A DNA stretch of 64,000 bases from Takakia lepidozioides (lineage: Eukaryota; Plantae; Bryophyta): positions 6,634,001-6,698,000 of the forward strand of contig CM060733.1 in assembly GCA_030704615.1 (NCBI GenBank), in the 5' to 3' direction. Below the pieces are notes generated by a model, which worked only from the letters and a program-made list of their open reading frames with translations, did not search any database and had not been told where the DNA came from. Shown piece after piece: positions 1 to 64,000 of this stretch. Each line of letters starts with the position of its first letter. The stretch's first letter is position 1. Both the position numbers and the translations under genes were made by a program.

Positions 1-202
1 CTCAAACTGGGCGCGGGGTCAATGGCCACAAGGCTACGGCAAACAACGTCTTATGAGTACAATCTCTCTCTCTACCTTCAACTCTGCCCCTTCCCAGACT
101 TCCCCTTCTCCCTCCTTAAAGAGCCTTTGGCATGAATTGTACAATAGAAATGTTCTATACCACACCCCGTGACCAAAATGTATGAAGAAAATGAAGGTAC
201 AC

Positions 203-1425
203 CTGAGGGAGTCAACAAGCTCAACTGCAGATATGCCATCCGGTGCATTTTTCCCTTTCGGAAAAGCAAGCACAGGAATATCATGCTCCTGCGCATACTC
301 ACAACCTTTGCAGCCTGTCCCACAATCCAACCCATCCATAAAGATTGTTTTTGTATACCTCCTGCTGGAAGGAGCCCTCTACTTCTCAGACACTTTGATA
401 TCATGATACCATACTTGTTGCATAAGTGCTATGTCTCAAGCAAGGGACAAGATGAGGAAGAGGAACGAGTAGCAGGCTGGAATGTTTTGTGGCCCCATCC
501 CTCTTTCGCTCCTCAACATCTTAACCTCCTACTTGCCAAACAATGCAAGGCGACTAAACTCAAGTACAAACAATACACAATGTATCCAAGGCAGCGGGGG
601 GGCGGAGAATAGCGAAGGCTACCATGCAGCAATTGACTTCCAAAATATATGCTAGAACGTGAACCAGAAATGGATTAACCTGCCCAGATATATGCAGCTT
701 AACATATGTAGAAAAAAAGGCTTTGAAACCCCATCCCTTAATTTAATTTTACAGGTACTATTCAAGTCTTTACATTCTTCTTTCTCGCTTCTTGCTCTAA
801 CGCTTCCAACTTCTCCAGCTGCACAAACACTCTGAACAAGATGGAAGGAGAAAAAATTACCAGGTTTGTCGGAGACAACAAGGACAAGGTCACCATGGAT
901 CGAACTGTTCAATGTGGCTGTGTGAAGAGCTCGAAAATTGGAGCCTCCACCTGACACAAAGACTGCTAATCTCGCTCTCAGAAGACCATCTGCACGTTTC
1001 TCCTTTCCATCCGCAACGCTTTCTCGAATCCCTTCGCCTTCTTCTTCGCCTCTCCAAGCCCTCCCTTTCTGTGCCAACTCGTGCTCTAATGCTGCATCTC
1101 CTACTGCTCTGCGTGTAGGTAGCCATTTGTTTTCTGCTGAGCGGCCTAGTTCTGCGCCACCTCCAGACTCAGGAACGTGCAAGATATTTCTACCTTCATA
1201 AGTTTGAGAAAAACTCCCCCGGTTACAAGATTGAGCTAGCGAAGCCGACCGAGTGGGAATAGCATGACAATTACTGAAGCACCTTGTCTGAACATGCCGA
1301 AAAACGGGGCCGTGTGGTACAACCTGGGACGCAAGCAAGCTGCCGCAATCTACACGCTTCATTGCAGTGAATGTGGTCATCACACAGCGACCATAATCTC
1401 GTCTACATCGGTGAAGAGACGACAC
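203..1425 (-). CDS. PUR3: Phosphoribosylglycinamide formyltransferase (GAR transformylase), organelle-targeted; exons 1425-861 and 314-203; 3' exons lie outside the window
   Basis: Exon 1 encodes a long transit-peptide-like N-terminus, then RLAVFVSGGGSNFRALH...VVSDKPG (PurN glycine loop). GT donor at 860 and AG acceptor at 316-315 join in phase to GCKGCEYAQEHDIPVLAFPK...LVDSLR, followed by a GT donor at 202. Confidence 0.92.
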
Positions 1426-1648
1426 GGACAGTGGAACGTCTTCTCTCTCCTCTCTCTCTATTTTTGAAGGAAGCGTTTAGGGTTTAGACCTGCTATCAGC
1501 CGTCGAGTATTACCTAATACCGGAATCGTCCAGTGTATATTTCTATACTGTTCAGTAAATCCTGGGATGACTGGTAAATGCCGGTAAGTTTAGGGTTTAA
1601 GCTCATCTAAAGCCCTGCATAGTCGCAGTGCTGGAGGAGTTCAGCGCT
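1426..1648. promoter_or_regulatory. Compact bidirectional promoter between PUR3 and BMS1 with two telo-boxes
   Basis: Only 223 bp separate the divergent ATGs (1425 and 1649). TAGGGTTT (telo-box AAACCCTA, reverse) occurs at 1478-1485 and 1591-1598. Confidence 0.7.
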
Positions 1649-4600
1649 ATGGCGGTGTCTGGAGCCGGGCCAGGGGGCCGGCCACAGAAGCAGCATAGAC
1701 TGCCCAAGGCAGGCCCCGCTGCAGACAAGAAGTCCTCCACAGACAAGAAGAAACGCGGGCTTTCGACCGCCAAATCGAATGCCAAGGTCGGTGTTGTTTG
1801 CACCTTGCAGTGTGTCCCTCCTTAAGCTCTTCGAACTATGAGAAGGCTATCCACCTGCTCACGTAGGTTGGAATATGTACGGATTTTGTAGCGGACCCTT
1901 TGTGATTATTCTCCAATGCTGTGGTTGAGCAGGCCTTCACCTTCAATTCAGCTAAAAAAGCCAAACGACTACAAGCTCGGACCGCAGAACGAGATCAGCG
2001 CAGGCTCCATGTACCTGTAGTGGATCGAACTAGCGGAGAACCTCCCCCTTTTGTCATTGTCGTTCAAGGACCGCCTCAGGTACTTCATTGGCTTCCTTTT
2101 CATCGTACCCTAAACCTTAATCTTAGTGTCTGTGCCCTTGTGGAAGTAGCCCAATTAACAGCTGCAGTGTAAGGTAAGATGACGTTCTGCATTGTTCAAT
2201 TCAATATACTGAAATACGTTGAATTTGACAGCTTTGGACAAGCTTAAGTACATTGTCTTTCTGCCTCTAGCACTGGGTCTAACTAATTAGGCAGTCCACA
2301 TTGGCAGACCTACTGATACAAGCATTTGTGAATGCAGGTTGGGAAGACCCTTTTGATACAGTCACTGGTGAAGCATTACACCAAGCTCAATTTATCAGAT
2401 GTGAGAGGTCCCATAACCGTTGTGTCAGGTACTGCACTTTCTTACTTGCATTGAGTTCATACCTAAAGGAATGTCTCCCCCAACAATCAGACCGAAATTG
2501 AGATAGATTGCTATGTATGCAGTCTCAAAAACCTTGAGCAAGCCAAGACTAATACTAAGACACAGGGAAATTGACTCAAGACCCTTGCATGTCTAGAGGA
2601 AGAATCGTGATAATTTGGCAATTACAGATGTATGTGGAGAGAGAGAATATACTATTAGGATGATGGTTGCTGTAGCTTGTGGCCATAAACCCCCACGCCC
2701 AGTTTGAGCAGAACAGGTGTGGAGAGAGAGAATGTACTCATAAGACGTTGTTTGCTGTAGCCTCGTGGCCTGTGGAGAGAGAAAGAGAGAGAGACAGAGA
2801 GAGCAGAGACAGGAGCAATTTTAAATAACTGGTTTGGTGGCTCTGCTGGGCCAGGTAAACAGAGGAGGCTTCAATTTGTGGAGTGTGCAAATGATATCAA
2901 TGCCATGATTGACGCAGCCAAGTTTGCTGATCTGGTGCTACTACTCATAGATGGCAGCTATGGGTTTGAGATGGTGAGTTGATTTGAAGCAGACAGTTAG
3001 CAGTTCATGGTACTATGTTGTATGTGTAAAATTTCAATATCTCTTATTGATTGAAGATTTGATGTATTATCTGAATGTGATGGGGGATGGTGCAGGAAAC
3101 TTTTGAGTTTTTGAATGTGTTGCAAGTACATGGCTTCCCCAAAGTCATGGGGGTGCTTAGTCACCTTGACAAGTTTAAAGACGCCAAGCGCTTACGCAAG
3201 ACGAAGAAGAAGCTGAAAAATCGTTTTTGGACAGAAATTTATGATGGTGCCAAGCTTTTCTATCTATCCGGTCTTGTGTATGGAAAGTAAGTACAGATTT
3301 TAAGCATTAGTGACCTTTTTTTATCTGATCATGACCCATGGTGGTGCAGAGTGGTTGTCCTTGAGATTGTTGTCACAGGAACTTTAAAACTAGAACTTGA
3401 GTTGTACTCCATGGTTTTGGGAAACCACAGGTACCCAAAGCGAGAGGTGCACAACTTGGCAAGGTTTATATCAGTTGCAAAATTCAGACCACTGTCATGG
3501 CGGGTGAGCCATCCCTACATATTGGCTGACCGTTTTGAAGATGTTACTCCTCCTGAGAAAGTGCATGCTGATCCCAAGTGCGACCGCAGTGTGACTCTGT
3601 ATGGCTATTTGCGTGGTAGCAACCTCAAACAAGGAATGAAGGTATTGAGTTGTCTGGATGGTCTTCTTCTTGATAAGCATCCTTTGGATCTATACCAGTC
3701 AGTTTTGTATTTCTGGCCCATGGACCAAGTCTGGATTATAATGAGTAGTCAGTGTCTTTTCCATTGGCTAGCTTAGTCCACAGCTCTGCACTGCAAATTT
3801 GCTCAGCTTACACAGATCGGTAATGTGTGACACTGGAGAGCACAGTAAGCATGACTGGTAGAGAGCTCGGAAATGCAGGTGCACATCGCAGGTGTGGGTG
3901 ACTGTAAGCTGGCAGGAGTTGCTGCACTTCCAGATCCCTGCCCACTGCCTTCAGCTACCAAGAAGCATGGGCTACGAGAGAAAGAGAAGCTTTTGTATGC
4001 ACCCATGTCAGATGTGGGAGAGATGCTTTATGACAAGGACGCTGTCTACATTAATATCAATGATCATCAAGTCCAGTTCTCCAATCCAACAGATGATGGT
4101 GCCACCCACAAAGGTATGCCCCCGTTGGCTTATCTTGTTCAAATGGAAACCAAGGTCTTTGTAATATGTTTGGTAGTTGTCTTACAAATTTTACGGGCTG
4201 TGAGAAGTCAAGGTGAGAGGTAAGAGGCTGGTGTTTTCGGTGCAGTTAATCCTGTCTTGTGCCTCAGGGAGTGAGGGTCCAGATGTTGGAGAAACGATGG
4301 TGAAAACGCTTCAAAACACCAAGTATTCAATCGACGAAAAATTGGAGCAGAGCTTTATCCAGCTGTTTAGAGGGACTGCCCCTGTAGGTGCCAATTCAGA
4401 ACACCAGTCAGAGGGGAGTGATATTAGTGGGGGTGAAGAAAATGATGATGAGCATAGTGAGAGTGATGGCGAAGATGATGGGGGAAGTGAGAGTGGTGAT
4501 GAGGAGGATGAGGACAGTGAGAAAGCAATTCTCAAGAAAGCTCTCAAACCCACCTTGTCTACTTTCGACATGAAAGAAGCAGAAGAAAAGGACATGGAGG

Positions 4601-7600
4601 GCTACGAGAGTGATCCAAGCACTGACAGTTCTGAAGAGGAGGAAGATGCTGCTGACCCTGACTTGAACAAAGAGGGAGGTACATTTGTTAGAGTTGGAGG
4701 CTCTGTTCCCAGGTTTGTTAATGATGAGAAGTCAGGGCCTAAAAGTCAAAGTGATAGAGGTGCTTTATCAGTGAAGGCTGGTCCCACTGAAAAACTGGAG
4801 TTTGAAAGTGGAAGGATGAGGAGAAGAGCAGTCTTTGGGGACGAGGAACAGGCCGGAGCTGTAGAGAGCGATGGAGAGGAGAAGGTGAAGTTTGCACGAC
4901 CTAGTGACGTCTCTGAGGACTCTGACAGCCTGGGACCTGATGAGGTTTGACCCCTGAACATGTCATGTTTTTCTTAGCACTGTAAAAGATTCACCTGAAG
5001 GTTGCAACTTTCTCAGATTTACGGCAACAGCATAATGTGTGTGAGGGACCAGATTGGCGGGGGATCACAATTTCTGCTGGTTGGATGCAGGGAGTCAATG
5101 GTGAGAGCAGCAGTGATGAGGGTAATCATGCTGAGCTAAGGAAGGAAAGTGTTGACGATGAAGCCAGTGGACCAACTAGGCTGGAGATTGAGAAAGCAGC
5201 AGAGGCAGATGAGAATTTGTCAGAAGCTGAGAGTGGAGATCTTGAAGCTGGTACGGTCAGTAGATGTTAGTTGTTTTGCTTCAAGCAATCTCTTCTTGAA
5301 AGGAACATCACATAGGGTGCTTTTAGCACCAATTATGTAGCATCACCATGGATGAACATTTTTATGTTCAGGGTGATTTAATGTGAGGTTGAGATTGTGC
5401 CCAGTTTCTGTTGCAGGATCGAGTCGTTCTCCATGCTTGTTGAGGCAGCAGACTTGCTATTTGTTGCTCTAATTCTTGGGAGTTTTGGTCGGACTGTGTG
5501 GGTAATTCTTGCTACAGTTTTATAATAACCAACTCCTCAATTTTGCCAGATGGAGCACATGATATGGGGAATGCAGTGAGGTGGAAGGAGGGGTTAGTAG
5601 CACGTGCTGCAGCTGCTGCACAAAACAAAGTGAATCTGATGGAACTTGTCTATGGACAGTCTGCCTTGCTGCCAGACAACTCTTCACAGTTGCAGTATGA
5701 CTCTGATGACAGTGATGCTGAAGAGCTGTTCCAACTTCGACGCAACTCTCACAAGGTGGTTTCTGCCAAGGCTGTTTTCCTTGCCTCTACTTTGGCTTGA
5801 ATGTTTAGCATAAGAGTAAGAACATTGTGCATCTTTAACTGTTTATACCCATAGCAACATTTTATTTTTGTATCTCATTGGGAAACATATTCGCCTAGGT
5901 GATGGACAGACCTCAAGCAGCAGAGGCGTCGAACCTGAGGATGTGGACATAGAGGATTGCTCCAAGCTGCATACGGATGTTAGCTCCTTTCATGATTGGT
6001 CTAATCAAGATGAGATCGATGGAGTTCGTGATCGGTTTGTCACAGGAGATTGGAGTAAAGCTGCCCAACGCCAGAGGGGTGAGGCAGAAGATGAAGAGGA
6101 TGATGCTGTGTTTGGTGATTTTGAAGACTTGGAGACTGGAGAGTGGCATGGTCTCCATGATGTGCATGAAGATGACGAGGTGGCAGCAAACAAGACTGCA
6201 GTGGCCAAATCTGAGGATGAAGAGAGGCGACTCAAGAAGCTTGCTCTTCGAGCCAAGTTCGATTCTCAATATCCTACCAACCAAATCCTGCCTTCTACTG
6301 TCTTAGTTATGGCTTTTCGAACAATTGTGTAAAACTATGTCACATCAATATCTACCAGGAATGATTGATTGCTCCTTTCATGCTGAGAACTTAAAAAGTT
6401 GCCTCTTAACTAGTACCAACATATAATGGGTTCAACAATGTGGACGAAGATGAAAGCCTTACGGAGAAGAGGAAGAACAAGCATCCTTTGAGTAAAGGAG
6501 TAGAAGCTGGTGAAAAGGATTACTTTGACAAGGTTTGCTGTCCCCGTTATGCTTTAAGTACTTTTTGTCATTACAAATGCATTCCTTTTGCTTTATGTTG
6601 GTTGCCTTGCCTGCACAGTTTCAGAGCAATCCTCTTCTTTAACTTTAAACTTGTCTGAGACATGCAGTGGGTAGCTCTGGTTGATGTCCTGTGCCATGCT
6701 CTTAATTAACAGTTTTTTACTTTTGCTGAGCACTTACTTGGGCCTTTTCTAAAACTGTTGGCATGCTGTAACCCTGTAGACAAGGAACCATTGTGGTAGT
6801 GAACCTACAGGAGTTCTGCTACAATGGCTTTGATGGCAGTCTTCAGAATTCTGTTGACTCTCGTTTGTCTTTGGTCCCTCTATCATCAGTGCACTTTTGT
6901 AGTTTCAATTGGCATCCACCTATATCTCTCGTTTGTGATCAGGTGAAAGATGAGATTGAACTTAGAAAACAGAGGAACCTTGCGGAACTGGCAGAGATGG
7001 ATGAGACAACACGGGTTGAAATGGAAGGGTTCCGAGGTGGCTCATATTTGCGACTTGAGCTGCATGGCATGCCCTGTGAGATGGTGCAATTCTTTGATCC
7101 AGCACACCCTCTTCTTGTTGGTGGTGTAGGCCAAGGCGAGGAGGGTGTGGGCTACATGCAGGTGAAATCACTTTTTATCGAGTGATTCTTTCGGATGTAG
7201 ACATTTCTATGGCAATGTGATTGTTTCAATGAGTGTCATTTGTGGGAAATAAGCCTCTCATAGCTCTTGCCTTTCAGCTACAGCCTTTTCATAAGTTGAG
7301 GCCTTCCAGGTTGTCTACTCAGGTGTCCCATATGCAACATACACCAGAACATGTACTTTAGATGAACTCTTTTTTTTGGAAGTAAAGTACAGCACAGAGG
7401 TAAGCTGTGCAAGGATAAACAGTGAGAGTGTGGCAAGAAAAGGTCCAGGACATGAATAATAATTGATATATGGCACACAGAAAGGTGGCTCTGGGCTTCT
7501 TGAGCAGAGATCCTATAACTCTCTACTTTGAGGGGGTGAACAAAGCTGTGTTGGATCCAAATGCTTACAGATGTCTAAGTTACTTAAACTCAGCACCTAA

Positions 7601-9345
7601 GAAGAAAGAGGCATGCAGGTGCGCATCAAGAGACACAGATGGCATCGTAAGGTGCTCAAAAACAGGGATCCTTTGGTGGTTTCGGTGGGCTGGCGCCGCT
7701 ATCAAACATTGCCAGTGTACTCAATAGAGGACCGTAATGGGCGCCACCGTATGCTGAAGTATACGCCTGAGCACATGCACTGTTTGGCCAGCTTCTGGGG
7801 CCCACTGTCACCTCCTAAAGCTGGCCTTGTAGCATTTCAACATTTGTCCAACTCCCAGGTTTGCTGCTGCTCCTCCTGCAATGTTTTTCTTTGTTTATCC
7901 TGTGACCCATAATCAAGAGCTGTTCAGAGGGAATGCTCACATGGAGAGATGATGCAGGCATCATTCCGGGTCAGTGCAACTGGGGTGGTGCTTGATGTGG
8001 ACCAGTCAGTTGAGATAGTGAAGAAGCTGAAGCTGGTTGGATACCCATATAAGATATTTAAGAAAACTGCTTTCGTCAAGGACATGTTCACATCTGCCCT
8101 GGAGGTGGCACGCTTTGAGGGTGCTGCAGTGCGTACCGTCAGTGGCATTCGTGGCCAAGTCAAGAAGGTGCGGCTGGGTTGCCTCTACTTTGGAAAGCTT
8201 CTGGTGTTAAAATGAGTCAGGGTTTGGGAACTGTTTCTTCGTCATGGGTCAACAACACTTTATTTTAAAGCTTGGACTGTGCTCCAAACCAAGACAGAGA
8301 GGCGGGTTTATGTATGTTGTGACCCATCCTGGAATTGCAAATTTTGTTGGGCATGCACAGCTATCAATTGTAAAAGATTGTCGACTTGGTCATGGATGGT
8401 GTACTCTTTTGATGGCCATGTGCTGATATTTGTGATGTGGTGCAGGCAGTGAAGACCGGGCATGGAAAGGAAGGAAGTGCCAGGTGCACATTTGAGGACA
8501 AGATACTTATGAGTGACATTGTGTTTCTGCGCGCTTGGACACGTGTTGACATCCCACGCTTTTTCAATCCTGTTACATCACTGTTGCAAGCACATGATTC
8601 CGTGTGGCATGGCATGAAGACTGTGGCCGAATTGCGTAGGCAGCAAAACCTGCCTGTTCCTGTCAAGCCAAATTCACTTTACAAGGTACATGTGCTCCCC
8701 ATTTGGTGCCAACCTTTCTATTACTATACTAGTTTGGCAAACATACTTCAATATTAGTTGGTAGCAGGGCAGTTGCCGATTGGAAAGTGACAGATGGATG
8801 GATGTGCCGAGGGTGTGACAGCCTGTTGAGAGACAACCGCGACATTTCAACACACTCAAGATACCTCGGACACTTCAAGCAGCACTGCCATTTGCAAGCA
8901 AGCCTAAGCTGCAGAAGAAGCGCAAGCAGCCTACACTGGAGCACCGACGGGCGGTTGTTATGGAACCTCACGATCGCCAGATCCACACTTTGGTTCAGCA
9001 ACTCAATACTATTCGCAATGAAAAGGTGTATTGCTTTGGCTATCCTTGTCTTTTATCGTGTGATTTAATTGCAGGGAGTTCAATGTCTTTAACTGGGTGA
9101 TAGTTTCTTTATCTCTTGCCTTTTTCAGCGAGAGATGTTGACAAGTGTACCTTCCTTGACTACAGCTGAAGAAGCGGAAAGTACAGCAGGAGAAGAGGAG
9201 GAAAGCATATGAGGTCAAACAGGCACAGTCAGAGGAGGTCAGTAAGAAGCGGCAACGTGAAGAACAACGCCAACGGTATCGCGAGCAGGCCAACCAAGCC
9301 AAAAGTGGCAATGGCCCTAGGAAGCCAAAGAAAGCTCGGACTTAG
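1649..9345 (+). CDS. BMS1: Ribosome biogenesis GTPase BMS1, multi-exon (about 18 exons)
   Basis: Spliced exons give [20 protein letters not shown]-loop GPPQ|[12 protein letters not shown]|[25 protein letters not shown]2CN region, an acidic middle, [46 protein letters not shown] and [19 protein letters not shown] at 1649, TAG at 9343-9345. Introns are GT-AG except one AT-AC. Confidence 0.96.
6269..6420 (+). other. U12-type (minor spliceosome) AT-AC intron in BMS1
   Basis: 5' site ATATCCTA at 6269, branch-like CCTCTTAAC at 6402-6410, terminal AC at 6419-6420. Removal joins KFDSQ|[11 protein letters not shown] in frame with the downstream exon. Confidence 0.85.
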
Positions 9346-11109
9346 CTCTTGCTGCCCTAGATGGCCTTATATGTATAAGATGCTTTCCAGCTTAGAGCTA
9401 GGGTTCTTGTGATACAATGAAACATCTGTCGTATATTTACCTGTTTCGAGGGTAAGGTACGTTTAGATGTTTTGCTGGTGGTAGTTTATGGTGAGTACAA
9501 GGGGCAAGGACTCATTGTGCGTATAAAAGCTCGGGGCTGGATGTATGCTCAAGCTGTCTCCAGTTTGACGAGGAGCTGTGATGCTGTGACACACACAACT
9601 TATTGGATGTGTTCTGTTTTTCACCAGGACTGCTTGATTGCTGTAAAGATCACACAAAAGCATTGCTGTAGGGGTCATTATTGTATATGTGGCCCCCGCC
9701 TATTAGCTGTGATGATTCCTAGGCTCTGCACCCCAACCAACGCACTTCGCAGAAGGTTCATGATTTCACTTGCAGTCCGAATGGCTTTGTACCAAATGCA
9801 GCTCCAAGCCTACAATGGCAGGGTTCACACACCTCCTCAATGGCCTGTCTGGCGAGGCATGGAACCTGAAAGGAGTATAGGAGTGGAGAGGCCTCATGAG
9901 GGAGCTGTCCACCATGGCATTCCCATTTTTGCTATGGTGATAATAACCTGTACCCTGAAAACCTTGCCAGGAACCAAAGAAGCAGATCTACAACGTACTA
10001 ATTTTCCCTTCCTATCATGAACGGATCTATTGTCTCTTTGAAAACTGCTTCAGAGATTGAAAAAGATGACACAGACAGGCTTCTGGCAGAAAAATAGCTC
10101 CTGCTGCAATTCGAACCATAATCTTAGACCTGTCTGGGCCTTCAGAGAATCAGAAACAGAAGAACTATGCCAAACGGATGGGAGTTCGTTCCCCCCAGGG
10201 TTTAGTTCGTCCCCGCCCGCAACGCGTGCAAACTCGACAGCCAGGTTGAAGAATTCTTGATTTTAGTTTTGTAGCCATCCATTTACCACCGAAATGACAT
10301 GCTTGGGGATGTGCAGGATACAGAAGGCTGGAGAGAGATAGAGAGGTTTATAGAAAGCCTACAGCATTGCTCAGTAAAATTAGGTCATTAGGAGCTGCTA
10401 AAGTTTAGATGTGTATGCACTAGCGCTCCCCCGAAGGAAAAGTTGTAGTGCTTGTACGGGGTCAAGCAATGAGCATAAAATGACTCTGGCAGTAGTTCCT
10501 CTCAAATTCTTCAGAGAGGGGGTGGTCTTCATTTAGTATTTGAAAGATTTTGTCAAGGACTGAAGGTGCTGTCTGGACTTGATTGTATATGCAGTTGTTT
10601 ATGTTAATGATGGATTTGCTCTTTGATTCTGAAAGTAGCTGTGGTTGTTGCCTAAGGCTGTGATTATAGCTTCTCCGCTGCCCACAGGTGGTCCTCACAG
10701 GAAAGTCCAAGATCACCAGACCTCAGATTAAAGTGATGAGGTCCTTTGGATGGAGACTTTGTTGAGCCCTCCTTGCGCAATTATAGAGAGCAATCCAAGA
10801 TCACCAACTGTCAAACCAAAGTCCAACCCTCCTCAGGCGAAAGCAGAGCTTGCACAATTTGGCGATGGTTCCCACGTTGATATTGCAAGCCGAGAATACA
10901 ACCGGTACTGTCTTCACGATGATTTCATGGTTTCAATTCAGACATACAGAATCGATACAGTTGATTTTTCACAGTGGTTTGGTAACCCTTTTAAGATGCA
11001 GCAAGACTGTGTCCTTGTTCACCTCTTTTTGAAGTATGGGGAACAAGGAGATACAGTGTGTGAGTTTGACTGTAACGGCGTATGACATAAGAGGTTTGAA
11101 TAATGCAGG

Positions 11110-13635
11110 ATGACAGGTTTGAATCAGGCATGGTTTGAATTAGGCACTTCCGCCATGACCAGTGCTTTTGAAAGAGGACCAGCAGAGGGTGGCAACAATA
11201 TCAGCACTGTTGGTGATGCGAGGAGACTATGTAAGGCAGGACAACTGAAAGAGGCGCTGCACATTTTGCAAGGCGTCTGCTCAGACTCAAACTGCTCAGA
11301 CTCAGATATTTATGTCTGTCTCTTGCAGGAGTGCATCAAAATGAAAGATCTACAAACAGGAAAGCAGGTGCACACTCACATTGTCCAAAGTGGATTCAAG
11401 CCAAATTTGTTTCTACTCAATAACATTGTCCACATGTATGTCAAGTGTGGGAGCCTGGTGGATGCACGTGAAGTGTTTGACAAGATACCTGAACGAGATG
11501 TGTTTGTATGGACTATAATGATGGCAGGATATGCAAAGCATGGGTGCAGTAGGGAGTCTTTCAAGATTTACAGGCAAATGATGAAGGAAGGGGTGAGGCC
11601 TAACAAGTTCACATTCATTTGCGTTCTGAAGGCATGTGCTAGCCTAGGAGCCCTGGAAATGGGCAGAGAGGTTCATGCTGAAATCATCAAAGCTGGAATT
11701 GTGCGAGACATTATTCTGGAGACTGCCCTTGCTGCAATGTATGTGGAGTCAGGGAGCATTCAGGATGCTCGTCAAGTGTTCAACAATATGGCTCAGCGAA
11801 ATGTGGTCTCATGGAATGTGATGATCACGGGTTATGCTCGGCATGGTTGTCGTACAGAGGCTTTTGAGATGTACAAGCAGATGACACGGGAAGGGATGAC
11901 ACCTGACAAGGTCACATTCCTTGGTGTTCTCCATGCATGTGCCAGCTTGACAGCTCTGGAAAAGGGCAAACAGGTTCACGCTGACATTGTCAAAGCCGGA
12001 ATTGCCCCGGATGTCGTTCTGGAGACTGCCCTGGTCAATATGTATGCTAACTGCAGGAGCATAAAGGATGCACGCCAAGTATTCAATAATATGGCCAAAC
12101 TAGATGTGGTTTCTTGGAGTGCTATGATCGCAGGATATGCTAAGCATGGGTGTGGTAGAAAGGCCTTTGAGATATACGAGCAAATGATACGGGAAGGGGT
12201 GAGACCCAATAAGGTCACATTCATTTCCGTTCTCAATGCCTGTGCCAGCCTTGCAGCGCTGGAAAAGGCCAAAAAGGTCCATGCTGACATCATCAAAGCT
12301 GGAATCATGCCGGATATCATTCTGGAGACTGCCCTTGTTAACATGTATGCCAAATGTGGGAGCGTAAAGGATGCGCGTCAAGTATTTGATAGCATGACTA
12401 AACTTGATGTGGTCTCATGGAGCGCGATGATTGCAGGATATGCTCAGCATGGGTGTGGTAGGGAGGCTTTTGAGATATATGAGCAAATGATTCGGGAGGG
12501 GGTGATGCCCAACAAGGTTACATTCATTTGCATTCTCAGTGCGTGTGCCAGCATCGCAGCCCTAGATAAGGGCAAAAAGGTTCACGCTTACATCAGAAAA
12601 GCTGGAATTGTGCCAGATATCATTCTGGAGACTGCCCTTGTGGACATGTATGCCAACTGCGGGAGCGTGAATGATGCACGTCAATTGTTCGATGGTATGG
12701 CTCAACGCAATGTGGTTTCATGGAGTGCTATGATCTCGGGATATGCCCAGCATGGGCATGGTAGGGAGGCCCTCCAGCTATTTGAACGAATGCAGCACGC
12801 AGGCTTGAAATTGGATGGTATCACCTTTATATCTGTTCTCTCTGCATGTAGCCATGTGGGTCTTGTGGATGAAGGTCGTCACTACTTCGATTCCATGAGT
12901 CAAGATCATGGCCTCGCACCTACAGCAGAACATTTTGGCTGCATGGTGGACCTTCTTGGCCGCGCAGGGCGATTAGATGAGGCACAAGAGTTCATTAACA
13001 AAATGCCAATCGAACCAGGTGCAGTGGTGTGGGGGGCCTTGCTTGGCGCCTGCAGAATCCATGGTGATGTAGAGCTTGCAGAACATGCGGCAAAATGCCT
13101 TCTCAAGTGGGATCCACAACATGCTGGAACGTATGTGCTGCTATCAAACATCTATGCTGCAGCTGGAAGATGGGATGCTCAAGCTAAGGTAAGAAAAATG
13201 ATGGAGAATAGAGGTGTCCGAAAGGAGCCAGGGTACAGCTGTATTGAGGTGGATAACCAGGTGCATATATTCTTTGTAGAAGATAGTTTGCATCCACAAA
13301 TTGAGGAAATCCACGCAGAGCTCACGAAGTTATCTGGGCACATGAGGGAGGTGGGGTATGTGCCCGACACGCGTTTTGTATTGCATGATGTAGAGGAGGA
13401 GCAAAAGGAATCTTCTCTTTGCTACCACAGTGAGAAGCTGGCCATTGCTTTTGGCCTCATTAGCACACCCCCTGGGATGCCTATCCACATCCTCAAGAAC
13501 CTTCGGGTTTGTGGTGATTGCCACACAGCCACCAAGTTCATTTCGAAGATTGTTGGGCGAGCAGTTGTTGTTCGGGATGCGAATCGCTTTCACCATTTCC
13601 ATGATGGGTTTTGTTCTTGTGGGGATTACTGGTGA
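11110..13635 (+). CDS. PLS-class pentatricopeptide repeat protein with E1/E2/DYW deaminase domain (organellar C-to-U RNA editing factor)
   Basis: 841-aa ORF with tandem P-L-S triplets, PG box (KEPGYSCIEV), HSEKLA, CGDCH and terminal CSCGDYW. A TGCAG acceptor just upstream (~11104-11108) suggests a 5' exon. Confidence 0.96.
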   Translation: MTGLNQAWFELGTSAMTSAFERGPAEGGNNISTVGDARRLCKAGQLKEALHILQGVCSDSNCSDSDIYVCLLQECIKMKDLQTGKQVHTHIVQSGFKPNLFLLNNIVHMYVKCGSLVDAREVFDKIPERDVFVWTIMMAGYAKHGCSRESFKIYRQMMKEGVRPNKFTFICVLKACASLGALEMGREVHAEIIKAGIVRDIILETALAAMYVESGSIQDARQVFNNMAQRNVVSWNVMITGYARHGCRTEAFEMYKQMTREGMTPDKVTFLGVLHACASLTALEKGKQVHADIVKAGIAPDVVLETALVNMYANCRSIKDARQVFNNMAKLDVVSWSAMIAGYAKHGCGRKAFEIYEQMIREGVRPNKVTFISVLNACASLAALEKAKKVHADIIKAGIMPDIILETALVNMYAKCGSVKDARQVFDSMTKLDVVSWSAMIAGYAQHGCGREAFEIYEQMIREGVMPNKVTFICILSACASIAALDKGKKVHAYIRKAGIVPDIILETALVDMYANCGSVNDARQLFDGMAQRNVVSWSAMISGYAQHGHGREALQLFERMQHAGLKLDGITFISVLSACSHVGLVDEGRHYFDSMSQDHGLAPTAEHFGCMVDLLGRAGRLDEAQEFINKMPIEPGAVVWGALLGACRIHGDVELAEHAAKCLLKWDPQHAGTYVLLSNIYAAAGRWDAQAKVRKMMENRGVRKEPGYSCIEVDNQVHIFFVEDSLHPQIEEIHAELTKLSGHMREVGYVPDTRFVLHDVEEEQKESSLCYHSEKLAIAFGLISTPPGMPIHILKNLRVCGDCHTATKFISKIVGRAVVVRDANRFHHFHDGFCSCGDYW

Positions 13636-15379
13636 AACAAGCAACTTGCATGAAGACAGTGTGTTGCTAACCATGCAGTGAAAGTGCGAGTGCAAGGTTG
13701 AAGATGTCATAAATTGTGATTTCGTCTTGTATCTAAAGAGTAAATTATTTGCAGCACTGTATGCAATAGACCATTCTTTACCCCGTGTAGGCTGCCCGGG
13801 GTCATGACCATGACCACAAACCAAGTCAGATCATTGAACCAGTTGAGAGCACTTTATTACACATGGGATTGTCAAGACGTCCACAAAGCACTGCTCGAAA
13901 TTTCGTGTAGTGACTTTACGGAGCAAAACTTCCCATCATTGTCTCCTGTTGTTAGATGTAGTTACTTTCCGTAGCAGAATCATTGGACTGTGTTGTTCTG
14001 CCCTGGACATGTCTGAATTACAGCCCTCCGCCCAGAGAATTTTTGCAATCCAGGCAGGGGCAAAGGAAATTTTAGAATTTTCAAGCAGTGCTTAACTACA
14101 GGTAAAATTCTTACCCTCAATCTTCTTGGCTTCATTCCTGGAGAATGTGTTCTCCCTGAAGACAAAATTGGTGATATTATTGAAATAGTACTTTTGCTTG
14201 TCTTCTATTGTGTTGAATCCTAATTGACTTGTCCAATGAAAGAGCAAGTCTGGAATTTGACATTCATAACCTGTTGTCTCTATCTATAGATTTGTGACAA
14301 AGGCATTGCCAAAGACACAGGTTGCTTGGGCTGATCCCTTGGTATTCCATTTTGCAAGGTTTCTTCCTTTGGCATCATTTGCATTTTCTGCTCATTTTCT
14401 TCTCTCTTGTGCTTCACCCTGAGCTCTAAATTTGTACATGCCAAAACTACTGTCGACTACATTACGGCATTTGATACAGCCAACTTTGCCTGCAGCTCTC
14501 TTCCACACCATACCCTCTCCCGATGTTTTGTTGCAACTCGGTTCAGGCCTGGTGCCATTGATAGCCCCAACAATGCACATGAATCTATAATCATTTGCTG
14601 AGCGATTCAGTCACCTGCAGGTGTCTAGCAGCCTCCATGGTAGCTGCTGTCTTACCAGCAGCAGGCTCTAAGGGCCAGTACTTCTGTATGCTGAATGCAT
14701 CCATCAGCTGTTAGCTGGTGCTCATTATATCCTGGATGGCATGCAGTTTGTCTCTGTTTGTAGGCATGGCCATGAGCAGTCGGGTCTGACAGGATGGTGC
14801 AGCCACACCTTGAACAGACATGACAAAACTAGAGGATCACTTGCAATTCCTGCAGGAGTTCTCTATTTTCAAGGAGCTTCAAGAGTGTGAATGACAGCTT
14901 ACCTTATTTCTGTCAATAGACCTTAATACTGCCGAACGTCTATAAGGTTCAAAATGCTGAACTTTTAGAGGACAATGGACAAGAAGATGTTCAACTATTG
15001 GGGCAGTTTTAACAATGGTACTAATGATTCACTTGTACAATTGTTGAGAGAAGTCATGGAGTAATTAAGGGTGCAACTCTTCTTTATGCAGAACCTGAGT
15101 CAAAGAATGCATTGTGGGAGAATTTGTAGCATGTAGACAGACACCCATAGCAAGAATATCAAATGCATGAAAACCTTAGACTCTCCACGGCAACTAGGGA
15201 GATGAATTAGGGTACAGATTCCTTGTAAATGCATAGATAGATTAACTGTTACCTTAACAGGAACATTTCACCACCGGTTCCCAGTGAATGTGTGTATCAC
15301 TGCAACACTACTGGCAGCTACTTCCCTTTGCAGTTTCCTTCAGGACAATCTCCATGTAACAAAAACGAAATAATTACAC

Positions 15380-18300
15380 CTACTTCTCGAGAATGAATTC
15401 TTGAATTGAAATACCTGTATGGCGAGCAGCATCTTGCAGACTCACTAGCACTGTATCGCCTACTTTTAAATTCGTCACAGCTATCGCGCCTCTTCCACGT
15501 CCTTGTACATCTGTCATCACCCACTCTTGCTCAGACCCTTTAATTGACCATTTGAAAGCAAGCCACATTTCAGTTCAAGCAGGGTATCATAACAAACTTC
15601 ACATAAGTAGCCTCGAACAGGCCATAAGTGAAAGACCATTACGATCTATCTGCCAGCAGCTTGTCAAGATCCCCATCCCCAGAAATCATTGTGGGACATC
15701 AGAAACAGAAGAATCTCACTGGTGCTTCTCTGGGAATTTTGGACGCAGTAGCTTCATCAGACACAACATCAAAGCCACTCTAGACACCATTCGAGGATAG
15801 AGTATATGCTGTAGAGTGGGTGCCATTCTCCTTGACTTCCTCGATAACAGTATCACTTTCATCCTTTCACTCCAGTAATATAGCTCTCGCAACTGTCTGC
15901 CTTCTCTAACAGGACCCCATAAGATAGCTAAGAAAGACAACCACCAGGAGGAGTAACAAAGTTGACAGTTTCTGCATTCTGTACAATAGCTAAGAAAGAC
16001 ACCCACCAGGAGGAGAAACAAAGTTGACCGTTTCCGCATTCTGTAGCAACACACTGTGGCGTGCTCCTTCAAGCTGTTCACCCATCCCATCCAGATTCAT
16101 CATTTGCAACCTACGCTTCCACTGAGTTCCTGAGAAGTCAGACTGGAACAGCACATCCTGACAGTTTAAGTTTTCAGGCACAGAATTGGCACTGGAAACT
16201 TTGCAGCCCCCCTCTACCCTAGTTTTCGCACCACAATATATTCTACTTAAATTGAAATACAGAGACTTACCTTTTTTATTATCTTTGTAAATTAGCTGCT
16301 ACCTTGGCCTCCAAAAATGAGCTCCAGCTCAAGGATTCAAGTCATACATGACTGAATCCCAAATCACCTTGCAACAAGAGTCTGACCAAGACTTCACGCA
16401 GTTGTTTTCCTGGGGTGCATTACTTGCATTGACAGTCAGCACAGAAACTGGCACATGTACCTCGACTTCCACTAGAAGTAACGGCCTTGACTCGATCTTA
16501 ACACGACCCACAAGTACAGTACGTGAGTTTCCATGGGCATCGACCACCATAACTTGACTAGCAGTATGCAGTTCCGACAAATACCCAGTGCGCCCTCCAG
16601 CCATGGCTACATAGGCATGCACTGGCCCCTGCAACGTCCACATCAAACTGTGACTGTCAATGATGTCAATCCAGATTAATGTGTTTCAGCAGTTTGAATT
16701 TAGAATGAGAGACTCTCAACTTACAGCAGGTCAGCAAACAAGCCGCTATGAGATGAAAAGTACTTGGTTACCGGTTGATGTGCAATATTAGCCTACACAA
16801 TTTCGGCAACCATCAAATTGCATGATTGTAGCTACAAGCTTGTTGCTGCTCCTTTCCAGTAAGCCCTGCAGCTTATGCCCCTCTTCTAACTTCTCAATTC
16901 CCTTGCTCACATTTTCTACACTCCCCTGCCAACATTCATTCTACGTCCTACCCGTGCTCCTGCCAGGGTTCATCTCCTTTTCTTTGCAATCTAGACTTCA
17001 GTGCTACTCATGGCTTCTACGACCTTCAAACCATGTGTATAATTCCAATAAACCCCAGCTATTAACCTCATTCAACTTGTGTTGTAAAACACCTACTGCG
17101 TTCACACGGAAGGGTCGGCTCTGCACATAATTGTTCTCCAAACACTCTGAGTGCACCAGAAAGAGGGCCCTTGCAAACGATCCGACCTGTTGCACCCACA
17201 GAACATTTCCTTCCATGTTATCCCACAATGCCCACCCCATTCTCCCTTCAGCAATCTCGACGAGACAAACTGCTTAAAATTTCACCTCGTATCTTTCCAA
17301 GAGAAACCCATATCCACGTACAGTTGGATCTTGCTGAGTTTAAACAACTGTTGCTCCTCAATACAAAACCTTGGGGAAAAGGCACAAGAAAGTACCAGCA
17401 GACCCTCTCCAGGGTTCAAGAGACTGCAGAGATCAACGCATACTCTATCTCCCATCCCCACAAGCTCCACTTGTGTCACAATGGCTTGTGCCAGTCTGAC
17501 TCCACTCTTCGCTTCATTCCTCCCGTTCAGATATGCCTGCAGGCAATGCCTTATTAGATTGGAACTGACCTATCTATGACTACATTCCAGCTATATCCAA
17601 CTCAAGTGTCCATTGTCCCCTCTCCCTGTGCCCGAGCACATCATGCTGAATACATTTCATGAATGGCTTCAATAAGGAAGACTTGGCAGCAACCAAGTCT
17701 CTTGTAGTGTTCTTAAAGTGCATCCCTGTTGTCAGAGACATGATGCGACATAGACTATCAGCATTCAAGACAAAACAAGCACCCACTTACTCTTCATGAA
17801 GGATGAGACAACCGACCTTAAGAGCAAAAACTTGAGAAGGATCATCTGTGTGCAAGACCACCCCATCTGTGCCTCGCTCCAAAGCCTGCAGTCCTACTGT
17901 CACTTCTTCCACGGTGCCACTACGGTCTGTTCCAATCTGAAACTCACTGCTGACAACTCAGTTGCCTTGGAAGACTGTTAGGTGTATGCATGGTAATAGA
18001 AAATCAACAGAGGATTCCTACAGAACAAAGTTTTCTACAATGGGCTAATCTACAATTAGTCCTGTCCATCATGAAGATATGAGATCCTTTTCTCCTGCAG
18101 TCATTCACGCTCACAAAGATGTTGCATTACCTCGAGGTACACTTGTGCATCCGTGGCAGTTGCTGCAGTGGCATAGAGAGCAGTGTGGCTGTCCTGAAAT
18201 GCCGCTACCATGTTTTCAGCAGGCAAGACCTATCCTGCCAATTATAAAATCAGTGCAGGCACCCAAGTGAAGCACTGCTAGCATCACAAACCAAAAACTT

Positions 18301-19220
18301 TCAAACTATTCAGACACGACTCAGAGGGTTAGGGTTCTTGGTACACTCTCAAACTCGTGAGTGGGTCAACTGGTGGCCTCACCACACGCAGAAAACACTA
18401 ACAACAGAAGATCACACAATGGTTAAGGCTACATAGATATACCTTCCAGTCCAGAGTGTTCATCACCACCACCTCAGCCTGGCCCATCAATGCTGGAAGG
18501 TTATCAACTTGGTCCCCTGAAGACACTTGGCCCAGCAGGGCCACCTGCTTGCTCTCCGCATCTAAAAACATTCCACCTTCCAGATAGAGCGGCTTGATCC
18601 GTGCCAGTGCTGCAACCCGCCCTCCTCCCTCTCAGCAAAACAGACCTACCAAGGAGCACCCTGCCACCCAGAATGCAGCAGCTGAGACAAACGAATATAT
18701 TAAAACAAGCCCAACAGCAAAGGAGCCTTGGGATGGCCCAACATACGCAAAACCCTTCTACCTGGAACGGTGGCAGGTACAAATTCCTCTTGCAATTCAT
18801 CCACAATCAGAGCCTAAATTGTGGTGCTACTGCTGACTAGCTTCATTGTTGCTCGTTTTCCACAGACTCCTACAGCGAACAACCACAACTGGCCTGGTCT
18901 ATGCCATGCATTCCTGTTACATTCTCTCTCTTCCCCCCCTTCCCCCCCCCCCCCCACCAAACCAAGATTCCCCGCTTTTCACCCAAAAATGAGTAGGTAG
19001 AGGACGGACATGCCCACTCATTGGCCAGGTCTTTGGTGTCTGGAGTGAAAACAAACGTAGTCCATCCACCTTCCACGGAGGCGGTCATCACGTCCTTGTT
19101 ATTCGTCCACACCCACACCGCTTTCATGCTCGCTCGTGGTACTGCTAGTCTCCCTGTGGCAATCCTCTCTGGTCGAGATGAGCTTTGGAATCCCCCTTTC
19201 GCACTGCTATGCAATGCCAT
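15380..19220 (-). CDS. 3-dehydroquinate synthase II (archaeal AroB'-like, DHQS family) homolog, 9 recognised exons; the start may lie further upstream
   Basis: Spliced exons give [23 protein letters not shown]|[43 protein letters not shown]|[22 protein letters not shown]|[31 protein letters not shown] and [15 protein letters not shown], with stop at 15382-15380. Confidence 0.93.
15924..16048. repeat. 62-bp tandem duplication spanning an exon end and splice donor of the DHQS gene
   Basis: Units 15924-15985 and 15986-16048 both read atagctaagaaagaca-ccaccaggaggag-aacaaagttgac-gtttc-gcattctgta with four substitutions. Confidence 0.9.
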
Positions 19221-22200
19221 TCCTGCACGCCAAGCCGTGCCACATCATCATCTTGCCTGTCTGTCTGCTGGCACATCATTTCAGCATTGAGCCACTGCCA
19301 CACATGCACCATCTCCGCAGGAAGATTTCTCAACGTCCAAACTTTATTGGTAAAATGTGTTCCTCCACAAGGTTGATAACTCCATCAAATCGAGGTGTGC
19401 AGAATATGTCTCTTGGGACACTACTCAGTACGTCCGTGTGCCATGGGCAACTTGGTGCGGCAGTCTCATGCTGTAGTACATCAACTCCTTACAGCACGCA
19501 CAGTTTGTTGGCGGCCTCAATCCTCAAGCAGGGAGGATTGAGCACCAGAGCGCCTTTTCAATTCAAAACAGTGCATGCTGGATTGAAGGTGTAATCACGC
19601 ATCTGATAGTAGGAGTCATGGACTTGTGCTACAGATTACATGCGTCCAACCTTGGCTGTCAGTGATTTACGGCAATTTATGCAATTCTGACTTACATATT
19701 GCTGCTACAACATCACATGCGTCGACTCACCGAGGGTTGCCCAAGTTGCGCTGCACGCCTCCATGGGATGCGTACCCGGCCAAATGAATGACAGAAAGTG
19801 AGAGCTGCCACTCTTGGCTTCCTTGGATTGAGATGTCTGACACTGGATGCCAGTGAACTGTGGAAGGATGCTCTTGAGAAAATGACTACAATGCGAACCA
19901 CAAGCTCATTCCCTCAATGCAGCCGTGAGTGTTGCTCGTTGATGAGAGGCGCCACTAGAAATCCGACTGTCCACTGCCCTGTCCTCAGCACACTGTCCCA
20001 AGCCATACACTGATAATGGCAGCGTATGGCGACCTGCGGGTTTCGCCATACGCTTATGATTATAGGGTATGGCGGCTCCAACATGCTATATCTCACATGT
20101 GAAATGAAAAAAACAGAAGTATGAACAAACAGAAATAAGTCAAATAATTGAAGGGAAAAATAGAACTATGCACATATCAAATTCTATAGATTATTTTAAA
20201 AATAAATTATATAAAAATAGAAACAATAATAATAATTTATATATAATAAATTTAATGTGGAAAACCATCTTTTTTTTATATCTTCGTGGGCTACTTTTCA
20301 TATATTATATGGAAATATAATTTAAAAATAGCATTTAAAAAAAACAAAAAAAAACAAAGATTGCAATCCATACATTTGATGTGAATGAAGTTCATACATC
20401 AGTGTGTAATCCTGGTTGTTTTGTTTTGCTTTGCTTCTCTCTTCTAAATACTTGTGATTTCAATGTTAGATATTATTCTATCACAAACCTAAAACCTTAC
20501 TTTTATTTTATATATTCTATTACCTCGTTTGCGTAGTCTTCTAAATAACCCTCGTTTCCCTCAGAATTTGTGTACTATTCTTTGCATCTTCCAAACATTT
20601 GTGATGTGAATATTACATGTCATTGATCTAGTCTCATAGCTTAGTCTCATAGCTACAACCATCATTTTGCTTTCTTTTTTGCATTCGAGATACATAGATA
20701 TACAATTTTCTCTTACGCATTTGTATTGTAAGGCCTTTGTCTTATCATACACTATTCTTAAGCAAGTATCTAAGAGGTATGTAAGTGAATGTAGGGCTTA
20801 TGGAGTCAAGATGGAAGATGACGACGAGCTTTCAAATGATGCATTCATTTATCTCTTTGATTTTGAGGATGGACTGGAATACATCGCAAGTTTGGAGGAG
20901 ATTTTTGAAAGTGCACATATACATGGTGAGCCTCTTTCACATCCATTTTTTAAAAAGCATGTCTTCAGCTTTCGGATGTTGAGTTGGAGATTGACAATGG
21001 ATTGGAGACAAAAATCAAATCCGAATTTGACGAGCACGAAGAACCATGTGGATAATTCAATAGTGACAATGATATAAAATCAAATGCAATTGGTGACGAT
21101 CATTCTCTATGTATTTTCGGGAATATAGAGATAGAGCGTTCTCCAAAGTTTGTTCAATTCACATTTGGAAGTAGAAGCCTCATGATTGGGTGTTTAGAGA
21201 TTTTCGACCACCTAGTCCACCTAGTCATAGTCATGGACGTCTTATAGATGCAAATGATCCCATAGCTACCTTTGAAAGATGGAAAAAACTTTCATGCAAC
21301 TACAATGTGCATTACTTTGCACTCTCTTTCTAGCCCACTCTTGTGCCTCACGCACTTTACGAGGATGCATCAACGTCCATTTCCCAACCTTCTTATCTCT
21401 CATTTCTTTCATCCACTCTTCTTTATTCTTCCACAAAAGCTCTGCATACAAATAGTCGTTGGCTTCGAGATAAGCCCAAGAGCAACAGCACGATCATCCA
21501 AACCATCCTCCCAGTCGATTTCTGTAAACACAAATATTCAAGCTGCTTGAATATATCAGTAACAGAGAAGACTCTCCAATTCGTCCTTATCCGTGAAGGT
21601 GGGTTCGAAATGAAGATGTGCATGAGCTTGCCGCAACAAGAAGTCCTCGAGCTTTCGTCACTGCTCTTTCTTGTAGGGCTTTCTGGAGTTTGAAAGCAGC
21701 AACCTGACTCCAGAATGCAACGCCGATGATAGTCCGAACAACATCCACCTTGCTCTCCTCACGGCTCGATGTGGATGGCATGTCATAGAGGACCTTGAGG
21801 TCATCCATGACATCCATGCATATCCCAAACCGAGGCCGAACTGCAAGGAGGACCTGCAGACATAGCCTCGCCCTGCACAAAAGACAATCCAGGCGAGAGT
21901 TTTGTCAGTTTGTAAGCTTGGATTTGTAATGAGGCCTATACGCGTGGCTTCTGACCACGTTGTGTGGTTCTCCAATTGGTCCACATGAGGTGCTTCTTAT
22001 GTGGGATATCCCAGCGATGGGAAACCCTACGTAAGCAGGTCCAGCAATTAAAGTGCAAATTATACAGTGAGCCTTATTCACCGCCAGCGACGCGACTACC
22101 ACCGCCAACGATGGCGCGGTACGAACTCCTCTCAAGCAGTTGATAAAACCTACGCGCATAGCCCTCACAAGTTCACAATCCTCTATGTCACCTAGTTGCC

Positions 22201-22623
22201 CAACCCCCTCTCTCTTATGCTCATACTTAATTCTCAAGTTTCTCCTCCATGTGTTTGAATGCATTTCGTCTTGCATTTACCTCATTTTCTGTAGCTGCGC
22301 TTTGTCTCCTTATCCACTTCTCATTTTCTGTTCTTCGTTTTCATTTTTTGGCGCGAGGAGCCATGAATCTAAACTGCAACAAATCCCAACATACGATAAG
22401 TAACAATCATGACAATTAGAAAAAATATACAACAAAACTAAACTCAAATCTTTCAGTATATATAAATCAATAATGGACAAGTGTATATTAAATCTACAAT
22501 CATACTCAATTCATTTCTAATGAAAGTTTCAAGTTTTAAAATACAATCTAAAAAGACCTTGTGTATCAAAATCCATTGTCCAAAACTATGTTATATGCAA
22601 ACACTAATTTTTAAACCCTACCA

Positions 22624-23420
22624 ATGAGTGAAAATCGTCGTATGTTCCATGCCAAGTTTGAGGGCAAGCCGGTAGTTGTGAAATTTGTACAGACATATGG
22701 TATAAATGTTCATGCAGCGTGGGCAAAAAGAGGTTGGACACTAGAGGTTTTTTTGCATCGTGTTCTCCCAAGTGTGTACTCCATGACTAATCTGCTTGCA
22801 TCTACCTATACAGTGGTCTTGTTTCGAGAATCAATTTGGTTTGAGAAATTAGAAGGGATCTACATGAATAGGTGTTTTATTTAGATTATAAAGAGCCAAA
22901 GGGAAGTTGTTTCATTTGTAGCCTATTGCTTTCGACTGCATGTGGCTGGCAGCAAGTTACGATGGAGCACTTTGGCAAGGGGTGGTCGTTGTTGCTGGAG
23001 TTGGACGGAGAAGAGTACGCAGCTGCTTCCAATGCATCATGCAAAATCTTGAAGGACGCACAAATGTTAGCCACGTTGTGGTGTACATGGTTACCTTCGG
23101 CCAAACAACATTATGGTTCGCAAGAACAAAGTGCACTTCATTGGTTTTGGCTGGGCCGGGGTAGAAAACAAAGTCAGGTGCTCCCCAACACTTGCTCGAA
23201 ATCTTGTATACCCCTTCTGATTTTGGTTGGAATCATTGTTTTTTGTTTTTTTATTTTGGCATCTATAAGAGTATTTGGTCCCTGTCCTTGCAAGTATCCA
23301 TGGTTCATGAACCACGTTGAGATTTCATGGCTGCTGGTGCTGAGGACGGCGCTCTTATTAAAAGAGAGCATGACGCATGGATGCTTGAGAAACTATTGCA
23401 GAGTAGATTCGGAATTTGAA
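22624..23420 (+). pseudogene. Fungal/Crinkler (CRN)-type protein kinase pseudogene
   Basis: GKPVVVKFVQTYGINVHAAWAKRG, then GWQQVTME, VHGYLRPNNIMV (HGDLR loop, D>Y), FIGFGWAG (DFDWAG degenerate), an intron, and YPWFMNHVEISW.AGAEDGALIKREHDAWML. Frameshifts are present. Confidence 0.7.
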
Positions 23421-26071
23421 AGCTCTTCAAGTTCTAGTTTGTGCAAAGTTTGAGACCCTCTTACATTTTTGCTGCAATGAGAATAATTAGCCCAAAAGAC
23501 CCAGTCATGCATTTTTTGCATGATTTCATTCATCAAAATGTGTATCTTCTTGCTCTTTTGGCACTTTCATCTATTTGGACTGAAAACCCATGAATATATT
23601 GTGAAGTGAGATGTAATTTGTGACTTTGTTCTCTAATTAAATTATATACGAGATATTGACCAAAAGTTAAGGTTCTAATGACTTTCAAGTCGGGCCTTCA
23701 GGGTTGATTTTTTTTTTAAACAATCTCACATATTCTTTGCTGAAATAAAAAGAAGAAATTCCATTGCTTAACCCTTCAAGGATGGAAGGCTATTTTTGGC
23801 ATAAAAACATATTTTTCACCGTTTTTATAAAATTAAAAGCTTCAAAACTCTCAAGTGGAATGTAGTGAGTTAAAATCTACATACCTTTGCAATCATTAAG
23901 TTCGTAGGGAGTAGGATTATGTTTGCTAGGCTCGTACAAACATCACTTTCATTCAAATATGAAGATGATTCTAAAAATAGAATATAGAACTATGGATAAA
24001 ATTAACTAATCAAAATAATATATAAAGTAAAAGATTGTTAAACAGGACATTGACTGGAATCATAGGTTAGAAGACTTGAATAAATATAGTGAAATAGGAT
24101 TCTCTTTATTGATCCATTACCATCTTATAACTACAGAATTGTTGTAGCTATGTAGCACGAAGACTTAGAAGTAAACTAAGAAAGACTTCATGTACTGTCC
24201 CCAACAGGACGTGCTAAATACATCTGCCATCTCTGATGGGTCGATTATTGTTTACGCTAAGACACAACTACATGATCCCAGTAGCAACTATTCAATGCAT
24301 GGGATCTGCTGCCTACATGAACCTAGAGCAGGCTATTTCATACATGTGATATAAAGATGAGGTGGTTCAAAGTTGCATGCAAGCTTCAAATTCTTTTTTA
24401 CCATATCAACAAAATCAACATACATGTGAAAATCACTTGTTGCATGCACAATTTTGAGAGTTAGAAGTTGGATATGTGTTTCACTTGAAAATATTACACA
24501 TTCTTCCACAAGAAGGTGTCAACAATTAAACATTAGATGAGAAAATAAATGAACTTAGTAATATGAAAGATGAAAAATAGATGTACATGGTCATGAAAAA
24601 TGTGACATATACATGAATTTCATCCACATTATTTGATTTGAGAAGAAAGAAAACTTTGATTGGTTCCACAAACACCTTGACCAACCTTTTTTTTTCATTT
24701 CTGCCTAGGCCTGGATGTGGCGAAATATTTTTGGGACTGAGTGCAGAGGTGGCGACAAGTACAATGTCCACCTAGAATCCACCTGGTTACAAGAGGGTGC
24801 AATAGTATGGCAACTTTTGGTTACTATATATGGCTGCAATATGGCTACATATATATGTGCAATATGGCTACTGGCTGGAGATCGGACGGTGGCGATAGGT
24901 GCAGGTGGCGGAATCGTGTTGACCCCTGGTGCAATGGGGCGCCAGCCCTTGGATTTAGGGCGCCATGCTCCCCCGTTCCCAGGCGAAAAGGGTGGGTTCC
25001 CAAGGCGCTTTCTGGCACCAGCTTGCCAGGGGCCGGGCCCGCCCCGTTTGGGCGATGTTTTTTATTTTTGCCCCTGTTTTTTGTATAGGGCTGTGGGGGG
25101 CCCACATTTTTGGGTGCTTTTAGGTTTTCTTTCGCCTAAAAAGGAGGGACTGACCGTGACTCAAGGGCTCGATTGTTGAAAGTAAACCATGCACTAAAAT
25201 ATTATATTTGAGAGTCATTTCAAAACATAAAATTAATTAAAAAATATGTTTCAAGGTGTGTTAAAAGACGTTATGATAGGAAATCAATAATATGGTTTTC
25301 AATTAAATCAAATTTATTGAGTAATTTATGACTAATACTACATCCCCCTATTCTCTTTACATATATATGCAGAAATATGAGATGAGGGAGATGATACTTA
25401 AGATATATTTTTGTTGCAATTACTACCGTAGCCTAACAACAACTTCCACACAAAATATTTCCAAAAAAAACAAAAACAAACCTTGCAACCTAAGACAATT
25501 CAAGAAAATTTCCATAATCTGATGTATTAAATTTAAGAAATGCTTAGTCATGTATCATCATCACAAAGATAATTATTTTTATAAGTATCATAAGAAATGT
25601 GAAGATGTTTCATATATATTTTGTTTTGGGGAAGAAAATAATTTTTGTATTTAAAAAAATAATTATTTCAAAATGGGCCTACATGATTTATTGATAATGA
25701 AAAATAAATAATGGAACTTTTGAATATTTATTAAAATTACTCTTTATGATATGTATTATATTACAACAATATTTTCTAAAATTAACGTCCACACACATAT
25801 AAATATAATAGCAATCCGTTGTATTAATTTTATGCTTCTAACTATTTTATAGCTTAATACATTCAAAGACAAGGATGGATATCAAGCATAAAAAAAATTT
25901 AATACCACAAATGTGAGTCTTGTGCAAAATATTCTAAATATTTCAAAATATTACAATGTTTTTCAGGCAATAAAAAGAAAGCACAAAAAATAATTAACCA
26001 TAACCAAGTCTTGAATAATAAAAATAAAAATAAAATAGGTTAGTAAATCTAAATTATAGCCAATTTCTTAA

Positions 26072-26860
26072 CCCCTAAAGGACGAGCCCGTTTTTGGTGG
26101 GCCCATTCCAAAACGGAACATGCCCTCATGTTTGAGGGCATATTTGACATTTGACAAACATCCAGGGGGATGAACAGTATGAAAGTAATCCTACCTACTT
26201 CAGGAACCTACTATAAAAATTTCAGTTGATTTCACCGTGTCATTACGAAGATTATAACAAAAATACAAGTTGTAAATGTTTGGTTTGACCAAGCAATTGG
26301 CCTGGCAAAATGAATTTTCATTGATACAGGCCACCCAGATTCTAATTGCCTAGCATATAGAGCTTGGGCCAAAATTCCAGAACCAAATTCCAAGAGCACA
26401 TGAGGGTTGCTTTGTAAGGGAAAATAAGTGGGTCAAAAAGACCATCCATTACAATTGACTCCTAATTTGCCTCAAATGTGTCCAAATTCTCATCACAAGG
26501 TGAATTTCTCTGGTCATATTGTTCCTTGCGTGGAAACTCACTACCACAAAAAATTTGGAAGCAATCTAATCTACTACATGTATAGATGAATTTTCTAACC
26601 TATCTACATGCAAAATGAATTTTCATTGATACAGGCCACCCATATCCTGCCACGTCGGTAGGTCAAAGCTACTGGAGGGCCCTCAATTGGGTACCTTGCA
26701 GACTAAAAAGTTTATTGACGACAGTGCTTTTATTATCTTAGGGTGCCATAAAGACAGGCAGGTGCATGACGTCATGGCGCACAACTTTCATTCAGAAAGT
26801 TTTTTCATCCGAGGTCATCCAATGATGGCAAGATTTCTGACGTGACCCGTCCATTAGGGG
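26072..26860. mobile_element. Non-autonomous piggyBac-like element, copy 1
   Basis: TTAA at 26068-26071 and 26861-26864. TIRs CCCCTAAAGGACGAG / CCCCTAATGGACGGG match at 13/15. Internal sequence is homologous to 40424-41408. Confidence 0.85.
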
Positions 26861-27520
26861 TTAAACAACTTCAATATTGTGATTTTTAAATAAAAATAAG
26901 ATGAATGTATTACTAAAAAACACAAACACATTTATCTAGTATATGAATAAATATATAAATCTGACAATACCTTTCATTGTCATCCTCATATTCTAAAAAT
27001 AAATCAAATAATTTAACTAATTTTTAATAAAAAACCATAAGAAGAAAATAAAAGAAACCTACCATTTGTAAATCCAATAATCTCAATTTTACACCTGTTT
27101 GAGCACAGTGCAAATTTTTGTAGGAACACAATAACTTTTTCTCTTTTCTTCTTATGAATTACGCTTGCTCCTTCATTCATACACGCACTAGTATCACTAC
27201 TATGGCGACATTGAAAGCTTCACTTCAAGAAGTTCAAACTCCATTTCGGAATCATTCCTCCATGAGATTCCAAAATGGGACGGATCAAAGAATGTTACGG
27301 AAGGGAGAAACGGTAAAGCGCTGTGAAACCGGGCCGGCCTCAACACGATCTAAGCCGTTTGGGGATACTGCCGGGCCGGCGGGGCCTGGACACGGGTCCT
27401 CGTGCCCGGGCTGCGCCTCTAGCGGTCACTCACTGCCACGCAGGCTGAGCGCGGGCCCACCACGGAGAGCTGCCACGTTGCGCCTCATGCCATGTCAGCC
27501 GCCATACACTCCAATCCTTA

Positions 27521-28184
27521 GGGCCTGTTTACACGAGGGCCCGGGCCCAAGAAATCGTGGGCCCAAGGCTGAATGATCTGATTAAAATATAATTTTTAAG
27601 GAATTGGGCCCTCTCTGTGTAAACCTATTGGGCCCAAGCCTAAGGCCCAACCTACACTATTATCAGCCACTCTCCCAGCCCCTCCCGTCCCCTATGGCCT
27701 TGGCTATGGCCTTGGTCCTCTTCATGGCCTTAAGCACGTGATTACAACCATTTTGGTTTTGCAACAACTTAGTATGAACGATTGCAATATGCCAGATTGT
27801 TGATGATTTCATCATGGAAAGAGAAGGTCCAAGAGATAGAGAGGGCTGATGATTCTACGTTGCAGCACTTGAGTCGCGTGGTGGCCGTAGAGAGTCTCTA
27901 GTCTCTACATGCGTCTATGACCTCTTTCCATGATAGGCTTAAGCAAATATATTTTAATACTAGGTTTCTTGGGCCCAGGGGAAAGAGTTGGGTCTCCATC
28001 CCAGGAGCATTCCTTTTGTTGGGTTGGGCCCAAGAATTTGGCGACATAAATCATTCCATGTCATTTTCTTGGTCTTGGGCCCGGACCCTCGTGTAAACTG
28101 CTTGGGCCCAATTTGAGGCTCTTGACCAATAGGATTTCTTGTTTCTAGCTTGGTTTGGGCCCGGGCCCTCGTGTAAACAGGCCC
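27521..28184. mobile_element. PIF/Harbinger (Tourist-like) MITE
   Basis: Perfect 30-bp TIR GGGCCTGTTTACACGAGGGCCCGGGCCCAA. TTA TSD at 27518-27520 and 28185-28187. Internal GGGCCCA repeats. Confidence 0.92.
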
Positions 28185-28215
28185 TTAGTATATGGTGCAG
28201 GTCGCCATACACTGG

Positions 28216-28282
28216 CAGTGTATGGCGACCTGCTGGTTTCGCCATACACTAATGATTAGAGTGGGTGGCGGCTTGCACATGG
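28216..28282 (+). repeat. Further copy of the hairpin terminus seen at 20020, forming an 18-bp perfect palindrome with the adjacent element end
   Basis: cagtgtatggcgacctgctggtttcgccatacactaatgatta...ggcggcttgcacatg. Positions 28197-28214 and 28216-28233 are exact reverse complements with a 1-nt spacer. Confidence 0.8.
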
Positions 28283-28391
28283 ATGGATGGATGGATAGCT
28301 TGAGCAAGGATGGATGAATGAATAGTGGGATGGATGGATGGATTTTAAATATGGATGTGATCCATATTTGGGGTTTATGATATGAAACTTA

Positions 28392-28728
28392 GAGCATCTC
28401 CATGGGGGTAAATGCCCTGCAACGCAAAGGAGCCCCCCGGCCTTGGTATCCACACCCCCGGGGGACTTTCGTGCATGATTCAGGCCCTCTAGGCCCCGCC
28501 GGTACTGCTAGAGAGACTTACAAACACGACTCCCTACATTTATGGTGTGAGGAAAGGCGGCATCTGTCCAGGTGGTCCCAGGGGAGCAAGGCACGTCAGC
28601 CAAAAAGACGTGCAGGGTAATTTGATGGAGGATAGTTTGATGGGGTTGCCGCTGGGGGAGGGGATTGTTGGAGGCCGCAGGAGGTTATCGTTGTAGGGTT
28701 GTTTGGTGTACCCCGCGTGGAGATGCTC
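28392..28728. mobile_element. PIF/Harbinger (Tourist-like) MITE
   Basis: TIR GAGCATCTCCA(T/C)G..GGGTA at both ends. TTA TSD at 28389-28391 and 28729-28731. Confidence 0.9.
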
Positions 28729-28983
28729 TTATGGTTTATCTGCACTTCATTGTGACTTGTTTCTTCAGGTTCTCTCCAGTGAAGTTCTCGCTCTCCACGT
28801 TGAGATATGGCTTTCATTTGTGCTTGAGATTTTCAAGCTTTTCAATTCTTCTTTTTCTACTTGAATGCTTTATGTTCTCTCTTCTTTCAATCTTTGTTAT
28901 TCTCGTTTCTTTTTTTTTGTGTCTCTTTCTGTTTTAAGTGCACTTATGAATATGTACAAAAGAGAACTTTTAAAACATGATCT

Positions 28984-29012
<29 letters not shown>
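28984..29012. repeat. (GA)n microsatellite
   Basis: Direct run of AG dinucleotides. Confidence 0.9.
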
Positions 29013-29017
<5 letters not shown>

Positions 29018-29052
29018 TAAGCACCCATTCCCATAAGGAAGGTGTCACTAGA

Positions 29053-29413
29053 GCCAAGTACTCAAGCAAGGGGACACATAGAGGTCTTTGGTTTGCAAAA
29101 GAATTCATAGAATTAGAGTAGAGCTTAATCAAGTAAGCATGACAACAAGCAAATATTCCCAAAAGGAAGACCAAGTACTCAAGCAATGACCCATATAGAA
29201 GCCTTTGGTTTTGCACAAGTATTCCTAGATTCAGAGTAGAGCTTAGTCAAGTCCGTGTAAGTTCCTCATAGTGTCAACTCTCTTTGTGTTGCCATACTAA
29301 GTAGATTGAATCTCCAGTTTAGGATTGAGGAGATACTCCAATATTCTTAAGGTTCTAGATTGAATTTAAGTAGATTGACTCTTCAATTTAGGATTGAGGA
29401 GATACTCCAATAT
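29053..29413. repeat. Two pairs of degenerate direct repeats
   Basis: ccaagtactcaagcaa...agagtagagctta-tcaagt at ~29054-29133 and ~29171-29252. aagtagattga-tct-ca-tttaggattgaggagatactccaatat at ~29299-29344 and ~29368-29413. Confidence 0.8.
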
Positions 29414-31239
29414 AGTATCCGGAAGATATGGGTACAAGTAATCCTCTGGGTTCTTGCCCTCATTCTGAATGAGAAGAAGATCCACATATATATTGCCCTT
29501 TTCATCATCTGTAAGTCCAGGCAGACTTACAGATGCATGTTGTCTGCAAACAAACTACACACTAAACCCTGAACCGGAGCCAAATGTTGGCTTCATCCTG
29601 ATCTTTCAGGACTAGACACTTGCAAGAGGACACTCACAAGAAACACGCCAAAGCTATATCTGCAACAAAAAGAGAAACTGGCACGAAACTGGAAATAGAC
29701 CTGCACTGCTGGTTGGCAAAGACTGGCTTGCTCACATAAACTCTCACGATCTATCACAACATTAAGCAAACAAGAAAAATAGGCCGTTTCGTCATCTGTT
29801 AGCTTGGATCTGTCATCTTCTTAACATATCATTCTCCATCATACACAGTACTTGCAAAAGACTTCAAGGCTGCACAACAACTTGAATAAGTTGAACTAAA
29901 TAAAACTAAAGCACAAAGCAGGAAATGCGATTCACCAAACACGACAAGTGATCTTTCATGACCAGACAGTTACAAGAAGACACTCTCAATGCCTTTCACT
30001 TCATGCAACTGACATCCGCAGGAAGCCGATCTTTCACAAACAACTATCTACCTTCACCTTCACCTACCACCTACCAAATGCAACTGATAATCAGACAAGA
30101 TAATCCAGCTGACACAGACATAGGCATCGCGCACAAACAATAAGAAACGAGCACAGACAAACAGACAACAAAAGCAAACACGCACCTGATGCACTCAAAC
30201 CGCAGGCGCGAGAGCGAATGCTCTGCAGTCTTCCACAGCCGCAGAACTCCGCACGCGAGCACACACAGCGCGAACCGAAACAGACGAGATCTGGAACCGC
30301 AGGACAACAAAGCTCTGAAACCCGAGAGAGAGAGGGCGAGGCCTGTGGAAGGCCGCCCACTATAGACTACCAACGAGCTCTGTACGCTGAAGGCCTGGCG
30401 CCTCTCATCCGTTGGGATTCGGGATTATTAGTTGGATCATTGTCTCTCCTCTTTCACTAGGTACTTCTCATGTCTCTAAATTCTCGAGTCAGGTTTCGGC
30501 TTACTTGGAAGTCTGTTGGAAATGGTCCAGGTGGAACTACAAGCTAGAGTGGTCCGAGCGATCCCTGATGTGGGTCAATTCGCGGAAGAAGGTTGAGATG
30601 GAGACAGAAGGTAGAGAGATCCTGTAGAGAGATCCACTTCAGTTCCAAACGGAGATATTGTGGATTTTGCACCTCTTCATATGAGAGAGAGGGAGAGAAA
30701 AAGAGGTACTGCAGTGACGAATATTCACGCTTATGTTTCTGAGAGGAAGGAAAGAGAGGCGAGAGATAAAGCCCTAGTGCCAAGGAAACGGTGGCGTGAC
30801 GAGGGAGCTCACAAGGGACCCCTTGTGAGTGCAATGGGAAGGAAGGGGGCGGCAGCGTGGATTTTCAGCGAGAGAGACGACCTGTGAAGTTGAATCATTC
30901 TTTCCATCCGAGAATCGCTCCAATAATCTAGTATGAAATTAGCAAGCTCCATCCGCGAGAGTGTTTTCGTCAAGGGACTGGCAACATGATGAATCGCATA
31001 TCAGGCCTGTACATGCAACAAGCAGAGCCGGAAAATTTGGAAGTTGGGTTGTCGCAATGGTCTTCCAAAGACAGATTTGGAGTTCTGGGTATGTTCTTCG
31101 TCCATCCCTCTATGACCTTGCTGTGAGTCGCTCTTCGAATTTCTGGCGTAGTTGGGAGTAAGTCTGGTGCCTGTGAAGAGATGATTGAATTGTGCCAACT
31201 TCAAGGCTATAATCTTCTGGATTTCCATAATGCAGGAAA

Positions 31240-33810
31240 GTGAGTTCTCAAGTTTGTAATGAGTGGATTGTTGGGCCTCAGAGGCCGGCCAAGGGTGCGG
31301 CCAAGGGTCCCACCACCGGAGTTTCCTATGGAGAGAAACCACAAAGATCGAAGGAGGAGGGAGGTCAAAACGTTTCCGGCACTGGTGGGGATGGGAGGGC
31401 GGTGTGCATGGAGGGACATTTGAAGGACGCAGTGCAGACTTTGGATTTCATGGAACAACGAGGCTTTGGGGCATATTCCCATACCTGTGCTCATCTCTTG
31501 CAAAGGTACGCGAAGATGAAGGCTTTGGCAGATGGCAAGGGTGTCCATGCCCACATCATCAAAACTGGATTTACCCCCGACATTTTCTTAGGAAACACCC
31601 TTATCACAATGTATATGAACTGTGGGAGTGTTGTGGATGCACTCCGAGTGTTCAACAATATGCCTAAGCGAGATGTGGTCTCATGGACCGCCATGATTGC
31701 AGGATTTGCTCAGCAAGGGCGTGGTGAAGAGGCATGTAATCTCTTTCAAGAAATGCAAGGAGAAGGCGTGAAGCCTGACAAGGTTAGTTTCATTATCATT
31801 CTCAAGGCCTTCGTCAGCCCAGAAGCTGTGGAACAGGGTAGGTGGGTCCATATGGGCATCATCAATGCTGGATTTGAAACAGATGTCCAGGTGGGGACTG
31901 CCCTTGTCAGTATGTATTGCAAGTGTGGGAATGTGGTGGATGCACGGGGAGTATTTGACAAAATGCCTAAGCGAGATGTGGTCTCATGGAATGCGATGAT
32001 TGCAGGATTAGGTCAGCAAGGGCATGGTGAAGAGGCCTTTGAACTCTTTCAGCAAATGGAACAAAACAATGTGAAACCTGACAAGGCCACGTTTGTTGGC
32101 ATCCTCAAGGCATGTATCAACTCAGCCGCTCTGGAACAGGGCAAGTGGGTCCATGCTGGCATTGTCAAAGCTGGATTCGAATCAGATGTCCGCGTGGGGA
32201 CTGCTCTTGTCAGCATGTACTGCAAGTGTGGTCATGTGGCGGATGCACGCCAAGTATTTGACAAAATGCTCAAGCGAGATGTGATATCATGGAATGCTAT
32301 GATTGCTGGATTTTGTCAGCAAGGGCAAAGTGAAGAGGCATTTGCACTCTTTCAGCAAATGCAACAAGGAGGAGTAAAGCCAACCAAGAGCACCTTTATT
32401 AGCATCCTCAATGCATGTGCCAGCCCTGCAGCTCTGGAACAGGGCAAGCGGCTTCATGCACAAATTACTAAAACTGGATTTGATTCCGATGTCCAAGTGG
32501 GTAATGCCCTTGTCACCATGTATTGCAAGTGCAGGAGTGTGGTGGATGCACACCAAGCGCTCGACAAAATGCTTAAGCAAGGTGTGATTGCATGCGATGC
32601 AATGATTGCATGGCGTGCCCAGGAAGGGCATGGTGCAGAGCCTATTGAGCTCTTTCAACAAATGCAGCGAGAAGAGGTGAAGCTCAAGGAGGTCACATTC
32701 ATAAGCATCCTCAATGCATGCACCACCTTAACAGCTCTGGAAGAGGGCACTTGGGTCCATGCCCACATCATCAAACGTGGAGCTGAGACCAATGTCTCTG
32801 TGGGGACTGCCCTGATTGACATGTATGCCAAGTGCGGCAGTGTGGGAGATGCACGGAAAGTGTTTGACAAACTTCTTGATAAGGATGTGGTAGCATGGAA
32901 TGCGATGATTGTAGGATATGCCCAGAATGGATGTGGTAAGGAGGCCCTCCAACTTTTTGAGCAGATGCAACTGGGAGGAGTGAAGCCAAATGACATCACA
33001 TTCGTAGGTGTCCTGTCAGCATGCAGCCGTGTAGGCCTGGTGGATGAAGGTCATGACTACTTTCTTTCTATGAGTCGAGATTATAACATCACACCAGCAG
33101 AAAAGCACTATGGCTGCATGGTTGACCTTCTTGGCCGTGCAGGGCAATTGGATGAGGCAAAAGCATTTATCAAAGAAATGACATTCCAACCAGGCACTGC
33201 TGTGTTGGGGGCCTTGCTTGGTGCATGCAGAATCCATGGCAATGTGGAGCTAGCAGAATATGCGGCAGAATGTATCCTCAAGTTGGCACCAAGAAATGGT
33301 GCAATATATGTGCTGCTTTCAAACATTTATGCCACGGTTGGGAGATGGGATGCGGTAGCAAAGGTGGGGAAAGTGATGGAGGAGAGAGGATTGAAAAGGG
33401 AGCCAGGGCGTAGCTGGATCAAGGTGAGGAACCGGGTGCATGTATTCACTGTAGACGATAGGTCACACCCACAAACGGATGAGATCTATGCTGAGTTGGA
33501 GAAATTAACTAGGCACATGAAGGAGGCCGGATATGTGCCCGACACGCGCTTCATCTTGCATGATATGGATCAGCAAACTAAGGAACAGGCTCTCTGCCAC
33601 CACAGCGAAAAGCTGGCCATTTGTTTTGGTCTCATCAGCACCCCCCCTGGGACACCCATCCGCATATTGAAGAACCTTCGTATATGTGGCGATTGCCACG
33701 CTGCCTCCAAGTTTATCTCCAAGATTGTTGCCCGAGAAATCATTGCAAGGGATGGCATCCGTTTCCATCACTTTAAGAATGGGGTTTGTTCTTGTGGGGA
33801 TTATTGGTGA
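31240..33810 (+). CDS. Second PLS-DYW pentatricopeptide repeat RNA-editing factor; the true start is probably in an upstream exon or at an internal ATG
   Basis: 856-aa ORF (GTG start just after a TGCAG acceptor) with PLS triplets, [22 protein letters not shown] and CSCGDYW. Confidence 0.95.
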
Positions 33811-34292
33811 TGACATTTGGACAAGCAATAAACATTATGCATCAAACTATTTGGGTCTAATGGTCCATGTCTTGTTTCCTGTTAGGGTCATTCCACTCCT
33901 TCGTCCAGAAGGCCCCAGTTATGATGAATCAAATTCCTCTTCTGTCTCTCTCCATCCTTATTCTGTGAGGGTGATTGGCAATGCAACCATTCCCATATGT
34001 GATGCCACTGCAGTAGTGGAATAAACCTCCCACTTTCTAGTTTGAGGTCTACCTCTTGTTGGCAGCTCTATCTAGAGAAAAGTGGTGGTGGAGAAGTCCA
34101 CCAAGACCTACCAGGTTATGATAGGTCGATTGGAATCTCTTTAAGAAATATGACTCAATCCCGTGAAGAGAATCTCACCGAGGTCGCAAGAGTTCATGAA
34201 TGTGAGAAACCTGCTGCTGGATGCCCCCTTCATCTCTGGAGGAGATCCCACCCGTGAAATCCACTTGGGAAACAGTTGTGCCGCAAGTATTG

Positions 34293-37200
34293 TGTCGCGG
34301 CCCTTTGCCTTGAGGGCAGGGGGTCGGGACACAAGAGGGGCTGCCCCTGTGGTGGGGGCAGTGGCAACAATAGATGCAAGGCTTGAAGCACCCTTGAGTG
34401 CCCAAGGCACTCAAGGAGGCGGAGGCGCTCACTAGGTGGAGCCCCGCACGCCGGGTTGCGGTGGGGGTGGTTCCATGAGGGGTGGTGGTAGATTAGTGGG
34501 TCTTAATGGGGGTGGCATAAGACTCGCTATGGGGCGGAGACCTTGTGGTGGGAGTCATGGGGAGTCTTGGGACTCATCACGGTCCAATGGGGCCGTGGTG
34601 GGTGGGCCAAGACTCACGGCGACTCGTCACCGGGAATCGAGGGTCTTCGTGGTGGTTCGCCATAAAATGGCATGGTTGTTTGTGGAACCCCCGCGGACAG
34701 TCACAAAAGTATATATAGGGAGTAGTAACCCCGAGAACGGTGCAAGCCTGTTGGTGACCAAAAGCTAGTGAGCGAGCGAGCCAGAAAGCGACCAAGGAGT
34801 GTGGAGCTATTCCAGACTGCCATCTACCAAAGGGAATTTCCACTAGGCCCAAATTGGTGGAGGGTCTTTTGGAGGAGCAAAGGGGGATCGTTATGTCCCG
34901 GCGAGCAGCCAAAGCTCCGAGTTGGCCCGGCAGCCAGTTTGGGAGTTAGGCGCGCGCATCAAGGCGAGTAATTATGACTTGAAGGGGAGCTTATCAAAGT
35001 GAGGTGCGCGACACTTGGTATCAGAGCTTAGAGTTTTGTACGCAATCGTCCTTGAGATCGGCCTCATCATGGGGTCGGGCAAGCCAAAGCGAAAGCGGAA
35101 TGGCCCGAAAGATGATGATCCTGGTGAGCTCGATGGGGGTAACGTATCACCAAAGCGGCAATTTGAGGAGACAATTCATGCTTTTGAAAGTGAGGCCGCT
35201 CAAGAACGGGAGGAATCTGGGGAGTCGGAGCCCCGGACTTCCCGGAGGCTCCGCCAGACCAACAGATGTCTCTCAAGCCAGCAACCTTTTGGGAAGGGTT
35301 GTTGGCACAGTTTGGCGGGACGTTGAAAGACGTGTTGAAGGCGGCTAATGTCACTTCCACTAGAACAAGTTTAAGGTGAAGTCTGCAGGATGGACGTCCA
35401 GTGGCTTACGAAAGTAAGAAATTGAATGAAGTGGAGTGATGGTGGCCTACGCACGAGAAAGAAATGAAGGCGGTGGTGCATTGCCTTGAGCTTTGGCGCC
35501 ACTATGTTGGTTCCAACTCGGTGAATGTGTTCACGGACAATGTCACGGTGAAGTATTTTGTCACGCAACCTAAGTTGTCCCTAAAATAACTTAGGTGCAA
35601 GATACTTTGGCGGTGTTCGACGTGGATATCCAGTACAAACCGGGACGGGACAATGTGGTGGCTGATGCTTTAAGTAGAAAGCACCAGCTCATATTGGTGT
35701 ACAGGGGCGAAACGGCGCTCCAAAGGAAGATTCGGAAGGTTTACCGAAAGGATGAGATGGCGAAGTCCGTGATGCGGGACTTGAGGTTGGGGTTTAAATC
35801 GCAGTTCCACTTGCAAAATGGACTGCTCCGGTATAAGCAAAAGCGTCTCTACGTGCCGAAAGGAGGGATCAGAGATAGTCTCTTGAGAGAATGCCATGAT
35901 GGTCCGCTTGCGGGCCATGGCGGAGCCAAGCGCACCGCGGCACTCTTGAAGAAAGAGTATTTTCTAGCCCAAACTGAGGGAGGAGGCCGAGGAGTATGTC
36001 AAGACATGCACCACATGCCAACAAAACCGAAGCGAGTGCGGGACTGTTACAACCCTTGCCGATTCCAAAGGGGTCTTGGGAAAGTGTCTCGATGGATTTC
36101 ATGACTGTTATGCCGCTGTCAAAAGGTTTCAATGCGATCATGGTGGTGGTGGATAGGTTCTGTAAAATGGGCCATTTCATCCCCACCAAGGAGACGGCAA
36201 CGGCACAGGAGACGGGACAACTTTACTTCGCCCACGTCTTCAAGCATCATGGACTCCCGAAGGATATTGTCTTGGACTGCGATCCAAAGTTTACGAATAA
36301 ATTTTGGAGGGCACTTTGGAAAAAGATGGGGACGAGGCTCAAGATGAGCACCGCCTTCCGACCTACGACGGACGGCCAAACGGAAAGAGTGAATTCCGTG
36401 GTGAAGCAGATCTTGCGAAATTACGTGTCGGCAGACCAATCAGACTGGGTGGAGCACTTGGACGCGACAGAGTTCTGTTATAATAACACAAAACACTTTG
36501 CAACGGGAGTTTCCCCTTTCATATTGGTCTATGGAAAAGCACCTCTGGTCCCGACAAGTTGGGCCGCCCAGGATGTTGAGGAACCGGCAGCAGCGGCGGT
36601 ACTGGAAAAACGCGAGCGTTTGTTGAAGCTCGCAAAATACAACATTGCCAAAGCTAGGAAACGGTATGAACGACAAACGAATCGGAAGCGGAGGGAAGTT
36701 AAGTTTGAGGCAGGCACGGAGGTCTGGTTGAACATCAAGAATTTTCTATCTCCGAAAGTGAGTCCGAAGTTCGTACCTCCGTATGCGGGCCTCTTTCGCA
36801 TCCGGAAGGTTATGAATGAGGATGTGTATGAATTGAAGCTACCGACAAACAGCAAGGTGCATCCGGTATTCCACGTCTCCCTTTTGAAACCTTACTTCAA
36901 AGATGAAGCGTGTTCGAATCGGCATCAAGTGTTGCGTCCGCCACCTGTGCTGTTGGATCATGAAATAGAAGGGCTATCATCATGTGGAGGCATCTTGGGT
37001 GTCTGCCTCAGAAATGGGAAACGCATCCGAGGCGGTTGATGGGGACATCAAAAGCGGCAGAAGCGTTGATGGGGACATCAACCTTGGAGCGTGGGGGAGG
37101 AAATGCATGCTTAGCCCGGCTTAGCTTAGCTCAGGAATCCGATTGCAAAAACTTGTATTGTACAAATTTTGTTATAAATGAAATGGTTTCCAAATGTTGT

Positions 37201-38699
37201 GCGTCTTATTTTGTTTGGAATGGTGATGCATGGTATGGTTGGCTAGTGTGTAGAATGCATGCTAGCTTGCAAAAGTGGGAAAGGTAAATTGGATTAATCG
37301 TGTGTTTGCGTAGTGCCGAAATCGGGTGACTCCCATCCAATGGGCAAGGAAACTTGCGCCTTCTTTTGGAGTTCACGTGCTAGTACGCACATGGCGCGTG
37401 CGCGTACTATAACTGCGCTACCGAGGGGGTTGCCATGTAGTGCGGGTTAACGCGGAACCTACGTGCTTCCGTTCACGTACTATAATCGTGTAGCCTCGAG
37501 ACGAAGTCGTAGTGCGGCTTCGGCGTGTTCCCGTACCTCAGGCCATCATTCCAAGGCGGACCCAATTGTAGTGATTGGGGCGCACGGTTGGTTCAAGGTT
37601 ATCTTCCTAGTAAAAAAAGATTCAAGGTGAACCCTTGCTCAAGGTGATGTCAAAAGCGGCATCATGAGCGGTCGCAAGCAATGTTGTTGCAGTAAGGCGA
37701 TTCGATCCTCGGGGAGGATCGTTCATTGGCCTTGAAGTGGGCCAAGAAGAGTGCACTGGGAGGAGCTTGAGAGGCTCCACCTTTGACCGGGACTTGGAGG
37801 AAGTCGGCCGAACTAGCTAATGGAGAGTAAAATCAAGTGTGGGGTTTGGTTCTTTGCCATGGGACGTCGTGGTGCGGAAACAAACTCCTTGATGTGGGAC
37901 GCCACAACTTGGATGTTCGTTTCTATAAAATGGACAAGTCGATTAGGACATCGACTTCCTGTTGGTAGGGGTGTGTGTCGCGGCCCTTTGCATTGAGGAC
38001 AGGGGTCGGGATACAAGAGGGGCTGCCCCTGTGGTGGGGGCAGTGGCAACAATAGATGTGGGGGCTGAAGCACCCTTGAGTGCCCAAGGCACTCAAGGAG
38101 GCGGAGGCGTTCACTAGGTGGAGCCCCGCACACCGGGTTACGGTGGGGGTGGTTCCACGAGGTTGGTGGTAGCTTTAGTGGGTCTTAGTGGGGGTGACAT
38201 AAGACTCACCATGGGGCGGAGACCTTGTGATGGGAGTCGTGGGGAGTCTTGGGACTCATCACGGTCCAATAGGGCCGTGGTGGGTGGGCCAAGACACACG
38301 GCGACTCATCACCAGGAATCGAGGATCTTCGTGGTGGTTCGCCATAAAATGGCATGGTTGTTTGTGGAACCCCCGCGGACAGTCACAAAAGTATATATAT
38401 GGAGTAGTAAACCTGAGAACGGTGCAAGCCCGTTGGTGACCAAAAGCTAGTGAGTGAGCGAGCGAGCCAGAAAGCGACCAAGGAGTGGAGAGCTATTCCG
38501 GACTGCCATCTATCAAAGGGAATTTCCACTAGGCCCAAATTGGTGGAGGGTCTTTTGGAGGAGCAAAAGGGGACCGTTATGTCCCGGCGAGCAGCCGAAG
38601 CTCCGAGTTGGTCCGGCAGCCAGTTTGGGAGTTAGGCGCGCGCATCAAGGCGAGTAACTATGACTTAAAGGGGAGCTTATCAAAGTGAGGTGCGCGACA
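34293..38699 (+). mobile_element. Ty3/gypsy LTR retrotransposon, internally deleted (no protease or RT); LTRs 34293-35013 and 37976-38699
   Basis: LTRs TGTCGCG...CGCGACA, TSD TATTG on both sides, PBS TGGTATCAGAGC (tRNA-iMet) at 35016-35027, purine-rich tract before the 3' LTR. A gag start at ~35059 is followed directly by RNase H and integrase. Confidence 0.96.
35385..37039 (+). pseudogene. RNase H-integrase portion of gypsy pol, with frameshifts and stops
   Basis: GRPVAYESKKL, WRHY, IQYKPGRDNVVADALSR, CHDGPLAGHGG, WESVSMDF, VVVDRF, TDGQTERVN and HPVFHVSLLKP motifs. Confidence 0.9.
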
Positions 38700-38843
38700 T
38701 ATTGGGTCGGGTCCAGAAATTCAATGGGGTCCAAAAAATGGAGTAGTGCAAACAACTCTGTCAGGGTGTTCTGCAGTGGTGTTCCCTTTATCCCCCACAA
38801 CCCATGCATTCAGTGGCTTAGGATCTGCACTCTTGGAAGACAA

Positions 38844-38867
38844 CCCCCCCCCCCCCCCCCCCCCCCC
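38844..38867. repeat. Poly-C homopolymer
   Basis: Uninterrupted run of C. Confidence 0.9.
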
Positions 38868-38980
38868 TCTTATTTCAAGATATCATGGTGTTTATTTGTG
38901 TTAGATGGGAGTGCCTTCAACAGAAACTAGTCGTCAAAAGCATAATGTCACAGCCAGACGGTTCACTTGCATAGTTCTTA

Positions 38981-39428
38981 GAGCCGAGTTCCATGGGCAG
39001 CTGAAGCGCCCCCAGGATTAACGAGGCGTGAGTGGTTGAAATAGCATATTCTTTAAGGGGCGCCCCCACAGATCCGCCCTTTGGGCGAAAAAAGCCGTCC
39101 CTTCACAAGAGGCGATCCGGTTTCACGGCACCCCTAACTGACACCTTTGTCTTTTCCTACAGCGGGCCCGCAGGCTTACAGAATACCATTGATTTCCATC
39201 CACATTAAGTTAGATTTTAGGAGAGAGAATGATTTTTGACATTTCATCCAAAACTTATATTAAGTATAAGTTATTATGTCATGGCCCACAGCAATTGGTG
39301 CCAAAGATTTCTAGAGGGTGTGAATGGAAATGTGTCCATGGAACCACCCCTCTCATTTTTAAGGGGTGATTCCTTTCTGGGGGCGCCCCCTTGGGGGGGC
39401 ACTTGGGAGTGCCCATGGAACCCGGCCC
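38981..39428. mobile_element. PIF/Harbinger MITE
   Basis: TIR GAGCCGAGTTCCATGGGCA / GGGCCGGGTTCCATGGGCA. TTA TSD at 38978-38980 and 39429-39431. Confidence 0.88.
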
Positions 39429-39634
39429 TTACACTGCCTCCCACAGGAACTTACAGTACAAAGACAAAGCACTCATTGATTATTTCTTAACAGAAGACAC
39501 AAGCACTAACAGTGTTCCAAGTGATTATGAGTTTGGTGCAATGTTGTAGGAGTGCCACTGTGTTACAAGCACCTATATGCCTAACCCAATCACTGTAACC
39601 ACTAAACCTACTAATAAGTTGTGGAGTCTATAAC

Positions 39635-40396
39635 CAGTGTTGTGCGGGTACCTGCTTAGGCGGGTTGGAACCGGCAGTTCCGGTTCCGGTTCCTGGGAAC
39701 CGGTTTTGGAACCGGAACCGGAACCGGCGGGTACGGGTTTTTCCAGGAACCGGCTGGGAACCGGAACCGGGGGGTCAGTGGCAGTTCCGGATCCGGTTCC
39801 CGAACTAGGTTTTTTTTTTTTTATTGAGGCCGCAGCAGCGTAGGAGCGTAGGCAGTGGTTTTTTTTATTACACGTTGGATCGTCTCTCGTGTTGGTGAGC
39901 TCTTCCATGAAGGAGTTTTTGAACAGTGAGGAAGTCCTCTTAGATGACAACGAGGAGTTGATTGCATAGGCCGAGTTGTTTGAGATAGAATGATTTCTTT
40001 GTGTACTCTACACACATTGATTTATACTCGCTTACATTGCATTATTATTATTTCATAAATTTGTAGTGTTGTTTCTTTTCAACATGGTCAAAATATTTGA
40101 TATAACTAATGGGGATTCACAAATCATTTTCAGATTTATAAAAACCGATCAAAAATTTAATATATATTTTTAAATTCAAAAAATAGAGAACCGGAACCGG
40201 AAACTAGAACCGGCGGTTCCTTCCCAAAAATACCCGGAACCGGAACCGAAATCTGCTCATGAATTTTGGAACCGGAACTGGAACCGGAACCGCTTCATAA
40301 AAAAGAACCGGATCCAGAACCGGAACCGTCTCTTTAAATATACCAAGGAACCGGAACCGGAGGTTCCTTCAATATGGCAAGAACCGCACAACATTG
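39635..40396. mobile_element. Non-autonomous hAT element with GAACCG subterminal repeats
   Basis: TIR CAGTGTTGTGCGG / CAATGTTGTGCGG. 8-bp TSD TCTATAAC / TCTGTAAC. Arrays of GGAACC at both ends. Confidence 0.9.
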
Positions 40397-40423
40397 TCTG
40401 TAACCTTGTGTTGTAAAGATTAA

Positions 40424-41408
40424 CCCCTAATGGACGAGGCTGTTTTTGGTGGGCCCACTCCAAAACAGCACATACTCTCACGGATGAGGGTATATCTCCC
40501 AGCTAACAAACATCCACATGGATGAACCGTATGAAAGGAAGGCTACCTACCTCATGCACCTGCTGTAAAAATTCCAGCCCATTTCACCGTGTCATTAGGA
40601 AGATTCCAACAAAATGGTAAGCCCTAAATCTGTAGTATACTCCAATTTTAGAGGGGAAAAATAGTTTGACCAGGCAATTTTTCCGAGAATATATTTTTTC
40701 CTTGCAAGACCCCACCCACATTCCAATTCAGAGGCACCTAAAGCATTTTGCCCCAAATTTGCAAAGTAGAATTCCTAAATCTGCATAGGGTTGCTTTGTA
40801 TGGGAAAACAGGGGGGTCAAAGAACACCATTTAGCTCAACTGACCTGTAATTCAGCCATAGGGGTCCAAATTGGCATTGTAACCACAATTGCAACGGTAG
40901 AATTATTCCTTGATTGATTTCCTACTACCTCCAAAAAAGAATTTCTGAATTCTAACCAAAATGCAGGCAGAGATTTCAATTCCTACTTAAATCCCAGCGC
41001 AGGCCAACTATTGCCTGAGCCAGTGATAATTCCGGCCAAAAAAACGGGCCACATCATCAAAACTGATGAAGTCACGGGGCTATTTTGTGTGGGCTCGTTT
41101 TTAGTGGGGCCCCGCCGATACCCGTCGCCGGCAAATGCCGAGACCCCGTCCCATCTGCTTGCCACGTGGTAAAGTCAACCCTGCTGGAGGGCCCCAAACC
41201 ACATGATTTTGGGTACCCCCATGCACTCCAAAAAATTCCTGACGGCTGTCCTTTAGGATTTTTAGGGTGCCATCAACACAGAGGGGCGCAGAATTAAATT
41301 TCCTACATTTTTCATTCAGGGCTCGATTTCATCCGAGTTCATCCCGACAGTTTTCATCCATTCGAAATTTTCAATCGACCCGATTCAGGTCAACTCGTCC
41401 ATTAGGGG
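40424..41408. mobile_element. Non-autonomous piggyBac-like element, copy 2
   Basis: Perfect 15-bp TIR CCCCTAATGGACGAG. TTAA at 40420-40423 and 41409-41412. Collinear similarity to 26072-26860. Confidence 0.88.
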
Positions 41409-41474
41409 TTAACCTGCCAAAAGCTGGTCTAATGCAAAAATATCCACTAGTCAAAAGTTCAATTTCATTTGGAC

Positions 41475-41900
41475 CAGTGTTGTGCGGGTTCTGCCTTTTT
41501 AAGGAACCCACTGGGTCCGGGTGCGGGTTTTTTTTTGGAGCCAAGTCCGGGTCCGGATCCGGGTTTTTGAAATTTGGAAAATCCGGGTCCGGGTTTGTCA
41601 ACACGGACTCGGGTTAGGGTCGGGGTAGTTGTTGGGAAATATTAGCGGGTTCACGGGTTCGGATCCGGGTCCTAATTTATTGATTAAATAAATTAGAAAA
41701 ATAAGATTAATTAGGGATAAATTTATTTTTGGCTGGAAAAAACTTTAAATCCTAATAATGAATTTTATTTTAAGAGACATTCCTTCAAAATATACCATGA
41801 ATATGAATATGTATAGCACGAATAAGAATTAAAATAGAAGTTTGAGTTCCATTTTCTATTTTTTAATATCAATTCTTTAAACATGTTAAGAATAGTAATA
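41475..41900. mobile_element. Truncated hAT-family element, left end only, with GGGTCC subterminal repeats
   Basis: Starts with the same TIR CAGTGTTGTGCGGGT as 39635, followed by repeated CGGGTC/CGGATC motifs. No matching right TIR was found and the end coordinate is approximate. Confidence 0.7.
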
Positions 41901-41914
41901 TGCAACTTGGGAAA

Positions 41915-42958
41915 GTAAATGGGCAGCTTGGGAATCTAGGGGTATCTCGACAGTCAACAATCTATGGGTCAGCTCCCCCCAATCGCTACAGCAAGCTTTA
42001 GGGACCACCCGCCTTAGATCCGGGATTGCTCAAATCATCCTCTCCATCCCAGACACTTGGAAACTGATTCTCAGAGCAGGGCAAGGTGATTTTCATCCTG
42101 GTCAATGGGTTATGCACAATCCTCTCTCTGTACAGGTCTTCTACGTTTCCGTGGTTTCTCATCAATGGTTCAAGGGCTTCTGCTTCACAGCGGACGACCT
42201 CTCCGGACGTCTTTGTCTTTCCAGTCAGGACCTAGTCACAGTCCCTAATCTCAATTCCACCCTGGTTCGTATTTGCCAATGGACCTCCCAGGACAAAGTA
42301 TTCAATCCTACTGCACCCAGAGGTATTAACACCCTTACTTGGCTTAACAAGGGACCCTTCGTCTTATTTGGGAATTCTGGCATTTCAACATTGCAACTAG
42401 ACCCATCACAATGGAAATGGGCTTTCCAGGAAGAGCTCCACCCCCTGTTCTCATACACGGCCAAGATGGGCCTCAGAGCGATGCTCGGTGCAAGCCCTCC
42501 TATCTCAAAATGGGAAGGCAAATGGGCTCATGAAAACTTCAATCAGGAGAACTGGAAAGGGCATTTGGGCAACCATCTGGGATAAGACCAAGCCAGCCAA
42601 AATTAGTGCATTCTTATGGCAAGTGGCAAACAGGGTTCTCAAGGTGGGCCAGTTTCTGAACTACAAAGATGCGCTCCTGTGTCACTGCTGCACAAATCAG
42701 ACAATAGAAACACTAGAACATTGCCTTCTCTACTGTCTGGCACCAGCATCCATCTGGCCGATAGTGCAATGCTTCTATAGCTCCTGGGAGGCATTGCAAT
42801 TTGGATCCATGGCAATCTTACTTAACTATTGCAAAAGCCAAAAATCCAAAGCCACCGACTGCCCTGTCTCTGAGTCTCTCAGAAGCTCGGTACTTTGGAA
42901 CATCTGGAAAAGTAGATGTGCATGGGCAATCAACAATGAGAACACCTCTGTTTCATAG
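41915..42958 (+). mobile_element. L1-clade non-LTR retrotransposon 3' fragment (zf-RVT region)
   Basis: WATIWDKTKPAKISAFLWQVANRVL...CHCC...ETLEHCLLYC...LWNIWKSRC is the typical plant L1 ORF2 C-terminal zinc-binding region. Confidence 0.8.
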
Positions 42959-43029
42959 TTTCATCAATTTGTCTGAAAATCATTACATTGTGTAGATATT
43001 GTAGGTGGTATACAAAAACTAATGTCATT

Positions 43030-44230
43030 TAAGACAAATATGAATTATTTTGAACAAGAGAATAGCAATATGATGCACAGTCATTGAAAAACTACCCAAT
43101 GACATTATTGAGACACCCAATCATGCATCCACTTGATAGTGTTTTGAAAGCCACATTGCACATATGAGCTATGCCATATAGTATGGAGCTGCATGCTTTG
43201 AAGCAATCTGTTTGGTAATCCCATTCCTCACTTCTTGAAAGGTACTGACCCCATCAGCCCTAAAGCACAACAATTTCCCAGCTATACTACTATCTAAAAG
43301 TCCTCCACATTTTCTCAAACCATCCATGATAATTTTTGTCAAGTTAATATCAGCCATGACCCATCCACAATTTTATGAAGGGAGATCATCAAGGAGACTC
43401 TTATCCAGTTGTGCATAATGTAGGCATGTATGCTGATCCAAGAGCCATTATCCACACTTGTCATCTCACAGGTCAGTGCCACATATTTGGCAGTCTTCAC
43501 ATATGACAACAAAACATCATTTCCTTCATTGTACATGAACTCAGCCATTATCCAAGCTGACGTGTCACTCCAATGCATCCTTGGGTTGTTTTGGATCTCA
43601 AGAAAGACAAGCAAACTCCGCATTCTCTCGTACTCACTCATTGGACGTCCACCAAAAAGCACATGCAATATAATAGCAAACTGAACCCTCTTTCTATCCC
43701 TCTCAGTTTTGTTTGTCACAACTACCTTCTCCAAAACAGTGGTAGGAGCACGAGAATAGTACAATGCAACATTTCTTTTGTGCTTGCAATCAGCAGTAAT
43801 GTACCACTCCCATTTCTTTACCTTGTGCTTGGGGCATATCCTTCTCTGCCATCCTCTCATGCTTGATTAGGGTGTCTCATTTGCAGGGGGCCATGACTTT
43901 GGGAGACTAATTGATAGTGGAGCACATCTTGCATCTCACAAGATGAAGATTGTCCTCTGCTGCAAGCTGACCCTCAGCCCATGACAACTTTTCTGTCCAC
44001 TCCAACTGCAACCTTATGGTCTATTCATAGTTAGGTTTGAATTTCTTCAAAGGTACAGAGCCTTGCAAATCATCCTCTTTCTCAAGTCTATCATGTGTAT
44101 CAGAAGATACCACCACAGTTTCATGTGAACTTTGAGAAGAATCTGATACTAATACCACTGATGGTGGGGGTTGTGTGAACCCTTGGAAAAAAACCCCGTG
44201 ACAGAAGACATAGAATGAGTCGAACTGCTG
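43030..44230 (-). pseudogene. hAT (ZNF862-like) transposase fragment
   Basis: KRVQFAIILHVLFGGRPMSEYE, HWSDTSAWIMAEFM, YVALTCEMTSVDNGSWISIHAY, KLLCFRADGVSTFQEVRNGITKQI and APYYMA...HC. Frameshifts and stops are present. Confidence 0.8.
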
Positions 44231-47057
44231 ACTAGAGGACTACTAGAAAGTGCCAGTAAATCTTCAAGTCCAAGACCAAGCATTGGAAAAGCGCAAACTG
44301 GCCTTCTGCATGCCAAGAAGAAGAAGCCCCAAAAGAGACTTGCACATGTGCCTGACTAGGGTTTAAATAAGGAGAAAACGAGATAGATGGGGAGACGAGA
44401 GGGTAGGGTAGGCGCGAAACGGAACGTTGTGGAGATTGTGAAGTGGAACGGGGCGGACGGTGGAGCTGATCAGGGGAGGTGGAGAGAGGCAGCCGAGCCA
44501 GAATGAATCAAGAAGCTATCGATGGAAGTGGAGCCGCATTGCAGAAGACGAACGGACATGTTTCCAGTTGATCTCGGATCTTTCAAATTCCGGGGAGGCC
44601 GAAGAGGAGTCCTCTGTGTCCCTCACAGCAGGGGAGTTTGTCTGCCCATACAGAGGTGAGGTCATCAGAGCAGCGACAAAGGATTCCCTCCTTGCCCCAA
44701 GTGGCGCGGAAGGCAGAGATGAGGGTAGGCAGACGCTGAGGCTTCTTGGCAACTTCTGCACACAGTGTGGCCCACGCCTTTTTAGTAGCAATCAACAGAT
44801 AAAAAGAAAACCAGAGTTAAGATTGCTCATTGGGAACAAATTTTGGCTGCTGCCCGTCCTTTCTTGCTGTCCTGGGGTTGCAGTGGCCCGGGCTTAGAAA
44901 GCCCGGGAAAGATTCACTAGCCCTGGGTAAACTTCCACCAAGTGTTGGCCCCTGAGCACTCCCTGCTACTGGCCCCACTATATTCACAGTATTCCCAGCT
45001 CCAGTTCCTTGAACCTTGGGAAAGATTCTTTACCCTGGGATATGAAGACACCCAAGAAATATTCCAGACAAATATTCCTTGACCCCTTTAACCCTGGGCT
45101 TACATAAGGCAGTTTTCATCCGTCGACCATGTATTCTACATCGCGTATTTTCTAGGTGTCTTGCGTACGAGAGCACTGCCTCTCTCGCCAAACAACAAAG
45201 GCGTCGTTTTTACTGAGCATCCGTTTTCCTTCATGTTTGTTGGATCTCATAAAATGTCTCTTACGAAACGAGGACAGACTCTCTTGAGGACTCCAAAGAT
45301 ACTTGCAAAATACCCCCAAGCAGTTCGACAGAGGTCAAGGAGATAGGCGGAGGGAAAAGCTCAAACATTAAAGCTGCAGTTGGCAAAGCACCACACAAGA
45401 TTTGCCTACATGATGTTATGGCGCACACAGTTTCTTTCTAATAAGAGAAGTGAAGAAAAGATATTTGTAACTGACATGGAGAAGAGGAAGAGTATGTATT
45501 TGTGTATGGCAGCAATTGTCATGTGCTGTGTGTGTGGGGGTTTAGGATTTCCAGATAGAGAGTATACTGTCAAAAAGAGCACAGTTCATTCGGACGGGAC
45601 CGATCAAAGGTGAACTGGAAGTGGATTCTGATAGGCAGAGCCACAAGGGCCTCTGTCCATTAATGCCTGACAAGGTACTCCTTGGCAGTCAGGACAATGA
45701 AAATTCACATCTGCATATATGCGTATCTTTTATATCTTCAGATTAGGAAAGTCTGCGGTTGTCCGTCATTTGTTGATGATGGACTCTGACACTCTAGGAA
45801 CCCGCTTCTGAACATTTGTCAAAGCTGTGAAGAGTTGCCACTCCCTATACAGAAACTGTACGTTAAGTTGCATATAGGGCTATGTTCGGTTGGGAGAAAG
45901 TTTAGAGATGGAGTATCGTCTAGGGAACAGTTTGTCCTGCAACTGAGCTCCCTCATCCACATCTGGGGTAACTTTCTTGGCTTATCCAAAAGTTGTCTGA
46001 TTTGGATTTTATGAGTTCCTTCTGAGTTCTTGGTCTGGAGGACTGTGCTTGGTGTTATGTGCATGCATGGACTCACAAAGTATATCTTAGTTTCCGAAGG
46101 AGGATTTTACGTGCTCAGAGGATCTTAATTGAGGGCCAAAGTTCAGAATTTTGACATTAGTAAATGTCAGCAACGAAGGACTAGCTGACTAGCTTGCAGA
46201 TAGACTGTGTTTGTCTCCTTTATTTGTGTGACTTGTGGTTCTTATTGGCTGGCATTGTGTCAGTTTGTCTTCCTTGAGAAGATATTGCTTAAAAGTTTCT
46301 TAGCACCTTCTTCAGTTCCACACTGTGCCTTGCTTTCCATGCCTTTTCTGCATATTGAAAGCCTAGATGCCTGCTCTGTGCAATTGCATCAATGCAGAGG
46401 AGATACTCAGGATACTCATTGGCACTCAAATCTACCTCTGGAGATCCTAAGTGTTAGCAGAACTGTCTTGCAGGTTGTTCTTGTCTTTGCTCTGGGAAGA
46501 ATCTCAAGACGACAATCCAAATCCCAGTGTCAGGGCCCCTCTTTGCTGGATATGTGTCCCTTATTTGGTGCTCCGATGGTTTTTAGATGCTTTCAAACAT
46601 TCAAGCTGTTTTAAACAAATATGACGTTTGAAGATGTACGGCTGTAAAAGGAAAAACAATTGCCATGTTGGAGTGTCTGATTCATTATAATCCATTTTTC
46701 AAGAAGATTTTGTTCAGCTAGGTTGGGACAGCTCTGCTTTATGTCAGACCTTGTGTTTCACGAAGATTCACCAGCCAGGCAGATGTATTTTTACATGCAC
46801 ATCACAGGTTCAGTGTCCTGTACTTGATACCAGTCTGTGGCTTGAAGGTTGATGGTGCAAGTGACCTTCTTCGAAGATCTGGTCATGTCTCTTGGGTTGG
46901 GAACTTTTGGAGGGGGTCAACTTGCATTGACTGGCCTCACCAACTAAGTTATTTTTCTATGGACATGTTTGTCAAGTAGATGCTTGATTAGTGTTTCATT
47001 CCAGAGCTCCATGCTCGAGAGGGGTTTGATGAGTTTTTGGTGAATTTTTGGCAGATT

Positions 47058-47995
47058 ATGAGTCTTTGTGCTCCAGAGTGGGATAGAAGTGGCAAAGTAC
47101 TAGATGCGGTCACTCCAACAAACTGTTTTTTTCCTGCGGTGAAAGGAAAAAGGGGATTCTGTCCATCAGAAAAGAGGCCATCTTTTGCACTTGGCCTTCA
47201 TGTAAGTCTTGCTTCTCTGTGTCTTTTTTAGATGGATTGCTTGAATTTATGCCAAGAAGTATACTTTTGTTGAATAGTTTCAATGGAGGATGCTTGAAGT
47301 GCACATGGGCTCTTATTTTTGCACTTCCGGTGATTTTTTCAGGCCGGAGCATGCCTGCGCAAAACCGTCCTGCACTGAGGATGGGCATGTAACAATGTAG
47401 GGCCAAAGCAGCAAAGGGAGTAAATCACAGTGGCAGCTGACCTACTCCCCTCATTGGACCAATGGGCAAGAAACTGAAGAAGTGGTGGCTCGGCCAAAGC
47501 CACCCACCCCTGTCAAGGATTCCATGCTGGAAGCAGTAGTGAATGAGACAGCTACTGGAGCCCCAGCACCCTCTAACAACAATATCCAAGATGATGAAAT
47601 GGTGTCCTGGTTACAATATCCCCTCGATGATTCATTGGAAAGGAACTATTGCTCGGATTTTTTTGGAGAGCTGCCAAGTTCAAACATTGCAGGTCTTGAA
47701 GGATTCGCTTGCTGTTGGCCAGGGAGTAGGCCGAGGTCAGCGGCTGCCTCTACCAACCACTACGGGGAATGAGAATGTACTGAATAGGGCTGAGAGTGCT
47801 GAGGCTGCTATGGCATTAGGAGATGGGCGTGTTGTGGGTCTAACATCACAGGCAGGGGCTGAGGCCTTCACCAAAGTGTGGACCTTGCACCCACCTGTTG
47901 CTAAGGGGCAACCACATGGCCTCACTCCCAGCTCTTCCAAGGGCTTTGGTTTGTACCCAACTTTGGGCCCATCTCCCACAAGAACAGTTCTGTGT
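47058..47995 (+). pseudogene. PIF: Truncated phytochrome-interacting factor (PIF)-like bHLH pseudogene, N-terminal part only
   Basis: MSLCAPEWD start (cf. MNHCVPDW), degenerate APB-like PEH...EDGHVTM*GQSSK with stop at 47398-47400, and DDEMVSWLQYPLDDSLERNYCSDFFGEL. Frameshifts present; no bHLH domain follows. Confidence 0.72.
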
Positions 47996-48359
47996 CCCAG
48001 CACATGTGACTTCCATTGTATCTGTATTGCTCAGTGGCATAGAGGCATGAACATTTCTGTTCCCACAGTTTCTGACAAATTAGACACAGTCAATTGTTCA
48101 CACAGTCTGTTCAATTGTTCACTATTATGTTCACACAGTCAATTGATGGTCTCTTTCAGGATGTCAATCTCACTGATGATGTCCCTAGATATACTTCTGA
48201 ATTGCACCTCACCTTCAATTTTCTGCTGAAAGGATTTGTTGGTTGCTTGCAGATTTCCACTCCTCAATGTCCATGCCGACATGTCAACAACATGCAAGGT
48301 CCTTCCACGCAGTCTCCTAGCTAGGTACACCTATATTGTCATGGTCTCCCATAACTTGT

Positions 48360-51300
48360 GTCCATTATTGAGTATTGTATCCTTCAAAACATCATCTGCT
48401 CGTCTTTGTAGGGTGGTCGATAAAGGGTCTGCACACAGGTAGAGGACTGAATGTAAGGGTTATCTTTTCGGTCTAGGAGCATGATGCTCATGCGTCGCAC
48501 TCCAAAATACTCCAGACCTGTCGTAAACACGGCAAGACGAGTTCTTTCTGCATAGGTCATCCTGTTCACACACCTCGTGAACCAATGGCATTGCACGGGG
48601 TCAATGGAGTGGTGGAAGTTGCAGTGTCGTAGGAAATCTGCCGGCTCAATAGCACAGGTCCCGTTGAACAATACCCTTAGCGTCTCTGGAGTGAGTAGAT
48701 CCAAGCAAGCTCGCATTTCTGATTTTTTTTTGGGAGATGCATTTGCATGCTCGATACCCAGAACAAACCCTTCATGCATGGCAAGGCCTATTTCCCTTCA
48801 ACCCTCAAATAGGTGGCTGTATATTATTGCTCCAACTTTGGATTTCACATCCCTCCCAACTCTCCTCCTTCACTTCAAATTTTCGGAATGTCCACCCAAG
48901 ACCTTCATCAATCTGCTCTGTAGACAGCTTCTTGACCAGGTCTTTAGCATCTTCAATAGATCTGGTCAATTGCTTAAGAAGTGCCCACTTGCTTGGCCAT
49001 CTGAGCCTACAATCTCTCTCTAAATCTGTGCGTAGTTTCTGGTCAACCCCTTTCTCCAGGTTTTGAGACGTTGGCACCTGGTTCAACATTATGAGTAGGG
49101 TTGCATACAAAAAGAAGCGTGGGACCTCAATCATATAAGAGGCCAGCTTGAAGATTAGATGTCTGAGCATGCGGGCCTGCATTTAAGAATTTTTTACTAT
49201 TTTCAGTGGAAATCAATTGAAGGAAATCTACTAATTGTGTTTACTGAAAAACAGACCAATTTTCGAAGAGGAAGATGTGGGCGAAGTGTGAGGCACACCC
49301 AGAGACGCCTGTAGCAGATCAGACTGCTGCAATGCTGCCACAAGCGAGGCCATAGATGCTTGCCCCCTCGAGATTGGGGAGTGCCTACTGATTCCACCTC
49401 TCTTTCTCTCTCTCTCAAACCTTTCCTCTCCCTCTCTCTCCACCAATACAAGGTGGCCCCGAGGAGTCTGGCCAACATGTGAGAGTGGTTAATTAGAGTG
49501 TTGGATTTGAGCAGGGAAAGAGGATTTACAGTGTCTAGTTGCATATCAGGACGCACGACCTCGATATCGAGCTTGACATGTAAAAGTCGTCCTTGCATAT
49601 TGTCCACATATTCAAATATTTGGTTGTAATTCTGGGGCCAAGAATAACACAAAGTTAGTCCAACTTATCCCAAATTATGTCAACTAAAATTGGATACTTA
49701 TTTTTGCTCTGCTGGGCATACATTACAGGTGAAAGGGAATCTCACGTAGTGGATTGACCATAATTGTTTCTATGTATTGGTAAGCCACGCATCTCGCAAC
49801 CCGTCAGCGTCATATGTGTTTGTTTCTGCGATCCCGCTTGCGTGTATGAAATCCACCTTAGGTTTGTACCAGCTTCTTTGGATAACAAGATTCTGCATCA
49901 TTGTTCTGTAAAAGCCTGCAAATCTTTTCCTTGGTGCACCTACAGAATTCCAATGCTTTTTTATGAGAGTTTGTTAAATCATATGCATATACTTGTAGTC
50001 ATATGCATGTGTAATTTTAATCTCCATGACAACAAATCTTTGTGATAGTAAATCTTTTCTTACAGTAAATAACAATGTTGGGCTTTCACAATTCTGGTAA
50101 CAGGGTGGCGGTTTTTTCTGTTATACCTTAATTCGAGTCTCCTGGATCCTGGAGGACCTTAGGTGGTCGTTGTAGGTCTTGAACACTTTCCTCTCTACAT
50201 AGAAGTGTTGATAGGCGAAGAATGCCTCATCCACCTATGACGGGCTTCCAATAAGATTGATTCGTCTTCTTCGGTGAGTTGATGTGCTTGATGGCACATA
50301 ATGTCCAATTGGGATCTTGTAAAAGAGCTGAATGTGGGCATCTCCAAGATTTTGTCCACATCTTCAAGATCTGATGATGGTCCCCTTTCTAGGCCCTTGC
50401 CATAAGCTTCTACAAGAGCCTTTGCTGCTTGTAAGGCATCACACTCTTCAGTTTGGGCAACACATGCCTCAAACTCATCCCATTTTTTCCAATATGGTAG
50501 AGCAACAAATTCGAATTCCCTTCGAATGTCGCTTGGTGCAAACATGGCTAAGGTCTCATCTCTGATCACCTTTGCCAATTCAAGCTCGGTACATCCCATC
50601 CCTCTCTTGGTGTCTTTGCGATTGCATAGCTCCAGACCAATTTGTCTTAGCCCCTCCTCCAGAGACAAATCTCCCCTAACCTTATCTTCGAATGACTTGA
50701 AGGCCATCCAAAATGTTTTAGATCTTCTTTCTTTAGAAACATTGCTGTCACTTTGCAAGCAACCAACCTTGATGTGACGTTCCTCCAAGGCGTCAAAGTA
50801 AGCTTTGCATGAACAGATCCACAACTCTGACAAGGATTCTAGCTTGAAGTCATCATTGGAGTCACTGATGATGATAGGCTGGTTCATAGGTCCATCTTGG
50901 ACCACGTCCTCCAAGTGATCAAACCCATCATTAGGATTTTCAGAGGGGGAGAGAGATGTTGGCGGCCATGTGGGTGACTGGCCTGTGACTGGTCGCTTGT
51001 GGAAGCATTGAGATTCAGTTGTACATAGGGGAATGACGGGGGACCTGTACAAAGTTTTGAGGAATTTAGCACATGTTGTCTTTTGGCAAGTAGCACCTTG
51101 TACATATAGGTCACGCCAGTACACTAACTATATTCACCATGGCAGCCCCTCGTCTTTTACAGATACAGCCCTCAAGGACTTCTCATGTTTCTATTGTAGT
51201 TACATCAGGTGCTTTGCTAAGTTCTCCCCATATTGGATCGGGCCAGTCATTCCGATTCATAAATCAGGAATCAGGAATGGTCAGCAGCAGTTTCTCGCTT

Positions 51301-52771
51301 CCATATTTGATCAATTGCATTTGGATTTGGATTTCTAAAACAGATACTAATACATAATAGATGTGTATGTGATGTGAGAACCTGGATAGGAGGAGGTATC
51401 CGTGCGCGAAGTTTGAGAAGATCTTTCATCAGAGGAGGGAAGTGACGAAGACAATCGAGCTCTTTGATTGGAAGATGCTGGAACACGCAAGAATTGATCA
51501 TCTGGATACATGTAGACATCATCGATGCCTCTTGGCATTGCGGGAGGTCCACCTCCTGTTTTGTCAGAGATTGGTAAGTTTTAAAATGGTCACATAATAT
51601 TTCTGTTCTGCCCAACCATATACTCCCTGAGCTTCTTCCCAACCACGGATGGGGTATGACTAAGTGCCCTCACTTTTGGCACAAGGCTGCAGTTCACTAA
51701 ATTATTGGGGTATATATAGACCACTTCACGACCAGATTGGTAGAGACAGATTCCTTCTTAATGGAGTTTAAACTTCTGTACCTGCAGAATTAATTCAGAG
51801 AGGTATCTACTTGGAAGTTCAATTTCATGAAAATGCATCAAGAATAATGTACCTGTAGAAGGTCCAGCTCGGTATGGGATTGATGTTGGTCCCCTTGATG
51901 ATGACGCAACAAGTGATGAGGGAGGCAATTGTTCTTCATATGGTGAAGGCAGGTCTTCATATGTTGGTCCCCTTGATGTACCATCATCTTCATCATTAGG
52001 CATGTCTCCTTGCAACATTGCAATGTAAGAAGTAACAGCAGCCCTTGGTAGGATGCTAGGCTCTAGGCAATACACCAAATACGTGTTGGATGTAACCGTT
52101 CCAAACAAGCTTCCAAGATTTGCCACAAATAGTAAGAGTGAATAACTCCGTTGTGAACATGCCCCCTCTAGCCTCTTTGATCTCTTGTAGAATATTCCCG
52201 AGTAGGTTGGCCCTGTGGTATGAGCATATCGTGGGACTTGCGCAAATGCATTTGCAATTGCGAACTCCACAGAGGTGGGTGTGAAGGGTGATGGGTACAC
52301 ACAACCAGCCCACCGAGTGTCTCATGATAAACTCACGGCCACTGCTGGAATATCAGATGGCCAAGTAGCCACTGTGGGTACTGTACCACCTTGTTTGCGC
52401 ACCCAAATGGTTCCTCTTGGTAATTGATACACAGTCCGGTTGATGATTTGTGAATGGCGAGTATGTGTAGCACTTGCGGCTGGTCTGCCTCTCAAAGCTC
52501 TCCCAAATTGGGGAGGAAATGCAAATCTTTGCCCACGTCCCTGAAGTGGGGATGGAAACACTGCCACCCTTGGAGGAGGTGTAAATGTTTCGGTCTCTAC
52601 ACTATACCTTGAACCTTGATGACTTGGAGATGCACTGGCGGAGAGATTTGATTGCATTCTTGAAGATTGTCCTTGGCAAGGCAACACCACCCTTTGTGGA
52701 GGAGTGAAGGTATCATCCCCATCTCCTTCATCGTATTGTGAAGAAGGTGGCCATAGGCACCTGTTATCCAT
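48360..52771 (-). pseudogene. Multi-exon divergent HECT-type E3 ubiquitin ligase gene, decayed
   Basis: N-lobe KPKVDF...DADGLRDAWLT (~49870-49775) and MLARLLGATLYW (~49480-49443). C-lobe WFTRCVNRMTYAERTRLAVFTTG...IQSSTCVQTLYRPPYKDEQMMF (48384-48779) retains the catalytic-type Cys. Upstream ORF blocks at 50195-52771 lie on the same strand. Confidence 0.72.
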
Positions 52772-54006
52772 CTTGGAATACTTGTAGGCTGTATTCTCTT
52801 CCTAACATGCATGGAGGCCAGTGTTTAGAAGATACCTATGAGTTCTCACAATCAGATCCTCAGAATTTGATAAATCTTCAAAGGCATGTATATGTTTCTC
52901 TTTCTCTCTCTAATTGCTTAAAGAGGACAACAAGTTCTTAGGAACAAGAGGGCCTGTGAAACTTACAATCCTCTCCACTAGTGTTCACCTGCAACAGGAC
53001 TTTCAAAGGCTGTCTTCCCAGTCCGCTTATAGCCCGATCTAAATAGTTTGCAACCTGCCAAACACCCTCACCTCTAAGAATGCCTAGTTTAAAAAAAATA
53101 AAGTGTGACTCTAAAATTTCACTAGTAGTAGAGAAGGTTGAGGGCCCGATGTCTTCTACGGGGACAATACAATGTCACCATGCCGATGGGGCTTTGGCAC
53201 ATAGATTGTAAGTGACCTTTATGTTTGAAACAACACATTGCTCTATAGTTGTTCTATCTTGAGGTTACAAGGCTACAAATGATTTCAAACCTTAGATCTG
53301 ATAGAATTGAACCATGACAAATGGCTGTTGTTGAATAGATGTCTTCTGTCTCTCTCTTTCTCTCATCGTTCTAATCAATCTGCCATTCGAAAACTGCAAT
53401 GGACTTACATCCACAAAGCTCTTGCTGCAATGAGTATTACAGAAAAGATTCCAACTTACACACTATTTGCTACCTTTGTAGACATGGTGATGAAATTGTA
53501 GTTCAAGAATGTTGTCAAAAGTGTCCAATCTACTATTTGGAAAGGGGAGGGATGAGCAAACATCACAAAACTCTATGTTCCAGCATATTTCAATGTTTTG
53601 GTGAGGCTGTAGTTAAGCAACTGCATGCCTGAAGATTATGGATCCTATAAAAGCTGAGAGACACAAAAGATGGACATATTGTTTGACTTATTTAATCCAA
53701 CCCTCTAGGTTGAAAGAAAGCCCATGCAATGTGTGGACATGATCCATTAAAGGGGAAAGCAACCTGAGTCTGTAAAATGTTTAGCCTTTTATAGGTCGGC
53801 ACTTTGTGAATAGGTAAGGCATTACTCTCATACATGGGAGATCTCTCCTAGTCCTCATGAATAGTGTCTTTATTGGTAGGACGCTCTTTCTAAGAGCCAG
53901 ACCAGAAATGACAGGAAACTACATACTAATACCTAGTTAGCAGGATTGCCTGCCACCTTCTGTCCACATACATGAATAACCTGCTTTTCCTTTTATGTTA
54001 TTGCAG

Positions 54007-57000
54007 CCTACGACAAGCTTTGCATGTTCGGAATACGAGTGCATGCAGGGATTGATGGGGCTTCACACTTTGTGGTGTATGCCAAAGTGGCCCGCGACAA
54101 AACTGCAGGGACAATATTCTCAGGTACATAGTTAAGACTCTATGTACTTTGCACATCTTTTTTGGCCAAGTGAACTAGCTGTAGTTTCCAAATGACAGTG
54201 CACCACTAACGAGCGTATTTGTGGATAGGTTACAGGGAGGCAGTCTCCAAGTACAATGTACCTTTGAGGATTCGATCAGATTTCGCATCAGAACACAACT
54301 TGATCAAAGAGCATATTGAGGGAGCTCGAGCCAATATTAGAAGTCCATTTTTAGCAAGAGCATCCACGCATAATGAGGTGCTATGATGATTAAGTCCCTA
54401 ATGAGGAGAAATGTGCACATTGAATGACGAGAGCAAGTGAAGGGCTGTAAGGTTATCTATATTTAAAATGTGAGAAAAATGGGTGTGCATTCCACTGGTA
54501 GTCCATCAAATTGATTGTAGTTGGTATACTTCAAGAGGGCCTTGATGTTTGGAGGGCTCTTGTGGGGCATAAAGAAGATGAAAACACTGCAGCTTGACAA
54601 ACTGAGATATTCGCAGCTTTGTAGAGTGACATATATGTCCCGCATTGCATAAGAATAATGTCTGCCGAGGGGTGAGGTGAGTACCCCAGCAGTCAACAAG
54701 GTCAGCACCGTGGGGGTTAGCACCATGGTAAGGTTGTCCGTGGAAGTTAGTTTGATAGTTAAAAATTGACAAGGCTTTCCATGACTGTTTTGACATGTAG
54801 CGAATAGAGCACTGGTGGAGGCACTTATGGGAACGAGTGGTTTTCTTCTACAATAATTGTTTCCAACAAATGGAGGTTGATGGCATTCTGAACATGGATG
54901 ACCTATGGCAGCGGGAATCATTTATGTTTGTGTACATCCCGATTGTCCAGGCAGCCGTTGATGAATACGTTGAGACATGGAACCATCACCGAGTGCGAAG
55001 AATCAATGAGAACAATCGTTATCGAGATTCTCATGTCCCTGCGCATAACTTATGGGAGTACGAACTGCTGCACGGGTGTAATACCTTACCCTCCAGAGAA
55101 GCATGTGTTCATTTGTTATTATTGTTATGAACAAGCCCATCCCTAGATCAAATTTTCACATTAGAACATTTGACAAAGTGTAGGGTGAATTCTTGTCCAT
55201 TATGCTGGGAAGCCACTGGATATGGCAGAGTGAGGTGGGCAGTCTTTCAGGCTGCGATAAAGGGGAATGATGGCAATTGACTGCTGGATTGTTGGTGATT
55301 AGTGGAAGGTGGAGCAATGATATTGGGGGATCTGAAACTATGAGAGATGACTCATCGGAAAGGTGTAGAAATATTCCCTAAGTGGCCGGGACATGAGGTA
55401 AATTAGTTAATCTTTCAGAAGCCTGTCCAGGGGCCTCTCTTGGTATAGTGCCACCGAAGTTTTGTAATTTCTCTGTGATCACGCGAGTGTTGGTGCCTGC
55501 CACAGTACGCCCGACTACTGGGTTTTTGATCCTCTTTCATAATAGAGAGGGACACCAACATGCGGGATTAGCAGCATAGTAAATGCAGTATATTGTAGAA
55601 TCAGAGCCAATCATTAGTTCAAGCTAGTGTCACTGATTTATACTCAATTCTTTCTACGTTTTTTCTCCGATTCTCGGAAGAGAGAGAGAGAGAGAGAGAG
55701 AGACCTTGGGAGTGATATTATGGTATGCCCTCTCTTGTAGTAGAGGGCTGCTACTGAGTATATGTTAGCTGGAAATAAAATTTATAATTTGGCTTCTACA
55801 TTTCGTCTTTACCTCTGCTCTCCTTCAACCAACCCTTTGTTATGTCTGTAGTGTATACACATGGGCTGTCCTGGTTTGTTCTTTTTTGTCTATTACTGCA
55901 TACGTCAAGTTTCGAAGTTGTGCAAGGATGTCACTCCATTTCGGATGCAGCCTGTAGCACACCTGCCTCCTGTCTGAATTTCAAGTAAACGACGTTCTGG
56001 GTTCATGGCTGGCAGACAATGGTAGTGCGCCAATAAACACTTGCCCACTTGCATGCTCTTTCTAGAAGTGGACCTCATTGTCTGCCCCAAACCCAAAAAG
56101 ATGGATTCCCTCTGCAGGCCAATGGAGTCCACAACCTGCCAGGGTTGATGGCAGGTGGACTATTGTGATTCCATTGTTTACCTGTCACTTGTGTATGCTC
56201 TTCAAGGAGTGGACTTGTCTGTGAATGTGATGTAGGGGGTCTCTCAATCTTCATGAGCAATGAAGTCCACTGCAGCGAGTGTAGTGCAGCAAAGACATCT
56301 TCTTGTGTCTCTCGACCATGTCTTACTCCTAAGCCACAGTCCTGCGGTTTTTGTTGTCTATAAATGGATACTTTCCCTTTGTATCCTAACGACGGAACAT
56401 AGTGATGAGAGTATTTTGAGGCTGATGTTTTGTAGACACCTGATTTCGGTGACGTGTATGGGAAAGTTTGATTAAGGATTGTGATGAAGACAAGGGCTGC
56501 ATCACCAGTTCAGTTTTGAACCCCGGTAGCAGTAAGTGATATAGCTCATGGGCTAGCAAGATATCCTGTGATTGTTTAGAATGTTGGGTAGATACATCGC
56601 AACGATATGCGATCACATGTGAAGGCCGGCCAAGGACATGTGTAAACAGAAACCCTATCTGCGTCTTCCCTTCCGCTGCAGCGTGGGTAGGGTTAGTGTG
56701 TATCTCTAATCAAGTAACTAATTAGTGGGAATGATATGCAGAGCCCCTTGTTTTCACTCTACAAAAGCTGAAGATGAAGCATGTGTGGTAGAACACATGA
56801 TGGATGTTGATGGTGTTTTTTGGTTGTGTAGGTGGATAGACCATCTCCTCGAGGATCCTTATGCAGGCCTTGAGCACCCTGATGCCATTGGCACACATGA
56901 CCCAAGTCCACGAGGTGGTGATCAACAATGTCGAAGCACGCCTGTGCTGGATGATTTACCAACTACTGGGGCGGAATTAACTTGTGATCTCACCCTCTTG

Positions 57001-57240
57001 AGAGATCGGGCCTATGCAACCCAGGTAGGAAGGCTGCCGCATTCGGTGGCCTGCTTCTCATTCCATTTGTACCTTTCACGGTATTGTTACGAGGCAATGA
57101 CACGACATGTGTACATCGATGAACTTGAGTTGATAGATGACTCTGATGTTAGTAGAGAGGCTTTGCAAGTTTTGGTCGATGTAGCACATGTATGAGAGCA
57201 TCTATGGAAATATATGGCCTCACATGAGAACTTTCTTCAT
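54007..57240 (+). CDS. Intron-containing IS3EU-like DDE integrase/transposase; core exons 54007-54123, 54229-54377, 54801-55075, probable 3' exon 56832-57024; 5' exons degenerate
   Basis: Phase-consistent GT-AG splicing gives AYDKLCMFGIRVHAGIDGASHFVVYAKVARDKTAGTIFS|GYREAVSKYNVPLRIRSDFASEH...STHNE|RIEHWWRHLWE...YIPIVQAAVDEYVETWNHHRVR. This matches the pattern HKL...HGGIDGYSR...GLPSRVRSD.G.EN...S.HNQRIERLW...WN.H. Confidence 0.8.
55679..55703. repeat. (GA)n microsatellite
   Basis: Direct AG run. Confidence 0.9.
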
Positions 57241-58289
57241 GTTTCTTTATGTTTGAGATCCAACACTTGTGACTCCTATCCCTGTCTATTCTATGTAGTT
57301 TTGGTGCATCCAATTAATCACTCGGGATTCTCCACAAGCAAACCCTTCGCACGATGCCTCGCTATCTTTGTATGCCCCACCTTGACCACCGCGACGACAC
57401 TGCTGACTCCTGCTGACACAACATGGATTACGTGGCAGATCAGAATTCGCCCAACCCTTCGCTCAATCTGACCATAAATGAGCTGGAATTTATATTAAAT
57501 AATCCGATCGTTATACGACATGTATACATATACATATATGGATATGGTATGTAGGTATTAGTACCTACCTATTGTAGGTCCTGTCTCACTAAAAAGGATT
57601 TCCTTGAAAGTCTTCACTTCTTTTTCCTAGGTTTAAATGACATAAAAAATCAATTATTGGATAAAACCAAGCTTCTGTCCTCTGATTTGTTTTTTTACTT
57701 AACGAAAGCGTATAACAAGGAATATCCTTGTGAGTATTAGTACAGGGCCAAACAAACAAAAAACAAAACAAAACAAAACAAAATAAGGATAATAGTATGA
57801 AGCGATGAGGCGACCGGGAATTATTATACGTACATTCACAAAAAAAATGACAACCAACAAATTCATCAAGTGCGGTTGCTTAGTCATATGGAAGCCTTTG
57901 CAGAAGAAATAATTGTTTGGCAAATTGTTCGGTATTCGTATGATTTTAGTTGGATCGGAAACTTTGTACGGGCAATTATCATACATGTACATACGTTCAC
58001 AAAAAATATTACAATGAATGAAAATCATCCAGGCATGGAATGATCCGTTCAATACTTGTATGAATTTTGTTGGATGCGAAACTTTGCAAGGGCGAACAGT
58101 CCATGTATACGTACATACAAAAAAAAATGACAACTAACAAAATTGCTCAAAGTGGAGGTTTATAAGACGACTACTCTGCTGTTGTGTGTTTGGCTTATCA
58201 TTTGCATTTTCTAATACTTGTATGGTCTCGTGTAAATGGAAGAGTTATGTTTACGGCTAGTGATCATTCTATTTCACACAAATTTATTT

Positions 58290-58853
58290 ATTTATTTCAC
58301 CTACTACTATCTACGGTTCACAACTTGACCACATTTGGACAAATGCTCCAAACCAACAATGTATATCCAGAAAATCACATGAACAATGAATTGATAATAT
58401 AAGTCTTCTTGATCAAGCCTTCCAATACAAAGTCGCAGGTGGAATAGATGATTGTCGCTGGATCTCTCTCTTCTGAGGACCTTACATTGAAAACACATGT
58501 TGGTGCTCTTCCCTACCATCCTCCGTCAACAAGTGAACTTTTGGGAACCTCGATTTTTGTGGTGCTTCCACTAAACTGCGACTTTAATTTGAATTTATCC
58601 ATGAAATCCAACAGTTGTTGTTTGTTTTTTGCATGGTTATTGTTATTGTCCTTTATTTGTCAACATTAAGATCGCCCAAAATGATAATTGGACAATGTTT
58701 GGGCAAATTTTTAATTAGAGCTTCAAGTTTGTTTAGGAACGTAGAAATTGTACATGAATGAGCTCTATAAACACATACAATATATAATATATATTGAACA
58801 CATGTATGCAACGTGGGATATAATACAATATATATTCTTTGTAGGTCTTTCAC
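58290..58853. mobile_element. Helentron/Helitron-associated AP-endonuclease fragments in both orientations
   Basis: Minus strand reads IVCVYRAHSCTISTFLNKL...CPIIILGDLNVD and LLDFMDKFKLKSQFSGSTTK (58853-58555). Plus strand reads PTTIYGSQLDHIWTNAP (~58295-58350). Confidence 0.62.
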
Positions 58854-59639
58854 CCTAAAGAACCACTATTCCTTGAGCGAATCCTGTGTGATATGAGATA
58901 TTTGTAGTTGGCTCTTATCTTGTGGGCAAATGACTAAATGGTTCCAGAGGTTTTGGCCATTCTAGAGCTGGCAGGATCAAGTGAATGTGTGGCTTGTTGT
59001 CAAACAAACTTATACTAAACAAAATCTAAATTGATTTTGCTTTCTGGTGGCTTGTGGTCGAGCAGGTAATTGTAGCATGGAATGGGCTTGTGATATCAGA
59101 TAACAATACCTTCTCAAGGGATCAATGCACAATGTTAGATGTATTCAACCATTTGCTGTTGTGGCAGATGTACATGACATACGTGCATTAAACAACTCAT
59201 TTATCAGGGGAATTGTTGATTGGCTACAATTGGAGGTCGCCCTTGTCCTATTGTGACAATAAGTCTTGTTCGTACAATTTTACTCTCTTGGTTTCCATCC
59301 AGAGGTCACCAGACTCTACCAAAAGTGCACTGATTTGCACATAAGAGAGACCAGCCCTCTCTCTTCACTCATACCTCTTCATGAGCTAAAGTTGGAGCTC
59401 CCAACAGGCTGCGATGCATTCCCTCGCAGCTCCGTTGTCCAGCTATTCCTCATCTACCCGCAATAGCTGATTTCGGGCCAGAAATACATGGGTTTGATCA
59501 TATCATCTCCAACCTGCAACGCAATGACGGCTATCTTACGCTAGCTTCCCATACGCAGCCCACATTCCTGCAGCTCATCAACTCGGCCTGCAGCTGAAGA
59601 AGACTAGTGTAAGAAGTATGTCATCGACTCTTGCTCGTC

Positions 59640-60735
59640 ACACCATGAAGCCATACTTGGGATCTGAAATTGACTTGGTTATGCTCTGAGGCAAAGTCGG
59701 AGCGGATGCGCAATGGCACTCCGTACTTTGAGATTGTCTCTTGATACCCTATTGGAAAAGGAAACAACTCACATTCGTCAATTTCAAATATGAACCACAC
59801 TCAATTAGCATATGCAACATACATTGATTAGCAAAGATTCAACATGACTTATTCATATACTGGCATTAAACTAACCAAGTAACTACATAGTTTCCATAGC
59901 TTATATAACAAAACTGTTTGTGTAAAGACTACAGTGAATTTGTCACAAAACTGAAGAGAATGATCTATTTGACAATGTTAAGAAGATACCAGCAAATATT
60001 GTTTCTGCCTTCTTGTTGCGAGCCACAGTAGCTGTCAAGGACGAGAACATGACAGAACACAAACAAAAGATCAGACTAGAGGTATAAGACTAGACAAGAA
60101 GTCAAGGTCGGCGTGGCCGAATGCATGGTAGGTGAACATGAATCAAGATGATCTTTATAACAATGGACAATAGTACAAAATACTGGAACTCGACTCGGAT
60201 ACTGGAATGCTGGAAACTGGACTGAATACTGGAAACTGGACTGGAGTACTGGACTGGGAACAAGAGTAGCTTGAACTTGTGTTGGCGAGACTGAAGAGTG
60301 TCCAGTCTCGCCTCCTATATATACTGGCTACTAAGAAGCTTCCCTAAGAAGCTTCCCCTATGGAGGTTTTTTGCTGGAGAAGTTTCCAAGATTAAACAAA
60401 GGTTTCTTGATGGAGAAGCTTCCTTAAACAAAAGAGGTATCTTGATGGAGAAGTTTCCTCCAAACGAAGCTTCCTGAGTAGTTTCCCAAGTTACTCTTGG
60501 TAATTTGGTAAACTCCCGGTAACTTGGTAAGTAATGGTAAATCATGGTAGATCATGATAAATCACGGTAAGTCATGGTAACTTTCGGTTACATGGTAACT
60601 TGGTAACTTCTGATATTTACTCCTGGTAAGTTCCTCTGGGCTATGTCCGTGATAGTAGCCCTCAAAACAAAATGTGAAGCTCGGTCAATGCCAACGTACA
60701 CTCGGACACCAAATATACATAATTTATCATAGGCT
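59640..60735 (-). pseudogene. Second IS3EU-like integrase paralog, disrupted by a solo LTR
   Basis: Reads YDKLCIFGVRVYVGIDRASHFVLRA[solo LTR]TVARNKKAETIFA|GYQETISKYGVPLRIRSDFASEHN, with the same intron positions as 54007-54377. Confidence 0.8.
60033..60654 (-). mobile_element. Solo LTR of the Tcn1-like family at 61507
   Basis: TGTCA...TGATA termini and 5-bp TSD GTAGC (60028-60032, 60655-60659). The reverse complement aligns with 61507-62092. Confidence 0.93.
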
Positions 60736-61506
60736 GTAAGATAATCAAGGAAATTGGAGTCAAGGAACTGGCTCTACAAAAGAAGTTTATCGTGTATTAT
60801 ACATATATCATATTGCACCTCTACAAACAGCCAACAACACTGTTGCATTGCCTCAAGGTAGATGCTAACAATAATTCCTCAATTGCACTCCAGCCTCACT
60901 AGGAACTAAAAACTCTCTATATGTGGCGGAAAAGAATCTGTACGCAATTGAGTTATTCGGTAGCCCCTAGCACACTGTCTGAATGAGAGCTAATTATTAG
61001 AATGTTCAGATTCAGGTGACGTTGCTTACTTCTTACCCATATGTGATGGGCAAGGAGATGTTCTTTTTGAGCTAGACATATTGGGATACTTGCTATTGAG
61101 TGCAAAGAGGTTATTACCTTGTTACACTTGGGAAAAAAGCTTGACACAACATGTATGCAACGTGAGAGAATAAACATGAAACTCATAATACTTGTAACCT
61201 TTGCTGAGCCAGACAGTACACATTCTTCCTCGACAGACCGGAAAGACTTCATTTTAAGTTTTTGCAGTTAGTAATGACAGATTAAACTTAGAACTAAATC
61301 TGTATTCAATTAGCTTGCAAGAATTCCTCTTCTATATACAATGGTGTAATTTTTTATAATGCATTCAATTAGAGAACACCTACAATCCATATGCCACAAC
61401 GCCATGGGCATTGTGACATTATATTGCGTCATCGCGTCCTCACAAGTGTCCGTTCTCTATGTCGTCGTTCATAATGCTCTGGTGAAAGGGTTCGAAGTGC
61501 TGCAGC

Positions 61507-64000
61507 TGTCACGGACATAGCCCAGAGGAACTTACCAGGAGTAAATACCAGAAGTTACCAAGTTATAATGTTACCGAAAGTTACCATGACTTACCGTGAT
61601 TTACCATGATCTACCATGATTTACTATTACTTACCAAATTATCGGGAGTTTACCAAATTACCAAGAGTAACTTGGGAAACTACTCATGAAGCTTCTTTTG
61701 GAGGAAACTTCTCCATAAAGATACCTCATTTGTTTAAGGAAGCTTCTCTATCAAGAAACCTTTGTTTAATCTTGGAAACTTCTCCAGCAAGCAACCTCCA
61801 TAGGGGAAGCTTCTTAGGGAAGCTTCTTAGTAGCCAGTATATATAGGAGGCGAGACTGGACACTCTTCAGTCTCGCCAACACCAGTTCAAGCTACTTTTG
61901 TTTCCAGTTCCCAGTACCCTAGCCCAGTTTACAGTATCTGGTACTCCAGTCCAGTTTCCAGCATTCCAGTATTCAAGTCGAGTTCCAATATCTTGTACTC
62001 TTGTTCATTGTTATAAAGATCGTCTTGATTCCTATTTACTCATCGTGCATTTGGCCACGCCGACCTTGACTTCTTGTCTAGCCTTGTACCTCACAATGGA
62101 TCTTCAACCTTATGAGTCCCTACTACAACAAATCCTACTACAACGGTTCGTTCAAATCTTCAACAGACTACAAGGGAACCAAAGGTCAGCATACCCGAGA
62201 AATTTGATGGGACGAGATCAAGATTTCGCGGTTTTGTTCAACAAGTACGATTGTTCCAACGACTACATCCACAACACTACTCTGATAAAAGTATTCAAGT
62301 GGGATTCATGGGCACCCTTCTATCAGGCACTGCCCAATCTTGGTTTGCACCGCTATTAGAGAAAAATTCGCATTTACTATATAATTTTGAAGCGTTCATG
62401 TCCGAGTTCACTGCAACGTTTGGAGAGAATGATAGAGAGAGAGTTGCAGAGACAAAGATGCGAAATCTTCGACAAGGAGCACGTCCAACTTCTGTTTATG
62501 CTGCCGAATTTCGACAACTTGCGTGCGACCTTGACTGGAATGAGAAGAGCCTCATTAGTCAGTTTCGATGTGGTCTAAAAGATGATGTTAAAGATTTGTT
62601 GTTGACAATGCCAAACGTGAGTACACTGAGCGAATTCATCACCCAAGTTATTGCATGCGATAATCGTTTGTTCGAAAGACGTCAAGAGAAGCGATCTGGA
62701 TGGTCGACGACGCACCATGCCGCTGCTACTACGGCACCAAATACAACGATCCATCATACATCCGGTAATGATCCTATGCAAATTGATGCTGTCCGATTCA
62801 AGCCATTGACACCACATGAAAAACAAAGACGACGTTCGAATGGATTATGCCTTTATTGCGGAGAAAATGATCACATGACATTAAATTGCCCCAACAAGAG
62901 AAAATTCAAAGCTCGGGGCACCATTCAAGTGTTCGATACGAGGAGGTCGGAAACGAAGATGTCTTGTCACAGTAGGAACCATGCGGCTGGACACCCCAAA
63001 TTCCTCAAAAAAAAAAAGTCTCTTTCTACCTCCAGATTCTGTATCTTGTTTCACAGTTTCAGTAAATATCAGGATGCAAAATCGAGATATCTCCGTAGAA
63101 GCACTTTTGGACTCGGGCGCTTCAGCGTGTTTTATTGACAAAGACTTTGCGAAGCAAAACAATTTAACGCTCGTAAGAAATAAATTCTCGGCCCCTGTTG
63201 AAGTTATCGATGGACGACCGTTAGCATCAGGAAATGTTGACCATGAAACTCGACCCCTTGAAGTGAAGCTTAAAAATCAAGCATCACAGATTGTTTTCAA
63301 TGTCATCCAGTCTCCAACGAATCCTGTAATCCTTGGACTTCCCTGGTTTGTACTTCATAATCCTGACATCGATTGACAATCACGAAAAATTTCGGAAAGA
63401 CAAAAATGCAAAAGTACCAAAGGTATTCAACTCCTGTTTCTTGGAGCTAGAGCCTTCATGAAAGCTACAAAAAAAGAGGCGATATTTGCACTTTATGCAA
63501 CTCCGATCAAGACCACAACAGACAAAAGTACTTCAACATTACCCGCTCAATATCAAGATTTCAAAGATGTATTCGAGAAGAAAAATACAGATATATTGCC
63601 AGAACATCGACCTTATGACTGTGCAATTGAGTTACAAGAAGGAGCCCAACCACCATTCGGCCCAATCTATAACTTATCCCAGACGGAGTTGGCTGCATTA
63701 CGCGAATACATTGATGAAAATTTGTCAAAACACTTCATCCGACATTCCAAATCACCCGTGGGGGCGTCTATCTTGTTTGTGAAAAAAAAGGACGGATCAT
63801 TACGCATGTGTGTCGACTATCGCGGCCTCAACAAAGTCACAATCAAGAATCATTATCTGTTGCCGCTGATTTCTGGGCTAGACCAGCTGGGACGAACGAA
63901 AATTTTCACCAAAATCGACGTGAGATGAGCTTATAACCTTGTACGGATAAAAGAATGAGACGAATGGAAAACAGCTTTTCAAACAAGGTATGGACATTTT
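61507..64000 (+). mobile_element. Ty3/gypsy chromovirus (Tcn1/sushi-like) retrotransposon, degenerate, running off the window
   Basis: LTR from TGTCACGG at 61507. Gag EPKVSIPEKFDG...LLSGTAQSWF...LRQG...PMQIDA...CLYCGENDHMTLNC. Protease [24 protein letters not shown]...[11 protein letters not shown]. In-frame stops at 63374-63376 and ~63926. Confidence 0.93.

Follow-up and report, generated by a model that had tools for sequence, protein, structure and literature searches.

A probable GingerRoot/IS3EU remnant in Takakia lepidozioides from a transposon family with a HECT-type ubiquitin ligase gene

A 64,000-nucleotide stretch of Takakia lepidozioides DNA (contig CM060733.1, positions 6,634,001 to 6,698,000 of the forward strand; hereafter the window) contains a spliced DDE integrase gene on the + strand and a spliced gene for a divergent HECT E3 ubiquitin ligase on the - strand. 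From comparison with related loci, which are designated here by L numbers, we conclude that this locus is probably a dead, rearranged remnant of the GingerRoot/IS3EU superfamily and that it comes from an element family with a long-standing HECT gene. The superfamily is already known in plants; a description of the long-conserved HECT cargo is one that we could not find.

Gene content of the locus and family assignment

The + strand integrase gene was modeled as five exons, the borders of which were corrected using relatives as guides (Table 1). The exons comprise 326 codons without a stop, and all borders are GT-AG and phase-consistent. Three core exons match the Pfam family rva_4 (PF24764) with E values of 6e-13, 6e-4, and 1e-4, which bears out the spliced integrase with open, phase-consistent exons that an earlier note had read from the letters alone. 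Both acidic residues that the note had pointed out, in the IRSD and RIE motifs, are present. The first catalytic Asp, which the note had left unidentified, was located in a WHID motif, and the DDE triad is complete (D53204, D54279, and E54807). Of the 3' exons that had been proposed to extend to ~57240, a last exon with a stop was found, and its span was corrected to end at 57195. The exon at 54801-55075 is 56% identical to Ceratodon copies, and the closest named database relatives of the integrase are Ceratodon purpureus proteins. A profile search revealed no N-terminal integrase exon upstream of either integrase copy or anywhere in the window; the profile detects this exon in four unseen loci, and the N-terminal exons of the relatives are without an HHCC zinc finger. 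The spliced models of both genes were searched one exon at a time. The viral collection gave no match for the integrase, and the HECT exons had no matches in the protein database and metagenomes.

The HECT gene occupies ~52801 to 48339 on the - strand, and the frame 48387-48797 matches PF00632 (E 2e-11). Its last exon encodes the catalytic Cys within an SSTC motif (codon 48437-48435) and ends with YGRP followed by a stop (48341-48339). The 5' part, which is 34% identical to L013/L014 and is matched in L028 and L030 too, encodes an N-terminal region that lacks Pfam matches as well as the substrate modules usual for HECTs. For the conserved domain within it, Atlas was blank and the fold model was unusable (pLDDT 34). 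The spliced HECT gene with an STC-type Cys that had been described on this strand is thus real, and it is now broken. In the last exon, the frame is interrupted by stops near 48800 and 48385 and shifted near 48855; in the exon at 49743-50875, it is shifted near 50230 and again near 49880 and meets a stop near 49771; and the 5' part has a stop at 52324-52322. With a total of 4 in-frame stops and 3 frameshifts as compared to the relative L014, the gene is a pseudogene.

Table 1. Positions in the window of the two genes and of the features around them
Feature	Positions	Strand	Remarks
HECT last exon, most of the HECT domain	48339-49182	-	PF00632; 44% identity to L013/L014/L031
HECT short N-lobe exon	49518-49634	-	44-54% identity to L013/L014
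HECT helical region and start of N-lobe (D.DG.R motif)	49743-50875	-	
HECT 5' part	51857-52801	-	Pro/Ser-rich stretch; conserved ~125-aa domain (52453-52070)
88-nt AG..GT exon-like piece at the two-gene junction	52967-53054	-	
+ integrase, first surviving exon	53132-53207	+	first catalytic Asp, WHID motif, 53204-53206
+ integrase exon	54007-54123	+	HAGIDG motif; rva_4
+ integrase exon	54229-54377	+	second catalytic Asp (RSD), 54279-54281; rva_4
+ integrase exon	54801-55075	+	catalytic Glu (RIE), 54807-54809; rva_4, E 6e-13
+ integrase last exon, with stop	56832-57195	+	28-39% identity to L001, L013, L026, L031
Second GingerRoot integrase, truncated	61500-59672	-	pieces 61500-61379, 60740-60657, 60026-59978, 59761-59672
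Solo LTR in an exon of the - integrase	60036-60656	-	91% identity to LTR 61506-62092
Gypsy-type LTR retrotransposon, inserted 5' of the - integrase and continuing past the window end	61507-64000	+	gag and protease Pfam matches

The integrase motifs, compared by eye, match those of the published GingerRoot DDE (PMC6839031). Together with the rva_4 matches, they place the integrase, which had been called IS3EU-like, among the GingerRoot/IS3EU transposases. GingerRoot was described in 2019 as a superfamily that occurs in 18 moss species, in Selaginella lepidophylla, and in many aquatic animals; its ends are TA..TA, its target site duplications (TSDs) are 6 bp long, and it often captures gene fragments, with pieces of host genes present in 22 of 77 Selaginella copies (Cerbin et al. 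2019, PMC6839031). GingerRoot and IS3EU form one lineage with 99% bootstrap (Kojima and Bao 2023, PMC10045372). The proposal of a new plant transposon system, built on an integrase type foreign to the standard plant transposons, does not hold, as GingerRoot had already been reported from a lycophyte and mosses (PMC6839031, PMC10045372). Consistent with this assignment, the element has a DDE transposase of the lineage and no reverse transcriptase, LTRs, polymerase of its own, or HHCC motif; the LTRs nearby are assigned to a separate Gypsy insertion.

The comparison with relatives extends this likeness to the element ends. Two of the relatives, L013 (7678-17879) and L031 (495-13681), are complete: TA..TA terminal inverted repeats (TIRs) and 6-bp TSDs enclose an integrase and a HECT gene in each, and L013 contains only these two genes. 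At 10.2 and 13.2 kb, these relatives agree with GingerRoot in size as well as in ends and TSD, and the Takakia locus agrees in its DDE core motifs, its plant host, and the probable capture of host fragments with loss of transposase parts. It differs from GingerRoot in having no recoverable ends, and the GingerRoot paper mentions neither HECT nor ubiquitin and describes fragments only, with no conserved second gene (PMC6839031). IS3EU elements share the TA..TA ends, the 6-bp TSD, and a two-gene layout with an accessory enzyme (PMC10045372; Kojima 2025, PMC12730594). In those from fungi, the described cargo is either an alpha-kinase or a dioxygenase of the TET/JBP type, which has been proposed to act against silencing by methylation (PMC12730594), whereas here it is a HECT ligase. 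TA..TA TIRs were also found in L025 (9356-17477) from the limpet Patella vulgata, which has an rva_4 integrase and an alpha-kinase arranged tail-to-tail, as in fungal IS3EU. A terminal motif, TAnGGnnnnCCAAAAGGG(C/T)CA, is common to three HECT-bearing families (L013 at 7678, L014 at 8035, L028 at 6355, L030 at 5238, and L031 at 495) and is a candidate binding site of the transposase.

Layout of the locus

The earlier note had read the two genes as a single intact head-to-head unit of ~10 kb. Our comparison does not support this reading. Integrase and HECT do co-occur, as had been anticipated, in five other families, although in none of them head-to-head. The order is integrase-then-HECT on one strand in L013/L014, L031, and L002, and HECT-then-integrase on one strand in L003/L004, the element ends of which were not found; L028-L030 are arranged tail-to-tail. 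This amounts to tandem arrangement in four families, tail-to-tail in one, and head-to-head in none. In addition, no TIR/TSD pair was detected in 40000-64000 using a repeat finder and a TA/TG-anchored scan for TIR and TSD. For L013 and L031, scanning of this type does recover the ends, so that TIRs and TSDs were defined in these two relatives and not at the locus, where the termini had been noted as unidentified from the start. A scan of the locus with the terminal motif of the relatives did not exceed chance expectation: it yielded a single match, at 45632, where 0.78 are expected, and this match contains 3 mismatches and scores inside the shuffled range. The absence of termini fits a truncated copy or an end that lies beyond the window.

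The junction of the two genes provides further information. The HECT reading frame is separated from the first + integrase exon by 330 nt, which include the 88-nt exon-like piece. In tblastn, this piece hits nothing but a YggS gene, at 55% across its full 29 aa; the match is weak (E=2), and Atlas gave a similarly weak lead to PF01168 at 0.86. The motif is one that we take to be YggS/PLPBP, in agreement with both leads, and the piece probably derives from an exon captured from a YggS/PLPBP gene of the host. Beside the 3' end of the HECT gene is a frameshifted fragment (47300-48010, +) that is blank in Pfam. It presumably resembles the N-terminal portion of a bHLH gene of the PIF type and may be another captured piece. 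Degenerate tandem units of ~120 bp at 57800-58140 resemble the subterminal repeats of some element. Since no relative shows the head-to-head order, no termini were found, the N-terminal integrase exon is missing, and the junction holds a foreign-looking piece, the head-to-head order is probably not the design of the element, and the junction of the HECT gene and the + integrase is a truncation point.

The picture is complicated by the second, truncated integrase on the - strand. The two integrases in the window are 72% identical over 81 residues with saturated synonymous sites, and they are sisters in the tree. The - integrase is upstream of the HECT gene on the same strand, which is the order found in the closest relatives of this HECT. 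A solo LTR interrupts one of its exons between the two copies of a 5-bp duplication (GCTAC as read on the - strand); the boundaries of the LTR were read from the sequence. Since the two integrases are sisters, the partner of the HECT gene cannot be picked by similarity. The + integrase may well be that partner, the - integrase, standing in the usual tandem order, quite possibly is, or the partner was an integrase that has been lost. The reading that fits the locus best is a patchwork of fragments that stem from two or more related elements.

Alternatively, the locus could represent a natural GingerRoot subfamily in which integrase and HECT genes diverge from a shared promoter and the junction was damaged later. 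The adjoining genes, the labile gene order in the group (three other layouts), and the co-divergence of the + integrase with the HECT gene would all fit. However, the gap is too short to hold the missing ~110-150 codons as well as promoters and is partly taken up by the foreign exon-like piece, and the sister relationship of the two integrases means that co-divergence does not single out the + copy. Together with the missing termini and the lack of any head-to-head relative, these points make such a subfamily unlikely. For the rearranged remnant that we prefer, the head-to-head order would have arisen via deletion, nesting, or inversion.

Elsewhere in the window, two open PPR-DYW genes (11110-13635 and 31240-33810, both +; 841 and 856 aa) have a 303-nt repeat period and resemble each other at 75% over part of their length; a weak Transpos_assoc match lies close to the N-terminus of the first. 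They are possibly transposon-associated duplicates. LINE-like fragments with Exo_endo_phos_2 endonuclease and zf-RVT matches are located at 58656-58853 (-) and 42488-42958 (+). The direct repeats 34320-35013 and 38002-38699 (94-96% alike, 3.68 kb apart) flank an rve/SH3_Tf2 integrase frame (35996-37039) and form with it a shortened LTR retrotransposon.

The HECT gene as transposon cargo

In the five other families (L013/L014, L031, L002, L003/L004, and L028-L030), HECT relatives have an rva_4 integrase no more than a few kb away. L031 was found via its HECT gene and not via its integrase and thus provides an independent test of the linkage. Similarity among the element HECTs spans the whole gene, including the conserved N-terminal domain. 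Across six families, several of them from one assembly, the identities of integrase and HECT are correlated (Spearman 0.84, Mantel p=0.011). L013 groups with L031, and L002 with L003, in the integrase tree as well as in the HECT tree; exon alignments were put side by side only for the trees and for local identity counts. In comparisons between families, HECT dN ranges over 0.24-0.53 and dS is either saturated or exceeds 3; the integrase behaves similarly, and these values point to purifying selection on the element HECT. Between recent copies, dN equals dS, as expected from decay after insertion. The gene is multi-copy and some members are decayed. No HECT was found within the fetched flanks of the integrase loci L015, L020, L026, and L027; L026 and L027 (from 9291) are Ceratodon copies on one chromosome that are 99% identical and HECT-free in the 10 kb on each side.

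The conserved residues and the predicted fold show that the gene encoded a genuine HECT domain. The catalytic Cys is retained in 8 of 8 loci and in 8 of 8 database proteins that span the site. A structure model of an intact relative (pLDDT 69) retrieved HECT domains in all of the top 16 VIA rows, and its C-lobe superimposed with a Z of 7.2 and an rmsd of 2.4 over 72 residues; overall, the structural match scores are modest (Z 5.7-7.2, Foldseek E 0.02). With host HECTs, such as NEDD4/Rsp5, HUWE1, UBR5, HECTD3, and the plant UPLs, the element HECT shares the two-lobe fold, the C-lobe Cys, and an aromatic residue near the C-terminus. It differs from them in being transposon-borne, multi-copy, free of the usual substrate modules, and only 13-28% identical to solved canonical HECT domains. 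The His that usually stands two residues before the Cys is replaced in the element-borne HECT. This replacement, the distance from canonical HECTs, and the Foldseek value would be compatible with a scaffold or an E2/ubiquitin decoy that kept the fold and lost ligase function. We consider such a decoy improbable: in known HECTs, catalysis requires the Cys and the aromatic residue four from the C-terminus, and in the element HECTs the former is invariant down to 21% identity and the latter is kept.

Linkage in five other families, co-divergence, and purifying selection indicate that the HECT gene is part of the element and not a decayed copy of a host UPL gene, the outcome that the earlier note had named as refuting its proposal together with a lack of linkage elsewhere; the HECT tree used here covers element-borne copies. 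The gene has neither close similarity to canonical HECTs nor a host domain layout, and it is linked to a transposon. A host UPL-type gene, or a captured (Pack-type) host fragment, lying beside transposon debris by chance would accord with the host fragments in Selaginella GingerRoot copies (PMC6839031) and with the other probable captured pieces in the region, but is highly improbable and largely refuted by a whole multi-exon gene conserved in TIR-bounded elements, by 44% identity to element-borne copies versus 13-28% to solved HECT domains, by multiple copies with decayed members that are constrained between families and neutral between recent copies, and by its linkage to and co-divergence with the integrase.

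Proposed role and implications

Based on the family, a working element would encode a spliced IS3-type DDE transposase that binds the TA..TA TIRs, excises the element, and reinserts it with a 6-bp duplication. Its second gene would supply a divergent E3 ligase of the HECT type, and the N-terminal domain particular to this ligase is the likely substrate reader. The fold, conserved Cys, selection, and linkage of the HECT are established here, whereas its activity as a ligase and its substrate are inferred. The cargo of IS3EU elements is interchangeable (alpha-kinase, TET/JBP, and HECT), which suggests that it acts on the host and not in the core chemistry. Plausibly, though still tentatively, the HECT would ubiquitylate a host chromatin or silencing factor recognized by the N-terminal domain. 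We favor such a target over other roles, including control of the turnover of its own transposase or transpososome, which is conceivable but somewhat less likely. By extension, a plant GingerRoot/IS3EU lineage might long have kept an active HECT as a means of degrading or redirecting a silencing factor of the host, a proteasome-based counter-defense that we put forward as speculative.

To our knowledge, few plant transposons carry a dedicated accessory enzyme. No description of a transposon-borne HECT ligase was found in the searched literature; the Repbase IS3EU entries and a 2019 Kojima review, which lie outside its coverage, may record one. The Takakia locus is a poor specimen for characterization, and the complete relatives L013 and L031 are better suited. 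If the ligase is active, it could serve as a new targeted-degradation module, and the accessory slot of IS3EU would be one that is filled by different modifying enzymes (kinase, dioxygenase, or ligase) across hosts. Its substrate, in turn, would reveal a host factor that restrains moss transposons.
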